A DNA stretch of 52,687 nucleotides, taken from the IMG/VR virus record IMGVR_UViG_3300033067_001777, positions 1-52,687 of that record; one strand, written 5' to 3'. The first letter of the stretch is position 1. Each line of letters starts with the position of its first letter. This document shows, piece after piece, positions 1 to 52,687 of the stretch. This DNA comes from a virus (lineage: Duplodnaviria > Caudoviricetes). The notes beneath the pieces are model-generated. The model worked only from the letters and a program-made list of their open reading frames with translations. It was not told the DNA's origin and made no database searches. The translations under genes were made by a program, and so were the position numbers.

Positions 1-81
1 ATGACCATCACCAACGAGGCAGTCCTAGCGATTCAGTCGCTCCGCAGGCCGAGACGTAAACGCAAGTCAGAGAACGCATAG
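1..81 (+). CDS. 3' end of a cassette ORF (probably partial) terminating inside an attC site
   Basis: Frame MTITNEAVLAIQSLRRPRRKRKSENA* ends at TAG 79-81 within the attC arm, matching the pattern of the other cassette genes. Confidence 0.5.
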   Translation: MTITNEAVLAIQSLRRPRRKRKSENA

Positions 82-165
82 CTCTGCCATGACTGCCCGC
101 CCCATAGCTCCGCCCTCGCTACCGACTCCCGCCGGGCAGTCATTGGCAGCAGCGTCTTGTTCCCA
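69..165 (-). mobile_element. attC: attC recombination site (97 bp)
   Basis: AGAGAAC-GCATA-GCT-CTGCCA-TGACTGCCC ... GGGCAGTCA-T-TGGCAG-C-AGC-GTCTT-GTTCCCA: AAC/GTT boxes, unpaired 5-nt spacers, two extrahelical bases 6 nt apart. Confidence 0.88.
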
Positions 166-1003
166 CTCTTCGTGGCCTGTTGTGGTCTCATTTGGGGGCG
201 GGACGAATAGCGCCGCAATGCTGATCGAGATGGCGCGCCGTGGCGTGGTGCCTGACCTCATCACGTTCGCGGACACGGGCGGCGAACTGCCAGAAACGAT
301 TCAGTTCGTGGCGGACTTTTCGCAATGGTTGGTCGCTCATGGAATGCCGCCAGTCGTGACGGTAAGCGATGGCCGCAGGACACTGGAAAGCGAAGTGCGC
401 GAAGCGGGAACGCTGCCGTCTCTGGTCTTCGGCTTCCGGTCGTGCTCCGATAAATACAAAGTCCGCCCGCAGGAGCGATACCTGAAGCAATGGCAGCCTG
501 CACTGGACGCATGGGCAGCGGGTGGAAAGGTCGTGAAACTCATCGGCTACGACGCCGGAGAAAAGCACCGCGTGAAGGACTTCGATGATGCCCGCTTCAT
601 GGTCGCCTATCCGCTCGTCGAATGGAACTGGCGGCGGGCGCAATGCGTGGACGTGGTGGAAGCCGCAGGCTTCCGGCCTGCCAAGTCCGCCTGCTTCTTC
701 TGTCCGGCCTCCAAGCGCGGCGAAGTGCTCGCCCTCGCCAAGACTCACCCGGATCTGTTCGCTCGGGCCGTAGCGATGGAGCGCGGCGCGAGTGCGGCAA
801 CCACGGTCAAAGGTCTAGGTCGCAACTGGCGATGGGAAGACCTCGTGAAAGCTGACGATGCGCAAATGAAACTGTTCGATGAACTCCCCGACGCCGTTCC
901 GTGTGGCTGCTACGATGGCGGCTCCGGTGATTGGGGGAACGCTTTGCATGAGCTACCGCCGCCGTGTGGCTCCGAATGCAACCAAGACGCTACCGGCGGT
1001 TAG
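89..1003 (+). CDS. PAPS-reductase-like (PP-loop, Cys-rich) protein carried as an integron cassette
   Basis: VVSFGGGTNS PP-loop, FADTGGELPET, RSCSDKYK, KSACFFCP, PCGCYDG; both termini are encoded by attC arms. Confidence 0.8.
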   Translation: MTARPIAPPSLPTPAGQSLAAASCSHSSWPVVVSFGGGTNSAAMLIEMARRGVVPDLITFADTGGELPETIQFVADFSQWLVAHGMPPVVTVSDGRRTLESEVREAGTLPSLVFGFRSCSDKYKVRPQERYLKQWQPALDAWAAGGKVVKLIGYDAGEKHRVKDFDDARFMVAYPLVEWNWRRAQCVDVVEAAGFRPAKSACFFCPASKRGEVLALAKTHPDLFARAVAMERGASAATTVKGLGRNWRWEDLVKADDAQMKLFDELPDAVPCGCYDGGSGDWGNALHELPPPCGSECNQDATGG

Positions 1004-1022
1004 CTCCATGCAATTGTTCACC
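934..1022 (-). mobile_element. attC: attC recombination site (89 bp)
   Basis: GGGGAAC-GCTTTG-CAT-GAGCTA-CCGCCG ... CGGCGG-T-TAGCTC-C-ATG-CAATT-GTTCACC; same geometry as 69-165. Confidence 0.88.
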
Positions 1023-1036
1023 ATCCGTTACACGCT

Positions 1037-1351
1037 ATGAAAACAGAAGAAGCCCACCTCCAAGCAGCCCAAGTGCTGAAACAAGATAGCATTCTGCGCA
1101 CCCGTCTCGAACGAGTGAGATCGCGAATGCAAATACACATCGCAGACGTGAAGCGCGAGATCGACAGCCTCAGCGAAGCCCTGACCGTGGAATACACGGG
1201 TCACGTTGCGCTGCTCAAGCAGACTCACGAAGGCTGGACATGCCTCGCATGTGTGGACTCGTGCAACCTGCCGCCCGATGTGCCGGAAGACTTCGACCTC
1301 TGCCTACCAATCCCGAAACCGGAGACGATGCCCGAATGGGAAGGATGGTGA
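1037..1351 (+). CDS. hypothetical protein (first, attI-proximal cassette)
   Basis: 104-aa ORF bounded by GTTCACC (1016-1022) and its exact reverse complement GGTGAAC (1347-1353); coiled-coil-like N-terminus and CxxC. Confidence 0.7.
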   Translation: MKTEEAHLQAAQVLKQDSILRTRLERVRSRMQIHIADVKREIDSLSEALTVEYTGHVALLKQTHEGWTCLACVDSCNLPPDVPEDFDLCLPIPKPETMPEWEGW

Positions 1352-1373
1352 ACAGTTCTTCCACGAAATGAAC
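1347..1373 (-). mobile_element. attI: putative attI site (crossover G|TTCACC on minus strand)
   Basis: GGTGAAC closes the first cassette but has no attC hairpin behind it; it lies 14 bp before the intI ATG. Extent beyond the core box is a guess. Confidence 0.65.
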
Positions 1374-2360
1374 ACCGCCGTAACAGCAAAATCTCCGCAA
1401 AAAGCGAAATCGAGGCGGTTGCGCGATGAGTTTGCGGACTGGATGAGGATGAAGAATTTCAGGCCGAACACGATTCGAGACTATGTGTCGGACGTGTTGG
1501 ATTTTGTTCTATTCCACGGAAAGCGAGATCCGCGTGAGATGGGTGCGGCGGAGGTTCAGCAGTTTCTCACGATGCTGGCGGTGCAGCGGGATGTTGCCTG
1601 GAAGACGCAGAATCAGAATCTTTGCGCTCTGGTGAAGTTTTATGACTATTTCCTCCAGCGTCCGCTGGGCGACATCGGGAAGTTTGTGGCGTCCTCCCGC
1701 CCGGCGAAGCTACCAGTTGTGTTTTCGGTGGAGGAGGTGAAACGGGTGCTGGGTGCCATGCGCGGGGCCACAAAATTGGCGGCGATGCTGCAATATGGTT
1801 GCGGGCTGCGTGTGGGCGAGGTGGTGCGGTTACGGGTGAAGGATTTGGATTTCTCGCGCGGCGTGGTGGCGGTGATAGAAGGCAAGGGTGGTGGATGCAG
1901 GCAGGTGCCGTTACCTGAGTCCGTGCGTGGGCCGATGACGGAGCATCTGGCGCGGTTGAAACTGCATTTTGATCAGGATGGTGGGTGGCTGGTTTCGCTG
2001 CCAAACTGCTACGGTGTCAAGAATCCGGGAGCGGAGAGAGAGTGGCACTGGCAGTATGTTTTTGCGGCGCGTGATCTGGCGATTGATCCAAAGGATAACC
2101 GGCTGAAACGATACCATATCTTTGAAAAGACAGTGCAGCACGCGGTGAAGCTGGCGCTAGGCGTGGTGGGTGTGACCAAGAAGGCGAGCACTCACACGTT
2201 CAGGCATTCGTTTGCCACACATTTGCTGGAGGCTGGCACGCCGATTTACGATGTGCAAAAGCTCCTGGGGCATAAGCGCATCGAGACGACGATGATTTAC
2301 AATCACGTCGCATCTCCGGCCGAGAAGAGAATCAAGAGTCCATTGGACGCGTTCGCGTGA
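1368..2360 (+). CDS. intI: integron integrase (IntI-family tyrosine recombinase)
   Basis: N-terminal FHGKRDPREMGAAEVQQFLTMLAVQRDVAWKTQNQ; catalytic GLR, GKG, HTFRHSFATHLL, LLGH, TMIY; IntI-specific insertion VSLPNCYGVKNPGAEREWHWQYVF; C-terminal SPLD. Start taken at ATG 1368. Confidence 0.93.
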   Translation: MNTAVTAKSPQKAKSRRLRDEFADWMRMKNFRPNTIRDYVSDVLDFVLFHGKRDPREMGAAEVQQFLTMLAVQRDVAWKTQNQNLCALVKFYDYFLQRPLGDIGKFVASSRPAKLPVVFSVEEVKRVLGAMRGATKLAAMLQYGCGLRVGEVVRLRVKDLDFSRGVVAVIEGKGGGCRQVPLPESVRGPMTEHLARLKLHFDQDGGWLVSLPNCYGVKNPGAEREWHWQYVFAARDLAIDPKDNRLKRYHIFEKTVQHAVKLALGVVGVTKKASTHTFRHSFATHLLEAGTPIYDVQKLLGHKRIETTMIYNHVASPAEKRIKSPLDAFA

Positions 2361-2662
2361 TGGGACAGCTCAGGGACATTCGCGAAGGGGAGGCCAAGTT
2401 CCGGTTCTGGAACGAAAAGCCGTTTGATCCAGTGGAGGCGGCGGCGCAAGGAGACCGGGCGCACTACAATCGCGTGCTGGGTCGTGTGCTGATGCCGGAC
2501 AGTTATTTTCCGCTCGGGACTCAGCACAGGGAGAAGACGATGCGCAATGTGCCGGTAAAGTATTACCGCTGGCTGCTTGCGCAGCCATGGTTCGCGACCA
2601 GTGATGGGTGGGCACCGGTGAGGGACTATCTGGAGAGGTTTCCGGTGTCGGAATTACCGTGA
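2357..2662 (+). CDS. hypothetical protein, DUF3820-like small domain
   Basis: FPLGTQHREKTMRNVPVKYYRWL resembles the MPFGKHKG..VP..YL.W motif; overlaps the intI stop (GTGA). Confidence 0.5.
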   Translation: MMGQLRDIREGEAKFRFWNEKPFDPVEAAAQGDRAHYNRVLGRVLMPDSYFPLGTQHREKTMRNVPVKYYRWLLAQPWFATSDGWAPVRDYLERFPVSELP

Positions 2663-2854
2663 ATTTGTGGGTCTGGAGGGGTCGCGCGTACGTGTGCGTG
2701 AGGATCGGATCTCGACGCAAGAAAACGGAATTGAGTCAAACGAACTGAGTTTTCCGGGCATGTGATGTCCGCGACTGGCAACGGTCGCGGAATTTTTGTG
2801 CCATGGAAAAATAAGTGTTGCCATTTCCAGCGCGAGAGTTCATAAATCAGACAA

Positions 2855-4057
2855 ATGTCTGAGGTATTGACCCAGCCAGCGGCGGTGACAGAAGCGACGA
2901 CGGAGGTTTTGACCCCGGCGGCGATCAGCGTGCCACCCGCACCCACGACGGCCTCCGGCACCCAGCCGGCGGATGGAGCCACAACTCCAACCCAACCGAT
3001 TGCAACGCCGTCATCGGCGGGCGCGAAGACGGGTTTGACTGTGGGGGAAATCAAGACGCAAGATCATCTCGACGAATTTGTCCGGGCGATTGAGGCGGGC
3101 ACGGTGAAGGATTTGGCGTTGGAACCAGCGCCAGCGCCCGCAGCTCAGGCGGTGGAACCGCCGGTCACACAAGAAGCGGGCGCGGACGCCATTGATGAGC
3201 CAGCGCCTGCTGCTGAGCGGCTGGACGAGCCGTTGTTTCCGGGTGACAAGCCCAACCACCGGAAGGTGCCAACCAAAGACGATCCTCTGGCTTTTGAAGC
3301 CCTGCGGATTTTTACGGAGAGGAAGCTCTCCGGCAAGCCGATCACGCTGACCGAGGCTGAAGCCCTCGGCAGGCAGGTGCTTGGCTTGGAGGCGTCCGCG
3401 CCGACATCAGCACCCGAGGCGCTGACACAGCCACCTGAAACGGAACAGCCGCCAAGCGAGAAGCTGCCAGCAAGCAGCACCGAAACCATCGCGGAGATGA
3501 AACGTCTGACGGCAGAGCGTAACAAGCTTGCCAACGGCTTCCGCTGGGATGAAGCGAATGAGATCGATCAAAAACTGATCGATCTCGCCGAGCACCGCGA
3601 CAATTTGCGCAACGAAGAGAGCCGCCGCCGGGACGAATCATCGAGCTACACTTCGGACTGGAACAAGGCCGCCACGGCTGAGGCCAGCCGTCTGCAAGCG
3701 CAGGGCGCTGGCAATCCAAAGTCTGCGCTGGAGATCGTAGCCGCTGCCGTGCAGTTTGAAATGGTTGAATCGAGCGATCCTCGTTTGCGGAATCCGTTGG
3801 AAGCGCCGCGTCTCATTTATCAGGAGGCGCTTACCCGTCTCGGTCACAAGTCCGCCGCGCCCTCAAATGCGCAGCCGGACGCCATTTCCCCTGCCCCCAC
3901 AGTCCAACCCGCCCCGCACCGCGCGCTGTCACCAGCGCAGGCATTGCTAGCCAGCACATCGAGTGCCGGCGCACCACCCGGTCAGGCGAAGATGGACTTG
4001 AGTACGATCAAGAACGGCCACGATCTCGACCAGCTTATCGCTGCGATGAAATTGTGA
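2855..4057 (+). CDS. probable capsid scaffolding protein
   Basis: Ala/Pro/Glu-rich with coiled-coil, immediately upstream of the major capsid gene. Confidence 0.6.
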   Translation: MSEVLTQPAAVTEATTEVLTPAAISVPPAPTTASGTQPADGATTPTQPIATPSSAGAKTGLTVGEIKTQDHLDEFVRAIEAGTVKDLALEPAPAPAAQAVEPPVTQEAGADAIDEPAPAAERLDEPLFPGDKPNHRKVPTKDDPLAFEALRIFTERKLSGKPITLTEAEALGRQVLGLEASAPTSAPEALTQPPETEQPPSEKLPASSTETIAEMKRLTAERNKLANGFRWDEANEIDQKLIDLAEHRDNLRNEESRRRDESSSYTSDWNKAATAEASRLQAQGAGNPKSALEIVAAAVQFEMVESSDPRLRNPLEAPRLIYQEALTRLGHKSAAPSNAQPDAISPAPTVQPAPHRALSPAQALLASTSSAGAPPGQAKMDLSTIKNGHDLDQLIAAMKL

Positions 4058-4149
4058 AGCTGGATTGATCTCTTGAGCCGCCAAGCCACGGCCAAAAACC
4101 AAACAACTCACCCTCGGGCGCGGGCAATTCGTTGCGCCTATCCGCTTTT

Positions 4150-5640
4150 ATGGCTTTTGAAATTCTTTCCCCGAATACAGGGGCGACTCTGGCAGCACAA
4201 ATCGACCCGGCAGAACTGTGGGCACGCGCCGTTCTCGTGTCCGAGGGCGACGAAGATCCCTTCATGGATCTTGAAGGAGGGTCTGACAGTATCATCGAAA
4301 CGAAAACCGAGACTGCCGCCGGCGCTGGTAGCACGATCAATTTCCGCGTCTCCGCTGACTTCGGCGACGAAGGCATGATCGGCGACGAACTCCATGAGGA
4401 GTCCGACGATTACGAGGCCATGAAATTTGGCCAGTTTCAGCTCACTGTTGACTGGCTGCGCCACGCCACCCGCTGGACGAAGCGCGGTGTGGAGAGCATG
4501 GGCCTGCTCAATGAGATCGTCGATCAGGTGCCGCAGAAGCTCGGTCGCTGGCTCGGTGTGCAGAAAAGCCACCGTTTGCAGATGACCTATCTGCATAAAA
4601 CCACGGCGGACAACCAGTTCTACACGGCCGCCAATGAGGACGCGATCACGATGTCGAACTGCCTGACCTATGATGAGATCATCAAGGGTGGCGCGATTCT
4701 TCAGCCGCTCGGTGGCTCGCCTGCGCGTCTGGGCAAGGATACCGAAGGGAATTCCATCTGGGGTGCTTCGGTCATCGCCACGAACAATGCGACGTACGGG
4801 CTGAAGAAAGATTCCGTCTATCGGCAGAATCTCCAGAACGGAGCCGTGAAAGGCATGAGCAATCTGCTCTGGTCGGGTGGTCTCGCCAACATCGACGGCC
4901 ATTACATTCGTGAATACACGCCTAAACGTGGCGACATCGAGGGTGCCGTCGGCTCCCCGATGAATCCGCAGGCGTTGCTCGGTGTTGCGATCACGGCGGC
5001 GACAACGACGTTTGACATCAAGGGCGGGCGCAACCCCACGAGTGCGGCGAAGACGAAAAAGAAGTACTTCAAGTTTTTCCCCAAGAACGCCTATCGCTTC
5101 ATCACGAGCGATACGCTTTCCACCACCAGCAAGGTGTGCTGGAATCTGCGTCCTCTGGGCGCGGATGGCTCGACCGCGAACGTGTTTTACGTGCGCATCA
5201 CCAATCCGCCGAATGCGGCGACCGATCCCGGCAAGTGGGGCATGTATGAGATCAGCGCGAACGACGGCAACAAATTGACGGTCAGCGCGCGCCTCGGGCC
5301 GACGAGCAACAGCGGCATTCGCTACACCACGCTCGGCGCGGTGACGTATTCCGCCGGCACTCACACCACGGAGCACGCGGCGGGTTCGCTCATCACGCTG
5401 TGCAACAACCGTGGCGTGCCGCTTGGCGCGACTCTCTTCCTCTACCGCCAGTCGGCGTATCGTGGCTACGGCTCGGTGCGCAACGAGCGCACACAGGATC
5501 AGAATGACGGTGGGTTCGTTCAGAACCGCTACATCGCCAGCGTCTTCGGGCAGTGCGTGCGCAAGGATGCGGATGGAAACATGCCGGCGGTGGCGGTCAT
5601 CAAGCACGCCATTCACTACCCAGGTATCATTGATGCGTAA
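4150..5640 (+). CDS. major capsid protein (N4-gp56/DUF4043-like)
   Basis: AGSTINF...GDELHEESDDYEAMKFGQFQLTVDWLRHA resembles the N4-like MCP N-terminus; strong codon bias; followed by hairpins. Confidence 0.75.
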   Translation: MAFEILSPNTGATLAAQIDPAELWARAVLVSEGDEDPFMDLEGGSDSIIETKTETAAGAGSTINFRVSADFGDEGMIGDELHEESDDYEAMKFGQFQLTVDWLRHATRWTKRGVESMGLLNEIVDQVPQKLGRWLGVQKSHRLQMTYLHKTTADNQFYTAANEDAITMSNCLTYDEIIKGGAILQPLGGSPARLGKDTEGNSIWGASVIATNNATYGLKKDSVYRQNLQNGAVKGMSNLLWSGGLANIDGHYIREYTPKRGDIEGAVGSPMNPQALLGVAITAATTTFDIKGGRNPTSAAKTKKKYFKFFPKNAYRFITSDTLSTTSKVCWNLRPLGADGSTANVFYVRITNPPNAATDPGKWGMYEISANDGNKLTVSARLGPTSNSGIRYTTLGAVTYSAGTHTTEHAAGSLITLCNNRGVPLGATLFLYRQSAYRGYGSVRNERTQDQNDGGFVQNRYIASVFGQCVRKDADGNMPAVAVIKHAIHYPGIIDA

Positions 5641-5684
5641 GCCTTTGGTGCGCTGAGTTTTTTCCTTTTGCTCAGCGCGCCATG

Positions 5685-5719
5685 CCCGGTCCGGAGATTT
5701 TCTCCGGGCCGGGATTTAA
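5685..5719 (+). terminator. stem-loop / probable terminator after the capsid gene
   Basis: CCCGGTCCGGAGA-TTT-TCTCCGGGCCGGG then ATTT; a second hairpin GCGCTGAG...CTCAGCGC lies just upstream; weak U-tract. Confidence 0.45.
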
Positions 5720-5748
5720 AAGGACAGAACCCAAAAAAAGGAACCAAC

Positions 5749-6102
5749 ATGATCAAGGCCATCATTTACCTGCCTGACCAGAGCCGCTACACGCCGCGCG
5801 TGGATTCGTTCATGCGCGCCGAGGAGTTCGGCGCACGGCTCGTGTGGCAGGCTCGGGCGCTGAGCGTCGATGAATTCAACCGCGAATTTCCAGCCATCGT
5901 AAAAGACTCACGGCTTAAATGGGGCGTCGAGCCCTGTGTTGAGCTGGTTGAGGATGCAGAGGTTTCCGCGCAGGAGTTGCCGACGCCACGCAAGAGAGGC
6001 CGGCCCCAAAAAGCCCTGAAGCCCGTGGCTGAGATCAAGAAATCCGCTGAGCCGGTCAAGGCTCCAAAAACAAGGCCGGAGGCCCATGTCATCGCTGCCT
6101 GA
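5749..6102 (+). CDS. hypothetical protein
   Basis: ATG after AAGGA; AT-hook-like RKRGRP near the C-terminus. Confidence 0.6.
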   Translation: MIKAIIYLPDQSRYTPRVDSFMRAEEFGARLVWQARALSVDEFNREFPAIVKDSRLKWGVEPCVELVEDAEVSAQELPTPRKRGRPQKALKPVAEIKKSAEPVKAPKTRPEAHVIAA

Positions 6103-6113
6103 AATCTTCAAGA

Positions 6114-6968
6114 ATGATCGTCGAACCCTCCATCCGACCAGATTTGATGAAACGGCACGCGATGCTGCGGCAGCGTGCGGATGATTTCATTGGTCAGGGT
6201 GCGGCGGCGATGCTCACGGGTAGAGACGGCGTGGTGGTGATGGCTCGGAGCGAGTTGCTTTCCGGCTCGGTTTCCACCAGTGAAATGCCGGTCACGAATC
6301 CCATCTCTCAATTGTTTGAGTCGGCGTTGTCGGATGAAACGCTGAAGGCTGGCATCGCCCGTATGACACTTGAGGAGGAATTGGATCAGGATGCCAATCC
6401 ACCCGTGTTGCACGAGCGGTTCGATGGTCAGGTGGCGTATGTCAATGGGGCAGGTGTCGGACTCAATCCTCGGCCCTTCTCCGCCGGGTTTATGGGAGGT
6501 GGAGATTGGTATGTGCCAGGCGGACTGGTCAGGTTTTCGCGCTATCGTTACGATGGGCCGACGTTCGTTGGCGAAGATCCACAAGTGGAGTTTCCAGTCG
6601 AGGACGCGGTGATCCGACATTTCCATCAGGGGTGGATCGTGGCTCTCATCAGGGGCCACATGGTCGCAGGCGGCAAGGATTCGTACATGCACATCGAATC
6701 GATGCAGATCGTGCAGGCCGACCACGGTTTCCAAACTGACTACTCGTTCATTCTCGATGGATTCAATCAGGCCACCGAAAGCATTTCGTACGCGATGCTG
6801 CCGCTCGCGTACGTCATCTCTCCCAACGTCATCGGCAACAAGTCGCCCATCGTCTATGACGAGGCTCGCTACGGTGATCCAACAATTCACACTCCGTTTT
6901 TTACATCAACCCGGCTGCTGCTGTTTCGTCCGCAGCAGCACTGCTTCAAACCCGCCGGCTATCCATGA
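6114..6968 (+). CDS. hypothetical virion protein
   Basis: 284-aa ORF in a tightly packed late operon. Confidence 0.55.
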   Translation: MIVEPSIRPDLMKRHAMLRQRADDFIGQGAAAMLTGRDGVVVMARSELLSGSVSTSEMPVTNPISQLFESALSDETLKAGIARMTLEEELDQDANPPVLHERFDGQVAYVNGAGVGLNPRPFSAGFMGGGDWYVPGGLVRFSRYRYDGPTFVGEDPQVEFPVEDAVIRHFHQGWIVALIRGHMVAGGKDSYMHIESMQIVQADHGFQTDYSFILDGFNQATESISYAMLPLAYVISPNVIGNKSPIVYDEARYGDPTIHTPFFTSTRLLLFRPQQHCFKPAGYP

Positions 6969-7477
6969 CGACAAACACTCTCAGTTTGCGCGAGAAGGTG
7001 GTTGCCGATGGGCTGCTGGATCAGGAATTCCGCGAGGAGCAGGCAGGCCGGCAGGTTCTCATGGGGCCGATCATGCCCGGCATCTTCCGAGAATTGGGCA
7101 GCGTGAAGCTGAGCCTTTCTGGTGCCGAGGTGCAGCAGAACCTCGTGAACGATCATTTCGTGCCTGCAAAGTTGCTGCCTGGCGGAAAGACGGGGTGTAA
7201 GATTTGGCTGCGGGTCGATACTTCCTACCAACTTACGGGCGTTCCGGGTTATCGCACGGGAGGCAGTCTCGCGAGTATCAGCACCGAGTACAGTGCCCGT
7301 CCGGTGGACGCCGAAGATCCGCCGGCCACTGACGAGCCGGCGAAAAATTCCACGCATTATCTGGTCGCCATCGTGCGGCCTCCGCAATCCGAAGAGGAAG
7401 CGAAAGTCGCGTTCAACGGTCTGTTTGTCGAGCAACGACTGCTCGGCCCAATCTTTTATTCACCCCTTGGTCTCTAA
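6965..7477 (+). CDS. hypothetical virion protein
   Basis: ATGA overlap with the upstream gene. Confidence 0.55.
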   Translation: MTTNTLSLREKVVADGLLDQEFREEQAGRQVLMGPIMPGIFRELGSVKLSLSGAEVQQNLVNDHFVPAKLLPGGKTGCKIWLRVDTSYQLTGVPGYRTGGSLASISTEYSARPVDAEDPPATDEPAKNSTHYLVAIVRPPQSEEEAKVAFNGLFVEQRLLGPIFYSPLGL

Positions 7478-7479
7478 TC

Positions 7480-8844
7480 ATGAGTGCTCTATCCAATTCT
7501 TCCGAAAAATCTCTGCTCGATTGGTCTTTTGGTTCTGCGACATGGTCTGGCAAGCCGACGGTGTTGTATTTTGGACTTCTCACCAGCGCGCCATCGGACA
7601 CAGGTGGTGGCACGGAAGTCAGCGCCGGTGGTTATGCGCGTTCCTCGCTGGCTGTGGGCATCACAAATTTCAACCGTCTTCTCGTCCAGGGCGGCAGCAT
7701 GACGAATAAGGTGCCAGTCGCCTTTCCTCGCGCGACGGCAAATTGGGGCACCATCACGCATGTGGCGGTCTATGACGCCAGCAGCGGAGGAAATCTGGTC
7801 TGGTGGCAGCCGTTGTCGTCATCGAAGACGATCAATGAGGACGATACCTTCACATGGGCAGCCGGCGAGCTGTCGTGGAGCTTGTCGGGAAGCTTCGGCG
7901 GATTGCTCTCACTCGCGGCGCTGAATTACATGTTTTGCAATTTGAGTGCGCCATCGTGGAGTTCGATCTACTACATCGGTCTCGGCACCGGATCGAGTGG
8001 CGCGGCTCTCACGGGGGAAGCCAATGGTGGTGGCTACACTCGTCTCGGCATCAATAACATCGGCTCGTTCTCGACGGCGGATGCGCTGGGCAGTCCGCAG
8101 AAAACCAATGCGGTCGATTTCAATTTCGCGGCAGCTTCGACCGATTGGAATGGCGGGCCGTTCACGAATTTCGCCATCTCGCTGGATGCGCGCAAAAGCA
8201 GCGCCATCAATGGCTACTGGATCAATGGTCACGGCAGTTTCCCGAACTGGATTCAAACTGCTGCCGCGCATGGACTGGCAGTCAATGACAAGGTGAGGTT
8301 CCATGGGACAGCTTCGACGGGAGGACTCGTTCCGGGCAATCTCACGGCTGACACGGTTGATTATTACGTGAAATCGGTGCCCACGAGCACGACGATCATC
8401 GTTGCGCTCACCATTGGCGGTGCGGCTGTTGCGCTGGACGCCACTGTATCTGCTTCGCGAGGTCAGGTCGAAAAGATCGTGAGCCCGACCACATGCACGG
8501 CGGCGACGAATGATATTTGGACGAGCGCCAGTCATGGGCTCATGGATGGCGATACTGTCCGCCTCTACAACACGACGCCGGCAAATTTGCCGACGGTTGG
8601 AGGCACGGCACTCGACATAGCCACGGACTATTTCGTGATCAATGCGACCGTGTCCACTTTCCAACTGGCTGCCACCGCTGGCGGCCCGGTTCTCGACATC
8701 GACGGTGCTGGCACGGTCCCGCACTATGTCATTCGCCAGAACGATCACATCATTTGGCATGGCGAAACCGGTGGATCTCTCGTGGTTCTCAACACCAACC
8801 AGCCTGGTTGGACTCAGGGAAAACTCGGACTTTCGGTTGACTGA
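7480..8844 (+). CDS. tail fibre / structural protein with duplicated modules
   Basis: N-terminal LYFGLLTSAPSDTGGGTEVSAGGYAR...FPRATANWGTITHVAVYDASSGGNL module with a second divergent copy; two HGLxxxDxVR...DY[YF]V repeats. Confidence 0.7.
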   Translation: MSALSNSSEKSLLDWSFGSATWSGKPTVLYFGLLTSAPSDTGGGTEVSAGGYARSSLAVGITNFNRLLVQGGSMTNKVPVAFPRATANWGTITHVAVYDASSGGNLVWWQPLSSSKTINEDDTFTWAAGELSWSLSGSFGGLLSLAALNYMFCNLSAPSWSSIYYIGLGTGSSGAALTGEANGGGYTRLGINNIGSFSTADALGSPQKTNAVDFNFAAASTDWNGGPFTNFAISLDARKSSAINGYWINGHGSFPNWIQTAAAHGLAVNDKVRFHGTASTGGLVPGNLTADTVDYYVKSVPTSTTIIVALTIGGAAVALDATVSASRGQVEKIVSPTTCTAATNDIWTSASHGLMDGDTVRLYNTTPANLPTVGGTALDIATDYFVINATVSTFQLAATAGGPVLDIDGAGTVPHYVIRQNDHIIWHGETGGSLVVLNTNQPGWTQGKLGLSVD

Positions 8845-8849
8845 CTCTC

Positions 8850-9965
8850 ATGGGTGCTGTCGCGATAACCAACCAAAGCTACACCGACACCACGGGCAAC
8901 GCCGAGATGGCGATCACGGGTGGCACGGTGTATCACGTTGGGTTAGCGACGGCCAGTCTCGGTGTTGCGTCTCTGAATCCTGGTTCTCCGGTTGTTGGGC
9001 GGACTGGCTTTCGCACCTCGAGCATCGGGCAGGCGGAGTTGAATTCTGGCATTCCCGTTGTAAACCGCACCGGGCTGAGGAGTCGAACCATTGGTGAAGC
9101 CATTCTGAGTGAATTGGGTGGCAGACTGCAAAAAAACATCGGGCGCACAAATAGTGTCGGTATTGCTTCCTGGGAGGCAGCGAAAATCACTCGCACGGTC
9201 AATGCGCCTCGGCTCGAATTTGTGGCGAAGGGAAAGACAGCCAGCCGGATGCGACGTGGCACTGGCGCAAACCTCACCGTTGCCGATGCCGCGCGTGAAA
9301 TCTATTCTCTCTGGGGTTTTGAGATTGAGCCCTACAAGATCGAGTTTGCGCGCGAGCGCGTGCTGGCGGCGATCAATGCCGCCGTCCAGACGATTCATGC
9401 GCAGGCGCATCGGCTGAACTACTTCAATAAAACGGTATTGGATGTCACCGTGCCCGGATTTGTTTCAAGCGTTGATCTCGATAAATCCGTGCAGGTCGTG
9501 CTTGGGGTGTTCACCGAGACTATGAAGTTGCGTGAGATCACGCGGTTGAGTGAGTTTTCGCAGGCTGTCGAATTGTATTTAAGCGAGGACGTTGCGCCGG
9601 ATTCGCCGGTGTTCTACCACATCGAAAACAACAGGGTCAACGCGGGCGACAATCAAGGCATCAGCATCATGGTCGCTCCGGTTTCAGAATCGGGGATCAC
9701 ATTGAAAGTCGAGGTGGCGATTGAGCCGGCGCGCTATGAAGAGCCGGATTTGCTTCGGCAGACCGAGCTGCATATTCCATCGCGGTTCACTGAAAGCATC
9801 TTGTGGCCGCTGCTGCGCCATTGGGCCGCCAGCGATGCCAATTTTCGAAAGGAAACACTGCGGCCGGAAATCGAAGCCAAGTATGACAGCGCAATGGAGA
9901 CGCTGGGTCTTTTGGCACCCGCCAAGCCCGACAAAAAAACCGATGGAGGCGGGTCCAAGCCATGA
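8850..9965 (+). CDS. probable head-tail adaptor / tail tubular protein
   Basis: VLAAINAAVQTI...P.FY...I.VAP...IPSRFTESIL pattern typical of adaptor proteins; position in the late operon. Confidence 0.45.
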   Translation: MGAVAITNQSYTDTTGNAEMAITGGTVYHVGLATASLGVASLNPGSPVVGRTGFRTSSIGQAELNSGIPVVNRTGLRSRTIGEAILSELGGRLQKNIGRTNSVGIASWEAAKITRTVNAPRLEFVAKGKTASRMRRGTGANLTVADAAREIYSLWGFEIEPYKIEFARERVLAAINAAVQTIHAQAHRLNYFNKTVLDVTVPGFVSSVDLDKSVQVVLGVFTETMKLREITRLSEFSQAVELYLSEDVAPDSPVFYHIENNRVNAGDNQGISIMVAPVSESGITLKVEVAIEPARYEEPDLLRQTELHIPSRFTESILWPLLRHWAASDANFRKETLRPEIEAKYDSAMETLGLLAPAKPDKKTDGGGSKP

Positions 9966-10891
9966 CTACCATTCAGCTCGGCCAGCGGCTCTGCGGGTAT
10001 CTGATCCTCGAAAATCTCAATGAGATTTCGGCGGCGGAAACATTGGTGCTCGTCGGCGCAATCAATTCGGGACTTGGCGAGATGCAGATGCACCTGCCCG
10101 CGCATCGGTTCACCTCCAATCTGTCCTTTCCAATCGGCGCACCGCGAAGCGAGACAGTCAATCTGACGACGGGAGCTGCTCAGGTAAGCAACACCATCAT
10201 TGCTGCTGGCGATGTGGGAAAGACGCTTGTGTTTGGTGGGGATCCAAAATTGAATGAGGTGGTATCGACCACCGCCTTTCTCCGGCCCTACTCGGGAGTG
10301 AGCAGCTCGCAAACGATGACGCTCTATGATGACGCGGTGCCGTTTGAGTTAGGAGATGAAAGCATTGGCAGTGCGGTCGGATTCATCCGGGCGGACACAG
10401 GGAAAAGGCAATCCTTGAATGTCTGTGCAAATGGTCGGAAGCCGCGTGCTCTGCTCGATGGTAGTGTTCAGGTCGGGGAGCCAACGGAGTGCTGGATCGA
10501 TGGCTATGCACCCGCCAAGTTGCTGGCTGACCCAAGTTTTCCGCGCTCAAATTACACGCAAAGCGAAGCGATGAGGACGGCCGCCTGGCTGCTCCGCTTG
10601 TGGCCATTGCCTGGCGTTGCCGGATCGGTGGAAGTCGAACTCAAGACGTTTGATTCCGGCGTGGTGTTCAGTGATCTGAGCCGTGCCCGGCAGTTTCGTT
10701 TTTCACCCATCGAATCGGCGCATCTGGTTGCTCTCTGCGCGGAGGCTTTGCTGCCGGCGGGGAAAATCGCCGAGCATGTGAGTCGCACGGATGTGACCGA
10801 AGCCGCAAAGAGGGCGCGAATTTGGCTGCGAGCGCAAAGCGGGTCACGGCAACACGGACAGCAAACCATTGGAACAAGGGAGGGCTATTGA
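9962..10891 (+). CDS. probable adaptor/tail tubular protein
   Basis: LVGAINSGLGEM and LLRLWPLP motifs; coupled to the upstream gene. Confidence 0.45.
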   Translation: MTTIQLGQRLCGYLILENLNEISAAETLVLVGAINSGLGEMQMHLPAHRFTSNLSFPIGAPRSETVNLTTGAAQVSNTIIAAGDVGKTLVFGGDPKLNEVVSTTAFLRPYSGVSSSQTMTLYDDAVPFELGDESIGSAVGFIRADTGKRQSLNVCANGRKPRALLDGSVQVGEPTECWIDGYAPAKLLADPSFPRSNYTQSEAMRTAAWLLRLWPLPGVAGSVEVELKTFDSGVVFSDLSRARQFRFSPIESAHLVALCAEALLPAGKIAEHVSRTDVTEAAKRARIWLRAQSGSRQHGQQTIGTREGY

Positions 10892-10893
10892 TC

Positions 10894-11352
10894 ATGCCTG
10901 CCGATCTCATTCTATTTGAAAGCCAGCTTCAAGAATTTATCGAGCGCACGGTGCTCTCCGTGATGAATGCTCGTGCGCGGCTGGCCGCCACAGAGGTGCC
11001 CGTGCAGACTGGCGATGTGGAAATCCAGTTCTCCGGCGTGCTTCTCATGGACACGGGGGCGAGCGCCCTCAAGCGCGAAACTCAAACAATCACCGGTGGT
11101 GCTGTGACAAAGACCACAGTCATCGATCCGGCGCAGAAGACGACAACGCGGCAGGAAGCCGATGAATCGAGCGAGGAAAGCAATTCTGAAAATGCCGAGG
11201 AAGCGACGAGTGGCAAAAATGAGACAGCCACAGAAAACGCCACCAAAAAAGGCACCACAGATCAGAGTGAGACGGATAAGCAAACCAGCAACGATACTTC
11301 CGATCAATCTTTTGGCCGAGGCAACACGACGGAAAATGAATACTTAGCCTGA
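10894..11352 (+). CDS. hypothetical protein, Thr/Glu/Ser-rich C-terminus
   Basis: ATG 10894; in frame with the next ORF across a single TGA. Confidence 0.6.
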   Translation: MPADLILFESQLQEFIERTVLSVMNARARLAATEVPVQTGDVEIQFSGVLLMDTGASALKRETQTITGGAVTKTTVIDPAQKTTTRQEADESSEESNSENAEEATSGKNETATENATKKGTTDQSETDKQTSNDTSDQSFGRGNTTENEYLA

Positions 11353-11355
11353 CTT

Positions 11356-11715
11356 ATGGCCATTGCATCCAGACAAAAAACCAATTTCTCCGGCAAGGAT
11401 GTCACCACGAACAAGGTGTCGCGGGAAGATACGCGCACTGGCAAGACCACGGTCGATGATAAGTCCGATTCGACCCGATTCATCGAAAGTAACGACAAGC
11501 AAAATCGCATTGCCAAGGTCAAGGCTGCGCAAATCCGTAAAAATGGTGCCCGAGTTCAGATAGTCGAACAGGAAGCGGTTATGCGCGTGACCGAAGCACA
11601 GCAGCCTGAGACGACTGGCAGGCAGTTATCCGCGTCTGACATCGGCGTAAACTTCTCCTTCACCATCAAGGTCACTTCTTCACCCATTCCGGGAAAAATT
11701 CTCTCAATCTTATAA
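11356..11715 (+). CDS. hypothetical protein
   Basis: 119-aa ORF, same frame as the previous one. Confidence 0.55.
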   Translation: MAIASRQKTNFSGKDVTTNKVSREDTRTGKTTVDDKSDSTRFIESNDKQNRIAKVKAAQIRKNGARVQIVEQEAVMRVTEAQQPETTGRQLSASDIGVNFSFTIKVTSSPIPGKILSIL

Positions 11716-11730
11716 CACCAACAAAAAAAC

Positions 11731-12159
11731 ATGAAAACAGGCCAGATCATCCAACTCATTACAGGACTCAACTCACTCGACACTTACACCGCCGTCACTG
11801 CGACGGGTGAAAAGATTGAGGTGCCCTACGATTTCAGCGCCAAGCTGCGCTTCAACATCGCCAAAAACATCGTTCTGGCCGCCAGAGTCAATGCTACCTT
11901 CAACAAAAACAGACGCGCCATCATCGATGAATACGCCGATGTGGCCGGCGGTGGCCTGGAGGAAAATCACCCCAAGCGCGCTGAAGCACTGGAGCGCATC
12001 AATGCGCTGGCGGAGGAAGATGCCGAGGCGGGGCTGCTGAAGCTGCCACACGCCGACCTCTTGCGCGATGACCAGCCCGTCCCGGCCTCCGTCATCGCCA
12101 TTCTCCTGCCCATCATCAGCGATCCCGTTTCCGAGGAGTCAGCAATATCATCCCCCTAA
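11731..12159 (+). CDS. hypothetical phage protein
   Basis: 142-aa ORF with an A-rich leader. Confidence 0.6.
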   Translation: MKTGQIIQLITGLNSLDTYTAVTATGEKIEVPYDFSAKLRFNIAKNIVLAARVNATFNKNRRAIIDEYADVAGGGLEENHPKRAEALERINALAEEDAEAGLLKLPHADLLRDDQPVPASVIAILLPIISDPVSEESAISSP

Positions 12160-12163
12160 GACT

Positions 12164-12418
12164 ATGCCACTCACCGACAAAAACTTTTCAACCAACGGAC
12201 AGGTGTGGATCAGCGATACTGATCCTCACGAGGGACCGTTTTATCTGCTGGAAATCGAAACTGAAGCGGTGATCGCTGACGTTGTTTTCTGCAAAGAGTA
12301 CGCTGCCGAGCCTGCTGAGTGGATCGGCAAGACTCTCCGGGCCGACAAACCACTCTACTACGCGCGCATCCAGACCATCACTCTGGCGAGCGGGTCGGTG
12401 CGCGCACACAAAGAATAA
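12164..12418 (+). CDS. hypothetical small structural protein
   Basis: Ends IQTITLASGSVRAHKE; fits operon packing. Confidence 0.55.
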   Translation: MPLTDKNFSTNGQVWISDTDPHEGPFYLLEIETEAVIADVVFCKEYAAEPAEWIGKTLRADKPLYYARIQTITLASGSVRAHKE

Positions 12419-12420
12419 TC

Positions 12421-13200
12421 ATGCCATCTCTCGGACTGGCTTTGGGACTGTCATTTCCCACCGGAATTTCTGGTGGAGGAGTAGGTAGTCCTGCGCCGGA
12501 AATCACTCAGGTTGTCTGCGTGGCGGATGTCAGTGGTGACAAGCATGGAACGTGCTTTCTCATTTCTGACGCTTCCGGGCGAGTGAGTGTCACCCTTGAT
12601 AATGGCGCTATCGCAAAAGTATCTTCGTTTGATTTTACCGGCAGAGATGCTGCTTGGTTCGGGACAGGAGGTGGCAATGAGGGCCGTTATTTGATGATTC
12701 AATACGGCACCACCTTGTTATGCGTATGGTTCTCCGCAGAGGGTGGAGAAATTCAACCGCCAGTGCCGGCGGATTCTTACTTTGAGATAGCCGGAAGTCT
12801 GTCCTCAGCAGATTACGAATTCGCATCCCTGTTCGTTACTGCGCTAGGGGGGTATGGATCTGGCTTAACGGCGGCGGCAGTCGCGGAATTCACTTTTAAT
12901 GCGCGTGGTGCCGATAACATGGGCAATAGTGGTGTTGCCATTACGAGCATTTCAGTTGGGCGCGATGCGGCAAGCGACCCCGGATTAGCTCCGCGCAACA
13001 TAATGTGCGGTTATTCAAGCGATGGCAACGCTTCGGCTGTCGCCGCTGATTTGTATGGAACCCTGAGCAGCGAAACTGCCTGGGCGGTAGTAGTGAACAA
13101 CGAATTCCTAACATTTACCGATGCCGCCACAGGTGACCGCGAAGACGCGGCAGATCACGACACTGGTTTTACCATCACAACACCCCAACAAGGAACATAA
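12421..13200 (+). CDS. Gly/Ala/Ser-rich structural (tail/receptor-binding-like) protein
   Basis: MPSLGLALGL N-terminus is common in tail proteins; AT-richer internal segment. Confidence 0.55.
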   Translation: MPSLGLALGLSFPTGISGGGVGSPAPEITQVVCVADVSGDKHGTCFLISDASGRVSVTLDNGAIAKVSSFDFTGRDAAWFGTGGGNEGRYLMIQYGTTLLCVWFSAEGGEIQPPVPADSYFEIAGSLSSADYEFASLFVTALGGYGSGLTAAAVAEFTFNARGADNMGNSGVAITSISVGRDAASDPGLAPRNIMCGYSSDGNASAVAADLYGTLSSETAWAVVVNNEFLTFTDAATGDREDAADHDTGFTITTPQQGT

Positions 13201-13202
13201 CT

Positions 13203-13547
13203 ATGACGCGATCCCAACAAGCATCCCGCCGCACCGTCCTTCTCGGACTTCTGGCTGAAGTTTCAGCAGAGCTTTCACAGCTCGATGCGCTCACATTCCA
13301 ACCCTACATCGTCACGGTCGAGCAAGATTGCGTGGCCGTGAACGGAGCACCTTGGCAGAGCGATCTCCCCGCATTGCTTCGCGGGCAGGGAATCGATGAG
13401 GCAGCCTTGCCGCCGGGAAGCGATTGGCATCAAGCGACGGCTGAGTTCAGCTCTCAGCCTCCAGCGCTTGAAGTTGCTTACCCAATCGTCGGAGCCACAG
13501 AAGAACCCTACACACAAAATCGCATGGTTGAGTGGTCGCTGTTATGA
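13203..13547 (+). CDS. hypothetical protein
   Basis: 114-aa ORF in operon. Confidence 0.55.
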   Translation: MTRSQQASRRTVLLGLLAEVSAELSQLDALTFQPYIVTVEQDCVAVNGAPWQSDLPALLRGQGIDEAALPPGSDWHQATAEFSSQPPALEVAYPIVGATEEPYTQNRMVEWSLL

Positions 13548-13771
13548 AAGCCACCTTCATCCGCATTGTCATTTTGATTGTTATCGTGGTTGGAATTGCA
13601 GCCTGTCTGTGCTCGTGCATCTCTGCGTGGAAGTTGAATGAGCAGACAAGGCCGCACTTTGATGTGCCGAAGAGCGAGCACTACCCGACCGGGAAGACGA
13701 TGGAGGAATACACGGAGGAGGTGCGGGCGAAGGGCGCGAGGGAGAAAACCGAATTTGAGAAACTCAAATGA
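13544..13771 (+). CDS. small membrane/lipoprotein (lysis module, spanin-like candidate)
   Basis: Hydrophobic N-terminus followed by LCSC. Confidence 0.45.
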   Translation: MKATFIRIVILIVIVVGIAACLCSCISAWKLNEQTRPHFDVPKSEHYPTGKTMEEYTEEVRAKGAREKTEFEKLK

Positions 13772-14154
13772 GCGAGACAACCAACACTGTCCAAGTAACT
13801 CAAGTGCAGGCCCCGGCCAATATCTACGAGGCCGTTTTGCGCGGCATCGAAAAGTTCGGCGTAGTTACTGCCGGTGTGTGTGTTGTTTTATTCGTGTTCG
13901 GTTTTGCTGTTCGTGAGGTCTATAACGACAACAAGGCCACCAACGAAATCCGCTACACGGAGATGAAGGTGCATCAGACGGAGCTGATGGCCTATCTGAC
14001 GAATCGAAATGATTCCGACGCCAAGCGCGCAGTAAGTGACTCACAACTCGCTGAGTCGCTCCGTTCCCTCTCCAGCTCACAGCAGTCTCTTGCATTCATT
14101 ATTGAGCAACTCTCGCGCGATGCCAAAACCGCCCACACCAAACTCACGCCATGA
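13768..14154 (+). CDS. single-TM coiled-coil protein (holin-like candidate)
   Basis: TM segment FGVVTAGVCVVLFVFGFAV directly upstream of the endolysin. Confidence 0.5.
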   Translation: MSETTNTVQVTQVQAPANIYEAVLRGIEKFGVVTAGVCVVLFVFGFAVREVYNDNKATNEIRYTEMKVHQTELMAYLTNRNDSDAKRAVSDSQLAESLRSLSSSQQSLAFIIEQLSRDAKTAHTKLTP

Positions 14155-14290
14155 GTGAGACATACCAACTGCGCAAGAAACTGATCGACATCGCCCGACG
14201 TCAAAACCGCCCACACCAAACCCACACCAAACTCACGCCATGAGTGAGACATACCAACTGCGCAAGAAACTGATCGACATCGCCCGACGT
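14124..14290 (+). repeat. exact 78-bp tandem duplication with a nested 11-bp duplication
   Basis: 14124-14201 is repeated at 14202-14290 with an extra CCCACACCAAA. Confidence 0.95.
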
Positions 14291-14791
14291 GATCGAGGTT
14301 TAGCGGAAGTCACCAAGAACCGCGCGCCGTGGATCGAGAAGCTGTGGCCGACGACGAGTTCGCCCGAGTTCTACCACAAAGGGAATCGCGATTATCCAAA
14401 CGGTGATCCTCCCTACTGCGCCGCCGGCGTGTGCTACTGCGTACACGAGTGGTTGATGAATGAGGATGTGAGGAGAGCTTTCGGCTTTGCCGCCTTCAAG
14501 CAGGCCGATAAGTGGCGATGCAAGTCAGCTGGTGCATTTGAGTGGATCAACTGGGCACGCGAACACTCGCTTCAGGTGCTCAATCCCCACGCCATCCTGC
14601 ACATGGGTGATCTGGTGGTGTATTCACACTCACACATCGAGATCGTCGTCGATGACGACGGCACAACTGAGGGGTCGTTTATTGCCATTGGCTACAATAC
14701 CAACGCCTCCGGTGCCCGCGATGGTGAGGGATGTTTTGAGAAACCTCGGCAGCGAGCAGGCGTGAAGGCATTCATCCGAATGCTGCCCTAG
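14240..14791 (+). CDS. CHAP-family endolysin
   Basis: PYCAAGVCYCV (catalytic Cys), GDLVVYSHSHIEIV (His), AIGYNTN. Confidence 0.75.
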   Translation: MSETYQLRKKLIDIARRDRGLAEVTKNRAPWIEKLWPTTSSPEFYHKGNRDYPNGDPPYCAAGVCYCVHEWLMNEDVRRAFGFAAFKQADKWRCKSAGAFEWINWAREHSLQVLNPHAILHMGDLVVYSHSHIEIVVDDDGTTEGSFIAIGYNTNASGARDGEGCFEKPRQRAGVKAFIRMLP

Positions 14792-15207
14792 AACCGCCGG
14801 TGAGCCAGATCATGCGCTGCACTCACGATGTCATGTATCGCCGGGTCACGCTCGATCTCACGTTCCAGCCACGCGAGCAGTTCTTTTGCCTTTGCGTCCT
14901 TCACGGGTCGCGTCTTCTCGCTTTTCAGCGTGATGAGCACACGCGCCTCGGCACCTGTCGGCACATGGTCGCGTAGATAGGCCAGTAGGAAATCGTCCGC
15001 CAGCTTTGGCTCGCCATTCCTGCGCAGCGCCGCTTCCACCTGTCCCGCCCGATCGCTCTCCAGACTGCCTTTATCGCGCACATAGATGGCAAATGAGTGC
15101 GACACCTCCGCCAGTTCCTCAAACGACTTGAGCGTCTTCGTCCGGCACCACGTCTGGATGAGTTCCGACACATGCCGGCGCGGCGGTATTTGATTGCCCT
15201 TCTTCAT
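14788..15207 (-). CDS. hypothetical protein, possible DNA-binding regulator
   Basis: Coupled downstream of the integrase; helical. Confidence 0.5.
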   Translation of the reverse strand: MKKGNQIPPRRHVSELIQTWCRTKTLKSFEELAEVSHSFAIYVRDKGSLESDRAGQVEAALRRNGEPKLADDFLLAYLRDHVPTGAEARVLITLKSEKTRPVKDAKAKELLAWLEREIERDPAIHDIVSAAHDLAHRRF

Positions 15208-16349
15208 GCAGCAGATCCTCCGGGCGACAACTGCGCGGGCAGGTAGTGGTTCCGCGTCGTTTTATCCGAGGTATGGCGCGCCGCTTTTGCCGTCACCTTC
15301 AAAGCCTCCGCTTGCAAACGCATCATCTCCGTATTCTTCACGGCCTCGAGGTAGGCCGCCCGCAGCCGGTGCAGCGGTTTGGCAATGTCGGATTTCACGC
15401 CCATGAACTGCCGCAGCCACAATTGAGGGGTTGCCTTGAACCATTGCGCACGGCTGCCGGTCAATGGCACGGCGAGCCCGTCAGGAGAAAGAGACCGAAG
15501 AGCCTCGATCAGCTCCGCATTCAAAATGGGCGAGAGTCCGGCGAACCCCGTCTTGCAGTAATAGTTCTCTTCGGGCCGGTCCCGCACCTCGATACACCAC
15601 ACGCCCTCGGTGTTCATCAGCCAGCCGCCCCGGCAGTTCGCGATTTCTTCTTTGCGCAGGCCCGCAAACCGCGCGATACCAATCGTCCACCAAAGAGCCG
15701 AAGAGTGTGGCAACTCACTCCACGCGGCCAACATACCCGCCTCATCGAAGCGGCCGGGCACCCTCTTCACTTCCTGCAACCATTGGATTTTTCCGGCGGT
15801 TGGCATCTCGATCCCGTATTCACGATAGCCTTCGCGCAGCGATTCAATGAGCAGCGACCGTGCCGCCCGCACGGCGGTGTTGATCGTGGTGTGAGCAGGC
15901 CGGCGAATCGACAAATCAGCCCTCACTCCGCCCTGTCTGAGAGCAAAGAAATTCATCCATAGTTTCGGCGTGATCTCATGCAGCCGGATCGACTTCAATG
16001 GCCGATTGAGGACATCGCGCAGCACGGCCGTGAATTGCTGGATGTTGTACTTCTCCGATCTCAACCCCGCCCGTTTCGATAGCATTCGGTAAGCCTCGAC
16101 GAGATCGTGAGCCGTGCGCGCCGTCGGCATCGGCGCATTTGATTTCAAGCGCTCCAGGTGTTCCCGAGCGCGCGTCTGTGCCAGCCTTTCATTGAACGTC
16201 CCGGTGCAAAAATTCACCGGGTGAGAAGCCGCTCGCGAGCGCAACCGAAGCCCGAACCGGTCCTTCACCAGAGGATACTCCCGTCCATCGAACTTCAACA
16301 CGCAGCGGCGCGCGGTTCGTGGGTCGGGCAAAAGTCGGGCGCTGCGCAT
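15204..16349 (-). CDS. int: phage tyrosine integrase
   Basis: FAGLRKEEI, CKTG, LHRLRAAY, ARHT, NHY catalytic motifs; adjacent to the tRNA fragment. Confidence 0.85.
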   Translation of the reverse strand: MRSARLLPDPRTARRCVLKFDGREYPLVKDRFGLRLRSRAASHPVNFCTGTFNERLAQTRAREHLERLKSNAPMPTARTAHDLVEAYRMLSKRAGLRSEKYNIQQFTAVLRDVLNRPLKSIRLHEITPKLWMNFFALRQGGVRADLSIRRPAHTTINTAVRAARSLLIESLREGYREYGIEMPTAGKIQWLQEVKRVPGRFDEAGMLAAWSELPHSSALWWTIGIARFAGLRKEEIANCRGGWLMNTEGVWCIEVRDRPEENYYCKTGFAGLSPILNAELIEALRSLSPDGLAVPLTGSRAQWFKATPQLWLRQFMGVKSDIAKPLHRLRAAYLEAVKNTEMMRLQAEALKVTAKAARHTSDKTTRNHYLPAQLSPGGSAA

Positions 16350-16416
16350 GGCAAACCAATCAACTCCCAATCAGTCCACAATCAAGTCAGAATCGTGTTT
16401 CAAGAAGGGAAACAAG

Positions 16417-16477
16417 TGGTGCTCGGGAAGGGACTCGAACCCTTAAGCCTTTCGGCACAAGATCCTTAGTCTTGCGC
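16417..16477 (-). mobile_element. attP: attP core: 3' portion of a tRNA-Leu gene
   Basis: Minus strand GCG-CAAGA-CTAAGGA-TCTTG-TGCCGAAAGGCTT-AAGGG-TTCGAGT-CCCTT-CCCGAGC-ACCA: anticodon arm, long variable arm, T arm and CCA are present; the 5' acceptor strand and D arm are absent. Confidence 0.88.
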
Positions 16478-16530
16478 TTTCTTGTTGATGTTCAGCGTTT
16501 TTGCACTTTCTCGGGCGAGATTCGGGCGGG

Positions 16531-18483
16531 TTATTTCCGGTGGGCGCTGTGAACTTGTGTTGTCTGGTTCTCGTGCTGGTATCTGCCGCGCATGAGGTCG
16601 ATGGTTTCGGCTCGGTAGGTGGTGGCGCTGTCTTTGGTGGCGAAGGCGATGGCGAGGGCCAGAACCCAGTCGTCGTGCCAGCCGTCCATGCCCTTGGCTT
16701 TGCCGTCGTCGGGGTCGATGCGGAAATGGGCGAGTTCCTCGACGATCCAGGGGAATGGAATGAAGAGGCCGTCGCCTTGGGTTGCGATTTCGCGGATGGC
16801 GGCGGCGAGGAGTTCGATGATGGCGTTGCGGGTGTTTTCTCCGTCGGCTCCGCGTGTCCAGAAGCCGAGTTTACCGGATGGCTTGGCGCTGTCGGTGCGA
16901 GTGGCTGGGCGTGTCTGCTCGTAGAGGTGGACGCCGCGATTGCGCAGCATGAGGATGAGTCCGCGATCATTGTTGGCTTCGGGAACAACGATGCAGCGGC
17001 CATAGAAGACGTGGAGCGCATAGACCCATTTTTCGAGAACATCGATGTCCACCTTCTGCTCGGGCTTAATGGCGGCGACGATGGTGGTCGGCTGCCACTG
17101 CGAGCGTCCGGTTTCGAGTTGCTTGAAGTAACCGCAACGGATGACGACGACGGCGTGGTTGTCGGTGTCGCGTTTGTCATCGCCGGTGGCCCTGCCGCCG
17201 GCGTTGTCCACGGCGATGAGATAGCGGCAGTCGTTGATGGGGCGCTCGAACAAATAGAAATTGGCGGCGTCCTCGGTGGTGACGGTGCGCCATGAATAGC
17301 GGTCTGTGCCGTCTTTGTTGTGGTGGTCGAAGACGCCCATCTGGCAGCGCTCCTGCATGGCGAGCAATGCCTCGCTACGAAGCTGTCGGATACCGCCGGT
17401 GTTGAACCGGCACATGGAGGCGGCGCGGAAGGCGTCCTCGGGCGTCGGTGGATATTCGCGGTCGCGGCGCTCGGGATCGTTGGCGCACTCGGCGAGCAGA
17501 CGCCGCCAGTATTTGATGTCGCCGGCTTCGAGGTTGAATTGCGCGATGAGTTCCTTCTCGCGTTTGCGTTCTTCTTCGTTGCGTGCGCCCTCGCCCATGA
17601 GAATGCCAGCCTCGGTTTCGCCGGGGTCGAGTTTGTCTTTGATGCCGAACTCGAACACGCCGGCGAAGATGCGGAAGAAGCCGCCGGGCTTGCGGATGCC
17701 GCGTTTGAAGTCATCCCAATCAACCGCCTCTTTCCAGAGATCGTCGTGGAAGACGCCAGCCGCGCCGCTCGAGGTACTCTCAGCGATGAAGATGGTGCCG
17801 GGCGCGTAGTCCATGCAAGCCATGAGCGCGGTCATCACGCCCTTGCCATTCTTCACACCGGCCTCGGCCCAACCACCGACTTCCGTGGCGATGATGACCT
17901 GATAGGTGCCTGAGCGGCCTGGCTCTTTGCCGCCTGCGGTTTCCGTGGCGAGGATGCTGCCGTTGTCCCACGTTCCGCCCTCGGCTCCGACCTGTCCGCC
18001 GAACCCCCACTCAAAGGAATCGTTGACGTGGTAGCGTTTGACCATTTCGAGCAGGTTCTTCCACTGCTTATCCTTGCCGCCGATGATGAGGGCTTTGAGT
18101 TTGAAGCGATGAACCATCCAGTAGAGGATGGCCGTCGTGATCGTGGAGATGCCTTTCTGACGTGGCTTGAGAATGACGGCGCGGCAGGGGATGCCGTGCT
18201 CAAGACAGTACTGCACCGCATCGGCGAGCCGCTGCTGGAGGATGTTGGCGATACGCAGACAGGGTTCGAGGCTGTCCTTCGTGCTGATGTAGCCGTGACC
18301 TTCCCACCACACGAGCGGGTGGTGGGTGATGAGGTATTGGGCGAGATCGGCGGAGTCATCGTCGGAGAGACGATGAGGCATGGGCATGGACTTCGGAGGC
18401 TGGGCTGGAGGTGCGGAACGCTTACGCGATCCGCTACGATGCTGCGGCGGCTTACGCCTTGGTTTTGGCGGCGCTGTTGGCAT
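16531..18483 (-). CDS. terL: terminase large subunit
   Basis: ILKPRQKGISTI Walker A, IIATEV Walker B, AESTSSG, nuclease YLIAVD, PEANN, HDDWVLALAIA; start may be nearer 18386. Confidence 0.9.
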   Translation of the reverse strand: MPTAPPKPRRKPPQHRSGSRKRSAPPAQPPKSMPMPHRLSDDDSADLAQYLITHHPLVWWEGHGYISTKDSLEPCLRIANILQQRLADAVQYCLEHGIPCRAVILKPRQKGISTITTAILYWMVHRFKLKALIIGGKDKQWKNLLEMVKRYHVNDSFEWGFGGQVGAEGGTWDNGSILATETAGGKEPGRSGTYQVIIATEVGGWAEAGVKNGKGVMTALMACMDYAPGTIFIAESTSSGAAGVFHDDLWKEAVDWDDFKRGIRKPGGFFRIFAGVFEFGIKDKLDPGETEAGILMGEGARNEEERKREKELIAQFNLEAGDIKYWRRLLAECANDPERRDREYPPTPEDAFRAASMCRFNTGGIRQLRSEALLAMQERCQMGVFDHHNKDGTDRYSWRTVTTEDAANFYLFERPINDCRYLIAVDNAGGRATGDDKRDTDNHAVVVIRCGYFKQLETGRSQWQPTTIVAAIKPEQKVDIDVLEKWVYALHVFYGRCIVVPEANNDRGLILMLRNRGVHLYEQTRPATRTDSAKPSGKLGFWTRGADGENTRNAIIELLAAAIREIATQGDGLFIPFPWIVEELAHFRIDPDDGKAKGMDGWHDDWVLALAIAFATKDSATTYRAETIDLMRGRYQHENQTTQVHSAHRK

Positions 18484-19258
18484 CGGGTTGCTTGGCTTCG
18501 AGCGTGTTGAGGTGCTGGCGCATGAAGGCGCGGGCCTTTGGCGAATTGCGCAACATCTTGTCCATGTCTTCCCATGAGCGTTTCACCGGTTCTTTGGTGT
18601 CGGGGCGCTCCTTGGCTTTACCTTCGTTCATCTCAACCACGAAGCGGATTCCCTTCTCGCGCGCCATCCAGTCGGGCACATCGACGGTCTCGCGCTCGCC
18701 GGAGTCGAGGTTCTGGAGCGAGACGGGTTTCATGGCGTTCAGCAGGTCGTCGAGCTTCTGGACAATGATCGAAGGTGTGAACTTGGAAAGCATCTCGCGT
18801 TTGAATTCGAGGTGGAAGTCGGGCGTTGGTTCCCGGTTCCCGGTTTCCGGTTCCTGGTTGCCGTCTTGCGGTGTCGGTGGTGGTTCGGCCGTGGCGTGGC
18901 GTGCCCCTGTCGCTTTAGCAGCACATTTGACCTCGGTGACAAACTCGGCGGCGGCTTTCTCGGCCTTCGTGGGCTTGGTGGATCTCGGCAGGAGGCCGCC
19001 GGTGGCGTCCTCGCCTTTTGCTGCGGCACGGGTAAACTCACGGGCCTGCTTCAAATCATCGAAGGGCCAGAGGCAGTTTTGGGACGGGCGGTGGACAAGA
19101 ATGTAGCGGCCCGTGGTGCTGATGGGTTCGGTGATGCCGAGCTGCGCGCCCTTGTTCCGGTCGTAGAGTACGACCCATCCGCCGCATGGTGCGTTGCAGT
19201 TCAGGGCGCAGACGATGCCGGCCTCCGTCTTCGCGCCGGGGTAGTTGTTGCGGGCCAT
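18452..19258 (-). CDS. probable terminase small subunit
   Basis: Directly upstream of terL; IVQKLDDLLNA...VPDWMAREKG helical C-terminal region. Confidence 0.5.
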   Translation of the reverse strand: MARNNYPGAKTEAGIVCALNCNAPCGGWVVLYDRNKGAQLGITEPISTTGRYILVHRPSQNCLWPFDDLKQAREFTRAAAKGEDATGGLLPRSTKPTKAEKAAAEFVTEVKCAAKATGARHATAEPPPTPQDGNQEPETGNREPTPDFHLEFKREMLSKFTPSIIVQKLDDLLNAMKPVSLQNLDSGERETVDVPDWMAREKGIRFVVEMNEGKAKERPDTKEPVKRSWEDMDKMLRNSPKARAFMRQHLNTLEAKQPDANSAAKTKA

Positions 19259-19323
19259 GATTTGTTCCTTTCCTTTAAGGTTCATCATATAAACAATTGT
19301 CAAGGTTAACAACTGCATTCATA

Positions 19324-21612
19324 ATGACCGGCAAAATGGCCGGCGGAAATCTCACATCGCAGATTCAGAGCTTGCTGCCACGGCTGCCGCCGCCCCGTGG
19401 CCGGCGTGGCGACGAACTCATGGTCGTGGTGCCCAGCGCCGCGACGGCGAACATGACGCGCGAGACCGAGGACCGGCTCATGGCGCACCTGCGCAGGCGC
19501 AAGGATGACATGTCCTCACAACAGGGACGGCTGGATTACGGAGCCGCCGGATGGCTGAGCAATAACAACACGGGCGCAGTGCGACAGCAGGCGAGGTCGT
19601 TCATGGGAAAGCAGTACCTCTGCCACCAGATTTTTCAGGGAAACTACGATTGGAGGCCGGCGCTGATGGGCGGCATCTACGTTGACAGCAATCTGCATTT
19701 CCCGCTCACCCGGCGCATCCTGCTGCAACAAATAGCGCGGGCGATTGCGTCCTTCACGGGCAGCGATCCGTGGTTCACGGCGTATGATGTGAACATCAGC
19801 GACACCGATCTGGCCGACAAGGTGGAGCGGTGGATGCGGTTCGAGGGCGATCAATCGAAGCTGACCGATGTGGTGAATCAGGCGATTCGTCTGGCCTTCA
19901 TCCAGGGTCAGCAGGTGGTGGAGACGCTGCATGAGAGCGTGTTTGATTTCTACAAGACGTACGCCAACGTGGCAGTGGATGCCAAAGGTGTGCCGTTGGC
20001 GGCGAAAGATGGCGATTACATTTACGACAGCGACCTTTTCATTCCGTACTCGCAGACGGATGCGGGCAAGCTGGCGATGATGCAGGCACAAGAGGCGGCA
20101 GCCGCCGGGGAGCCCGCGCTGCCACCGCCGAATGATCTGGTGCTGAAACGCGATGGCGCGACTCCGAAGCCTTCGGTGATGAATTTTGCGCGCAAACTGA
20201 TCGACAAGCGCATCGAACACAAACAGGGAGCGAAGTCGTCTTGCATTCACTACCTCGATTTTCTCGCGCCGTTGACGGTCGATGACCTGGACACGGCCGA
20301 CACGATTTTCCGCTTTTACAATGAGCCGGTGTTTTCGCTGGTGGGCAAGCTGCTCGACATGGACTGGAAGGGCACGGGCGTGGCACCGGCGGAGCAGCTC
20401 GAACGCATTAGCGAGGCCGTGCATCGGCTCATCGGCGTGGCCGGCGGTGATCGGCTGAGCGGAGCAAATCAGTCGCGTGACGAGCTGATGGAGGCGCAGA
20501 ACTCGCAGGGTGTCGATACCTTTGAACCGCTTGGAGCGTTTGCCCGCGCTTACACCTTCTTTGACATCGATGGTGATGGCCGCTCGGAGAATCTGATGAT
20601 CATCACCGATGACCAGATGCAGGTTCCGATTTACATCGATTATCTGGCTAACGTGACCTGGAATGGCCGTCGCAATCTGAACTCGGTGCGGGTGAATCCG
20701 GTGGCGAACCGGTGGCATGGGCAGAGTCAGGTGGAAGTCTTTGGGCAACTCCAAGACATGATCGATCTCGGCGTGAACCGAGCCAACTTTTCGCAGATGT
20801 CGAGTGGCTGGATCGACTTCGTGAAATGGAACAAGCTGGACATGCCGCCGGGTGCGAAGTTGGAACTCAACGGCGGCACGCTCAATCGGGTGCGCGACGA
20901 TGCGCAGATGGAAGACGTTTACCACCGCGTGCAACTCTACAACACGAAGTACGCCGATATCCGCGACTTCATCGAGCTGCTGATTCAAATTGCCGTGAAT
21001 ATGAGCGGCGTGGCGAGCGCGAACGACAGCCGCATGGCGAACCTCGACACCGGAGAACTGGCGACTGGGATCAAAAACATCGAGAACAGCGGCGATGAAT
21101 TGTTTGGCGTGTTCATCGTCGATCTCAAGGCCGGCGTGGAGGACATCATCAAGAACTTCGGACAGACCAGCGTGCTGCACATGGACAAGGCGCGGGCGTT
21201 CAAATACTTTGAAGGCGAACTCGGCAGGCTGGCGACGATCACACCGGAAGAAGTGCGTGATTTGAAGCTGGACGTGAATCTCGCCCTGGCGCGTGCTCGC
21301 AACATGCAGGACGCTCAGGCAGGCATGGCGGCCTGGGCGGTGGGCAAGGAATTTTACACGCTGCTGCCGCCCGAGGTGCAGCAACGGCTCATGCCGCTGG
21401 CTCGCCGACTGATGAAGGCATATCAGCAGAAAGATGCGGACGAGATCATTCAGGCCATGCAGCCGGCGATGATTGATCCTGCCACCGGTCAGCCCGTGGC
21501 GGGTGCGCCTGTGAATGGAACGGAATCCGCCGCGCCTCTGGCTGCATCCGCTCCGCCGCTTTACGCGCTGCCACCTCCGGCACAGCCACAAAATCAACCT
21601 CTCGCGGCATGA
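19324..21612 (+). CDS. portal protein
   Basis: FDIDGDGRSE, RWHGQSQVEVFGQLQDMID and ATGIKNIE motifs of P22/N4-type portals; about 760 aa. Confidence 0.8.
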   Translation: MTGKMAGGNLTSQIQSLLPRLPPPRGRRGDELMVVVPSAATANMTRETEDRLMAHLRRRKDDMSSQQGRLDYGAAGWLSNNNTGAVRQQARSFMGKQYLCHQIFQGNYDWRPALMGGIYVDSNLHFPLTRRILLQQIARAIASFTGSDPWFTAYDVNISDTDLADKVERWMRFEGDQSKLTDVVNQAIRLAFIQGQQVVETLHESVFDFYKTYANVAVDAKGVPLAAKDGDYIYDSDLFIPYSQTDAGKLAMMQAQEAAAAGEPALPPPNDLVLKRDGATPKPSVMNFARKLIDKRIEHKQGAKSSCIHYLDFLAPLTVDDLDTADTIFRFYNEPVFSLVGKLLDMDWKGTGVAPAEQLERISEAVHRLIGVAGGDRLSGANQSRDELMEAQNSQGVDTFEPLGAFARAYTFFDIDGDGRSENLMIITDDQMQVPIYIDYLANVTWNGRRNLNSVRVNPVANRWHGQSQVEVFGQLQDMIDLGVNRANFSQMSSGWIDFVKWNKLDMPPGAKLELNGGTLNRVRDDAQMEDVYHRVQLYNTKYADIRDFIELLIQIAVNMSGVASANDSRMANLDTGELATGIKNIENSGDELFGVFIVDLKAGVEDIIKNFGQTSVLHMDKARAFKYFEGELGRLATITPEEVRDLKLDVNLALARARNMQDAQAGMAAWAVGKEFYTLLPPEVQQRLMPLARRLMKAYQQKDADEIIQAMQPAMIDPATGQPVAGAPVNGTESAAPLAASAPPLYALPPPAQPQNQPLAA

Positions 21613-22094
21613 GTATAGGTATTCCACCACCTCCACCTGCAAACACCGCACGCGGTCCCGACATGGCGGCGTGTCAGGCGGCGTATGAGACTCTGGATGC
21701 GCTGCGGAAGCTGTCGTCGTTCAAGCCGTTCACCGGCTGGTTTGCGGGTCGGGTGATGCAAAGCGTACGCAAGCTGGAGGCGGAGATACTCAGCGGCGAG
21801 ATCAGCGCGGAGGAAGTGATGAAAAAGCGTGTGCAGCGCGCGGCGGTGCTCGATGTGCTGGAGATGCTCAAGCGCGAGCACTCGGCTGCGCAGTCGGTGC
21901 TGGATCAAATGCAAAAGCAGGAGGCCGTCGCGAAGCAGATGCGCGCGGTGCCGCCGTCATTGGACGAGATGCCCGTGCCCGATCTCGCAGCCGCGACGGA
22001 AGTGACCGTTGCTGGTCTGACGGATGAATTCGCGAAACAGTTTTCGATCTGGGGAGCCAGGGACAGCGAAACCCAAACCACCATACCGTCATGA
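21609..22094 (+). CDS. hypothetical protein
   Basis: Helical ORF coupled to the portal stop. Confidence 0.6.
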   Translation: MSIGIPPPPPANTARGPDMAACQAAYETLDALRKLSSFKPFTGWFAGRVMQSVRKLEAEILSGEISAEEVMKKRVQRAAVLDVLEMLKREHSAAQSVLDQMQKQEAVAKQMRAVPPSLDEMPVPDLAAATEVTVAGLTDEFAKQFSIWGARDSETQTTIPS

Positions 22095-23134
22095 CGAATC
22101 AATACGATCAGCCAATGACGCCGCTGCCGCCGCCCCGTGCTGGCGTCTCGAAGCACAAGATCATTGCCCGGCCGACGCATACGTTGTCGCAGTACGGCTT
22201 TTCCGAGAGCAGCCTGGGCAAGCCGATGGTGGGGCCGGAGATGGGCAATGATTACCGCCGCGCCAATGGTCTGCCCATCAATGGCGGGTTGCAAGGTCTG
22301 CGGGAGATGCAGCAAAAGACACCGACGAATCAGACGAATCCGGGCGATGGCAGCATGGAGCGGTTCGTGGAGCATTACATCACGTCGAATGGGGGTGATC
22401 CGAAGAATCCAGAGCACGATAAGATGGCGCGGGCACAGTATTTCCTTTTGCCGTCGCAGGAACGGGCCAAGTGGGCTACGCCAGCAACAGCTGGCACGGA
22501 AGGCGGAAGGGTTACGCCATCCGCTACTTCGGCACCGGCGAGCGCGAATTCGTCGGGCCAAGTCACGAGTGGGCTGGTCGCGCCGAGTGGTTCCAAGTAT
22601 CCGGCATTTTTTCAACAGCCAGCAACGCCGACGTTGAAGGCTCCAGCTCCTCCTGCCAATGCCGAGGGCGCACTCATGGCGCAAGGTCTGCAAATGCAGC
22701 AGCGCGGACTCAAGGAGATGGGTCCGAACACTCGCACCTTCAAAAGCGGTGCAACGATCACCCAGACCGCGCCGGGAGTGAATCAGCCCGCCGTGTTGCA
22801 GTCGCCGTATGGTACTGGGAGTGTGACGTTCAAGCCAGCGCCAGTGCCGCAGGTCTCGGGCCAGATGCCACCTCCGGTACTGACGCCGCCCTCGCCGTCC
22901 TACGCTGCACCGATTGGGACAACCGGCGCACTCAGACCGATGCCGAGGCTTCCCACCGGCAACATTGAGCTGAGTGACCAGCAGAAGCAGGACAACAACG
23001 CGCTCGCCAACACCATCAAGGGCCGACCGTTGAATGGAATGAAATCGCCGCTGCCGGGTTCCGAAGTGCGGGCCAATCTCGCACCCGTAAAACTTCCCCT
23101 CGTGCCACTCGTGAACAAACTCGCCTCCCAATGA
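22091..23134 (+). CDS. Pro/Gln/Ala-rich hypothetical protein (possible internal virion protein)
   Basis: 347-aa ORF with ATGA overlaps at both ends. Confidence 0.55.
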   Translation: MTNQYDQPMTPLPPPRAGVSKHKIIARPTHTLSQYGFSESSLGKPMVGPEMGNDYRRANGLPINGGLQGLREMQQKTPTNQTNPGDGSMERFVEHYITSNGGDPKNPEHDKMARAQYFLLPSQERAKWATPATAGTEGGRVTPSATSAPASANSSGQVTSGLVAPSGSKYPAFFQQPATPTLKAPAPPANAEGALMAQGLQMQQRGLKEMGPNTRTFKSGATITQTAPGVNQPAVLQSPYGTGSVTFKPAPVPQVSGQMPPPVLTPPSPSYAAPIGTTGALRPMPRLPTGNIELSDQQKQDNNALANTIKGRPLNGMKSPLPGSEVRANLAPVKLPLVPLVNKLASQ

Positions 23135-23574
23135 GCTGGAACTTCTGGAAGCCCAAACCGGCGCGTGTGGTGGTGAGTGCCAATGAGATCGGCACGGCCA
23201 TCACCGGTGCGCTGCATGGTATGCTGACCTGCACGCCACGGCTGGCGGATGATTTCTACACGCTCACCACGCAGGATGAGGTGAAGCGCATCGCGTGCAA
23301 GGCATGGGAGCCGTGGGTGGCACAGACAGATGATTGCGACGATCAAGCCTTTGCCGTGAAGCATTACGCAAATCGCGAGGCATACGATCTCGGGCTCAAG
23401 CATCCGCTGGCGCTCGGCTTCATGTGGAGCGCGGGCGACAAGGCACACGCCTACACCCTGGCCGTCTGCACCGATGCCCATGCGCTGCTGGCGGTGCATG
23501 TCTATAACCAGACCAGCGGCTTCTGGGAGGCGGTGAGCACGCTCGACAAACCCATCACGCTCATTGTTGTATGA
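23131..23574 (+). CDS. papain-like/MOA-C-terminal-like cysteine peptidase candidate
   Basis: DDCDDQA...HAY motif pair. Confidence 0.45.
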   Translation: MSWNFWKPKPARVVVSANEIGTAITGALHGMLTCTPRLADDFYTLTTQDEVKRIACKAWEPWVAQTDDCDDQAFAVKHYANREAYDLGLKHPLALGFMWSAGDKAHAYTLAVCTDAHALLAVHVYNQTSGFWEAVSTLDKPITLIVV

Positions 23575-24455
23575 TCCACGTCCTCTATCACAATCACTGC
23601 GCCGATGGTTTCCTCTCGCGCGTCATCGCCCAACGGAAGCTGGGTTTTGCGGTGAAGTTTCACGCCGTCAATTACAAGGAGCCGGTGCCGGCGGCGGTGC
23701 TCAATGATTTGAATGCGGAGGTGTTCATTCTGGATTTCAGCTATCCGCGCCATGATATGGAGAACATCCAGCGGAAGGCGTTGAGCGTCGTGTGCCTCGA
23801 TCATCACAAAACGGCGCAGGCTGATCTTGAGGGGCTGGACTTCTGCACCTTCGACATGACGAAGAGCGGGGCGATGCTGGCATGGGAGCATTTCAATCCG
23901 GGCGTGCCAGCGCCAGAGATCGTGAAGTATGTGCAGAATCGTGACCTGGGATTTCCGTGGAGCGATCCCGAGAAGGCGCTGCCTGATTGTCTTGAAATTC
24001 ACGCGGGGCTGTTTCGCGCGATGCCACGCACCTATGATGCCTGGAGTGAGCTTCTGGATCAGAAGGATTTGACCGATCTTGCTTTGAATGGTGAAAAAAT
24101 GATGAATCTGGACCGGCGCATCTTTTCGACAGTGGCGCAGACTCCGATTTGGATTGAAATAGGCGGTCACAAGGTGCCAGCCGCGCAGTTGAGCCACGAG
24201 TATATCTCCGATGCGTGCAATGCGATGCTGAACGTCTGGCAGGATGCGCCGTTTGCGGCAGCGTGGTTTGTGTCGTCCACGAGCGGACAGGTCACTTACA
24301 GCCTGCGTTCCCGCAAAGGCGGCTTTGATGTGAGTGCGCTCGCCAAGTCATTCGGCGGTGGCGGACATGCTCAAGCTGCTGGCTTTTCAAGCAATGAACC
24401 ACCGCAGTTTGTTGAATCCAAATGGCTGAATGACACTAACGGCTGCTCCGAATGA
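23571..24455 (+). CDS. DHH/DHHA1-family phosphoesterase
   Basis: YHNHCADG, ILDFSY, LDHHKTA, SLRSR, DVSALAKSFGGGGHAQAAGF. Confidence 0.92.
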   Translation: MIHVLYHNHCADGFLSRVIAQRKLGFAVKFHAVNYKEPVPAAVLNDLNAEVFILDFSYPRHDMENIQRKALSVVCLDHHKTAQADLEGLDFCTFDMTKSGAMLAWEHFNPGVPAPEIVKYVQNRDLGFPWSDPEKALPDCLEIHAGLFRAMPRTYDAWSELLDQKDLTDLALNGEKMMNLDRRIFSTVAQTPIWIEIGGHKVPAAQLSHEYISDACNAMLNVWQDAPFAAAWFVSSTSGQVTYSLRSRKGGFDVSALAKSFGGGGHAQAAGFSSNEPPQFVESKWLNDTNGCSE

Positions 24456-24461
24456 TTTCCC

Positions 24462-27400
24462 ATGCTTCCACCACCCCCACCTTCCCGCCGTCCACCTGGA
24501 ACACCGGTTCAGCCGCCGACACTGAGAGCGCCGAGGATGGGGGCGGAGCCGGCGCAGCCGATGGCTGACCTCGATCCGCGCAAGTTCACGACACCGGCTT
24601 TTCGGCAGGCGTTTGCCGGTCAAATCCGGGACATGGACGCGGCGGACAATGGCGCGCAGAGAGATCAGGCGCGCGCCGAGAAAGCGGCCGAGGCTGAGAA
24701 GGTGCGGCAGCACAATCTGATGGTGAAACCGCAGTACGCGGCGGAGAATCGACCGACGTTCATCGATGCCGATCACTACATCCGCCCGAAGCACGATGAT
24801 GCGACGTGGCAGCAGATGCAGGCCGCGAAGCAAGCGAAGGATGCGCTCGGAGCTTCGAACAAGCAGGTGATGTCTGAACTGTCGGTCCAAGGTCGGAAGC
24901 ATTTTGTCAATCCGGCCACCGGTGCCGTGGAGCCGACGGAGAGCGAGGATGCGTTTCAGGCACGGCAGGCTGCCGAGACGGCGGCGGCCGCTGAGAAAGC
25001 CCGTGTAACAGGCTTGTCCCATCAAATCCAGTCGCTTGGTGCCGAGGCGGAGCTGAACCGGCCCGGCATGACGGACAAGCAGCGCGAGAAGGCCGGCGAG
25101 GCGCTGGCACGCGCTCATCGTGATGCTGTGGCGACAAAGGCGATCCCGGCGCTTTCCGCGAAGGTTCAAGAGTTGGACAAAGGTTCAAAAGGTTCCACAT
25201 GGAACCCTTTCGACAACGATCCGGCAAAAGCTCAGGAGGCGGAGACGGCGCGCGCGCATCTGAACGATCTCAACGACCGGCTCATGAAGGCCGGAGATAA
25301 AGGCACGGTCGATCTCACGTCCGAAGACGAGAGTCTGCTGGATGCACCGACACTCACGGCACTGAAGACGGCGCGCGAGAATCTGGCAAAGCATGACGAG
25401 GTGTCGCAGGCACACACGGCGCTGGTCGATCAACAGCGCGATTTGAAGCTCCGTCTGGCTGATCCGCAGAAATGGGAGGCTCTGCAAATGCAGAAGCTCG
25501 GCACGCTGCCGCCCGATCAACTGGACGCGGAGATTGAGCGCCGGAAGTCGTTGCTCGAAGAACGCGGGGTCGCCATTCACGAGAAAGCCGCCGGGCATGA
25601 GGCTCTGGTTGCGCAACACGAAAAGCAGCTCGCCGATATTGAGCAGGAGAACAAGGACATCCTCAATAAAGGGGTCACGGCTGGCGATCTGATGACGGTT
25701 GCGAAGCCGGACGGCACTACGGAAGACTGGCATCGTGGCGTGGCCGCGAAGTATTTCCGCACTCTCCAGGATGCCGGCGAGATCGACAAACAGGCGAAGG
25801 AACTCCGGCCCGTGCTTCAGTCCGATGCGGGCGATTACGAGCAGGAGCGGCGCATTCTGAATGCGGCCATCGAACGCAAGAACGGTGTAGCGGAGCAGCA
25901 AAAGCAGGATTTTCTCGGCACCCTGCGCGCCGATCCATCCACGGCACCACACGCCGATGCGCTGGAGGCACTGGATGCGGATGCGAAGATCCGCGCGGGC
26001 GATCTCGATACGATGTACACGCCCGGCAGTCCTGAGCACACGGCGGCGATGCAGGCGCTTCAGGAGGACGTGCAAAAGAATCGCGAGGGCATCCTTCAAT
26101 CCGCCGGTGCCACCAAGCAGGCCAAACACGAAGCCGGTGCGCAGCTCTATCAGCAACTCAAGGATTTCAATCCTGAAATCGACTGGACCAAGCCCGAGGG
26201 CGGTCAGAACGACATCCCGCAACAGATGATTCAGCGCAAGGCTCAGGAACTCGGTCTCAGCCCCGAGGAAGCCACGCGGTCACTCCAACTGCAAAAGGCC
26301 GCTGACTGGACCGTGCCGCATGAGCAGGGTATTCTCGAAAAGGTGGGCATCGGCGTGCCGAATCCCTTTGCCGTGCTGCCGTGGATTCGCGGTGACAAGG
26401 CCACCGCTGAGAGAACGATGGTGGCGACCCCGACCCTCGACGATCTCACGCTGCATTTTTTCCGCAAGGAAGACGTGGCACCGGAGCAGTATCGTGTGCT
26501 GCCAAATGGTGTGCTGTCGGTGAATCCGGCGCTCACGTTCACGCCCGATGCCTTCAAGAAGGCGGTCGATGCGAGTCCGGCGACACCGGAGGCCAAGGCG
26601 CAAGCGCTCGCTCAACGCGAGCAGATGGCACTGGAAGGCGGCAAGAATGCGCTGCCGATTCTCGAAACCACCAGCGAATATCCCGCGTGGATCGCCGCGC
26701 AGACGAAGAAAGACGCCTCGCTCGCCACCCTGCCACCCGAAGCACAGGCCGCGAAGTTTCTGGAACAACGCGATCAACGCGCATGGGCGGGCAAGCTGGG
26801 TGATCAGCTCCGCGTCGGCGTGGGCAATGCGATCCTTGGCCTGGCTCAAACGGTCACAGGCACCGCTTTGCTCGCCACCGGCTCCGACACCGCGCGCGAT
26901 CTCACGCTGGCGCTGGATGCCAAGCGGCAAAAGAATGCGCAGCAGCTTGATGTGATCGGCAGTTCCTCCGACCGTGTGCTGCGCACCATCGGCAGTCTGA
27001 CTGACAACGCTCTGCAAATGGTGGGCACGCTCGGCGCGGGTGCCTTTGCGGGCAAGATGGCGCGGTTCGGATCGAAGCTGGCGACGGCCGCCAAGGCTGC
27101 GGGCACGATGGAAGAATTCAGTCACGGCATGGCCGCGCTCGGCAAACTCGAAGCGCAGGGATTCACCACCGCGAGTGCGAAGCTGGTGGAACGCGCGCAG
27201 ATGGCCGGCAGCGGCATCGGCGAGGGATTGCAGGCGGCGAGTCAGATGTACCCGGAGGCGTTCACGGCCTACAAGAAGCAATACGTCGAGCAGGGCATGA
27301 GCGACAAAGACGCCACGGCAGCCGCTCACAAAAGCGCGCTGCTGCCGGTGCTGACGAGTGCCTTCACCACGAGCGTCATCGGCTACCTGGGCGGTGCCAG

Positions 27401-30400
27401 TGGTGCGGAGGTGCTGCTCAAGAAGGGCGGCATCGAGGGCGCGAAGAAAGGCTTTCTCAACATCGTCAAAGGTCTGGGCAAAGAGTCGCTGTCGGAAGGT
27501 GCTGAAGAACTGTGGCAGACGTTGGCCGATGAATTCAACGCGCAGGCGAACTATGATCCGAACCGCACCGTCGGCGCAATGGCCGGGAGCGTGGTGGAGT
27601 CTGCGTTCCTCGGTGCTCTGATGGGTGGCGGCTTCGCCGGCGTGCATGAGGCGCTGAATCACATGGCCGCGCAAAAGACGGACGATCAGGCGCGGGTGAA
27701 TGCGACGGATGTGCATCGTCGGCACGAGATCGTGGCGGCTGCGAAGGCTGGGATTGAGTCTTTGGTCGAGACTCCTGACTCACCGGTGACCAAGGCCAAT
27801 GCGGCGTCGGTGCTGCGCATAGCGCAGGGCGAGGACATCAACAAGTTTGCGAGTGGCGATCTCGCTGCGCTCGGGCTGGATCGTGTGGACGGGAAGATCG
27901 TGCCGCTCAAGGGCTACGAGGGGCCGCAGATCGTGGAGTTTGCCGACAAGGAACACACGCAGCCAATCATCCGGCAGGTATACATCGATGCGCTCGATGA
28001 GCACGCTCCGGCGGTGCATACGGCCATCGGCTTGGATGAGGTGGATGCGCGGGAGATGTGGGCCGAGAAAGCGGCGGCAAGCAAAGACGGCGGGCTTACG
28101 CCAGCCGCTACAACAATTCCGGCAGGGGTGGCCGGGGCGACCGTTGCTGGCGCTGAAACATCCCCGCCTCATGTGACCGGCACGTCTGCGCCGGACCTGT
28201 CCGGGGTGAAAGTTGCGGGGGTGTCTTCATCCGTCGCGCCCGGCGGCGGCCCTGCGTCGGAAGGCGCGGCGGGGCAGATGACCGGGCAACAATCCAGTAA
28301 GTCAGTGGTCAGTGGGTCAGTGAATCAGTCAGAGCCACCAAAGGGGAATTCTCCGGCGCGGCGTGCTTGGGAGGTGGCGAACCATCTCGAAGATCGCGGG
28401 TTGCCTCGTGAGGTGGCGCAAAAGGCGGCTGGTCAGCTCGTGAGCAAGGCCGGCGTCGTGGGGAACACGGTCAACGATCAAATCGCCGATGCTTCGTTTG
28501 TTTCGACGCTGAAGGGTCTCGGTCTGAAATCATTTTCCAAGGGGCGCTGGCAGGCACCCGACAATTTCACCGGCACCACAACGGCGTCCGGTGCAAAACC
28601 AAACCAAACCGGGAGTAATACCACCGATGAAAACACAGTACGAAGCCAAAAATGGCAGCAAGGGCAAGGGCAAGGGCGGCAAGTGCTAAGCCAGTCCGTG
28701 GCGACGGACGTTTCACCGTCCGCCGCCATTGCTGACATCAAGCAGGCGGTGGCCGATAAGAAGATGTCTTTCATTGATGCCGCTCGTGCGGTGCTGAAGG
28801 ATTACACCGGTCCCGATGAAGTGGGGCATCTCGTCGCCACGCTGGGCATGAAGACGCAGGCCGCGACGGATGTCGTGGAGGCGATGGGCGGTGGTTTGCC
28901 AGCCTGGAAAGGTGTGGCGCGGCAGACGCAGGGCAAGAGTCCGACACCAAGCAAGGCGGAACTGGATGCGGGTTGGGAGTCGGTGAAGAAAGAGCACGTC
29001 GGCAAGGCAAAAGGCACCAACGCCGTGGTGGGCGATCTCGCGCGCTGGATCAAAGAAGAGTACGGTTTGCCGGCCTCGGAAGCGGCGCGGATCGCGAAAG
29101 AGCATCTATCGGCACCGTTGGGGCGGGCAGCGGGGACAGAACCCTCACCCCAGCCCTCTCCCGTTGGAGAGGGGGCAGTTTCGGCGGATACACTGCCGGA
29201 AGCGAAGAGCGCCGCCGTCGCGGCTCTACCTCGGGGCGAGCGGAAGCGGGCGCGGACGACGTTGAAGGCGCTCGACAAGGCGCTGGCGAAGCAGGGTAAG
29301 GCATTCGAGCAGATCATCGTCGGCGAGGAAGCAACGGCGCGGCTCAAAGGTATGGCGGTGGCGGTGGCGATGAAGGGTGGCAAGGTGACGTTGCTGCTCG
29401 ATGTGCCGGCGTTCATTCAGCAGCACTCCTGGCTGGCGCGGTCGGTCGATGAAGTGACCGACACGATGACGGAGGAGTTTATTCACGCGATTGCGAAACA
29501 TCTGCTCAAGACAGACGCCACCTTCAGTGATGCGAATCTGGCGAAGCTGTGGGAGCGGCTGCCGCAGGATTTGCGCAATGCGGTTTATCAAGCCTACCAC
29601 GCGCGCACCGTCGGCAAGAAGCTGCGTACCTCGGCTCCCGATCTAGACGAAGCCAATGCCGCCGGCATGACGCATGAGTTTTTGCGGATGCTGGTGCAGA
29701 ACAAGGCTTTCCGTGGCCGGGTCACGGAACACAAGGGAATCAATCAAACAGGACTGCTGCCGTGGATCAAGACGCTGCTCTCGAAGCTGGGCGATGCGCT
29801 GGAACACTTCCTCGGCACCGCGCCGAAGTCGGTGCAGTCCGAGGTGGAGCAGTATCGCGCGAAGATTATCGGGGCGATGGCGGACTTTGAAGGCGCTTTT
29901 CAAGCGTCCAAAGAAGAGGAGACGGGGAGATTGGGAGATGGGGAGATTCTGAATAACATCCTTGCCCATCAAAAGCGCGGGCTGCTCACCGCTGAGGAAG
30001 CCGAGGCGGCGAAGATCGCGGCGGAGAAAGAACTCGCTGAAAATGCCAAAGCCAACGCCAGCGATGAGGCACGCGAAACCATCGCCCGGCGGCTCATTGC
30101 GCAGTCCATCGCGGCGCGCATCCTGGATGGTGAATCGAAGGCGGAGATCGCCAAGAAACTCAAGGCCGGCGAGATCACGGCAGACGAGGCTCGTCGGGCA
30201 GAGGTGATGGTGAAGGTGGCGCGCGGTGGTTATCTCTACCAGGAAGACAACTTTGGGAACTGGGGCCTGCGCACGAACTGGCAGGCACCGGGAGAGACGC
30301 AAATCATTGAGATGGGCCTGCTCGGTCTGGAGATTGATCCGAAGGCGCGCACGATCGCGCTCAAAAAGGACGAGGCCGGCGAGTTCATCACCGACGGGGC

Positions 30401-33400
30401 CGGCGTGCCGTTCAAGGGCCAGGTCGTGCTCCGCCAGTCCGCGCTCGACGAACTCCAGCGCAGGCTGCCCATCACGCGCCAGTTGATCGGCATGAGCGAG
30501 GCGGAGGCGCGCGCGGCGATTGCGCGGATGGTTGGATTGCCGGAAGACGTTCCTAGTTCTTCGTCCGTGGTTCTTGGTTCAGAGAACGGCGATTCCACAG
30601 CGCAACCAAGCACAAAAAACAACGAACAAAGAACCGCCGAAGGCGATGACGAGATCGATCTGTCTCCCGGTCCCGTGGTGGATCCGGCCCAGGTGGCGGT
30701 GGACGATTCCGTGGAAACTCCGCCGGAAACGGAGCGGAAACCCGGAGAGGCGGATGAAAACGAGACGGAAACCGAAGCGAAACCACCGCCATCGCAGTCG
30801 ATCGAGATCGGCAAGCGGGAGTATCGGATGGCGACGTTCGCCACGGCGGAGGATGCGGAGGCGTTCAACCTGGTCACTCAGCTCCGCCAGGCGCACAATC
30901 CGGCGAGCAAGCTCACGGAAGCGGAGCGCACGGACATCATCGAACGCGGGCGGGCCCTGCGGAACCGGCTCGTGGTCGAGGCCGGGCACAGCAAGGCGGA
31001 GGCCAATAAGATCGTCGAAGGCTACCATCAGGCGGTGATCGACGAGGCGAAGAAAGCGGATCCCTTCGACGGGTTCACGCCTCAGAGTTTCCAGCGGTTC
31101 GCTCGTTTCCCCGAGAAGCAACAAGCAGAGTCGAAACTCAAGCGCATCGCGAAGGACAAGCTCAAGGATCCCGAAGGCACGGACATCATCAGCATCCTCA
31201 AGGGTGAATTTGGACGGCTTGCCTACACGCCAGAAGTGGCGGACTCCGCCGAATGGGAATGGTATCGCGATCTCGAAAAGGCGGCGCGAAGCAGCGGGCT
31301 CCATCTCGATGCAGCAAAGCGCGCGGCAGCGCTCGGCGAGGTGGATGACGCCCGGGCACTTTTTGAATGGGTGAACCTGAACATCGTGAATCGAGACGGC
31401 GGCGGCATCAAGATCGACGAAGCGGCGGAAATTCTGAGCAGCGGGGAAACAGGGCAGACCTTCCGAGTGTCTGCCACGGAACTGGGGCCCGCTATTCTCG
31501 ACGCCGTGGCCACGCGCCAGAAGGCGCTGGAGCGTCCCGAGACGATGGACGACTACCTCGAAGCCGAGGGCGAGGCAATGCTCGCGGCGGAGAGGGAAGC
31601 CGAGGAAACGGAAGCCATCCGTGGCGGCGTGCTGGGCGCGGCGGTGAAGACCGACCCGGCATCCGTAGCGGCGAGGAAACAGCAGCTCACGGGCGCGGAA
31701 ACGACGGTGCAGGAGCAGAAGGTCAAGACGGGCGTGCCGGTCACGTTTGATTTCGTCCACAACACGGAATCTTCGACGGCGATCTGGGGGAAGCCGAAGG
31801 CGGGCGATCCGTTTGACCGGCATCTGGAGCCGTCCGGGCGCTACGTCACGGAGACGAAGGATCGCTATCTGGTGGAGAATTTCCCGGAGAGATACATCGC
31901 GGGCACGTTGTCGTTCAAGAACCCCATCGTCATCGACGGCGGTTATTACGAGACGCCATCCTCGTGGAAGCGTCGGCTCTCGGAGGTGTTTGGCGGCCTG
32001 CGCGGGAAGCGGCTGAGCCAGGCGATCATCGCCGACGGCTACGACGGCGTGATCACACACGGCAGCCACGGGCCCAGCGAGATACTGGACCTGACGACCT
32101 TCGACGAATCGAAGGCGCTGTATGCCGCGGACAAGACCGGGCCGACGCGGGCCTATGAGTCGATGACCTTCGATCCGCCGTTTGAGGCTCCGTTTGGGAA
32201 GATCGTGAGCTACAACTGGGTCAGCCGCGCCGTGGGCCAGATGTCGAGCGAGCGGGTGAGCGACTGGAACAACTCGCGCACCAACCCAGTCACCGGACGA
32301 CAGATTGTGCATCATTTCAAAGTGCTCGGTCCCGACGGCCTGAGCACGGTGTCCCTGGAGACGGCCATGGGCCAGCTCTCCGACAAGCAGCGCACCGATC
32401 TGAACCGGATCATCAAAAGCGAGCAACAGCGGCGCGTGGATGCCGCGAACGGGCAGATGGCGCTCTTTAGCGCGGTGAAGACCGAAGGATCACAGCCAAA
32501 GAAAAGCCCCGCCTTGGTTGCCCAAGGCGGGGAGGTGTCGCAGGTCGGAAGTCCTATCCAGACATCGAATCAGCTTCAACGGGGCCGCTCCCAGAACCCG
32601 ATTGAGGGAGCGGAGAAATCACCCCTGGCAGGTGATGTTGTCGCTGCGACTCAGAAGGATGGACGGGTCATCGCGAATTGGCAAGGACAAATTCAGAAAC
32701 TTTACCGCAAAATCAGAAACCACTTTCCGCCGCTGCCGGTAGCCGGGTACTGGACGCTTGATCATCCAGACTGGACATTCAAACGACTGGATTCCCCGGC
32801 CGCTGCTGAATATTCGTGGAGAGCCAATGGCAAATCCGGACCAGCACCCACAGTCATCCCGGCAACGAAAACGCTGAGTCGGGAGGAAATCTTTGGGCTT
32901 GCCAAACCACCTGTCGTACTGCCGCTCGACAACCCTCAGTACATCGAGGTTGAGGCTCCGATCCGGCCCATGAACCGGATCAGTGCGTTCAAGAGCGTGG
33001 TGTCGAACAGACCTGATGCGGAATGGACCGTGATCGGTTATCGGGACGAGGGGCCGCATTGGTCGGAGAAGAAGGAGGAACTGTATCAGGTAGGCAAGGA
33101 GGGGCAGCAACGCCGTATCTGGGGCGACGAGACATGGAAACAAATTACCGGGGCGTGGGAGCAGAATCAGGGCGAGAGAAAACCCGCAGAGATCACGGGC
33201 GATTTCAGTCTGGCTCTGCCAGATGCGAAGCATGACATCCGCCTAGATCAACGGGCGTTGGATGTGTTTGCCGGGAGGCCGCCGGTGAACCGGCCGCTTG
33301 AGTTTGCTGAATCGGAGGAAGTCACGCGAGCACTGAATGGCAAGGCCATGGTCTATGTGGGCGGATTCGGCGCAGGGCAGCGCGTGCAGCTGAACGGCAG

Positions 33401-36400
33401 GCCGGGGCAGTATTACAATCAGGTCGTGTTTGCTTCCGACCAGTGGAAGCATGCCAACGAGGCTAAGGAGTCATATGAAGCGGTAGATGAGCTTGAGGAA
33501 CAGAAAAAAAAGCTCACCGAGAAGAGGAAGTTCCTGACCGACTTCATCGAGCAAGTGATGGCAAATCCATCAAGCAGCTATGCCACCGCCAACCAACTGC
33601 ATTCGATCTGGAACAACTATAGGCTCGCCGGTGGGACTCACGATTTCGCGGCTTCTCTTGCTGCCTACGCTGCGAAAGTAGAGCGTGATGAAGCGGTGAA
33701 GGCCGAACAAGCCGCGCTGACCGAGGCAGCGAACTACCTGCGCGGTGAAGCCGCGCTCCCAGAAAACCAGCGCCGTGACCGCCTGACGGCGAAACAGAAC
33801 GTCATGCAACGCGAGGCGCGGACGCGGCAGGCGGATTACTCGGCGCTGTGGGAGAAACTGCTCGATGAGCGGTATCCATCGCCATTACGGCAACTGGCAG
33901 ACCTCTGGAGGCGCATCGCGGCGGATGAGGACAGTTTTCAATATCCGAAGTCATCAGCAAAGAACATTGAGAGGCTGGCCCGCGAGATGTCTGGCGGAAC
34001 CGTGACTGGCGTCGTGCAGTCAGACGGGGATCTAAAACTATCGTCGCCAGGTGGGCAGATTGAAATCACAGATCCCGATTCAGATTCGCCGAAGATCCAC
34101 GCGCCAAGTGCGGGATCGAAGGGCAAGAAGGCAGGAGGGGGGGCGCTGATGTATCAGATTGCTCTGGCATGGGCGGCGAACAATGGCAAGACGATCAATC
34201 CAAGTAACCAACTGAGCAGCATCAACGCTTTTGTGCGGCGGACGAGCAACATGCTCTCTAGTGCCCTGCGTTTTGGCAGCACGGATCACATGATTCCCGA
34301 CAAGGACCAAGGTGTGAAAGGCTGGGTGAAGGGACGGCACTGGAATAACATCGCTAGGCTAGCGCAGAGAGAGGAACATCAGGTCTTTGCCACGTTTCCG
34401 AAGCTGGACACCTTGCGCTGGGACTTTGTGAGTGGTAGCTTTGTTGAGCATGTCGCAGGTAGTGAACAGCCCCTTTCCATTGACGAAGGGCGAATCGAGG
34501 AGATTGTCCGAGCAGCCGACCCAAAGGGCTACGGTAATGATGCGGGCATCGGCGCGACAACAGTTCAAAGAGCGATTCTCACACGATCCGCACTGGAAGA
34601 ACTGGGACGAGGACAGTTGGGAGAAGATGTTCGCGGACTCGGAGACGGGGAAGTAAAGGCACCTGGCCGCCTGCTGTATGCCGCCATCAAGACCGAAGTC
34701 GATGCCGGGGCGCATGAGGCGGCGACTTCGCCGCTCAATCCGCTGGCGGAGCCGTCGGTGGCACAAAAGGAGGCGGGCAATTACAAGGTCGGGCGTGTGC
34801 GCGTGGGGCCGCTGGACATCAGCGTGGAGAATCCGGCGGGCAGCGTGCGCCGTGGCACTTCGAAGTCTGGCAAGACCTGGGAGGTGACGATGGCGGACCA
34901 CTATGGCTATGTGCGCGACTCGGAGGGCAAGGACGGCGATCATGTGGACATCTTCCTCGAGCCTGGCACGCCGGCGGATTTCGCGGGGCCGGTGTTCGTG
35001 ATCAACCAGATGAACGCGGACGGAAAATTCGACGAGCACAAGGCCATCCTCGGCCCATCGCTGCGCACGATCGACGACGCGCGGGCGGAGTATCTCAAGA
35101 ACTACTCTCCCGGCTGGAAGGGCGCGGGCAGTGTGGTGCAGTTCCGGGATCCGGCGCATTTCCATCAGTGGGTCACGGCGCGGCGCAGGCTAGCGCCTGC
35201 GTCCAAAGACTTGGAGAAGAGGAGTGGAGGAGTGGAGGAGACGGAACCTCTCGGAGCGGCAAGGAAGATCGGTGATGGCATCACGGTATTCAGCAAGACG
35301 ATCAAGACGCCGTACGGCAGCCGGTATTATCACGCGACGTTCGAGGGCGACTGGTATCACATCCGTCTCGCTGACCACGCCAACAAATCAGCCACGGGCG
35401 GCGAAACGGATAGACTGTTCAAGGATTTGCACGCAAACGAGGCAGGGGTGGGTATGACCCATCCGCATGAATTGAACGTGCTCTTGACCGACCCTGTGAA
35501 AACCGAAAACGAGGCGAACGAAGTGATCCGCCGCGTGCTCCTTGGATTGCCTGATGCCGCGAAATACCGCACGCCGATTGAAAGGCTGGCGTGGGAGAAG
35601 GATCAGACTCCACAAATCTATGGCAACTCGGTCGATGTGGATGCTCAGTACAATCGGCTTGAATACAGTTTTGAGGACGCGGCTGGCGAGAGATTCGACG
35701 AGGTGCCGGCACAACAAAAAAACCAGTCAAGGGCGGAAAGCGGATCGGACATGCCAGGCAGAGGACCGACCAACTTGGCGACATCCAAGACTGGCGAAAC
35801 GATTCCACCACAACCCCAGCCATCCGTCAACCTTGATTTGAACGAATCCGGGCCGTTGGGGGCGGCTCCGAAGGTGGGGGATGCGATTGCGAATCTCGCG
35901 GTCGGGGCGCTCGATCTCGGCTCTCGTGTGGTCCATGCGACGGGTCTTGAATCGCCGCTGCAACGGCTCGGCTGGAACCATCTGGACAAGGCGGTGTCGG
36001 CCAAGATCGCGGCGCATACGCGGTGGGCGCGCGATGGCGTGGCGGAGACGGTGGCGGGGTGGGCGCGGCATGAGAACGTCGCGCCGTTTGCCCGGGCGGC
36101 CAAAACGATCAAAGGCGAACTGATTCCGAACTCCAAACTGCCGGCGGAAGTGATGGCGGCCAAGCGTGAGATGGACATCAAAATCGCCATGCAGCAGCAG
36201 CGCGCCCTCGATCTGGTGCGCGCCCTGTCGGGCAAGGCGAAGTTCTCCGACATGGCCTATCCCAAGGCGTTCGTGGAGAATCCGAAACATCGGGAGGCGC
36301 TCTTTGATGCCATGGAGGGCCGCGTGCCGATGTCGAGTCTGCCGCCGGAGATGCAGGCGCTCGGGGCCCGGCTGCGCGGCAAGCTGGTCGAGATCGGCCA

Positions 36401-38765
36401 GGAGGCCGTGAAGCAGGGCCGCATGAGCATCGAAACCTTTGAAGGACTGCGCGAGAACTTCATGCCGCGCTTCACACGCGACGAAGCCGAAGCCAAGGCC
36501 GGCGATCTGTGGAAGCGGTTCAAGCTCGGCGTGAAGGACATCCTCCAGCAACGCACCACGGCCTGGCATATCGTTGATACGAGCCGGAAGGACTACCGCA
36601 CTCAGGAGTATGTGACCGTACCGTGGGACGACAAGGGCAAGCGCTGGCGTTTCCGCGATCAGGGGCACCGGGACGCCTTCTATGAGCAGATGATCCGCGA
36701 CGAGGCCCTGCGCGCGCTCAAGGAGGGCGGCAAGTGGGAAAAGGACTTGCTGGCCGCGCTGTCTGCTGACGAGAAAAAGAAGATCCGCGCCGAGATCGGC
36801 CTGCTCTCCCGGGAGCAGATGGACCGTCCGGCGGAAATGAGCCGGGAGCTTTACCGCATCACGGGCCGGGCCGTCATGGACATGCGGACGCGGTTCCGGA
36901 AAGAGAAACCCATCGTGCCGGAGAACCTGGTGCGCGATCCGGTGTACGCGATCGCGCGCTATGCGGCCACGATGACGCACGACAACGCGACGGCGGAGTT
37001 TTTCAATCATGTGGCAGCGAATCCCGATTACATCAGCGACACGGCCGCATCGGGGTTCACCGAAATCCCGGACACGAACCGCTTTGGCCGTCTGGCTGGG
37101 AAGCATGTGCGTGACGACATCGCGGGCCAGATACTCGAACTCGTCCAGGCTCCAAGCGCGGCGATGGAGATGTACGACACGATCCTCGGCTGGTGGAAGA
37201 CGGGCAAGACCGTGCTCAATCCCGGGACGCACATGCGCAACCTGCTGGGTAACACGTTCTTTTCGCAGCTCGCGGGCAATTCGATTCACAACCCGGGCAA
37301 CTTATCGTTTTACAAAAAGGCCACGTCCGCCATCCGCGACGGCGGGGCCGACTTCACCGAACTCTATGAGAACGGCGTGCTCGGGGCCGATTACGCCAGC
37401 GTCGAACTGCGCGGCGTGCTGCGCGGCCTGGTGCCGGGCGCGGCGGCGATCGAGGAGCAGCCGGGCGTCCTGATGGGCATCGGCAAGAGTATCAACCGCG
37501 TGATCCCGGACATGCTCAAGCATCCCGTCCGGGCCGTGGTCGATTTTGCCGTGAAAGCGTATCAGGTCGAGGATGACGTGTTCAAAGCCGCCGCGTTTTT
37601 CAAGGCGCGCGCCATGGGCATGGACGGCAAGGCGGCGGCGGAGCATGTGCGGAAATGGTTCCCCTACTTCGACGGCGGCAGCAGCGGCACGCTCCGGGCC
37701 CTGGGCCGGACGGCGCTGCCGTTCCTGGGCTTCTATCGCGAGTCCATCCGGATCTTCGGCAATGCAGTCAAAGAGCGTCCCATCGCGCTCGCGGCGGGCA
37801 TGGCGGTGCCCTCGCTCATCACGCTCATCTCGGCCATGCTGCTCGGGCTGGACGACGACGATCTCGACGAGGTGAAAAAGGACATGCGCGGCAAGGGTGG
37901 GAAACTGGGCGGGCTGCTCGGGCTCTCAGACGTGCCCGTGTTCTCCATGCTCCTGCCGGCGCGCACGGCGGACGGCCAGCTCCAGCAATTCGACATTTCG
38001 GCAATCCATCCTTTCGCCGATTTCTTCGGCCGGCGGGTGGAGATGAATGAGGATCAAGGCTGGTATCAAGCGCTGTGGCGTTCCATGCTGGCCGCTGGTC
38101 CGATCGGATCCCTGGCCTATTCGCAAATGACGGGGAAAGACACGTTCGGCGATCGCGCCTTTGTCGAGGACAACATGACCACGGGCGAAAAGGTGGCGGC
38201 GCGGGCGGACAATGCGGCCAAGACACTGTTGCCGCCGCTGGCACCCTTCGGCACGGGCTGGAAGACGCTGGCCTCCGCCGGCGAGCGGCAGACGAACAAG
38301 ACCTTTGAAACGCGCAACCCCACGCAGGCCGTGGCGCGTGCCGTCGTGGGCCTCGATGTGCGCGGGGCGAATCCGAATCTCTACCGCCTGGCTGACGACT
38401 GGCGGGCCAAGAACGGACTGCCTTCCGGCGACGGGGCCGACTTCGGCACCACGCCTGTCTCGCGCGCCAGGGCCACGCTCTTCCAACTCCTGGCCCAGGA
38501 CGAACCGAATGCCAGCGCGGTGAGCCGCACGCTCGCTTTCCTCAAGGAAAAGGGCAGCGCCATCGATAGCCCGAAGGACATCAAGCGCCTCCTGGCGCTG
38601 CGCAATCCGCTCGAGGTGATCCGCGGGCACGACAACCAGCAACGATTCCGGGCCAGTCTGACGGGCGAACCGCGGCGCGTGCTAGACCAGGCCGTGGCGG
38701 AGTACAACCGCATCGTGGCCAAAGCGCCCGGGGTGATTTTTGGGGCGATGAGCGCGGTGCAATGA
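24462..38765 (+). CDS. giant polyvalent internal virion/ejection protein (4767 aa)
   Basis: Coiled-coil N-terminus; Gly/Ala hydrophobic region; zincin-like EEFIH; ART-like FKNPIVID...DGYDGVI; GNAT-like GGGALMYQIALAWA; InPase GNYKVG..ENPAGS.R..HYGY..DGDHVD..FDEHK; C-terminal NPGTHMRNLLGN...LPFLGF region. Confidence 0.85.
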   Translation: MLPPPPPSRRPPGTPVQPPTLRAPRMGAEPAQPMADLDPRKFTTPAFRQAFAGQIRDMDAADNGAQRDQARAEKAAEAEKVRQHNLMVKPQYAAENRPTFIDADHYIRPKHDDATWQQMQAAKQAKDALGASNKQVMSELSVQGRKHFVNPATGAVEPTESEDAFQARQAAETAAAAEKARVTGLSHQIQSLGAEAELNRPGMTDKQREKAGEALARAHRDAVATKAIPALSAKVQELDKGSKGSTWNPFDNDPAKAQEAETARAHLNDLNDRLMKAGDKGTVDLTSEDESLLDAPTLTALKTARENLAKHDEVSQAHTALVDQQRDLKLRLADPQKWEALQMQKLGTLPPDQLDAEIERRKSLLEERGVAIHEKAAGHEALVAQHEKQLADIEQENKDILNKGVTAGDLMTVAKPDGTTEDWHRGVAAKYFRTLQDAGEIDKQAKELRPVLQSDAGDYEQERRILNAAIERKNGVAEQQKQDFLGTLRADPSTAPHADALEALDADAKIRAGDLDTMYTPGSPEHTAAMQALQEDVQKNREGILQSAGATKQAKHEAGAQLYQQLKDFNPEIDWTKPEGGQNDIPQQMIQRKAQELGLSPEEATRSLQLQKAADWTVPHEQGILEKVGIGVPNPFAVLPWIRGDKATAERTMVATPTLDDLTLHFFRKEDVAPEQYRVLPNGVLSVNPALTFTPDAFKKAVDASPATPEAKAQALAQREQMALEGGKNALPILETTSEYPAWIAAQTKKDASLATLPPEAQAAKFLEQRDQRAWAGKLGDQLRVGVGNAILGLAQTVTGTALLATGSDTARDLTLALDAKRQKNAQQLDVIGSSSDRVLRTIGSLTDNALQMVGTLGAGAFAGKMARFGSKLATAAKAAGTMEEFSHGMAALGKLEAQGFTTASAKLVERAQMAGSGIGEGLQAASQMYPEAFTAYKKQYVEQGMSDKDATAAAHKSALLPVLTSAFTTSVIGYLGGASGAEVLLKKGGIEGAKKGFLNIVKGLGKESLSEGAEELWQTLADEFNAQANYDPNRTVGAMAGSVVESAFLGALMGGGFAGVHEALNHMAAQKTDDQARVNATDVHRRHEIVAAAKAGIESLVETPDSPVTKANAASVLRIAQGEDINKFASGDLAALGLDRVDGKIVPLKGYEGPQIVEFADKEHTQPIIRQVYIDALDEHAPAVHTAIGLDEVDAREMWAEKAAASKDGGLTPAATTIPAGVAGATVAGAETSPPHVTGTSAPDLSGVKVAGVSSSVAPGGGPASEGAAGQMTGQQSSKSVVSGSVNQSEPPKGNSPARRAWEVANHLEDRGLPREVAQKAAGQLVSKAGVVGNTVNDQIADASFVSTLKGLGLKSFSKGRWQAPDNFTGTTTASGAKPNQTGSNTTDENTVRSQKWQQGQGQGRQVLSQSVATDVSPSAAIADIKQAVADKKMSFIDAARAVLKDYTGPDEVGHLVATLGMKTQAATDVVEAMGGGLPAWKGVARQTQGKSPTPSKAELDAGWESVKKEHVGKAKGTNAVVGDLARWIKEEYGLPASEAARIAKEHLSAPLGRAAGTEPSPQPSPVGEGAVSADTLPEAKSAAVAALPRGERKRARTTLKALDKALAKQGKAFEQIIVGEEATARLKGMAVAVAMKGGKVTLLLDVPAFIQQHSWLARSVDEVTDTMTEEFIHAIAKHLLKTDATFSDANLAKLWERLPQDLRNAVYQAYHARTVGKKLRTSAPDLDEANAAGMTHEFLRMLVQNKAFRGRVTEHKGINQTGLLPWIKTLLSKLGDALEHFLGTAPKSVQSEVEQYRAKIIGAMADFEGAFQASKEEETGRLGDGEILNNILAHQKRGLLTAEEAEAAKIAAEKELAENAKANASDEARETIARRLIAQSIAARILDGESKAEIAKKLKAGEITADEARRAEVMVKVARGGYLYQEDNFGNWGLRTNWQAPGETQIIEMGLLGLEIDPKARTIALKKDEAGEFITDGAGVPFKGQVVLRQSALDELQRRLPITRQLIGMSEAEARAAIARMVGLPEDVPSSSSVVLGSENGDSTAQPSTKNNEQRTAEGDDEIDLSPGPVVDPAQVAVDDSVETPPETERKPGEADENETETEAKPPPSQSIEIGKREYRMATFATAEDAEAFNLVTQLRQAHNPASKLTEAERTDIIERGRALRNRLVVEAGHSKAEANKIVEGYHQAVIDEAKKADPFDGFTPQSFQRFARFPEKQQAESKLKRIAKDKLKDPEGTDIISILKGEFGRLAYTPEVADSAEWEWYRDLEKAARSSGLHLDAAKRAAALGEVDDARALFEWVNLNIVNRDGGGIKIDEAAEILSSGETGQTFRVSATELGPAILDAVATRQKALERPETMDDYLEAEGEAMLAAEREAEETEAIRGGVLGAAVKTDPASVAARKQQLTGAETTVQEQKVKTGVPVTFDFVHNTESSTAIWGKPKAGDPFDRHLEPSGRYVTETKDRYLVENFPERYIAGTLSFKNPIVIDGGYYETPSSWKRRLSEVFGGLRGKRLSQAIIADGYDGVITHGSHGPSEILDLTTFDESKALYAADKTGPTRAYESMTFDPPFEAPFGKIVSYNWVSRAVGQMSSERVSDWNNSRTNPVTGRQIVHHFKVLGPDGLSTVSLETAMGQLSDKQRTDLNRIIKSEQQRRVDAANGQMALFSAVKTEGSQPKKSPALVAQGGEVSQVGSPIQTSNQLQRGRSQNPIEGAEKSPLAGDVVAATQKDGRVIANWQGQIQKLYRKIRNHFPPLPVAGYWTLDHPDWTFKRLDSPAAAEYSWRANGKSGPAPTVIPATKTLSREEIFGLAKPPVVLPLDNPQYIEVEAPIRPMNRISAFKSVVSNRPDAEWTVIGYRDEGPHWSEKKEELYQVGKEGQQRRIWGDETWKQITGAWEQNQGERKPAEITGDFSLALPDAKHDIRLDQRALDVFAGRPPVNRPLEFAESEEVTRALNGKAMVYVGGFGAGQRVQLNGRPGQYYNQVVFASDQWKHANEAKESYEAVDELEEQKKKLTEKRKFLTDFIEQVMANPSSSYATANQLHSIWNNYRLAGGTHDFAASLAAYAAKVERDEAVKAEQAALTEAANYLRGEAALPENQRRDRLTAKQNVMQREARTRQADYSALWEKLLDERYPSPLRQLADLWRRIAADEDSFQYPKSSAKNIERLAREMSGGTVTGVVQSDGDLKLSSPGGQIEITDPDSDSPKIHAPSAGSKGKKAGGGALMYQIALAWAANNGKTINPSNQLSSINAFVRRTSNMLSSALRFGSTDHMIPDKDQGVKGWVKGRHWNNIARLAQREEHQVFATFPKLDTLRWDFVSGSFVEHVAGSEQPLSIDEGRIEEIVRAADPKGYGNDAGIGATTVQRAILTRSALEELGRGQLGEDVRGLGDGEVKAPGRLLYAAIKTEVDAGAHEAATSPLNPLAEPSVAQKEAGNYKVGRVRVGPLDISVENPAGSVRRGTSKSGKTWEVTMADHYGYVRDSEGKDGDHVDIFLEPGTPADFAGPVFVINQMNADGKFDEHKAILGPSLRTIDDARAEYLKNYSPGWKGAGSVVQFRDPAHFHQWVTARRRLAPASKDLEKRSGGVEETEPLGAARKIGDGITVFSKTIKTPYGSRYYHATFEGDWYHIRLADHANKSATGGETDRLFKDLHANEAGVGMTHPHELNVLLTDPVKTENEANEVIRRVLLGLPDAAKYRTPIERLAWEKDQTPQIYGNSVDVDAQYNRLEYSFEDAAGERFDEVPAQQKNQSRAESGSDMPGRGPTNLATSKTGETIPPQPQPSVNLDLNESGPLGAAPKVGDAIANLAVGALDLGSRVVHATGLESPLQRLGWNHLDKAVSAKIAAHTRWARDGVAETVAGWARHENVAPFARAAKTIKGELIPNSKLPAEVMAAKREMDIKIAMQQQRALDLVRALSGKAKFSDMAYPKAFVENPKHREALFDAMEGRVPMSSLPPEMQALGARLRGKLVEIGQEAVKQGRMSIETFEGLRENFMPRFTRDEAEAKAGDLWKRFKLGVKDILQQRTTAWHIVDTSRKDYRTQEYVTVPWDDKGKRWRFRDQGHRDAFYEQMIRDEALRALKEGGKWEKDLLAALSADEKKKIRAEIGLLSREQMDRPAEMSRELYRITGRAVMDMRTRFRKEKPIVPENLVRDPVYAIARYAATMTHDNATAEFFNHVAANPDYISDTAASGFTEIPDTNRFGRLAGKHVRDDIAGQILELVQAPSAAMEMYDTILGWWKTGKTVLNPGTHMRNLLGNTFFSQLAGNSIHNPGNLSFYKKATSAIRDGGADFTELYENGVLGADYASVELRGVLRGLVPGAAAIEEQPGVLMGIGKSINRVIPDMLKHPVRAVVDFAVKAYQVEDDVFKAAAFFKARAMGMDGKAAAEHVRKWFPYFDGGSSGTLRALGRTALPFLGFYRESIRIFGNAVKERPIALAAGMAVPSLITLISAMLLGLDDDDLDEVKKDMRGKGGKLGGLLGLSDVPVFSMLLPARTADGQLQQFDISAIHPFADFFGRRVEMNEDQGWYQALWRSMLAAGPIGSLAYSQMTGKDTFGDRAFVEDNMTTGEKVAARADNAAKTLLPPLAPFGTGWKTLASAGERQTNKTFETRNPTQAVARAVVGLDVRGANPNLYRLADDWRAKNGLPSGDGADFGTTPVSRARATLFQLLAQDEPNASAVSRTLAFLKEKGSAIDSPKDIKRLLALRNPLEVIRGHDNQQRFRASLTGEPRRVLDQAVAEYNRIVAKAPGVIFGAMSAVQ
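29142..29175 (+). repeat. REP-like palindrome within the giant ORF
   Basis: CCCTCACCCCAGCCCTCTCC-CGTT-GGAGAGGG, read in frame as PSPQPSPVGEG. Confidence 0.65.
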
Positions 38766-38843
38766 CGGGTGTAGAATGCAGAATGTCGAATGAAAGACCG
38801 GCTGAGTTGACACATTGAACCTTTGCCCCATCTTTGAACCTGC

Positions 38844-39095
38844 ATGAAAAGGAGATCGTTTTTCGGAAGGCTGCTGGGCGGAGTCGCGGCGGCGTGCGGG
38901 GTGAAGTCGTGCGAGATGCCGGTGCCGGCGCATCCTCCATCCGAGTTGATGTTGGATTACTTTCGTTTCTTTCCCGCCTATCAGTTCTCATTCACACAAG
39001 AAGCCCGGCTCGTTGATTACGCTAATCGACGAGGGCATGAGATCGGGCGCGAACTGGGAACCGGGAACCCTGAACATGGAACCGTGCAGCCATGA
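38844..39095 (+). CDS. hypothetical protein with a twin-arginine-like N-terminus
   Basis: MKRRSFFGRLLGGVAAA; coupled to ssb. Confidence 0.5.
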   Translation: MKRRSFFGRLLGGVAAACGVKSCEMPVPAHPPSELMLDYFRFFPAYQFSFTQEARLVDYANRRGHEIGRELGTGNPEHGTVQP

Positions 39096-39559
39096 ACATC
39101 ACCATCCTGAAAGGCAACATCACGCGGGATCTGGAGGTGACGTTCACGCCGAAGGGAACGGCGGTGTGTGAGATCGGGCTGGCGGTGAATGATGTGTGGT
39201 TCAATGACGCCGGCGAGAAGCAGGAGGAAGTGACCTTCCTCGACTGTCGCGCCTGGGGCCGTGCGGCGGAGGCCATCGGCAAAAACTTCTACAAAGGCAA
39301 ACCGATCTTGATCCATGGCAAACTCAAGCAGGAGCGCTGGGAGGATAAGGAGACGGGCAAGAAGCGCAGCAAGACGCTGATCATCGTGCAGCACTGGGAG
39401 TTCTGCGGGGACGTGCGGGGCGCGCAGCGCGGGGAAGACAAGGAGACTCGGAGTGGAGGAGATGGGGAGAGGTCGCCGGCAAGGCCAGCGCCGCCTCAAC
39501 GGGCTGAGTCCGCCGAGGAGATGGCGGGCGGGTTTGAAGAGGATGACATCCCGTTCTAG
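39092..39559 (+). CDS. ssb: single-stranded DNA-binding protein
   Basis: GNITRDLEVTFTPKG, CRAWGRAAE, C-terminal EDDIPF. Confidence 0.95.
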   Translation: MNITILKGNITRDLEVTFTPKGTAVCEIGLAVNDVWFNDAGEKQEEVTFLDCRAWGRAAEAIGKNFYKGKPILIHGKLKQERWEDKETGKKRSKTLIIVQHWEFCGDVRGAQRGEDKETRSGGDGERSPARPAPPQRAESAEEMAGGFEEDDIPF

Positions 39560-39912
39560 GCGGGGCTAGTGGCTGGTAGTTCGGCGAGCCGAACTGTTTG
39601 CGCGGCTTGCTTTTGAAGCCTATTCAGTAGCACACAGCGCTCGCGCAGCATGGAGGCGGCGACCATGCGCAAGGTTTCAATTTCCGTCGCTCCAGACATC
39701 ATACCCCATTCAACGGAGGCATGCCATCCCATCACATGGTTCAGCGCCCATTGGTTGAGTTGTTCCCATGGTTGCGTCGTATTGTCGTAGAGAGGTGGTG
39801 TGTTTCCTCCATCTGAGGCGTTCTTTCTCCTCTTCGCATCACGCTCGCGGAACCAATCGCCAAGCTGCTGAGTGAGGCCGTTTTCGATTTCTTTTTTGAT
39901 GTCGTCGTTCAT
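39556..39912 (-). CDS. hypothetical protein
   Basis: Last gene of the leftward operon, start MNDD. Confidence 0.45.
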   Translation of the reverse strand: MNDDIKKEIENGLTQQLGDWFRERDAKRRKNASDGGNTPPLYDNTTQPWEQLNQWALNHVMGWHASVEWGMMSGATEIETLRMVAASMLRERCVLLNRLQKQAAQTVRLAELPATSPA

Positions 39913-40024
39913 GATGTGCTTTCGGGGTCGGCGTATTGATCTTCCATGATTGAAGTGACGGCCTCCGTCGCCGCGCTGTGATGAGCGACTGCGCGCGACA
40001 GCAGGCAGATGGAGACGGGGACGC

Positions 40025-40255
40025 TCATTCCTCTCTTGTTTGAAATTCCGGCCAGTCGCAGGGGGCGGTCGTCGCCCATGAAATAAATTCGGTGAGGCGT
40101 GGCGAAGTTGGGACCAGCCATCCGGCGCACGCCGTTTCCTCCGACCACAAATGGTACAGCCTGCGGAGCGCAGCGTCCGACAAGCCATTGAGCCGCGAGT
40201 TGCAGGTGCGGATGGCGGTGATGGTTTCAGACTCATGCTGTTTCATGGCGCTCAT
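40025..40255 (-). CDS. hypothetical protein
   Basis: 76-aa ORF in the leftward operon. Confidence 0.5.
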   Translation of the reverse strand: MSAMKQHESETITAIRTCNSRLNGLSDAALRRLYHLWSEETACAGWLVPTSPRLTEFISWATTAPCDWPEFQTREE

Positions 40256-40265
40256 TCCGGTCTGA

Positions 40266-40538
40266 TCATTTAATGAGTTTGAAACGGGCCTTGTCCGTGT
40301 CGCTCATGGCGTTCCAGGTGTCGGGGTGGCAGGCGAAGAAATGCAACGGCACGGTGCTGTCGGGAAAGGTCAGCTGATTACCGATGGCCTCTCTCTCATC
40401 ATACGCTCGGGCCTGAGCCTGAGCGCCGCACCACGCCACGCGCTCCATAAGCAGTGGTTCACCGCCTTCCGTCATGAGCGGCAGCGTTTCGTCGAGTTGC
40501 ATGATCATGGTTTTGAAAAGTTGCCGATGCCGATCCAT
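40266..40538 (-). CDS. hypothetical protein
   Basis: Small ORF in the leftward operon. Confidence 0.5.
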   Translation of the reverse strand: MDRHRQLFKTMIMQLDETLPLMTEGGEPLLMERVAWCGAQAQARAYDEREAIGNQLTFPDSTVPLHFFACHPDTWNAMSDTDKARFKLIK

Positions 40539-40777
40539 GTGATGTCGTGTTCTGCCTTCACGCGGAGTCCGAGGTGTTTGCAGGCGGCCCTTTCCAAAAC
40601 GGTTAATGGGCGCACCAGCCGCATTTCATAGCCGTGCGTCTTGGCCTTTGGATGCAAGGCCATGTGCTGATTGAGACGACGCGGCAGTTCGCCCAGCAAG
40701 GCTCGCAAATCCGGCGCAACACGAATCGAGGCGATGTCCTTGTCCCATGCGCGAAACAGTTGGTCGGTGAATTTCAT
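40505..40777 (-). CDS. hypothetical protein
   Basis: 90-aa ORF in the leftward operon. Confidence 0.5.
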   Translation of the reverse strand: MKFTDQLFRAWDKDIASIRVAPDLRALLGELPRRLNQHMALHPKAKTHGYEMRLVRPLTVLERAACKHLGLRVKAEHDITWIGIGNFSKP

Positions 40778-40780
40778 GGC

Positions 40781-41023
40781 TCAGCCGAATGCGGCGCGAT
40801 GAAGTTTCTCAAGGTCTTCGTGAAGCGAGCGGCTGCGCGCGAGGAAGGTGCGGGATCCTTCCGGTGTGTTTTCGGCGCGGCCGATGGCGATCTTGAGCGC
40901 GTGGAGCAGCGTCAGACAATCCTCGTCGTTGAGCAGCGCGGCGACCTTGGATTTGTCGTCGAGGGCTGTGAGCAGCTTGTTCTCGATGACCTGTCGTGGA
41001 ACGTGTTGGGTGGTGGCGATCAT
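40781..41023 (-). CDS. hypothetical protein
   Basis: Start MIATT after GGAG. Confidence 0.5.
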   Translation of the reverse strand: MIATTQHVPRQVIENKLLTALDDKSKVAALLNDEDCLTLLHALKIAIGRAENTPEGSRTFLARSRSLHEDLEKLHRAAFG

Positions 41024-41220
41024 GATGCCTCTCCTCCACTCCCAGTCTCCGCGTCTCCTCTTCTTTTGTCCCCCTCGGAGGCGGCCCATCTGCCGACGGA
41101 TGAGTGGCCTTTGTTCTTCGCCGACTTCTTGAGCCAGCGCCAACCCTTCCGCGTGGTGCGTACGCTGCGGGTGACGGTGGGCGTCTTCTTCGGCTGGCCT
41201 GGGCCTTTGCGTTTCTTCAT
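41020..41220 (-). CDS. small basic protein
   Basis: MKKRKGPGQPKK..., fills the gap between coupled genes. Confidence 0.4.
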   Translation of the reverse strand: MKKRKGPGQPKKTPTVTRSVRTTRKGWRWLKKSAKNKGHSSVGRWAASEGDKRRGDAETGSGGEAS

Positions 41221-41221
41221 G

Positions 41222-42217
41222 TCAGCTGCAGATGATGGGTTTCCCTTCGCGGTCAAAGGCTCCGTTTTGGGTGAGCAAGCCATGGTCGATGGCGTCGATG
41301 ATGGCCTTTTTCGAGTTCACTAATTTCTCGTAGTGGCTCTCAAAGTAGTACGTCTCGCCGGGTTTGGGTGGAGTCTCGGGATAGGTGGGCAGGCAGGAGG
41401 CCACGAGGACGAGGTGTGGCACCTCGGCGCGGTGACTCAGACACCGGTAGCGCGGGTCTGGCGTGAGCAGGAGCCATGAATCGAGATCGCAGCGCGGGCT
41501 GTAACATCCGTAGATGCTGACGCCCTTGTGGCGGAACACCAGCCACTCGTGCCATGTCCGCGCGCGGATGCGGATGGAGTAAATCTCTTCGAGCCGACGG
41601 ATGTCGGAGACGCGGTGATGGTCCGACGGATTCCAGAAGTGCGGGGTTTCCAGGTCACGCAGAATATCGGGGTGGGCCATGAGCGCCTTGCGCGTGCGGC
41701 GTTTCTCGATGTGCCAGTGATAGGCACTCCACCAGCCGCGTGACTGCTTCGGTTCGTATTGGAAATGCTTCTTCCAGATCCGCTCGTAGCGCGGCGCGCA
41801 CGTCTTGCAGATGTGGCCCGAAACATCGAAGTCACAATCACGTTTGGGCAGGCGGTCAATCCAACACACATCCGTCGCGTGCATGTGGCTGCTGCCGATC
41901 AGCGGAATGGACAGGAACGGTTGGTTGAGAATGCGGAAGATGCCCGGCGGCCGGCTTGGTGGGGCCAGCTCACGTTTGACAACGATGAAGCCCGAGAGCG
42001 CGGAGGGCATCACATCGGTGTCGCCACAGAGCTGGCAGGTGTGCGTTTTGGCATCGTAGCAATCGGCGCACACATCGCCGTCGTAATCCTCGTGCCAGTA
42101 AGCATCGCCGGATTCAGGATCATCAATGGTGCCGCCGCAGGAGGCGCACTCGATGGAGGTGGATTCTTCGTCCTCTTCGGCCTCTTCGGCGGCGGGTGGT
42201 TCAAGGGTGGTGTTCAT
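41222..42217 (-). CDS. zinc-finger-containing hypothetical protein
   Basis: CASC, CADC, CQLC, CKTC pairs. Confidence 0.65.
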   Translation of the reverse strand: MNTTLEPPAAEEAEEDEESTSIECASCGGTIDDPESGDAYWHEDYDGDVCADCYDAKTHTCQLCGDTDVMPSALSGFIVVKRELAPPSRPPGIFRILNQPFLSIPLIGSSHMHATDVCWIDRLPKRDCDFDVSGHICKTCAPRYERIWKKHFQYEPKQSRGWWSAYHWHIEKRRTRKALMAHPDILRDLETPHFWNPSDHHRVSDIRRLEEIYSIRIRARTWHEWLVFRHKGVSIYGCYSPRCDLDSWLLLTPDPRYRCLSHRAEVPHLVLVASCLPTYPETPPKPGETYYFESHYEKLVNSKKAIIDAIDHGLLTQNGAFDREGKPIICS

Positions 42218-42702
42218 GGCTTCCTGGTTTGAGGTTGAAGGTCAGGCGTGCCGCGTTTCACGATCCAGCCGCTGTTTTTTTGCCGGGGGTGGCGGAGCTT
42301 CTCGCCGGTGAAGGCTTTGCCTTTCGCGTGTGACTTGTCGGCCATAGCCGCGAGGCGGTGCATTTCGAGTCGGAGGGCGGTCTTGCTCATGGGGTTGGGG
42401 TGGGTAGGGACGCCCTGCGTGGCGTCCGTGTTGTTGGCGTTCGGAGTGAGTTGTGCTCTGGCCCAGCAAAGTGCTCTGACAGCGTTGCCTGCGATCTGGT
42501 GGTTCACGCACGCGCGCTGCCAGAACACCCCCGCGGGCACGGGATGCGTGCGCGGAATGCCGTGCTGCCAGAGAGGGCCACGGCAGCCGTAGCTAAAGAG
42601 TTCGTGCCGACGGATGGCGCGCTTGTGCTTGGTGATGCGCGCCGATTCTTTGGCGCGTTTGATCACGTGATCCAGCTCCTGTAATTTGGCGGTGAGTTTC
42701 AT
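42214..42702 (-). CDS. hypothetical protein (possibly two fused ORFs)
   Basis: MKLTAKLQELD start overlapping the upstream stop; internal ATG at 42390 just after a REP element. Confidence 0.4.
   Translation of the reverse strand: MKLTAKLQELDHVIKRAKESARITKHKRAIRRHELFSYGCRGPLWQHGIPRTHPVPAGVFWQRACVNHQIAGNAVRALCWARAQLTPNANNTDATQGVPTHPNPMSKTALRLEMHRLAAMADKSHAKGKAFTGEKLRHPRQKNSGWIVKRGTPDLQPQTRKP
42404..42427 (+). repeat. GTAG-family REP palindrome
   Basis: GTAG-GGACGCC-CTGCGT-GGCGTCC. Confidence 0.65.
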
Positions 42703-43061
42703 TTGAGAGCCATCAAAATTTCGGTGAGGCGGTTGGCGAGGGAAACGTCGATGTGGAAGTGGCGTCCGTTCTCGTCGTCGATGTCGCGGGCGAGCTGAAC
42801 GAGATCGGCCAGTGGCGCTGGCAGTTCGTGCTCGTCGTAGGCGTAGTAGTTGCTGCCGTTCATCTCGCCTTCTCTCCATTCCTCATAAACAACCTCCCAC
42901 GCTTCGGATTCAAACTCCGCGTGCTCGAGGGCGATGGCTGCCTTCGGTTGGTGGCTGGCACGAACGCTGCCGATGATCGCGGCTTTCAGGGCCGCGCGTG
43001 AGGTGAGGATGATCGTCGTCATCCCGGTGTCGATGTCAGTGGTCCAGGTGTGGAGAGTCAT
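42699..43061 (-). CDS. hypothetical protein
   Basis: 120-aa acidic ORF, coupled at both ends. Confidence 0.6.
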   Translation of the reverse strand: MTLHTWTTDIDTGMTTIILTSRAALKAAIIGSVRASHQPKAAIALEHAEFESEAWEVVYEEWREGEMNGSNYYAYDEHELPAPLADLVQLARDIDDENGRHFHIDVSLANRLTEILMALK

Positions 43062-43444
43062 GGTGCTTCGGGGTTGAGGATTTGGCGCTCTGCCTCAATG
43101 GCTTCCATCATTGCGGCTCGTTTTGATCCGTAGTGGCCGTTGGCCTCATGGCGCAGGAGATCAAGGCAGCGTTGCGCCTGGGCTTTGAGCGTGTCGCGCT
43201 CGGTCTTGTGGCAGGGCTCCCAGAATCCATCCTTGTAGGCAAGGCGGAGGTCTTCCAGTTGCTCCTCGTCGATGTCCTCCTTCTCGATGCCCTGCTCCTT
43301 GAGCAGGTGGTCGGTGGCGTCGCAGGCGGTTTCGTGCAGGGCTTCGTAGATCCGTGAGTTCTCGTCCGTCTCGCCGCGCTTGGCGAGTTCGGCCTTGAGC
43401 GTGGTGAACCGCGTTTCTTCAAGCGGGTGGGTTCCTTTTTTCAT
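43058..43444 (-). CDS. hypothetical protein
   Basis: First gene of the leftward early operon, after an AT-rich leader. Confidence 0.6.
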   Translation of the reverse strand: MKKGTHPLEETRFTTLKAELAKRGETDENSRIYEALHETACDATDHLLKEQGIEKEDIDEEQLEDLRLAYKDGFWEPCHKTERDTLKAQAQRCLDLLRHEANGHYGSKRAAMMEAIEAERQILNPEAP

Positions 43445-43564
43445 GCGCGCCGAGCATCGCACACGCACGGAATACTTGCAACACAATTATTCAAATGATA
43501 AACGATTGTCAGTGATTTGAACGGAGGAGGGGCGGAAGACTGGGAGAGAGGGGACGGAACCGGA

Positions 43565-43588
43565 CCACGCCCTTGCGGGCGCGGCTAC
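43565..43588 (-). repeat. GTAG-family REP palindrome
   Basis: Minus strand GTAG-CCGCGCCC-GCAA-GGGCGTGG directly after the stop of 43589-44506. Confidence 0.65.
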
Positions 43589-44506
43589 TTACTTGCGCAG
43601 GGCGCTGTTGATGCGCGACAGTTGCAGGTTGGTTTCCATCGCGTTGAAGTCGCGCCTGGCGGCGTTCAGGTCGTCCATTGCGCGGTCTCGCGGATCGCGC
43701 TGGATCGTGATGGTGGTGTGTTGCGGTGGCTGTGAGGCGGTGCTTGTAATGCGTCCGGCCTTGGTGGCATCCATCTGTGCTTTGCGCTTCTCGTATTGAT
43801 CGAAGGTGGAGACGTAGCGGTCGGTGGGTTTGGATGAGGCCGCCGGTCTGCCGTTGGCGGCTGCCACGCCGCGCTGATAGGCGGCATCGATCTGAGATTG
43901 GAGATCGCCTTTGATTTTGGCTGCGCATTCGTTCCAGCCGCGTGTGTATTCATCGGTGCCGGTGAGTGCGTTGATGTAAGTCAGCAGTCGTGCGCGCTCC
44001 TGTTTGGCGGCGCTGAGCTGGATGGTGAGGGTGGTTATTTGTTCGGAGACTGGGTCCGTGGTGGCGGCCGGTTGCATGGCCTTGATGCGGTTCAGCGCCT
44101 CGGTATAAATGATCTCGGGGGCCGTGTCGGGATCGTTCATCCTGGCGTCTTTCCCAGCCTGCCATTGGTTGGCGATGCCGACGGCGACCATTGACAGCGT
44201 GCTGCCGGGATCGTGCGCGCCGAAGTCTTTGAGCTTTTCCTCGGTGGCGGCGCAGGCTTTAACCCAGCGCTCGTGGTATTGGCGGTCGGCCTCGGTTTCT
44301 GGCTGCTCTGGCGCTGACTGGGCTTTTTTCAGCGCGGCGATTTCATCTTCCATCTCCACCCGTTTCTTGGCGGCGATGTTGCGGAAGTCGGCGAGATCTT
44401 TTTCCAGGCGGGCAATGGTCTGGTCTTTGTCTTCGGCACGGGCCGCCGGTGGGGCGGTGGAGAGAATGAACAACAGGCAGGCACACAGGGATGGCAGCGT
44501 TTTCAT
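43589..44506 (-). CDS. secreted coiled-coil protein (lysogen-expressed candidate)
   Basis: Signal peptide MKTLPSLCACLLFILSTAPPAARA; downstream of the repressor-side gene. Confidence 0.65.
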   Translation of the reverse strand: MKTLPSLCACLLFILSTAPPAARAEDKDQTIARLEKDLADFRNIAAKKRVEMEDEIAALKKAQSAPEQPETEADRQYHERWVKACAATEEKLKDFGAHDPGSTLSMVAVGIANQWQAGKDARMNDPDTAPEIIYTEALNRIKAMQPAATTDPVSEQITTLTIQLSAAKQERARLLTYINALTGTDEYTRGWNECAAKIKGDLQSQIDAAYQRGVAAANGRPAASSKPTDRYVSTFDQYEKRKAQMDATKAGRITSTASQPPQHTTITIQRDPRDRAMDDLNAARRDFNAMETNLQLSRINSALRK

Positions 44507-44541
44507 GGTGATGCGAATGGTGAGGTTAAATCAAGCGGGAA

Positions 44542-44799
44542 TCAAGGTTTGTTTTTGGGCTTCTTTTTGCCGTCATAGTGGATGTGTTTGTTGATGACGG
44601 GTGGCGGTGGCGCCGATTGCGCGGATTCATGAAGCTGCATCCGGTCGGCCAGGGCGCTTTCCATAAATTTGGAGAATGAGACTTTCTGGAGGGCTGCCTG
44701 TTCCTCCGCCCATGCGGCTACCTCAGCGTCTAGCGAGAGTGATTTGATCGTCTTGCCGTCGGCTTGGCGACCGTAAGACCGTGGTTTTTTCGGGTTCAT
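44542..44799 (-). CDS. ribbon-helix-helix regulator (repressor-like)
   Basis: TIKSLSLDAEVAAWAEEQAALQKVSFSKFMESAL. Confidence 0.75.
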   Translation of the reverse strand: MNPKKPRSYGRQADGKTIKSLSLDAEVAAWAEEQAALQKVSFSKFMESALADRMQLHESAQSAPPPPVINKHIHYDGKKKPKNKP

Positions 44800-44905
44800 C
44801 GCTGGTTATTAAACATCATTTTTGGCCGGGGTCAAAATAAGTTTATTAAACACCTTGACGGTTTAATAAATTTTCGTTATCCTCGATTTGTTTAATAAAA
44901 AAATA
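44800..44905. promoter_or_regulatory. divergent promoter/operator switch region
   Basis: Rightward TTGACG(44855)-17-TATCCT; leftward TTGACC-16-TTTAAT; four TTATTAAAC/GTTTAATAA boxes. Confidence 0.75.
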
Positions 44906-45118
44906 ATGATAACCACAGCAACATTCAAACGCAAGACGGTGAGCCTCGATGCAGATATTGCCGCCAAACTCGAAACACAGGCCACCGCTGATGGCAGGTC
45001 GGTTTCCAATCTTGTGAACCACTGGCTCCGACAATTGATGGAGAGGAAGCCGCCCCACGCCGCCCTCCTGCGCCGGAAGTCCCCGGCCCGGCCGAAGTCC
45101 GCCACCCGCGCTGCCTGA
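44906..45118 (+). CDS. ribbon-helix-helix regulator (Arc/CopG-like, cro position)
   Basis: RKTVSLDADIAAKLETQATADGRSVSNLVNHWLRQ. Confidence 0.8.
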   Translation: MITTATFKRKTVSLDADIAAKLETQATADGRSVSNLVNHWLRQLMERKPPHAALLRRKSPARPKSATRAA

Positions 45119-45121
45119 GAG

Positions 45122-45313
45122 ATGAAACTCTCCAGACTCATGCTTGCACCTTTCATCTGTCGTCACGTCCTGGGTCTGCCGCGCACGGCGCGGAATGTGG
45201 CCCGGGCCCGCTTGTTTTTGCAGGCTGGGTTGCAGTGTGCCTTTGCCTTTGCCGTGGGCGGCGTGTGCTGGCTGCTGCTGTATCCGCTGATCGCGCTCGC
45301 TTTTGCTCTCTGA
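45122..45313 (+). CDS. small membrane protein
   Basis: Hydrophobic C-terminus. Confidence 0.45.
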   Translation: MKLSRLMLAPFICRHVLGLPRTARNVARARLFLQAGLQCAFAFAVGGVCWLLLYPLIALAFAL

Positions 45314-45318
45314 ACGCC

Positions 45319-45486
45319 ATGCCCACGCTCTTCTCCCATCTGAACGACGAAGCGGAGTCTCAGCCCTCGCGCTGGTGGCCGGTGGTGATGTTTTTCATCG
45401 GCCTCGGGACGTGCGCCGGGTACTGCGGGACGTGGTGGCTGATCATGCGGGCCTTCGCCGCGCACAACGGGGAGGTAGCACCATGA
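45319..45486 (+). CDS. small membrane protein
   Basis: One TM segment; coupled to the next gene. Confidence 0.45.
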   Translation: MPTLFSHLNDEAESQPSRWWPVVMFFIGLGTCAGYCGTWWLIMRAFAAHNGEVAP

Positions 45487-45791
45487 AGACAAGGAGAAAG
45501 GGAGTGGTGGAAAAAAGGAGTGGTGGAAAGCCAAAGGCGCGCAAGCGCTACACGCGCACGGTGGCGATGACAGCGCGGCAGTGCGGCTGGGATGGTGTGC
45601 GGAATGTGACGCTGCGGGAACTCTGCCTGCTGGCCGGTGTGGGGTATGACCAGCTCCGGCTCGACCGTGTGGAGCACGGGCTGCTGGGCGAGCCGCTGCC
45701 AAAGAAATCCGGCGTCCGCACGCCGATCTGGGGAGCCACCGCCGCCAAGCGCTACCTGAGAAACAAGAACCCGGAGGCTTTGGATTTTTGA
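45483..45791 (+). CDS. basic HTH protein (excisionase-like candidate)
   Basis: VTLRELCLLAGVGYDQLR...W pattern; GGAGG RBS. Confidence 0.5.
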   Translation: MKTRRKGVVEKRSGGKPKARKRYTRTVAMTARQCGWDGVRNVTLRELCLLAGVGYDQLRLDRVEHGLLGEPLPKKSGVRTPIWGATAAKRYLRNKNPEALDF

Positions 45792-45904
45792 TTTATTCCA
45801 TTTTCACCGGCTGCCGCATGACGCGGCGGTCGGGAAACGACAACGAACCCGGAGGCAGGCCCACACCTGCCTCTACAAACACAAAAGCACAAAGCATCAA
45901 GATC

Positions 45905-46225
45905 ATGTCCTATCAGAAACTCATCGCCCTCATCAGCAATGCCATCGCCACCCTGAAAACGGATGCCTCCGACAAGCAGGAAATCCGCCGTCTCAAGCTG
46001 GAAAACGAAACCCTGCACGCGGAACTGGCGGAAGCCAAGGCCGAATGCCCCACCGCCGATGAGCAGGCGCAGCTCGCCGGTATGCTTGCCGACTTTGCCG
46101 CCGCTACGAGCCTCAATGTGAGCGGCGCGGATGCGGAGTCGGAGAAAGAAGAGGCTGCGCAGCCTCCGACCACGGAACCTCCGACCACGGAGGAGGAAAC
46201 CGGCGCGCCCACGCCTGCGGCATAA
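45905..46225 (+). CDS. coiled-coil hypothetical protein
   Basis: MSYQKL start, acidic PPTTE repeats. Confidence 0.55.
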   Translation: MSYQKLIALISNAIATLKTDASDKQEIRRLKLENETLHAELAEAKAECPTADEQAQLAGMLADFAAATSLNVSGADAESEKEEAAQPPTTEPPTTEEETGAPTPAA

Positions 46226-46373
46226 ACCCCTTGCCACGCCTCGGTTCCGGTTGGCCGAACTGGCTGGAGGGCGCGGGAGACATGGCAGGCGGCGATCCGC
46301 AAAACGGAAGCCGCCTGCCTGCTTCAAAACTGAATCTCAAATCTCAATCTGAATCCGAAACTATCCGAATCCC

Positions 46374-46793
46374 ATGAAATCAACATCGAACTCCAACGCT
46401 AAAAAGACAGACCTCGACATTCAGCAGAACACGAACGGTGAGGTGCCGGTGCCGGAAAGCCTGAGCGCAAAGATCCAGGTCTATGACGGCGGGCCGTTGG
46501 TCATGCTGACCTTCATCCCGCGCTACAAGGTGCCCGGTTGGAAGCTGAGTTTCATGCTGAGCATCCCGGACCTGCCAGACCTGCTGCTGCGGGAGTTTGA
46601 CACACTGGTCGGCCAGATCGGCGAGGACATCCACGAGTTTGAAGGCGCGGGCTGGGACAAGGTGCTCGTCATCAGCGGAGAGGCAAGCTGGTCACAGACT
46701 GAGAAGATCGAAGCCGCCGAGCACAAGGGCCTGCCCCTGCCTCCTCCGGTGATGGCCGCCGGGATGCCGGCGGATTCCGCGAAGCGCTACTAA
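46374..46793 (+). CDS. hypothetical protein
   Basis: 139-aa ORF. Confidence 0.6.
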   Translation: MKSTSNSNAKKTDLDIQQNTNGEVPVPESLSAKIQVYDGGPLVMLTFIPRYKVPGWKLSFMLSIPDLPDLLLREFDTLVGQIGEDIHEFEGAGWDKVLVISGEASWSQTEKIEAAEHKGLPLPPPVMAAGMPADSAKRY

Positions 46794-46928
46794 GCGCGCC
46801 TAATTTCCGCCGGTTGCATTTGGGAGATGCTGCCGGCGGGGAGCAAACCTCCCGTCCGCATGGGGTGTAGCGCATAGCTCATCCCGGCGGGCGGGGGACT
46901 TCTTCCAAAACTGACAAACCCAAAAGGA

Positions 46929-47345
46929 ATGAGTGCGATTTTATCGAGTGACGCGAGTACAGCGACCAAGGGCGGCAGCGTTGAAACGGTTCCCAGTTTG
47001 CCGGCGGCCGAGATCCGCAACGGGCTGGAACTGCGCTGTGCCGTGGGCAGGGCGCTGCTGCTGTGCGCAGATGATGACAAGGTGCAGAAGGTCTGGTATG
47101 AACTGCGCCCGGAAGACCGTGACGATCTGATGGAGGAAGCGGCGGCGGCGTGCATGGTCATCGCCCAACGGGTGGTGCTGCCGCGCATCGAGCGTTGCCT
47201 GAAAAATGCCAACACCGGCAATGAATCCGCGATGGTGCTGGCGATCTGCCACGAGAGCGTGCTGCAAACCCTGACCGGCATGAACGCCGCCGAGGCACAT
47301 GACTGGGTGCTAAAGCATGGAACGCTGAACCGGACTGAAGCATGA
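46929..47345 (+). CDS. hypothetical protein
   Basis: 138-aa ORF. Confidence 0.55.
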   Translation: MSAILSSDASTATKGGSVETVPSLPAAEIRNGLELRCAVGRALLLCADDDKVQKVWYELRPEDRDDLMEEAAAACMVIAQRVVLPRIERCLKNANTGNESAMVLAICHESVLQTLTGMNAAEAHDWVLKHGTLNRTEA

Positions 47346-47866
47346 AAACGACCCTCAATCCCACGCTGGTGCGCCGATTCGGCAAGACGGCGGCAAAAAA
47401 GACCGGAACGCGGGCCCGCTGTCGCGCGAGTCTGCCAAGCTGCCCATCGGAGCACGAGGAGCAGAAGGCGCTCATCATCTGGGTCACGGCGCAAATAGGC
47501 CGTGGTAGATCAGAGTTGGCGCTGCTCTATGCCATCCCGAACGGGGCGTTTTTTGGCGATGACAGCAAGACGCTGAAAAATGGAAAGAAGCTGCCGATGG
47601 GAGTGATTCGGGGCCGGCGCATGGCAGCGGAGGGGCTGAAGGAAGGTGTGCCTGATCTTTGTCTGCCCGTTCCCCGAGGCGGACATCTGAGCCTCTACAT
47701 CGAAATGAAGCGCCGCAAGGGCGGCGTGGTGAGCGCGAAACAAAAATGGTGGCATGATCAGCTCCGCGGCCAAGGTCACGCCGTGATCGTGCCAGAAGGC
47801 TGTGAGCAGGCCATCGTACTGATTCAAGCCTACCTCAACGGCAGGGAGAAGGAGGATGGGTTGTGA
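47342..47866 (+). CDS. VRR-NUC family nuclease (resolvase-like)
   Basis: EHEEQ, YAIPNG, GVPDL, YIEMKRRKGG..S.KQ. Confidence 0.88.
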   Translation: MKTTLNPTLVRRFGKTAAKKTGTRARCRASLPSCPSEHEEQKALIIWVTAQIGRGRSELALLYAIPNGAFFGDDSKTLKNGKKLPMGVIRGRRMAAEGLKEGVPDLCLPVPRGGHLSLYIEMKRRKGGVVSAKQKWWHDQLRGQGHAVIVPEGCEQAIVLIQAYLNGREKEDGL

Positions 47867-48282
47867 TAGGCACCTTCACCACCGCCGGCGAAATGGTCAT
47901 GGAATCTTGCTGCAAATGCGGTGTTCCCTTTGCCATGACACGGGACTTTTACGAGGCGCGCAGACGTGATGGAGGCTCGTTTCACTGTCCGGTCGGGCAC
48001 GCCCAGCATTACACAGAGACGACCGAGAGCCGGCTGCGCAAGCAACTGGATGCAGCCGAGCGGTCGGCCAAATGGAAGCAGGAGGATCTGGAGCACACTC
48101 GCACCCAGCTCAAACACGAGCAATGGAAGACGCGCGCCGAGCGGGCCGCCAAGACCAAACTCAAGCGCCGCGTGATTGCAGGTGCTTGCCCCTGCTGCCA
48201 GCGCACGTTTGCCAATGTAGCCGAGCACATGAGGACGATGCACCCCGAGGCTGTGGAGGCGGCATTACTCAAAACCGAATGA
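47863..48282 (+). CDS. zinc-binding coiled-coil protein
   Basis: CCKCG, CPVGH, CPCC...HMRTMH. Confidence 0.7.
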   Translation: MIGTFTTAGEMVMESCCKCGVPFAMTRDFYEARRRDGGSFHCPVGHAQHYTETTESRLRKQLDAAERSAKWKQEDLEHTRTQLKHEQWKTRAERAAKTKLKRRVIAGACPCCQRTFANVAEHMRTMHPEAVEAALLKTE

Positions 48283-48605
48283 GTGCCGTGCTCGACATGC
48301 CCGAACTGCCGTTTGCGGCCACGCTGGAGGATGCGTTCATGCGTTTCCATGCGCAGAATCCGCAGGTGTATGACTTCCTCACAGCCAGGGTGCGTGAGTG
48401 GAAGGAGGGCGGGCACGATCACGGCAGCATCCGCATGTTCTGGGAGCTGGCACGCTACGAGTTTTGCAAAACGGTGAAACGGGACTCGAAATTCAAGCTG
48501 AACAACAACCACCACGCCTTTTACTCGCGTCTCATCATGCAGCGCGAGGCGGATCTGGCGGGGTTCTTTGAAACACGCGACCACGCGGAAACCTCATGCG
48601 AGTGA
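48279..48605 (+). CDS. conserved phage hypothetical protein
   Basis: FHAQNPQVY...FKLNNNHHAFYSR...FFETR. Confidence 0.65.
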   Translation: MSAVLDMPELPFAATLEDAFMRFHAQNPQVYDFLTARVREWKEGGHDHGSIRMFWELARYEFCKTVKRDSKFKLNNNHHAFYSRLIMQREADLAGFFETRDHAETSCE

Positions 48606-49021
48606 ACAAACCGAGAAACGAACCCGTGGCCAGGGTGAGCATGGCCGTCACCAAGCTGGACCGGCTGTTGTTTCGTCGGCTGGGCTGGAGTTTGACGCCT
48701 CTGCACGCCAAGTTGCTTCGGGTGGTGGCGCGCACGCTGAGTGATGAGCTGAAGCAGGATGTGACGATGGCTGATATTCTGCACCACGGGGAAAGGGGCG
48801 CGACTTACACGGCCACCTACCACCGCATCCGCCAGCTTGCAGCCGCCGGCGTGTTGGAGATACGGCGCATCGCTGGAGCAGCGCAGACCAAGGGCCAGCC
48901 GTCGCGGGCCATCCGGCTGTCTGAGATTGGGATCGATCTCCTGAATCAGAGCCGGCTGGAGGCGGTGAAGGATTCAAAAGTCAGGAGACAGGATTCAAGC
49001 AAGCAGGATACACAAGCATGA
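48596..49021 (+). CDS. winged-helix DNA-binding protein
   Basis: TMADI...YHRIRQLAAAGVL...IRLSEIG. Confidence 0.55.
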   Translation: MRVNKPRNEPVARVSMAVTKLDRLLFRRLGWSLTPLHAKLLRVVARTLSDELKQDVTMADILHHGERGATYTATYHRIRQLAAAGVLEIRRIAGAAQTKGQPSRAIRLSEIGIDLLNQSRLEAVKDSKVRRQDSSKQDTQA

Positions 49022-49440
49022 TCACGGTACAACAACTCAATCAAGCATCGTGGTCTCTACCACCGGCGTCTGGCCGCTATGTTGGTGAGACTCTGACTCT
49101 GAAGGTGCCAGCCACCCATAAATTTCTACCGTCGGTGCGTTCCCGGAAAGCCGCCGCTACTGAGGTGTCAGGCATCAAGACGGTTACTTTCAAAGTCGAA
49201 GGGTATTCCAAAGATGGAAAAGATTTCCGCGTGCGGGTGGCGCATGAGCCCGTGATCGTGCCGGCGGTGCCTATGCCGAGTGTGGAGCAGGTGGTGGACA
49301 GCCTCGCCGATTACTTGTCCAAGGCGGCGAAAACTCCTGACCTCAACCCCTACCAAGTCATTGCCGAGGTGAGCCGCGCGCTGCTGAAGGCGGTCGATGA
49401 GATCGACGCCGCCAAGGCTGCGAGCGAGGCGATTGAATAG
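49018..49440 (+). CDS. hypothetical protein
   Basis: 140-aa ORF. Confidence 0.6.
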   Translation: MITVQQLNQASWSLPPASGRYVGETLTLKVPATHKFLPSVRSRKAAATEVSGIKTVTFKVEGYSKDGKDFRVRVAHEPVIVPAVPMPSVEQVVDSLADYLSKAAKTPDLNPYQVIAEVSRALLKAVDEIDAAKAASEAIE

Positions 49441-49455
49441 TGGAGGAACTGAAGC

Positions 49456-50196
49456 ATGAAAGAAAGACCCTTACTTTTCAGTGCGCCGATGGTGCGTGCG
49501 GGCCTGAAGGACCGAAAGAGCCAGACGCGGCGCATTTGTCAGGCTCGTACGCAGAATGAAGCCGACATCATGGCTGGCGCGATCATGGATGACATGAACG
49601 GTGCGGATGACGGGATACACGAGAAAGCAACCTGGGAGAGATTTGGCTGCCCTTACGGCCTGCCGGGGGACCGGCTGTGGGTGAGAGAGACGTGGAAAAC
49701 CTGCCTTGCTTATGATGATTATTCCCCTTCTCAGATTGATTCAGGGGCAGCGGTGCAATGGCTGGCTGATGGCGCGAAACGGTTGAATGGGCCGGAAGCG
49801 TTCGGTAGAACACGGGTTTCGATTCACATGCCCCGTTGGGCAAGCAGACTGACGCTGGTGGTCGTGGCGGTGCGCTGTGAGCGCTTGCAGGACATCACCG
49901 AGACTGATGCGTGGAAAGAGGGCATCGGCACCGAAGGCAAGCCGCTGGAGGCGCTGGCGAACCTGTGCATTATCTACCCAAAGACAGACCTGGGCCGACT
50001 GGCTGCCGATGACATGACGCTGTTCCAGTTTGGCGATGACCGGAAGACGCTCAGTGATTACGAGAAGGTCGTGAGCACCACGGGCCGGGGTTGCTTTGCC
50101 TACCTTTGGGAGTCCATCAACGGACCCGGCGCGTGGGCGCGGAATCCGTGGGTGTGGGTGGTGGAGTTTCGGAGGATCGCCAACCCAACAAACTGA
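49456..50196 (+). CDS. ASCH/PUA-like phage protein
   Basis: MKERPLLFSAPMVRA..KSQTRR, CPYG..GDRLWVRETW, SIHMPRWASR, NPWVWVVEF. Confidence 0.85.
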   Translation: MKERPLLFSAPMVRAGLKDRKSQTRRICQARTQNEADIMAGAIMDDMNGADDGIHEKATWERFGCPYGLPGDRLWVRETWKTCLAYDDYSPSQIDSGAAVQWLADGAKRLNGPEAFGRTRVSIHMPRWASRLTLVVVAVRCERLQDITETDAWKEGIGTEGKPLEALANLCIIYPKTDLGRLAADDMTLFQFGDDRKTLSDYEKVVSTTGRGCFAYLWESINGPGAWARNPWVWVVEFRRIANPTN

Positions 50197-50199
50197 AGC

Positions 50200-51204
50200 A
50201 TGGCTAAAAACTCAAACATTTCATGGACAGATCACACTTGGAACGGCTGGATTGGCTGTACAAAGGTCAGTGAAGGCTGCGCGAACTGCTACGCGGCGGT
50301 GCAGGATCGAAACCGGTTCTCGAAAACGCTGGGAGGTGCCACCCGTTTTGAACCGATCTCCCACTGGGGGCCGGGTGCGCCCCGGCATCGGACAAGTGAA
50401 GACAACTGGAAAGACCCGGTAAAGTGGAATGCCGCCGCTGCCAAGCGTACGGCGGAGATGGAGGAATTGAGGCAGATTTGTGATCCGCGCCGTGAGAGCG
50501 GAGATATTTGGACGGTGCGCCGCCCGCGCGTGTTCTGCTCATCACTGGCCGACTGGCTGGACGCCGAAGTGCCGATTGAATGGCTGGCCGATTTGTTGGC
50601 GCTTATCCATGCCACGCCACACCTGGACTGGCTGCTGCTCACCAAGCGGCCGCAGAACTTCTTTACCCGGCGGGAGGCGGCGTGGAAGTGGTCAACCTGC
50701 AATGGCAAAGACCAACCATTTTGTGACTGGCTGCGCCTTTGGGGTATGGATGGTCAGCCTCCGGCCAATGTCTGGCTCGGCACGACGGTCGAGAATCAAA
50801 AGCGCGCGGATGAGCGCATTCCGCTGCTGCTAAAGATTCCGGCGCGGATCCGGTTCCTGAGCTGTGAGCCGTTGCTGGGGCCGATCAATCTGCGGCAGGT
50901 TCCCGGACCTGGAAGTACGGCGCTTTGTGCAAATGCGTTCGACGGTAACGCTCTATTTATTGGTGATATTGGGGGGACTGATTTCGCTTGGACGCCGCGC
51001 AATATGATTAACTGGGTCATTGCCGGCGGCGAAAGCGGCCCAGGCTTCCGGCCCATGTCACTGGAGTGGCTGGCTGATCTCGCCGGAGCCTGCGAGGCCG
51101 CCGGCGTGGCCTTTTTCTGCAAACAAGACAGCGCCTCCAAGCCAGGGCTGCAAGGCAGCATCCCGGCCCAGCTTTGGGAGCGGAAACAATTTCCCAAAAC
51201 ATGA
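50200..51204 (+). CDS. Gp37/Gp68 (DUF5131) family protein
   Basis: WTDHTWN...GCTKVSEGCANCYA, LLTKRP, FLSCEPLLG, WVIAGGESG, FFCKQ. Confidence 0.92.
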   Translation: MAKNSNISWTDHTWNGWIGCTKVSEGCANCYAAVQDRNRFSKTLGGATRFEPISHWGPGAPRHRTSEDNWKDPVKWNAAAAKRTAEMEELRQICDPRRESGDIWTVRRPRVFCSSLADWLDAEVPIEWLADLLALIHATPHLDWLLLTKRPQNFFTRREAAWKWSTCNGKDQPFCDWLRLWGMDGQPPANVWLGTTVENQKRADERIPLLLKIPARIRFLSCEPLLGPINLRQVPGPGSTALCANAFDGNALFIGDIGGTDFAWTPRNMINWVIAGGESGPGFRPMSLEWLADLAGACEAAGVAFFCKQDSASKPGLQGSIPAQLWERKQFPKT

Positions 51205-52331
51205 GCGCACGCAACAAAACCGGTGAATGGGCCAAGCAGGGACGTGACCTTTGGACGCATCCGAAGGTGAGGCGCATGGCTGCCATTCTGGGCGGACAAT
51301 GGCAGCTCGAACTGCCTTTGTCCGGCGCGGACAAAACCGGACAAGTGCGGACAACGGTGCTCATCCACACGGTTGTTGGCGGACTGTCCTGGCTGTTTCT
51401 CACCATAAACCGCCATGCGTCCGAGGCCGGCGCTGGCTCGATGGACGCGATTTTGTCGGACATGACGGCGGACAATTACTTTGACGATGTGACCGGTCTG
51501 CCCGGTTTGCAGGCGGCGATGATCGCCGTCGGTTGGGCGGTCCATGACAAAGAAAAGCACACGATCACTCTGCCTAATTACCTGGAACACAACGACTTGG
51601 CGAAGGGTGAGAAGCGGGCTGGGAGGAAGGGTGATAGCGAGAGCCCGGATGCTCTGCGGAAGAAAAAGGAGCGCGCCGAAAAGAAGGCGGCAGCCGCCAA
51701 GGCACTGGCGGACAAAGTAGCCGGACAACTCACGGACAATTCACCATTGTCCGACCCGGACAAGACCCGGACAAGTGCGGACAATCCGCCTCAGAAGAGA
51801 AGTGAAGAGACAGAACTCTTAAAAACTCATGTAGAAAAAAAATTGAAAGGAGCGGACAATCCTGAAGGAGCTGACTCGCCGCTGGAGCATCGGACCGAGT
51901 TTCAGATCGCCATCGATGCGCTGCGACCCGATAGCTGGGGGAAGCTCACCCACTGGTCAGCCGCCGATTTGGAAGCCTGTGAACGCGCCGTGCCGGCGCT
52001 CCGCGCAATGCCGCCTGACGGCTGGAAACTGCTGGCATGGTTTTTCCGCTGGATCGCCGATCCCTGGAACGCCGAGCACCGGGCTGAGGAGTGTCGCGTC
52101 ACCGGAAGCCGCGAGAGGTTTCTGGATGCCATCGGCGACTACCACGCACGCGCCAGTCGTCTCTGGATCGCCGAGAAGAGACCCAGGCTGGAACCAAAGC
52201 AGGTCGTGGAGTCGAAAATCACGCCATTGGCTGCTACCACCCACCTTGAACCACTGATGACGCCGGAGGAGTTTCGCGCTGCCGCGCAGATCGACAATGG
52301 TCTGGCACGGCGGGTGCCAGACTCCGAATAA
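51201..52331 (+). CDS. probable replication initiator / replisome organiser
   Basis: DLWTHPKV..MA, VVGGL, GLPGL..AM..VGW, LPNYLEHN N-terminal pattern; internal GGACAA repeats; last 13 codons encoded by an attC arm. Confidence 0.65.
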   Translation: MSARNKTGEWAKQGRDLWTHPKVRRMAAILGGQWQLELPLSGADKTGQVRTTVLIHTVVGGLSWLFLTINRHASEAGAGSMDAILSDMTADNYFDDVTGLPGLQAAMIAVGWAVHDKEKHTITLPNYLEHNDLAKGEKRAGRKGDSESPDALRKKKERAEKKAAAAKALADKVAGQLTDNSPLSDPDKTRTSADNPPQKRSEETELLKTHVEKKLKGADNPEGADSPLEHRTEFQIAIDALRPDSWGKLTHWSAADLEACERAVPALRAMPPDGWKLLAWFFRWIADPWNAEHRAEECRVTGSRERFLDAIGDYHARASRLWIAEKRPRLEPKQVVESKITPLAATTHLEPLMTPEEFRAAAQIDNGLARRVPDSE

Positions 52332-52375
52332 ACCAACAGGCAGCGCCCGCCGTTGCCAGCACCAAATTGTTAGCC
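52286..52375 (-). mobile_element. attC: distal attC site with a non-canonical (GAT) crossover box
   Basis: GCAGATC-GACAAT-GGT-CTGGCA-CGGCGGGTGC ... GCGCCCGCCG-T-TGCCAG-C-ACC-AAATT-GTTAGCC. Confidence 0.85.
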
Positions 52376-52378
52376 CTT

Positions 52379-52612
52379 ATGTATGCCGAAATGACCAACT
52401 CAGACTTCATCTGCGCACTGGCAGATGCGGCCCACCCGTTTGAACAACCAAGTGCGGAACACGCCGATCTAATGGATGAGGCCGCGCGGCGCATCCGAAA
52501 ACTGGAGGCGCAAGTCATGGCGTGGGAATCCGCCGCTGATATGGCGAGTGGTGCCGACACTCCCGATGGACTTCGCAACTACATCAGCGCCTGTAGCATC
52601 GCGTGTGGATAA
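52379..52612 (+). CDS. hypothetical protein (cassette)
   Basis: ORF bounded by GTTAGCC and GGATAAC; the stop TAA is part of the TAAC box. Confidence 0.65.
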   Translation: MYAEMTNSDFICALADAAHPFEQPSAEHADLMDEAARRIRKLEAQVMAWESAADMASGADTPDGLRNYISACSIACG

Positions 52613-52687
52613 CGCCGGAGAACAGCGGCAGGCCGACTAACCACTTTACGCCATGAATACCACATCACACTCGCCGGAGAAACCGGC
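52607..52687 (-). mobile_element. attC: partial attC site truncated by the window end
   Basis: GGATAAC-GCCGGA-GAA-CAGCGG-CAGGCCG arm; the window ends in CGGC, the start of the complementary arm; ATG at 52653 in the loop. Confidence 0.6.

Follow-up and report, generated by a model that had tools for sequence, protein, structure and literature searches.

A probable tailed-phage integron with cassette genes on the attC bottom strand

Integrons are bacterial gene-capture devices. The window, by which is meant the whole stretch of 52,687 nucleotides analysed here, comes from a virus record, and it raises the question of whether a phage can have an integron of its own. A preliminary description had read it as a phage contig with its own intI, attI and mobile attC cassettes. 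This is supported by the family test of IntI, by variable relatives and by cassettes found in new contexts. The window is very likely most of a probably temperate tailed-phage genome, with a working-type integron between the replication module and the head genes. No recombination has been observed. That integrons are chiefly chromosomal or plasmid/transposon elements, as the same description had it, remains true, although phage examples have been published (Qi et al. 2023, PMC9892861).

The gene intI lies at 1368-2360 on the + strand and encodes an integron integrase of 330 aa, going by profile score, structure alignment and clade support. It reaches 319.4 bits on the NCBIfam model TIGR02249 ‘integron integrase’, which has a cut-off of 265. 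On the Xer models it scores 139.9 for XerD (cut-off 329.6) and 138.5 for XerC (cut-off 335.15). VchIntIA (2a3v) aligns with it in one stretch, over residues 24-327 (E 2e-60). A XerC-like chain aligned only at 20-194 and 247-317, skipping 195-246. Because VchIntIA is continuous where this chain skips, residues 195-246 are the IntI-specific insertion. An integron calls for an integrase of the IntI clade with an extra domain between patch III and box II, and this ORF qualifies. It does not qualify as XerC or XerD, which would mean passing the family cut-off and lacking the IntI insertion. The profile score and the alignment through 195-246 thus bear out the earlier claim of an intact IntI with the integron-specific insertion. 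Clustering with XerC/D, which was to count as refutation, is not what profiles and alignment give.

The IntIs of the window (W) and of three other loci (L002, L003, L004) form one group with support 100/99. Across the loci that share the recurring layout, IntIs are 33-87% identical to that of the window. The closest IntI in 185,579 species genomes is 47% identical; metagenome contigs hold relatives of up to 81%. The scan of species genomes used only peptide words of the window IntI, and chromosomal copies are not excluded. Some 110 IntI relatives turned up; the longest contig with one is only 81 kb, and many are 41-47 kb. One relative at 78% is filed as a MAG of Pseudomonadota. In locus L006, intI is a remnant.

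Upstream of the integrase there should be attC sites. These are imperfect hairpins that have R and L boxes, a central spacer, a variable loop and, facing the AAC arm, extrahelical bases; three hairpins on the + strand fit this description. The attC of a PAPS-reductase cassette is at 69-165 (crossover 74|75; covariance model R1 59.9 bits, E 8.8e-15; fold z -4.1). That of the cassette adjoining attI is at 934-1022 (crossover 939|940; R1 60.9 bits, E 4.4e-15; fold z -3.26). The attC of the cassette furthest from intI, at 52289-52376, likewise has its bottom strand on + (R1 52.2 bits, E 1.6e-12; DNA fold z -4.45), and a T and a C bulge out of its 3’ arm. In this site the 5’ box is degenerate, reading GAC for AAC, and the replication-initiator gene reaches into the site with its 3’ end.

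Folded as DNA, the three give z-scores of -3.1 to -4.5, and 0-1 of 200 shuffles do as well. A blind scan for 8 bp, bulge, 5 bp, bulge and 3 bp finds all three on +, a marginal candidate at 37973-38102, and none on the - strand of the window. Model R1 was built from 19 sites, and within the window it matches only 69-165, 934-1022 and 52289-52375 at E ≤ 1.6e-12; the next match has E 0.73. These are the only attC-type sites in 52.7 kb. Folding, scan and model all agree with the earlier report of three complete hairpins. A count of covariation among attC sites is partly circular, since the sites were picked by pairing. Rfam and tRNA searches of the window gave no match, and Rfam has no attC family. 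Folding of 1330-1420, just before intI, and of 52600-52687 at the right end was no better than shuffles. The unit after 52615 has no recognisable hairpin in its 73 available nt.

The hairpins were said to share the geometry T-N6-C-N3-N5-GTT. The common geometry stands; the N6 does not, as the spacing is actually T-N5-C-N3-N5-GTT, the TT being ambiguous. The AAC box is on the 5’ arm, with extrahelical bases on the opposite arm at position 16 (C) and 22 (T), and a central spacer of about 5 nt. For classical attC sites, the accessible part of Nivina 2016 gives G16, T23/24 and a spacer of 5-6 nt. As a positive control, 18 bacterial IntI loci were scanned in the same way; 33 sites were found in 10 of them, every one (33/33) on the intI-sense strand and upstream of intI. 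T-N6-C is the commonest form among these control sites, so that C16 is not odd.

The attI core GGTGAA|C AGTTCTTCCACGAA is placed at 1347-1367 on + (crossover 1352|1353) by its conservation just before intI. The core, AA|C-AGTT.TT, stands 15 nt before the intI ATG. A sequence like AACAGT[TG]ATT..AC is conserved in this position in W, L002, L003, L004, L006 and L075, and L093 and the L065 group have a looser form. What precedes the core changes from locus to locus, and in several the conservation begins exactly at AA|C. The site probably extends into intI. An integron should have attI at the 5’ end of intI, and it does: the core is 15-50 nt before intI in several loci, without binding data.

If cassettes insert as circles at such sites, the box at one cassette end, GTTRRRY, should pair with RYYYAAC at the other. 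It does so here, and the cassettes are discrete. GTTCACC at 1015-1021 is complementary to GGTGAAC at 1347-1353 in 7/7 positions, GTTCCCA at 159-165 to GGGGAAC at 934-940 in 6/7, and GTTAGCC at 52370-52376 to GGATAAC at 52609-52615 in 6/7, just as the preliminary description had counted them. Over six related arrays, GTTRRRY of a cassette pairs with RYYYAAC of the next site in 138/152 bases, against 78/152 within its own hairpin. Shuffles give 71.6 ± 5.1, and none of 2000 reaches 138/152. Four of 42 site pairs were left out of this count, as a box could not be located. In L002 the split R box is perfect in 14/14 cassettes.

Judged from the sequence, crossover is at AA|C of the + strand, and hence each attC would lie 5’ of its gene. 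This polarity, with cassette genes on the bottom strand, had been missed before. The opposite assignment, in which + is the attC top strand, attC comes after its gene and the inverse core contains the stop codon, was considered and rejected. It is ruled out by attI conservation that starts at AA|C, by extrahelical bases that are opposite the AAC arm on +, and by the block in common with a contig of run X19, which is 72-941 and not 160-1015.

In classical integrons, cassette genes are on the attC top strand and are read from Pc in intI/attI. This is not met here. Of the phage cassettes, 28/32 and 18/19 (46/51 together) have their longer ORF on +, and 17 of 18 bacterial cassettes have it on -; only 1/18 of these controls has its gene on the bottom strand. 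All family matches are on + ORFs (PAPS_reduct, Lar, DUF3850, N6_N4_Mtase and XRE), while 0/10 minus-strand cassette ORFs have a family match. High G+C keeps both strands open in many cassettes, and 4/32 plus 1/19 favour the - strand. The cassette genes are on the attC bottom strand, pointing towards intI and along the phage’s own transcription. This layout fits neither classical nor Treponema integrons; intI, attI and attC polarity themselves are arranged as in classical ones.

From furthest to nearest intI, the inferred order of the array is the cassette at 52295-52614, a cassette cut by the right end, an unassembled gap, an XRE cassette cut by the left end, 75-939, 940-1352, and attI. The outermost cassette has a gene for 77 aa of no known family (52379-52612, +), whose TAA stop, read from the sequence, is inside the GGATAAC box; the protein has no PHROG match and no relative among viral contigs. 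At 52609-52687 (+) the junction box GGATAA|C, 52609-52615, is followed by the first 73 nt of the next cassette, up to the contig end. Positions 1-74 (+) are the last 74 nt of a cassette for a small XRE-like regulator, cut by the contig start; the L065 copy of this cassette matches PHROG transcriptional regulators. The gene at 89-1003 (+) is PAPS-reductase-like, an adenine-nucleotide alpha-hydrolase (Pfam PAPS_reduct E 1.8e-7; phrog_424 E 9.5e-39). Its true start may be the GTG at 182. Its last 21 codons extend into the adjoining attC. The cassette next to attI encodes 104 aa of no known family (1037-1351, +), with a TGA stop that reads as part of the GGTGAAC box. A relative of this protein, 91% identical, is present in two other viral contigs without attC nearby, where the ends of the likeness may mark gene ends only.

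Do these cassettes move? A mobile cassette should turn up in different arrays, and related arrays should hold different cassettes. Both are seen. Ten other IMG/VR contigs contain 11 copies of stretch 1-74 at 96-97% identity. In 10 of the 11 copies the likeness stops after GAGAAC (one reads GAGAAA), and at least six different sequences then follow. A 912-nt contig of run X19 contains 72-941 with 0 differences, and both its flanks differ. Contigs of runs X1 and X20 match 937-1354, with other sequence on either side. The runs with blocks 72-941 and 937-1354 in other contexts are from two studies. In a contig of run X18, 48-77 is fused to sequence beginning at 52618, which gives the unit after 52614|52615 a second, different left neighbour. 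As far as assembled contigs can tell, cassettes 75-939 and 940-1352 do recur in different surroundings, with the breaks at AA|C. No excised cassette circles were seen in the matching runs, where contigs and not reads were searched. Neither coverage nor joints in the run contigs, apart from a diverged stretch at 1458-1586, gave information on excised circles.

In the window and L002-L006 (109,670 bases, both strands), all 33 covariance-model hits with E ≤ 1.9e-5 are on +. The 30 hits in the loci are all upstream of intI (L002 14, L006 8, L003 5, L004 3). Further hits come from L093 (12), L075 (2), L098 (2) and L088 (3). Cassette genes differ among the arrays of L002, L003, L004 and L006. A fixed gene order in relatives was named beforehand as grounds for refutation; cassette content varies instead, and identical cassettes stand in different contexts. 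The proposed comparison of related phages, for conserved flanks with different cassettes, likewise found content that differs between related arrays.

The IMG/VR record is linear and 66% complete. Among its phage genes are a major head protein, a head protein, a portal and a replication initiator. On one side intI adjoins the head genes, and on its other side the array adjoins the replication initiator. The gene of this initiator matches PHROG replication-initiation families and contains a cluster of CGGACAA repeats (51293-51859, +), with 14 of the 23 matches in the window, over the full length of which chance alone would give 8.8. The cluster is probably the replication origin, some 430 nt left of the array. 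Other IMG/VR contigs repeat this layout and have genes of phage type following intI. Phage marks in L002-L004 are weak: a terminase at E 9e-4, and several large ORFs without a match. The 648-aa ORF after intI in L002 has no PHROG or Pfam match and no likeness to the 649-aa ORF of the window.

At both contig ends the assembly breaks off within the array, which the preliminary description had missed. It had also treated the three hairpins as one array. All three are indeed attC; the third is at the other contig end, and its adjacency to the first two is inferred from a graph argument, not shown. Exact-word searches of viral and metagenome contigs with the right contig end had no match, and closure is not shown.

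These open ends bear on the question of ownership. A linear, partial record with both ends in an array could also be a prophage with a flanking chromosomal integron, or a chimeric assembly, so that the integron would be the host’s. The 78% relative filed under a bacterial MAG points the same way, as do published phage integrons, mostly captured host pieces in the accessible part of Qi 2023 (PMC9892861). Yet no non-phage flank is seen around intI and the array, and the layout recurs on other viral contigs. The best IntI in the species genomes is at 47%, against 81% on metagenome contigs of at most 81 kb, and the cassette genes follow the phage strand, unlike those of the bacterial controls. Ownership by the host is very improbable. 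The likeness to an integron might also be due to chance, with terminators or other palindromes as hairpins and a recombinase of the Xer type or an ordinary phage integrase. The hairpins are G+C-rich and between genes, and Rfam cannot confirm them for want of an attC family. This reading is refuted for practical purposes, as IntI is above its curated cut-off with the Xer models far below theirs, and the hairpins are only upstream of intI and on one strand. In addition, bulge geometry and AAC/GTT boxes were not requested by the first scan, 0/2000 shuffles match the split-box complementarity, and the same scan recovers true bacterial arrays.

It could further be that IntI and the hairpins mainly insert the whole phage into host attC or attI sites, which would be lysogeny by IntI and not cassette shuffling. 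IntI can join any attC to attI, and Qi 2023 (PMC9892861), in the portion available, has a Vibrio anguillarum prophage flanked by attC sites. Against this stands a second, divergent tyrosine recombinase at 15204-16370 (-), lambda-Int-like (phrog_1 E 2.1e-6), which is context and no integron part. The separate integrase that had been reported thus exists; its role in lysogeny is inferred. The ORF has 14 homologs, and R239, K273, H334, R337, H366 and Y376 are invariant across 12 sequences. Its AF2 model (pLDDT 81) has 1z1b_A as top Foldseek match (E 3.8e-6), the top matches being full-length lambda Int, Cre and XerH. With R-K-H-R-H-Y and the fold, it has what defines a tyrosine recombinase. Pfam (PF00589 included), NCBIfam and PDB sequence searches and a profile search gave no match, and only the fold search succeeded; no serine recombinase (PF00239) was found. 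Arrays of up to 14 sites with different genes, a split R-box signature of many independent insertions, and single cassettes in other contexts also argue against lysogeny as the main use, which is very improbable. The two uses are not mutually exclusive.

For a phage that owns its integron, the following mechanism is proposed. IntI would recombine folded single-stranded attC hairpins with the attI directly before its own gene, cutting at AA|C on the + strand. A cassette on + would consist of an attC hairpin and then one small gene. Such cassettes would have no need of Pc; by inference, phage promoters further upstream would transcribe them along with intI. With the iteron origin immediately left of the array, + is inferred to be the lagging-strand template, which would favour hairpin folding during phage replication. 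The cassettes themselves are presumed to be accessory genes, largely anti-restriction, that the phage population shuffles.

The IntI clade with its inverted cassette pool appears to be new. A broader reading joins these points, and remains tentative, with the balance slightly against it. There would be a widespread environmental phage lineage with its own integron class, its genes on the attC bottom strand and the start codon often in the hairpin loop. Its pool would work in phages and be silent in bacterial integrons. The array would be just downstream of the origin, with the recombining strand as lagging-strand template, and anti-restriction and regulatory genes would be reshuffled with each replication round.

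Published phage cases are few and look like accidental captures. If a phage lineage does have its own IntI clade, attI consensus and reversed cassette pool, viruses use the integron mechanism on their own account. This would be a defined molecular route for fast turnover of accessory and anti-restriction genes in phages. The mutual constraints of attC polarity, transcription and replication direction would also become testable. Cassette annotation that presumes top-strand genes would misread such arrays, and assemblies break inside them too.

Phage accessory hot spots, such as morons and anti-defence islands, are likewise made up of small variable genes, mostly for anti-restriction or of unknown function, which lie at a module boundary and change from one related phage to the next. 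An integron differs from these in that exchange is dedicated and site-specific, with defined junctions, rather than by illegitimate or homologous recombination.

A search for literature on a phage-specific integron lineage found only Qi et al. 2023, the supplements of which may hold more cases. As far as its accessible part goes, this paper (PMC9892861) covers Vibrio anguillarum prophages, a P1 isolate with class 1 integrons, the Shewanella prophage M16-3, and CALINs in virulent phages. The IntIs are of host type (75% identical to IntIA of V. cholerae, 95% to IntI of S. oneidensis, and intI1), and these integrons are read there as captured pieces. They share with the window integron parts on phage DNA, and DNA methyltransferase genes in the cargo. 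What differs from the cases described in that part of the paper is the own IntI clade, the phage-size contigs, the recurrent layout and the inverted cassettes.

In Treponema, according to the available parts of PMC3607928 and PMC4889954, intI is transcribed towards attI and is upstream of the array. Such inverted integrons share with the phage that intI and the cassette genes have the same direction. Here, in contrast, intI is transcribed away from attI with the array upstream of it, and it is the genes that are turned relative to attC, not intI. The window therefore does not belong with the inverted integron-integrase group: its attC bottom strand coincides with the intI-sense strand, like that of all 33 control sites, and attI is at the intI 5’ end.

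Classical sedentary chromosomal integrons of environmental bacteria have several features in common with it. These are the extra domain of IntI, attI at the 5’ end of intI, an attC bottom strand that coincides with the intI-sense strand, extrahelical bases facing the AAC arm, an R box split across cassette ends, and one small gene per cassette. Unlike those, it is carried by a phage, belongs to a separate IntI clade and has its cassette genes on the bottom strand towards intI (46/51 versus 1/18 in controls), so that a Pc promoter directed outwards from intI/attI would have nothing to do. In the phage integron the extrahelical bases are 5 bp apart, in classical ones 6.

The analysis supports an integron in this genome, with corrected polarity and cassette boundaries. 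Its integrase gene, intI (1368-2360, + strand), matches the Pfam families Phage_integrase and Phage_int_SAM_4 and scores 319.4 bits on the NCBIfam model TIGR02249, 'integron integrase', against a cut-off of 265 bits. The XerC, XerD and XerA models all remain far under their own cut-offs on this ORF. Among solved structures the top match is VchIntIA (2a3v, E 2e-60), with residues 24-327 in a single unbroken alignment. For a XerC-like chain the alignment is limited to 20-194 and 247-317; the skipped residues 195-246 are therefore the IntI-specific insertion. The motifs GLRVGE, GKGG, HTFRHS and LGH...IY are seen in the alignment with solved structures.

The preliminary description had named an IntI and three hairpins (69-165, 934-1022 and 52286-52375) as integron parts. 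Both are confirmed, the IntI by exceeding the TIGR02249 cut-off and the hairpins by folding. As DNA they have z values of -3.1 to -4.5, and 0-1 of 200 shuffles fold equally well. Read on the + strand, the 5' box of every hairpin has AAC as its last three bases, or GAC in the third hairpin; after a spacer of about 5 nt comes a stem with two bulged bases on its 3' arm, and then a GTTNNNN box on the 3' side. The pattern of the 3' arm is T-N5-C-N3-N5-GTT. In the available portion of Nivina et al. 2016, the recombined attC bottom strand has AAC in its 5' arm, extrahelical bases on the opposite arm at positions 16 (usually G) and 23/24 (T), and a central spacer of 5-6 nt. The window's + strand fits this bottom-strand description, with C16 and T22.

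The window was also scanned for the pattern 8 bp, bulge, 5 bp, bulge, 3 bp, imposing neither the identity of the bulged bases nor the AAC/GTT boxes. This returned the three known sites on the + strand, plus one marginal match (37973-38102) with other bulge bases, and nothing on the - strand.

Searching IMG/VR with the IntI gave five loci, L002-L006. From these and the window, 19 attC sites selected by pairing were aligned. The long helix has 95.7% of its cells paired, and in 15 of its 16 pairs both partners vary; for slid registers the paired share over the whole structure is 28-44%. Because the sites were picked by pairing, this covariation represents sequence variety under one structure and not independent proof. 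A covariance model of the alignment, run over both strands of the 109,670 bases of the window and L002-L006, has 33 matches at E <= 1.9e-5, all on the + strand; the remaining two rows have E > 0.5. Three matches belong to the window; each of the other 30 is upstream of the intI of its locus (L002 14, L006 8, L003 5, L004 3).

A second IMG/VR search, with an alignment of 30 IntI relatives, gave further loci, L074-L101. The same model finds + strand sites upstream of intI in L075 (2 sites, IntI 71% identical), L093 (12, 38%), L098 (2) and L088 (3). L079 has one site, on the - strand and downstream of intI. The rest of these loci have no match at E <= 0.001.

As a bacterial control, 18 loci encoding IntI relatives (37-47% identical) were searched with a stricter version of the pattern scan. 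This yielded 33 sites in 10 of the 18 loci, every one on the intI-sense strand and upstream of intI, so the polarity of the phage attC sites relative to intI is classical. The commonest bulge form in these controls is T-N6-C (14), followed by T-N6-G (5), which means that C at position 16 is common in environmental integrons. In the otherwise T-N5-C array of L002, the site at 4809-4899 has classical T-N6-G bulges; it adjoins a PAPS-reductase-like cassette gene (3961-4821).

What is not classical is the direction of the genes. Among the cassettes of the window and L002-L006, 28 of 32 have their longer ORF on the + strand, which is the attC bottom strand and the intI sense; among those of L093, L075, L062 and L069, 18 of 19 do. 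By contrast, 17 of 18 cassettes in three bacterial arrays that the same IntI retrieved have it on the - strand. Cassette family matches fall on + ORFs only: PAPS_reduct/phrog_424 in the window, Lar restriction-alleviation and DUF3850/ASCH in L002, an N6_N4 DNA methylase in L004 (E 8e-42), a weakly matching methylase in L003 and an XRE-type regulator in L065. None of ten minus-strand cassette ORFs has a Pfam hit. Together these counts and matches give an array order of genes, attI, intI, all in one direction. The classical layout is divergent, which this array is not. It also differs from the Treponema layout where, going by the accessible text of PMC3607928 and PMC4889954, intI is transcribed towards attI.

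Side observations touch on gene starts. In 8 of the 19 aligned sites (L002 2562-2687 and 5653-5760; L004 5022-5151; L006 2501-2626, 4098-4232, 4462-4591, 4802-4910 and 5134-5245) a start context resembling AAAC(C/T)ATGAA is present in the long loop. The start of the cassette gene there seems to fall within the loop, in which case the 3' arm would be translated. The window's own sites lack such a start.

If cassettes are inserted as circles, the two ends of one should fit each other. In an array, the outer four bases of GTTRRRY are then expected to pair with the RYYY of the following site and not with that of the hairpin they belong to. Both comparisons were made for 38 site pairs from six arrays; four further pairs were left out as a box was not located. 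With the next site 138 of 152 bases match, versus 78 of 152 within the hairpin; when sites are re-paired at random the match is 71.6 +/- 5.1, and none of 2000 shuffles gets to 138. The match is perfect in 27 of 38 pairs with the next site, versus 3 of 38 within the hairpin. In L002, all 14 cassettes are perfect, the attI-side one included. The three complementary box pairs noticed earlier in the window are part of this pattern.

Window bases 1-36 occur exactly in 10 other IMG/VR contigs. The likeness (96-97%) spans window 1 to 74-77 and then stops. Upstream, each of the ten contigs carries the rest of a small XRE-like gene that the window start splits; downstream of GAGAA|C there are at least six unrelated continuations, several of them attC sites. 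In four contigs the XRE cassette is followed by an attI-like sequence and an IntI that shares about 35% identity (33.5-37.4%) with that of the window. The stop codon that the gene uses in the window comes 5 nt after the break, which makes the break a recombination point, not a gene end.

Logan contigs of four public runs were compared with window 1-3000. X18, which may be the source sample, contains every word sampled; its study also supplied X19 and X20, and X1 comes from a different one. A 912-nt contig in X19 equals window 72-941 with 0 differences and has other sequence on both sides. Between its two AA|C limits this block holds a single attC and the PAPS-reductase gene. X1 and X20 show the bounds of the next cassette: some of their contigs agree with the window only from 937 rightwards and others only as far as 1354, with different sequence beyond each point. 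The depth of that cassette in X1 is 49.9, versus about 6.8 for the intI part. On the + strand a cassette is thus an attC, then a gene. An alternative register, with 160-1015 as the mobile unit, is ruled out by the moving blocks 72-941 and 937-1354. The original reading as a phage integron stands as to the integron; its polarity and boundaries do not, and are replaced by crossover at AA|C and the order attC, gene.

At the attI position, directly before intI, the window reads GGTGAAC-AGTTCTTCCACGAA-ATG, with a motif that starts at the AAC. L002, L003, L004, L006 and L075 have a closely similar motif there, L093 and the L065 group a looser one. Left of the AAC, sequence is unrelated between loci. 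Judged by sequence, conservation beginning at AA|C is what would be expected of an attI joined to different first cassettes.

One X18 contig runs from window 48-77 straight into the sequence after GGATAA|C at 52615, so the unit starting at 52615 has two left neighbours. The regulator cassette has a depth of 38 there, about twice that of the main contig (19.9). Fitting this, L069 has the regulator cassette end twice in one contig (876-951 and 1859-1934), in two different contexts. Both window ends lie 73-77 nt past a branch. A de Bruijn assembler leaves such ends at a repeat. The inference, not demonstrated, is that the assembly broke off at two places within the array and that the genome itself continues across it.

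The window (52,687 bases, G+C 59.6%) is an IMG/VR virus record classed as linear, with a CheckV completeness estimate of 66%. It encodes a major head protein (4132-5640), a head protein (7480-8844), a portal (19297-21612) and a replication initiator (51174-52331). No tRNA genes were found in it, and Rfam has no match anywhere in it. A + strand ORF (24462-38765) encodes a 4767-aa polyvalent protein in which just two domains, Pfam LPD37 and InPase, are recognised over the full length; these mark 'large polyvalent proteins' in phages and conjugative elements.

PF00589 matches the window only once, and PF00239 not at all. For an ORF on the - strand (15204-16370), PHROG gives a weak match to integrase, and JGI names three of its 14 homologs integrase; R239, K273, H334, R337, H366 and Y376 are invariant. 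Its model (mean pLDDT 81) best matches full-length lambda integrase, Cre and XerH. On these grounds the phage has a separate integrase, as the preliminary description had proposed, and it is of lambda type; a role in lysogeny is inferred.

In a tree of 43 IntIs, rooted at midpoint only, the window, L002, L003 and L004 form a clade on a long stem (support 100/99). The L065 type joins it weakly (88/31), and all 38 bacterial sequences fall outside. In a collection of 5.8 billion proteins, about 110 of the 120 clusters listed share 50-81% identity with the IntI of the window; none of their longest contigs exceeds 81 kb, and many measure 41-47 kb. With one genome per species the best match has 47% identity. 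That scan used peptide words of the window's IntI only, so chromosomal relatives are not excluded.

Qi et al. 2023 (PMC9892861), in the part available, report 3 complete integrons, 1 In0 and 17 attC clusters from 10,705 phage genomes. Unlike the window's, those IntIs are host-type and are read by the authors as captured pieces. A literature search, with the supplements of that paper outside its scope, found no report of a phage's own IntI clade or of inverted-gene arrays.

A hypothesis for the inverted genes is the direction of replication and transcription. Of the window's 23 copies of CGGACAA, 14 lie at 51293-51859, on both strands, inside the replication-initiator gene and about 430 nt left of the cassette array. 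They are probably iterons of the replication origin. A fork leaving it rightwards would make the + strand the lagging-strand template. As far as the accessible text of Richard et al. 2024 goes, attC bottom strands on that template fold and excise more readily, and chromosomal integrons keep them on the leading-strand template. A bottom strand on the lagging template, with genes running along with the fork and phage transcription, would place the genes on the bottom strand.

Just left of the replication gene are two + strand conserved phage genes of unknown function, 50200-51204 (phrog_2045, weakly matching 'radical SAM mobile pair protein A') and 49456-50196 (phrog_874). In L006 and L004, relatives of these genes are found on the downstream side of intI, so the integron does not have a fixed order of genes around it. 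Outside the array, 39092-39559 (+) has a 48% identical relative at L065 2687-3130 that ends at an array attC; ordinary phage genes and cassettes may exchange. In L006, intI (5986-6255) is a remnant with only residues 50-118 and 353-381, behind an array of 8 attC sites and with the attI-like core intact.

Follow-up and report, generated by a model that had tools for sequence, protein, structure and literature searches.

A phage-like contig carrying an integron whose cassette genes probably begin inside their own attC sites

The window, by which we mean the whole 52,687-nt stretch analyzed here, is a 52.7 kb phage-like contig in which a covariance model (R1) matched three attC sites: attC A (69-165), attC B (934-1022) and attC C (52286-52375). 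These sites and all other features described below are located on the + strand. At the left end, an ORF of the distal cassette enters from beyond the contig start, with only its 3' end (1-81) inside the window; its stop TAG (79-81) is placed 4 nt beyond the AAC box, within the next attC. It is followed by a gene for a PAPS-reductase-like PP-loop protein of 304 aa (89-1003), which starts in attC A and ends in attC B (stop 1001-1003), by a 104-aa ORF (1037-1351) with its stop TGA in the AAC box at the attI junction, and by intI (1368-2360), which encodes an integron integrase of 330 aa belonging to the tyrosine recombinases. A terminator-like hairpin 3' of intI and of a 101-aa ORF (2768-2791, 10 pairs and a T run), seen in a consensus scan only, is a possible end of the transcription unit. 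At the right end, a replication-initiator-like ORF (51174-52331; phrog_2509, 1.2e-10) has its stop TAA (52329-52331) in the loop of attC C and precedes a 77-aa ORF (52379-52612), which stops with TAA in an AAC box. Profile searches gave no family match for the 77-aa or the 104-aa ORF.

The box consensus of attC sites is RYYYAAC ... GTTRRRY. R1 was trained on 14 attC sites, all of them from viral contigs other than the window; these training sites were picked by our own hairpin census, in which AAC and GTT flanks were a requirement, and they carry compensatory changes in 12 of 18 base pairs. With E-values taken from a shortened calibration, R1 scored attC A at 31.4 bits (E 3.2e-7; census score 15), attC B at 38.8 bits (E 1.7e-9) and attC C at 38.6 bits (E 1.9e-9). 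In attC A, the AAC box AGAGAAC (69-75) is followed by a 5-nt spacer, arms at 81-99 and 133-153 enclosing a 33-nt loop, and the GTT box GTTCCCA (159-165). In attC B, the AAC box GGGGAAC (934-940) and the GTT box GTTCACC (1016-1022) flank arms at 944-961 and 994-1013 with a 32-nt loop. The 3' arm of each site has two extra bases. Thus the sites show the structure of an attC: paired R boxes, an unpaired spacer, an L stem with extra-helical bases on one arm, a variable loop and a sequence that is not conserved. attC A folds as RNA at -38.9 kcal/mol (z -3.40) and as DNA with z -3.32; the DNA folds of attC A and B (z -3.3 each) were matched in stability by 0 of 200 shuffles. The whole-window hairpin census at a score of at least 14 returned attC A and B only, and five shuffled windows gave 1, 0, 0, 1 and 0 hits. 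A chance origin of these two main sites is excluded. Minimum free energies computed along the window in sliding segments failed to pick out the sites; the dedicated census did so.

attC C is a third site that the initial annotation had missed. Its RNA fold has z -2.63, its 5' box reads GAC, not AAC, and its GTT box is GTTAGCC (52369-52375). Further to the right, an AAC box GGATAAC (52607-52613) and probably the 5' part of a fourth attC (52607-52687) are cut by the contig end, 74 nt past the box; R1 with filters off on 52380-52687 gave 1.1 bits at best, and an ATG at 52653 opens an ORF that runs off the contig end. The initial annotation had put this ATG in an attC loop, the one of its five sequence statements that was not confirmed. 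As candidate attC sites, the segments 1320-1400 and 52590-52687 fold no better than shuffles (z -0.94 and -1.09). The box at 1347-1353 was rejected as a full attC: it is a bare box at attI, and R1 finds no attC there.

The product of intI matched the curated integron-integrase model TIGR02249 with 319.4 bits (cut-off 265), as well as PF00589 and PF13495. It is 40% identical to the annotated IntI1, with 7 gap positions in 334 columns. Beyond a 3-residue gap near query position 204 the alignment is ungapped; this part contains query 205-270, the stretch preceding the HxxR box, which we take to be the IntI-specific additional domain. Residues identical to IntI1 were found in the LRVKDLD, EGKG, HT.RHSFAT, LLGH and TTMIY blocks, and the catalytic residues of tyrosine recombinases (R, K, HxxR, H and Y) presumably fall among these aligned blocks. 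intI is the sole PF00589 match in the record, and PF00239 had no match in the whole record.

A predicted attI site lies beside intI at the first cassette junction (1347-1367), where the AAC box GGTGAAC is followed by an AGTT(C/A)TT motif 14 nt before the intI start. Four related loci (L002, L003, L004 and L006) have the same layout directly 5' of intI; AAC is followed by AGTT(C/A)TT in the window, L002, L004 and L006, and by AGTGATT at the same place in L003. In the window, L002, L003 and L004, the GTT box of the proximal attC has its exact reverse complement in the 7-mer that precedes the motif. This type of IntI is common to five viral contigs (47-87% identity). The closest bacterial IntI proteins are at most 47% identical and spread over many phyla, and for this reason no host is inferred.

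The boxes also define the cassettes. When the GTT box of each site was compared with the AAC box of the next, all four variable positions were complementary in 22 of 37 pairs and three of four in 9 more; random box pairs reach four of four in 4.2%. In the window, attC A and B pair at three of four positions, and attC B and the attI junction at four of four. The start of a cassette is therefore complementary to the distal box of its own attC, the hallmark of a cassette. The initial annotation had placed two stop codons in R boxes. For TGA 1349-1351 this holds exactly, since GGTGAAC (1347-1353) is the reverse complement of GTTCACC (1016-1022); the placement of TAA 52610-52612 is supported by the fit of GGATAAC to six of the seven positions of the reverse complement of GTTAGCC.

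Two cassettes were delimited in the window. The PAPS cassette (75-939; 865 bp, cut at AA|C on both ends) consists of attC A followed by the gene core, and the intI-proximal cassette (940-1352; 413 bp) of attC B followed by the 104-aa ORF. A metagenome contig of run X19 is identical to window 72-941 (0 differences) and has other flanks. Contigs of runs X1 (938-1019 and 990-1354) and X20 (951-1354) match the window with 0-1 differences and diverge from it at 937 and 1354. In all three runs, the blocks of identity run from AAC box to AAC box. Identity to three other loci (L008, L009 and L010) collapses to the right of AAC 938-940 and to the left of AAC 73-75. In the source-sample run X18, there are two alternative continuations after position 77 (depths 19.9 and 25). 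One contig of this run extends 589 nt upstream of window position 1, and a contig joins window 48-77 to 52616 onward, after the box GGATAAC. The Logan contigs show that other arrangements exist; whether these belong to the same phage or are of recent origin lies beyond such data. The PAPS cassette is present in five non-syntenic viral loci. The relatives of the PAPS-like gene were considered as syntenic with the window and rejected, because in tblastx the 80-88% relatives share essentially only that gene. No IntI was found in the five records holding these relatives. Therefore L008, L009 and L010 represent clusters of attC sites that lack an integrase, and L007 and L011 have the PAPS-like gene but no attC. 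As judged from these comparisons, the cassettes behave as mobile units.

It could be argued that the array is a fossil, in which the sites and intI are real but inactive and the gene overlaps are tolerated relics with no role in expression. The boxes of attC A and B agree with the consensus only at AAC and GTT, those of relative L002 fit it well, attC C has GAC for AAC, and neither a promoter nor a LexA site was identified in scans. However, intI is intact and its conserved residues align to IntI1, identical cassettes stand in other contexts in X1, X19 and X20, the source sample itself contains two continuations after position 77, and near-identical PAPS-like proteins (88-98%) bear five different tails. 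We consider an inactive array unlikely.

The integron model has promoterless genes, each with its own attC behind it, that are transcribed outward from a promoter next to intI. This standard layout, with genes on the attC top strand, the own attC at their 3' side and transcription away from intI from a platform promoter, is not what we found. R1 matched the intI-sense strand in every case (all 52 hits in viral and control loci, all 3 in plasmid integrons and all 28 in bacterial loci), and the four annotated reference integrons carry their cassette genes on the strand opposite to the R1-matched one. In the viral cassettes, the PAPS domain, DUF3850 (9e-23) and a DNA methylase (1.3e-41) were all encoded on the + strand. 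Of 33 viral cassettes, 28 have their longest ORF on the + strand and 5 have the longer ORF on the - strand; of 30 bacterial and reference cassettes, 26 have the longest ORF on the - strand. A strand test by GC content at codon positions was uninformative, as it favored the + strand in 20 of 33 viral and also in 18 of 30 bacterial cassettes. Since the attC sites have the usual orientation relative to intI and the genes are on the other strand, a cassette here consists of the attC first and the gene second. The + strand, with its extra-helical bases on the 3' arm, would be the recombining 'bottom' strand, with the crossover at AA|C of the 5' box, and the cassette genes would lie on the recombining strand and read towards intI. 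Scans of 1-2900 and 45500-52687 found no sigma-70-like promoter, and because of this the direction of transcription is inferred from gene order only. The array would be transcribed from upstream phage promoters through to intI.

The opposite assignment takes the + strand as the attC top strand and each gene as followed by its own attC, so that starts in the preceding attC would be coincidental or derived from fused cassettes. Read along the + strand, the order of gene, RYYYAAC-type box with a TAA or TGA stop, hairpin and GTT box is indeed that of a textbook-like cassette, and the complementarity of the boxes is symmetric and compatible with either polarity. Yet R1 finds its sites on the same strand relative to intI as in the four reference integrons whose genes are on the other strand, and next to intI the array closes with a bare AAC box and the conserved attI motif, not with a full attC. 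In addition, the identical block in X19 comprises attC A and the gene, not the gene and attC B, and attC A of the window, unlike its attC B, also occurs in L009 and L010. Ordinary polarity is thus very unlikely, and we retain the order of attC first and gene second.

The PAPS-like gene shows what this order does to a protein. Its product scored above the gathering threshold of PF01507 (31.8 bits, cut-off 22.5) and matched phrog_424 (9.5e-39). The best Foldseek matches were PAPS reductases as well (E about 1e-4), with TM-scores of only 0.32-0.37. It is assigned to the PAPS reductase family, and its catalytic chemistry is predicted only. The conserved core spans about W29-W282, and AlphaFold gave pLDDT values below 50 at residues 1-7, 16-24, 269-294 and 296-304. 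As proposed in the initial annotation, the upstream stop TAG 79-81 and ATG 89 fall inside one attC (69-165), which encodes about 25 N-terminal residues (ATG 89 to the end of the GTT box, about 25 codons), and the next attC (934-1022) encodes the tail, about residues 283-304. Residues 1-25 thus come from the gene's own attC and the tail from that of its neighbor. When 35 homologues were aligned, a check suggested earlier, similarity ended at the Asn encoded by the AAC box. This Asn is found in 17 of the 35 homologues; 16 of these 17 have a tail of at least 3 residues, and all 16 tails differ. The first 25 or so residues would be a translated hairpin, predicted to be disordered, and a gene without a stop before the cassette boundary would read into the next AAC box or attC and take its stop and tail there. 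The earlier proposal that shuffling swaps C-terminal tails agrees with the change of tails with context and needs one refinement, as the start and the N-terminal leader move with their own cassette. With the start in its own attC and the stop and tail supplied by the neighbor, IntI-mediated shuffling would keep the N-terminus and exchange the C-terminal tail.

This reading depends on the start codon. If the true PAPS start lay downstream of the attC, the overlap would be an annotation artefact and the attC a 5' untranslated hairpin. The record's own gene call (P0001) is 261 aa long, which with the same stop would by arithmetic imply a start at Met44, and ATG 89 is buried in the -38.9 kcal/mol stem with no visible Shine-Dalgarno sequence. 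Against this, a start at Met44 would drop the PP-loop block SFGGGTNS and a WP motif, which are invariant or nearly so in the 35 homologues, and the stretch from the GTT box to W29 offers no ATG, GTG or TTG in frame. In each of the five cassette-type loci, the attC contains an in-frame ATG. There is only a slim chance of such an artefact, and we take ATG 89 as the start.

The overlap of genes and sites extends beyond this gene. Among 47 attC sites of the family, a + strand ORF of at least 50 aa begins in 32 and a stop lies in 38; in 200 sets of random placements the means were 16.7 starts and 16.5 stops and the maxima 25 and 27. This enrichment upholds the earlier claim that attC supplies start and stop signals. 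The start codon in the gene's own attC lies in the 5' stem arm for the PAPS-like gene, and in the loop, within an ATGA motif, for many relatives. The distance from stop to start was at most 10 nt at only 12 of 39 junctions, with a median of 33 nt; 5 junctions are ATGA overlaps. At attC A, 7 nt separate the stop at 79-81 from ATG 89, a gap that is consistent with translational coupling: a ribosome terminating at 79-81 might open the stem that holds ATG 89, with termination followed by reinitiation. That the hairpins are instead phage transcription terminators or RNA-stability elements unrelated to integron recombination is hardly credible, for although they stand at gene junctions and form strong RNA folds, they are without T runs, have loops of 30-odd nt and one-sided bulges, adjoin a bona fide IntI and are found by a model that also recognizes attC sites in a class 1 integron and in bacterial integrons, and sequence variants break exactly at their AAC boxes.

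Taken together, the window is probably a phage-like genome with a complete integron, in which intI, an attI junction just 5' of its start and at least 3-4 attC-bounded cassettes between the replication gene and intI are combined with the usual orientation of attC relative to intI and with reversed genes, attC first and gene second, so that shuffling would keep the N-terminus and swap the C-tail. The sites, their polarity, the cassette boundaries, the variation of the tails and the occurrence of identical cassettes in other contexts are established here; phage integrons and translational coupling linked to att sites are already published. Our literature searches brought up phage integrons, att-site coupling and the Treponema type, and none of the texts found there described reversed cassette genes.

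Qi et al. 2023 (PMC9892861) reported 3 complete integrons, 1 In0 element and 17 CALINs in 10,705 phage genomes. Like the window, these include intI, attI and attC arrays in phage genomes, with cargo such as methyltransferases, and the attC consensus given above is quoted there too. That paper describes several of its integrons as fragments captured from host integrons or as mosaics of class 1. In contrast, the IntI studied here is common to five viral contigs (47-87%) with a best bacterial IntI at 47%, the attI is conserved and the cassette genes are on the opposite strand; the supplements of that paper may list the strands of ORFs and attC sites. Translational coupling in class 1 integrons is provided by ORF-11 in attI1 and by short ORFs within attC, and ORF-11 stops within the 7-bp core site (Fonseca and Vicente 2022, PMC8876359). 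There, as here, a stop or start lies inside the recombination site; in class 1 integrons this allows the ribosome to get past the hairpin and to start again on the following cassette. In that system, as described in PMC8876359, cassette genes occupy the top strand of attC and the short ORFs encode leader peptides of their own, whereas here attC encodes the N-terminus of a 304-aa enzyme and the neighbor's attC its C-tail, and coupling is only inferred.

The Treponema-type group of inverted integron-integrases (PMC3607928; Cury et al. 2016, 10.1101/030866) resembles the window in the shared direction of intI and cassette genes, which would be co-transcribed. [quoted passage not shown] Unlike this arrangement, intI here is transcribed away from attI, its 5' end abuts attI, the attC strand relative to intI is that of ordinary integrons, and the reversal concerns the genes within the cassettes. 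Chromosomal integrons contain some reverse-oriented cassettes with their own promoter, for example toxin-antitoxin cassettes, whose gene, as here, is on the strand opposite to the usual cassette direction. Elsewhere such cassettes are exceptions within arrays; here they are the rule (28 of 33 by longest ORF), and no promoter-like site was found near the cassettes of the window, unlike the toxin-antitoxin cassettes with own promoters noted in PMC9892861 and 10.1101/030866.

What these features mean for phage biology can be sketched tentatively. The window may represent a phage-adapted integron lineage in which the folded site serves as 5' leader and gene start, the array is read in a phage early operon into intI, starts buried in hairpins are opened only by a ribosome finishing the preceding gene, and each shuffle creates a new C-tail. 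As the only recombinase in the record, IntI may in addition integrate the complete phage at a host attC or attI. The phage-borne group keeps the recombination geometry of integrons and reverses the genes, so that expression must come from the phage operon; new cassettes would land farthest from the promoter, with intI at the end of the operon. By family name, the cargo (a PP-loop enzyme, a DNA methylase and DUF3850) suggests a platform for shuffling phage DNA-modification or counter-defence genes. Gating of translation by attC hairpins becomes a testable idea with one defined start codon, ATG 89. The family offers a concrete route from site-specific recombination to an altered protein, in which one enzyme core is found with 16 different C-tails.

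The window spans a full IMG/VR virus record of 52,687 bp. The record is classed as linear, with a completeness of 66% (CheckV estimate), and encodes head proteins (phrog_334, 1.6e-8; phrog_240, 4.7e-24), a DUF5131 protein and a replication-initiator-like protein. All of the genes around the array lie on the + strand: the end of an ORF whose upstream part is beyond the contig start (1-81), a PAPS_reduct protein of 304 aa (89-1003; PF01507, 31.8 bits against a cut-off of 22.5; phrog_424, 9.5e-39), a 104-aa ORF of no family (1037-1351) and a 330-aa tyrosine recombinase, IntI (1368-2360). The recombinase exceeds the threshold of the curated integron-integrase model TIGR02249 (319.4 bits, cut-off 265) and is 40% identical to annotated IntI1 over an alignment of 334 columns that contains 7 gap positions. 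It is the sole tyrosine recombinase in the record, a search of which returned no serine recombinase, and it may serve as the phage integrase if the phage is temperate. Elsewhere in the record, a single ORF of 4767 aa occupies 24462-38765 (+ strand), and a DHH phosphoesterase (phrog_4771, 5.9e-66) is encoded at 23571-24455 amid genes of unknown function.

Three approaches were used to assess the attC sites. In folding of single-stranded DNA, 60-170 and 940-1045 were each more stable than 200 of 200 shuffles (z -3.3). A hairpin census of the whole window, with bulges allowed, returned only two structures scoring at least 14, and these were attC A (69-165) and attC B (934-1022), with arms of 19/21 and 18/20 nt and loops of 33 and 32 nt; the hairpin counts for five shuffled windows were 1, 0, 0, 1 and 0. 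Similar hairpin arrays lie upstream of intI in four viral contigs that encode relatives of IntI (L002, L003, L004 and L006), and 14 aligned sites from these contigs, with none from the window, were used to build a covariance model (R1). The training sites were picked by the author's own hairpin census, and the E-values are rough, the calibration having been shortened. In the consensus fold of these sites the AAC and GTT boxes are paired, the spacer is unpaired, the stem carries two one-sided bulges and the loop varies; compensatory changes were found in 12 of the 18 pairs. R1 matched the window exactly three times, always on the + strand, at 934-1022 (38.8 bits), 52286-52375 (attC C, 38.6 bits) and 69-165 (31.4 bits), and it also recovered attC sites in a class 1 integron, the Shewanella phage M16-3 integron, and plasmid and bacterial integrons. 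The attC claims of the initial annotation were borne out for attC A and attC B; at 1320-1400 and 52590-52687 the DNA folds were no more stable than shuffles in the same folding test. The attC of L002 at 4809-4899 and the attC after blaGES-5 in a clinical class 1 integron (L029, 3839-3948) have box and outer-stem sequence in common.

The boxes of neighboring sites are related. Among 37 consecutive pairs in the family, the GTT box of one site and the AAC box of the next were complementary at 4/4 variable positions in 22 and at 3/4 in 9 more; 4/4 complementarity was seen in 4.2% of random pairs and in 2/46 cases when both boxes came from one site. GTTCACC at 1016-1022 of the window and GGTGAAC at 1347-1353 are exact reverse complements of each other; what follows the latter is no hairpin but AGTTCTTCCACGAA, after which intI starts. 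The motif AAC-then-AGTT(C/A)TT lies directly 5' of intI in the window, L002, L004 and L006 (L003 has AGTGATT there), and the 7-mer preceding it is the exact reverse complement of the GTT box of the proximal attC in the window, L002, L003 and L004. Judged by these sequences, the box at 1347-1353 together with the motif is the predicted attI junction. The stop TGA at 1349-1351, previously assigned to an R box, does lie within GGTGAAC, but the box belongs to this junction and has no full attC.

Box complementarity is symmetric and therefore gives no polarity; three other lines do. R1 is strand-specific because the bulges lie on the 3' arm, and its matches were on the intI-sense strand in every case (52/52, 3/3 and 28/28 in three locus sets). 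The cassette genes lie opposite to the R1 strand in four annotated references (plasmid pJF-789, Shewanella phage M16-3, a Kovacikia plasmid and a Diaphorobacter plasmid); the PAPS-like gene is on R1's strand in the window and in four other loci carrying this gene with attC (L008, L009, L010 and L012). The array terminates at intI in a bare AAC box, an ending predicted only when the + strand is taken as the bottom strand. Finally, contigs from public sequencing runs break at AAC boxes: a contig of run X19 equals 72-941 with 0 differences and has different flanks, contigs of X1 cover 938-1019 and 990-1354 and then diverge, and one of X20 diverges after covering 951-1354. In DNA alignments to L008, L009 and L010, identity is lost just after AAC 938-940 and to the left of AAC 73-75, and they have the 3' arm of attC A in common with the window. 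The strand, bare-box and contig-break lines and these alignments delimit units at 75-939 (attC A and the PAPS core) and 940-1352 (attC B and the 104-aa ORF), which are the predicted cassettes, each with the attC 5' of its own gene. Pfam matches to DUF3850 in L002 (9e-23) and to an N6_N4 methylase in L004 (1.3e-41), the latter starting within an attC loop, support + strand coding. When segments of <250 bp or >3500 bp were skipped and the input was the IntI loci and the window only, the longest ORF was on the + strand in 28/33 viral cassettes and on the - strand in 26/30 bacterial or reference cassettes; GC by codon position was uninformative as to strand in the same cassettes.

Starts and stops were counted in 47 attC sites, of which 44 came from the R1 search of the loci and three from the window; five matches in L013, of the same size and score as those of L012, whose PAPS-like protein is identical, were left out, as were three in L029 and L030, which are control loci. 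An ORF of at least 50 aa on the + strand started inside 32/47 sites and stopped inside 38/47, while 200 sets of random placements gave means of 16.7 starts and 16.5 stops (maxima 25 and 27). On the - strand there were 23 starts and 30 stops. The strands differed in ATG-only starts (28 on + versus 11 on -) and in ATGA (31/47 versus 8/47). Of the 47 sites, 39 lay between an ORF ending there and an ORF starting there; the median gap was 33 nt, with a stop-to-start gap of at most 10 nt in 12/39 junctions and five ATGA overlaps. The PAPS-like gene does start inside an attC, as originally annotated: ATG 89 is within the 5' arm of attC A, and no other in-frame start lies between it and the conserved W29. 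The record's own gene call (P0001, 261 aa) would, given the same stop, start at Met44 and so lose the PP-loop motif; a start buried in the hairpin seems to be one that gene callers avoid. A 30-codon frame at 948-1040 begins with an ATGA in the attC B 5' arm, in a structural place comparable to that of ATG 89 in attC A, and ends in a TGA that shares bases with the start codon of the 104-aa ORF (ATG 1037). This frame is a candidate leader ORF or, alternatively, may be what a frameshift has left of a start embedded in the attC. The loop motif AAC(C/T)(A/G)TGAA is common in attC of L002, L003, L004 and L006, and its ATG or GTG starts the downstream ORF.

In an alignment of 35 homologues, the PAPS-like protein has a conserved core bounded by the WP motif and CGCYDGG, and conservation stops at the AAC box, which coincides with the N284 column, consistent with the earlier proposal that shuffling swaps C-terminal tails. 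Asn occupies this column in 17/35 homologues; 16 of these continue for at least three residues, and 16/16 tails differ. Four further tails were found in proteins 88-98% identical to that of the window (P0002-P0005). Homologues that lack an attC (L007 and L011) end in short, unrelated stretches. The N-terminal leaders, each specified by the upper stem and loop of the attC belonging to that gene, are variable too and are common where the attC is common (L009, P0013). AlphaFold predicted a confident core, with pLDDT <50 and no secondary structure at residues 1-7, 16-24, 269-294 and 296-304; fold matches were weak (TM 0.32-0.37) and were to PAPS reductases and other PP-loop enzymes.

The source sample (X18) holds all sampled words of the query. 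One of its contigs ends at position 77 and reaches 589 nt upstream of position 1, and the stretch 48-77, which is common to both paths, continues in two ways, into attC A (depth 19.9) and into 52616 onward (depth 25). From these contig graphs, both contig ends seem to lie in one cassette, present as a tandem duplicate or a circle, which would explain the assembly break at the contig ends; the graphs also support 52607-52613 as a real crossover box. The label "linear, 66% complete" may stem from the assembly having broken at a cassette that is duplicated or excised.

A sigma-70-like scan found no promoter-like sites in 1-2900 or 45500-52687, and a terminator-like hairpin lies at 2768-2791. Gene order and this hairpin suggest that a single + strand unit might run from the replication gene across the array and on through intI. 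The RNA fold of attC A (-38.9 kcal/mol) places ATG 89 in the stem, and a ribosome stopping at 79-81 would open this stem.

Phage integrons (PMC9892861), class 1 integron att-site ORFs that couple translation (PMC8876359) and integrons with intI oriented like the cassettes (PMC3607928; 10.1101/030866) have already been published. In integrons of the last type, intI is turned towards attI, unlike in the window. No array whose cassette genes are reversed came up in the literature searched. In two phage records with estimated completeness of 96-100% (L007 and L011; records G001 and G005), the PAPS-like gene, 82-88% identical, stands without an attC, and this attC-free gene bears on the origin of the cassette form.
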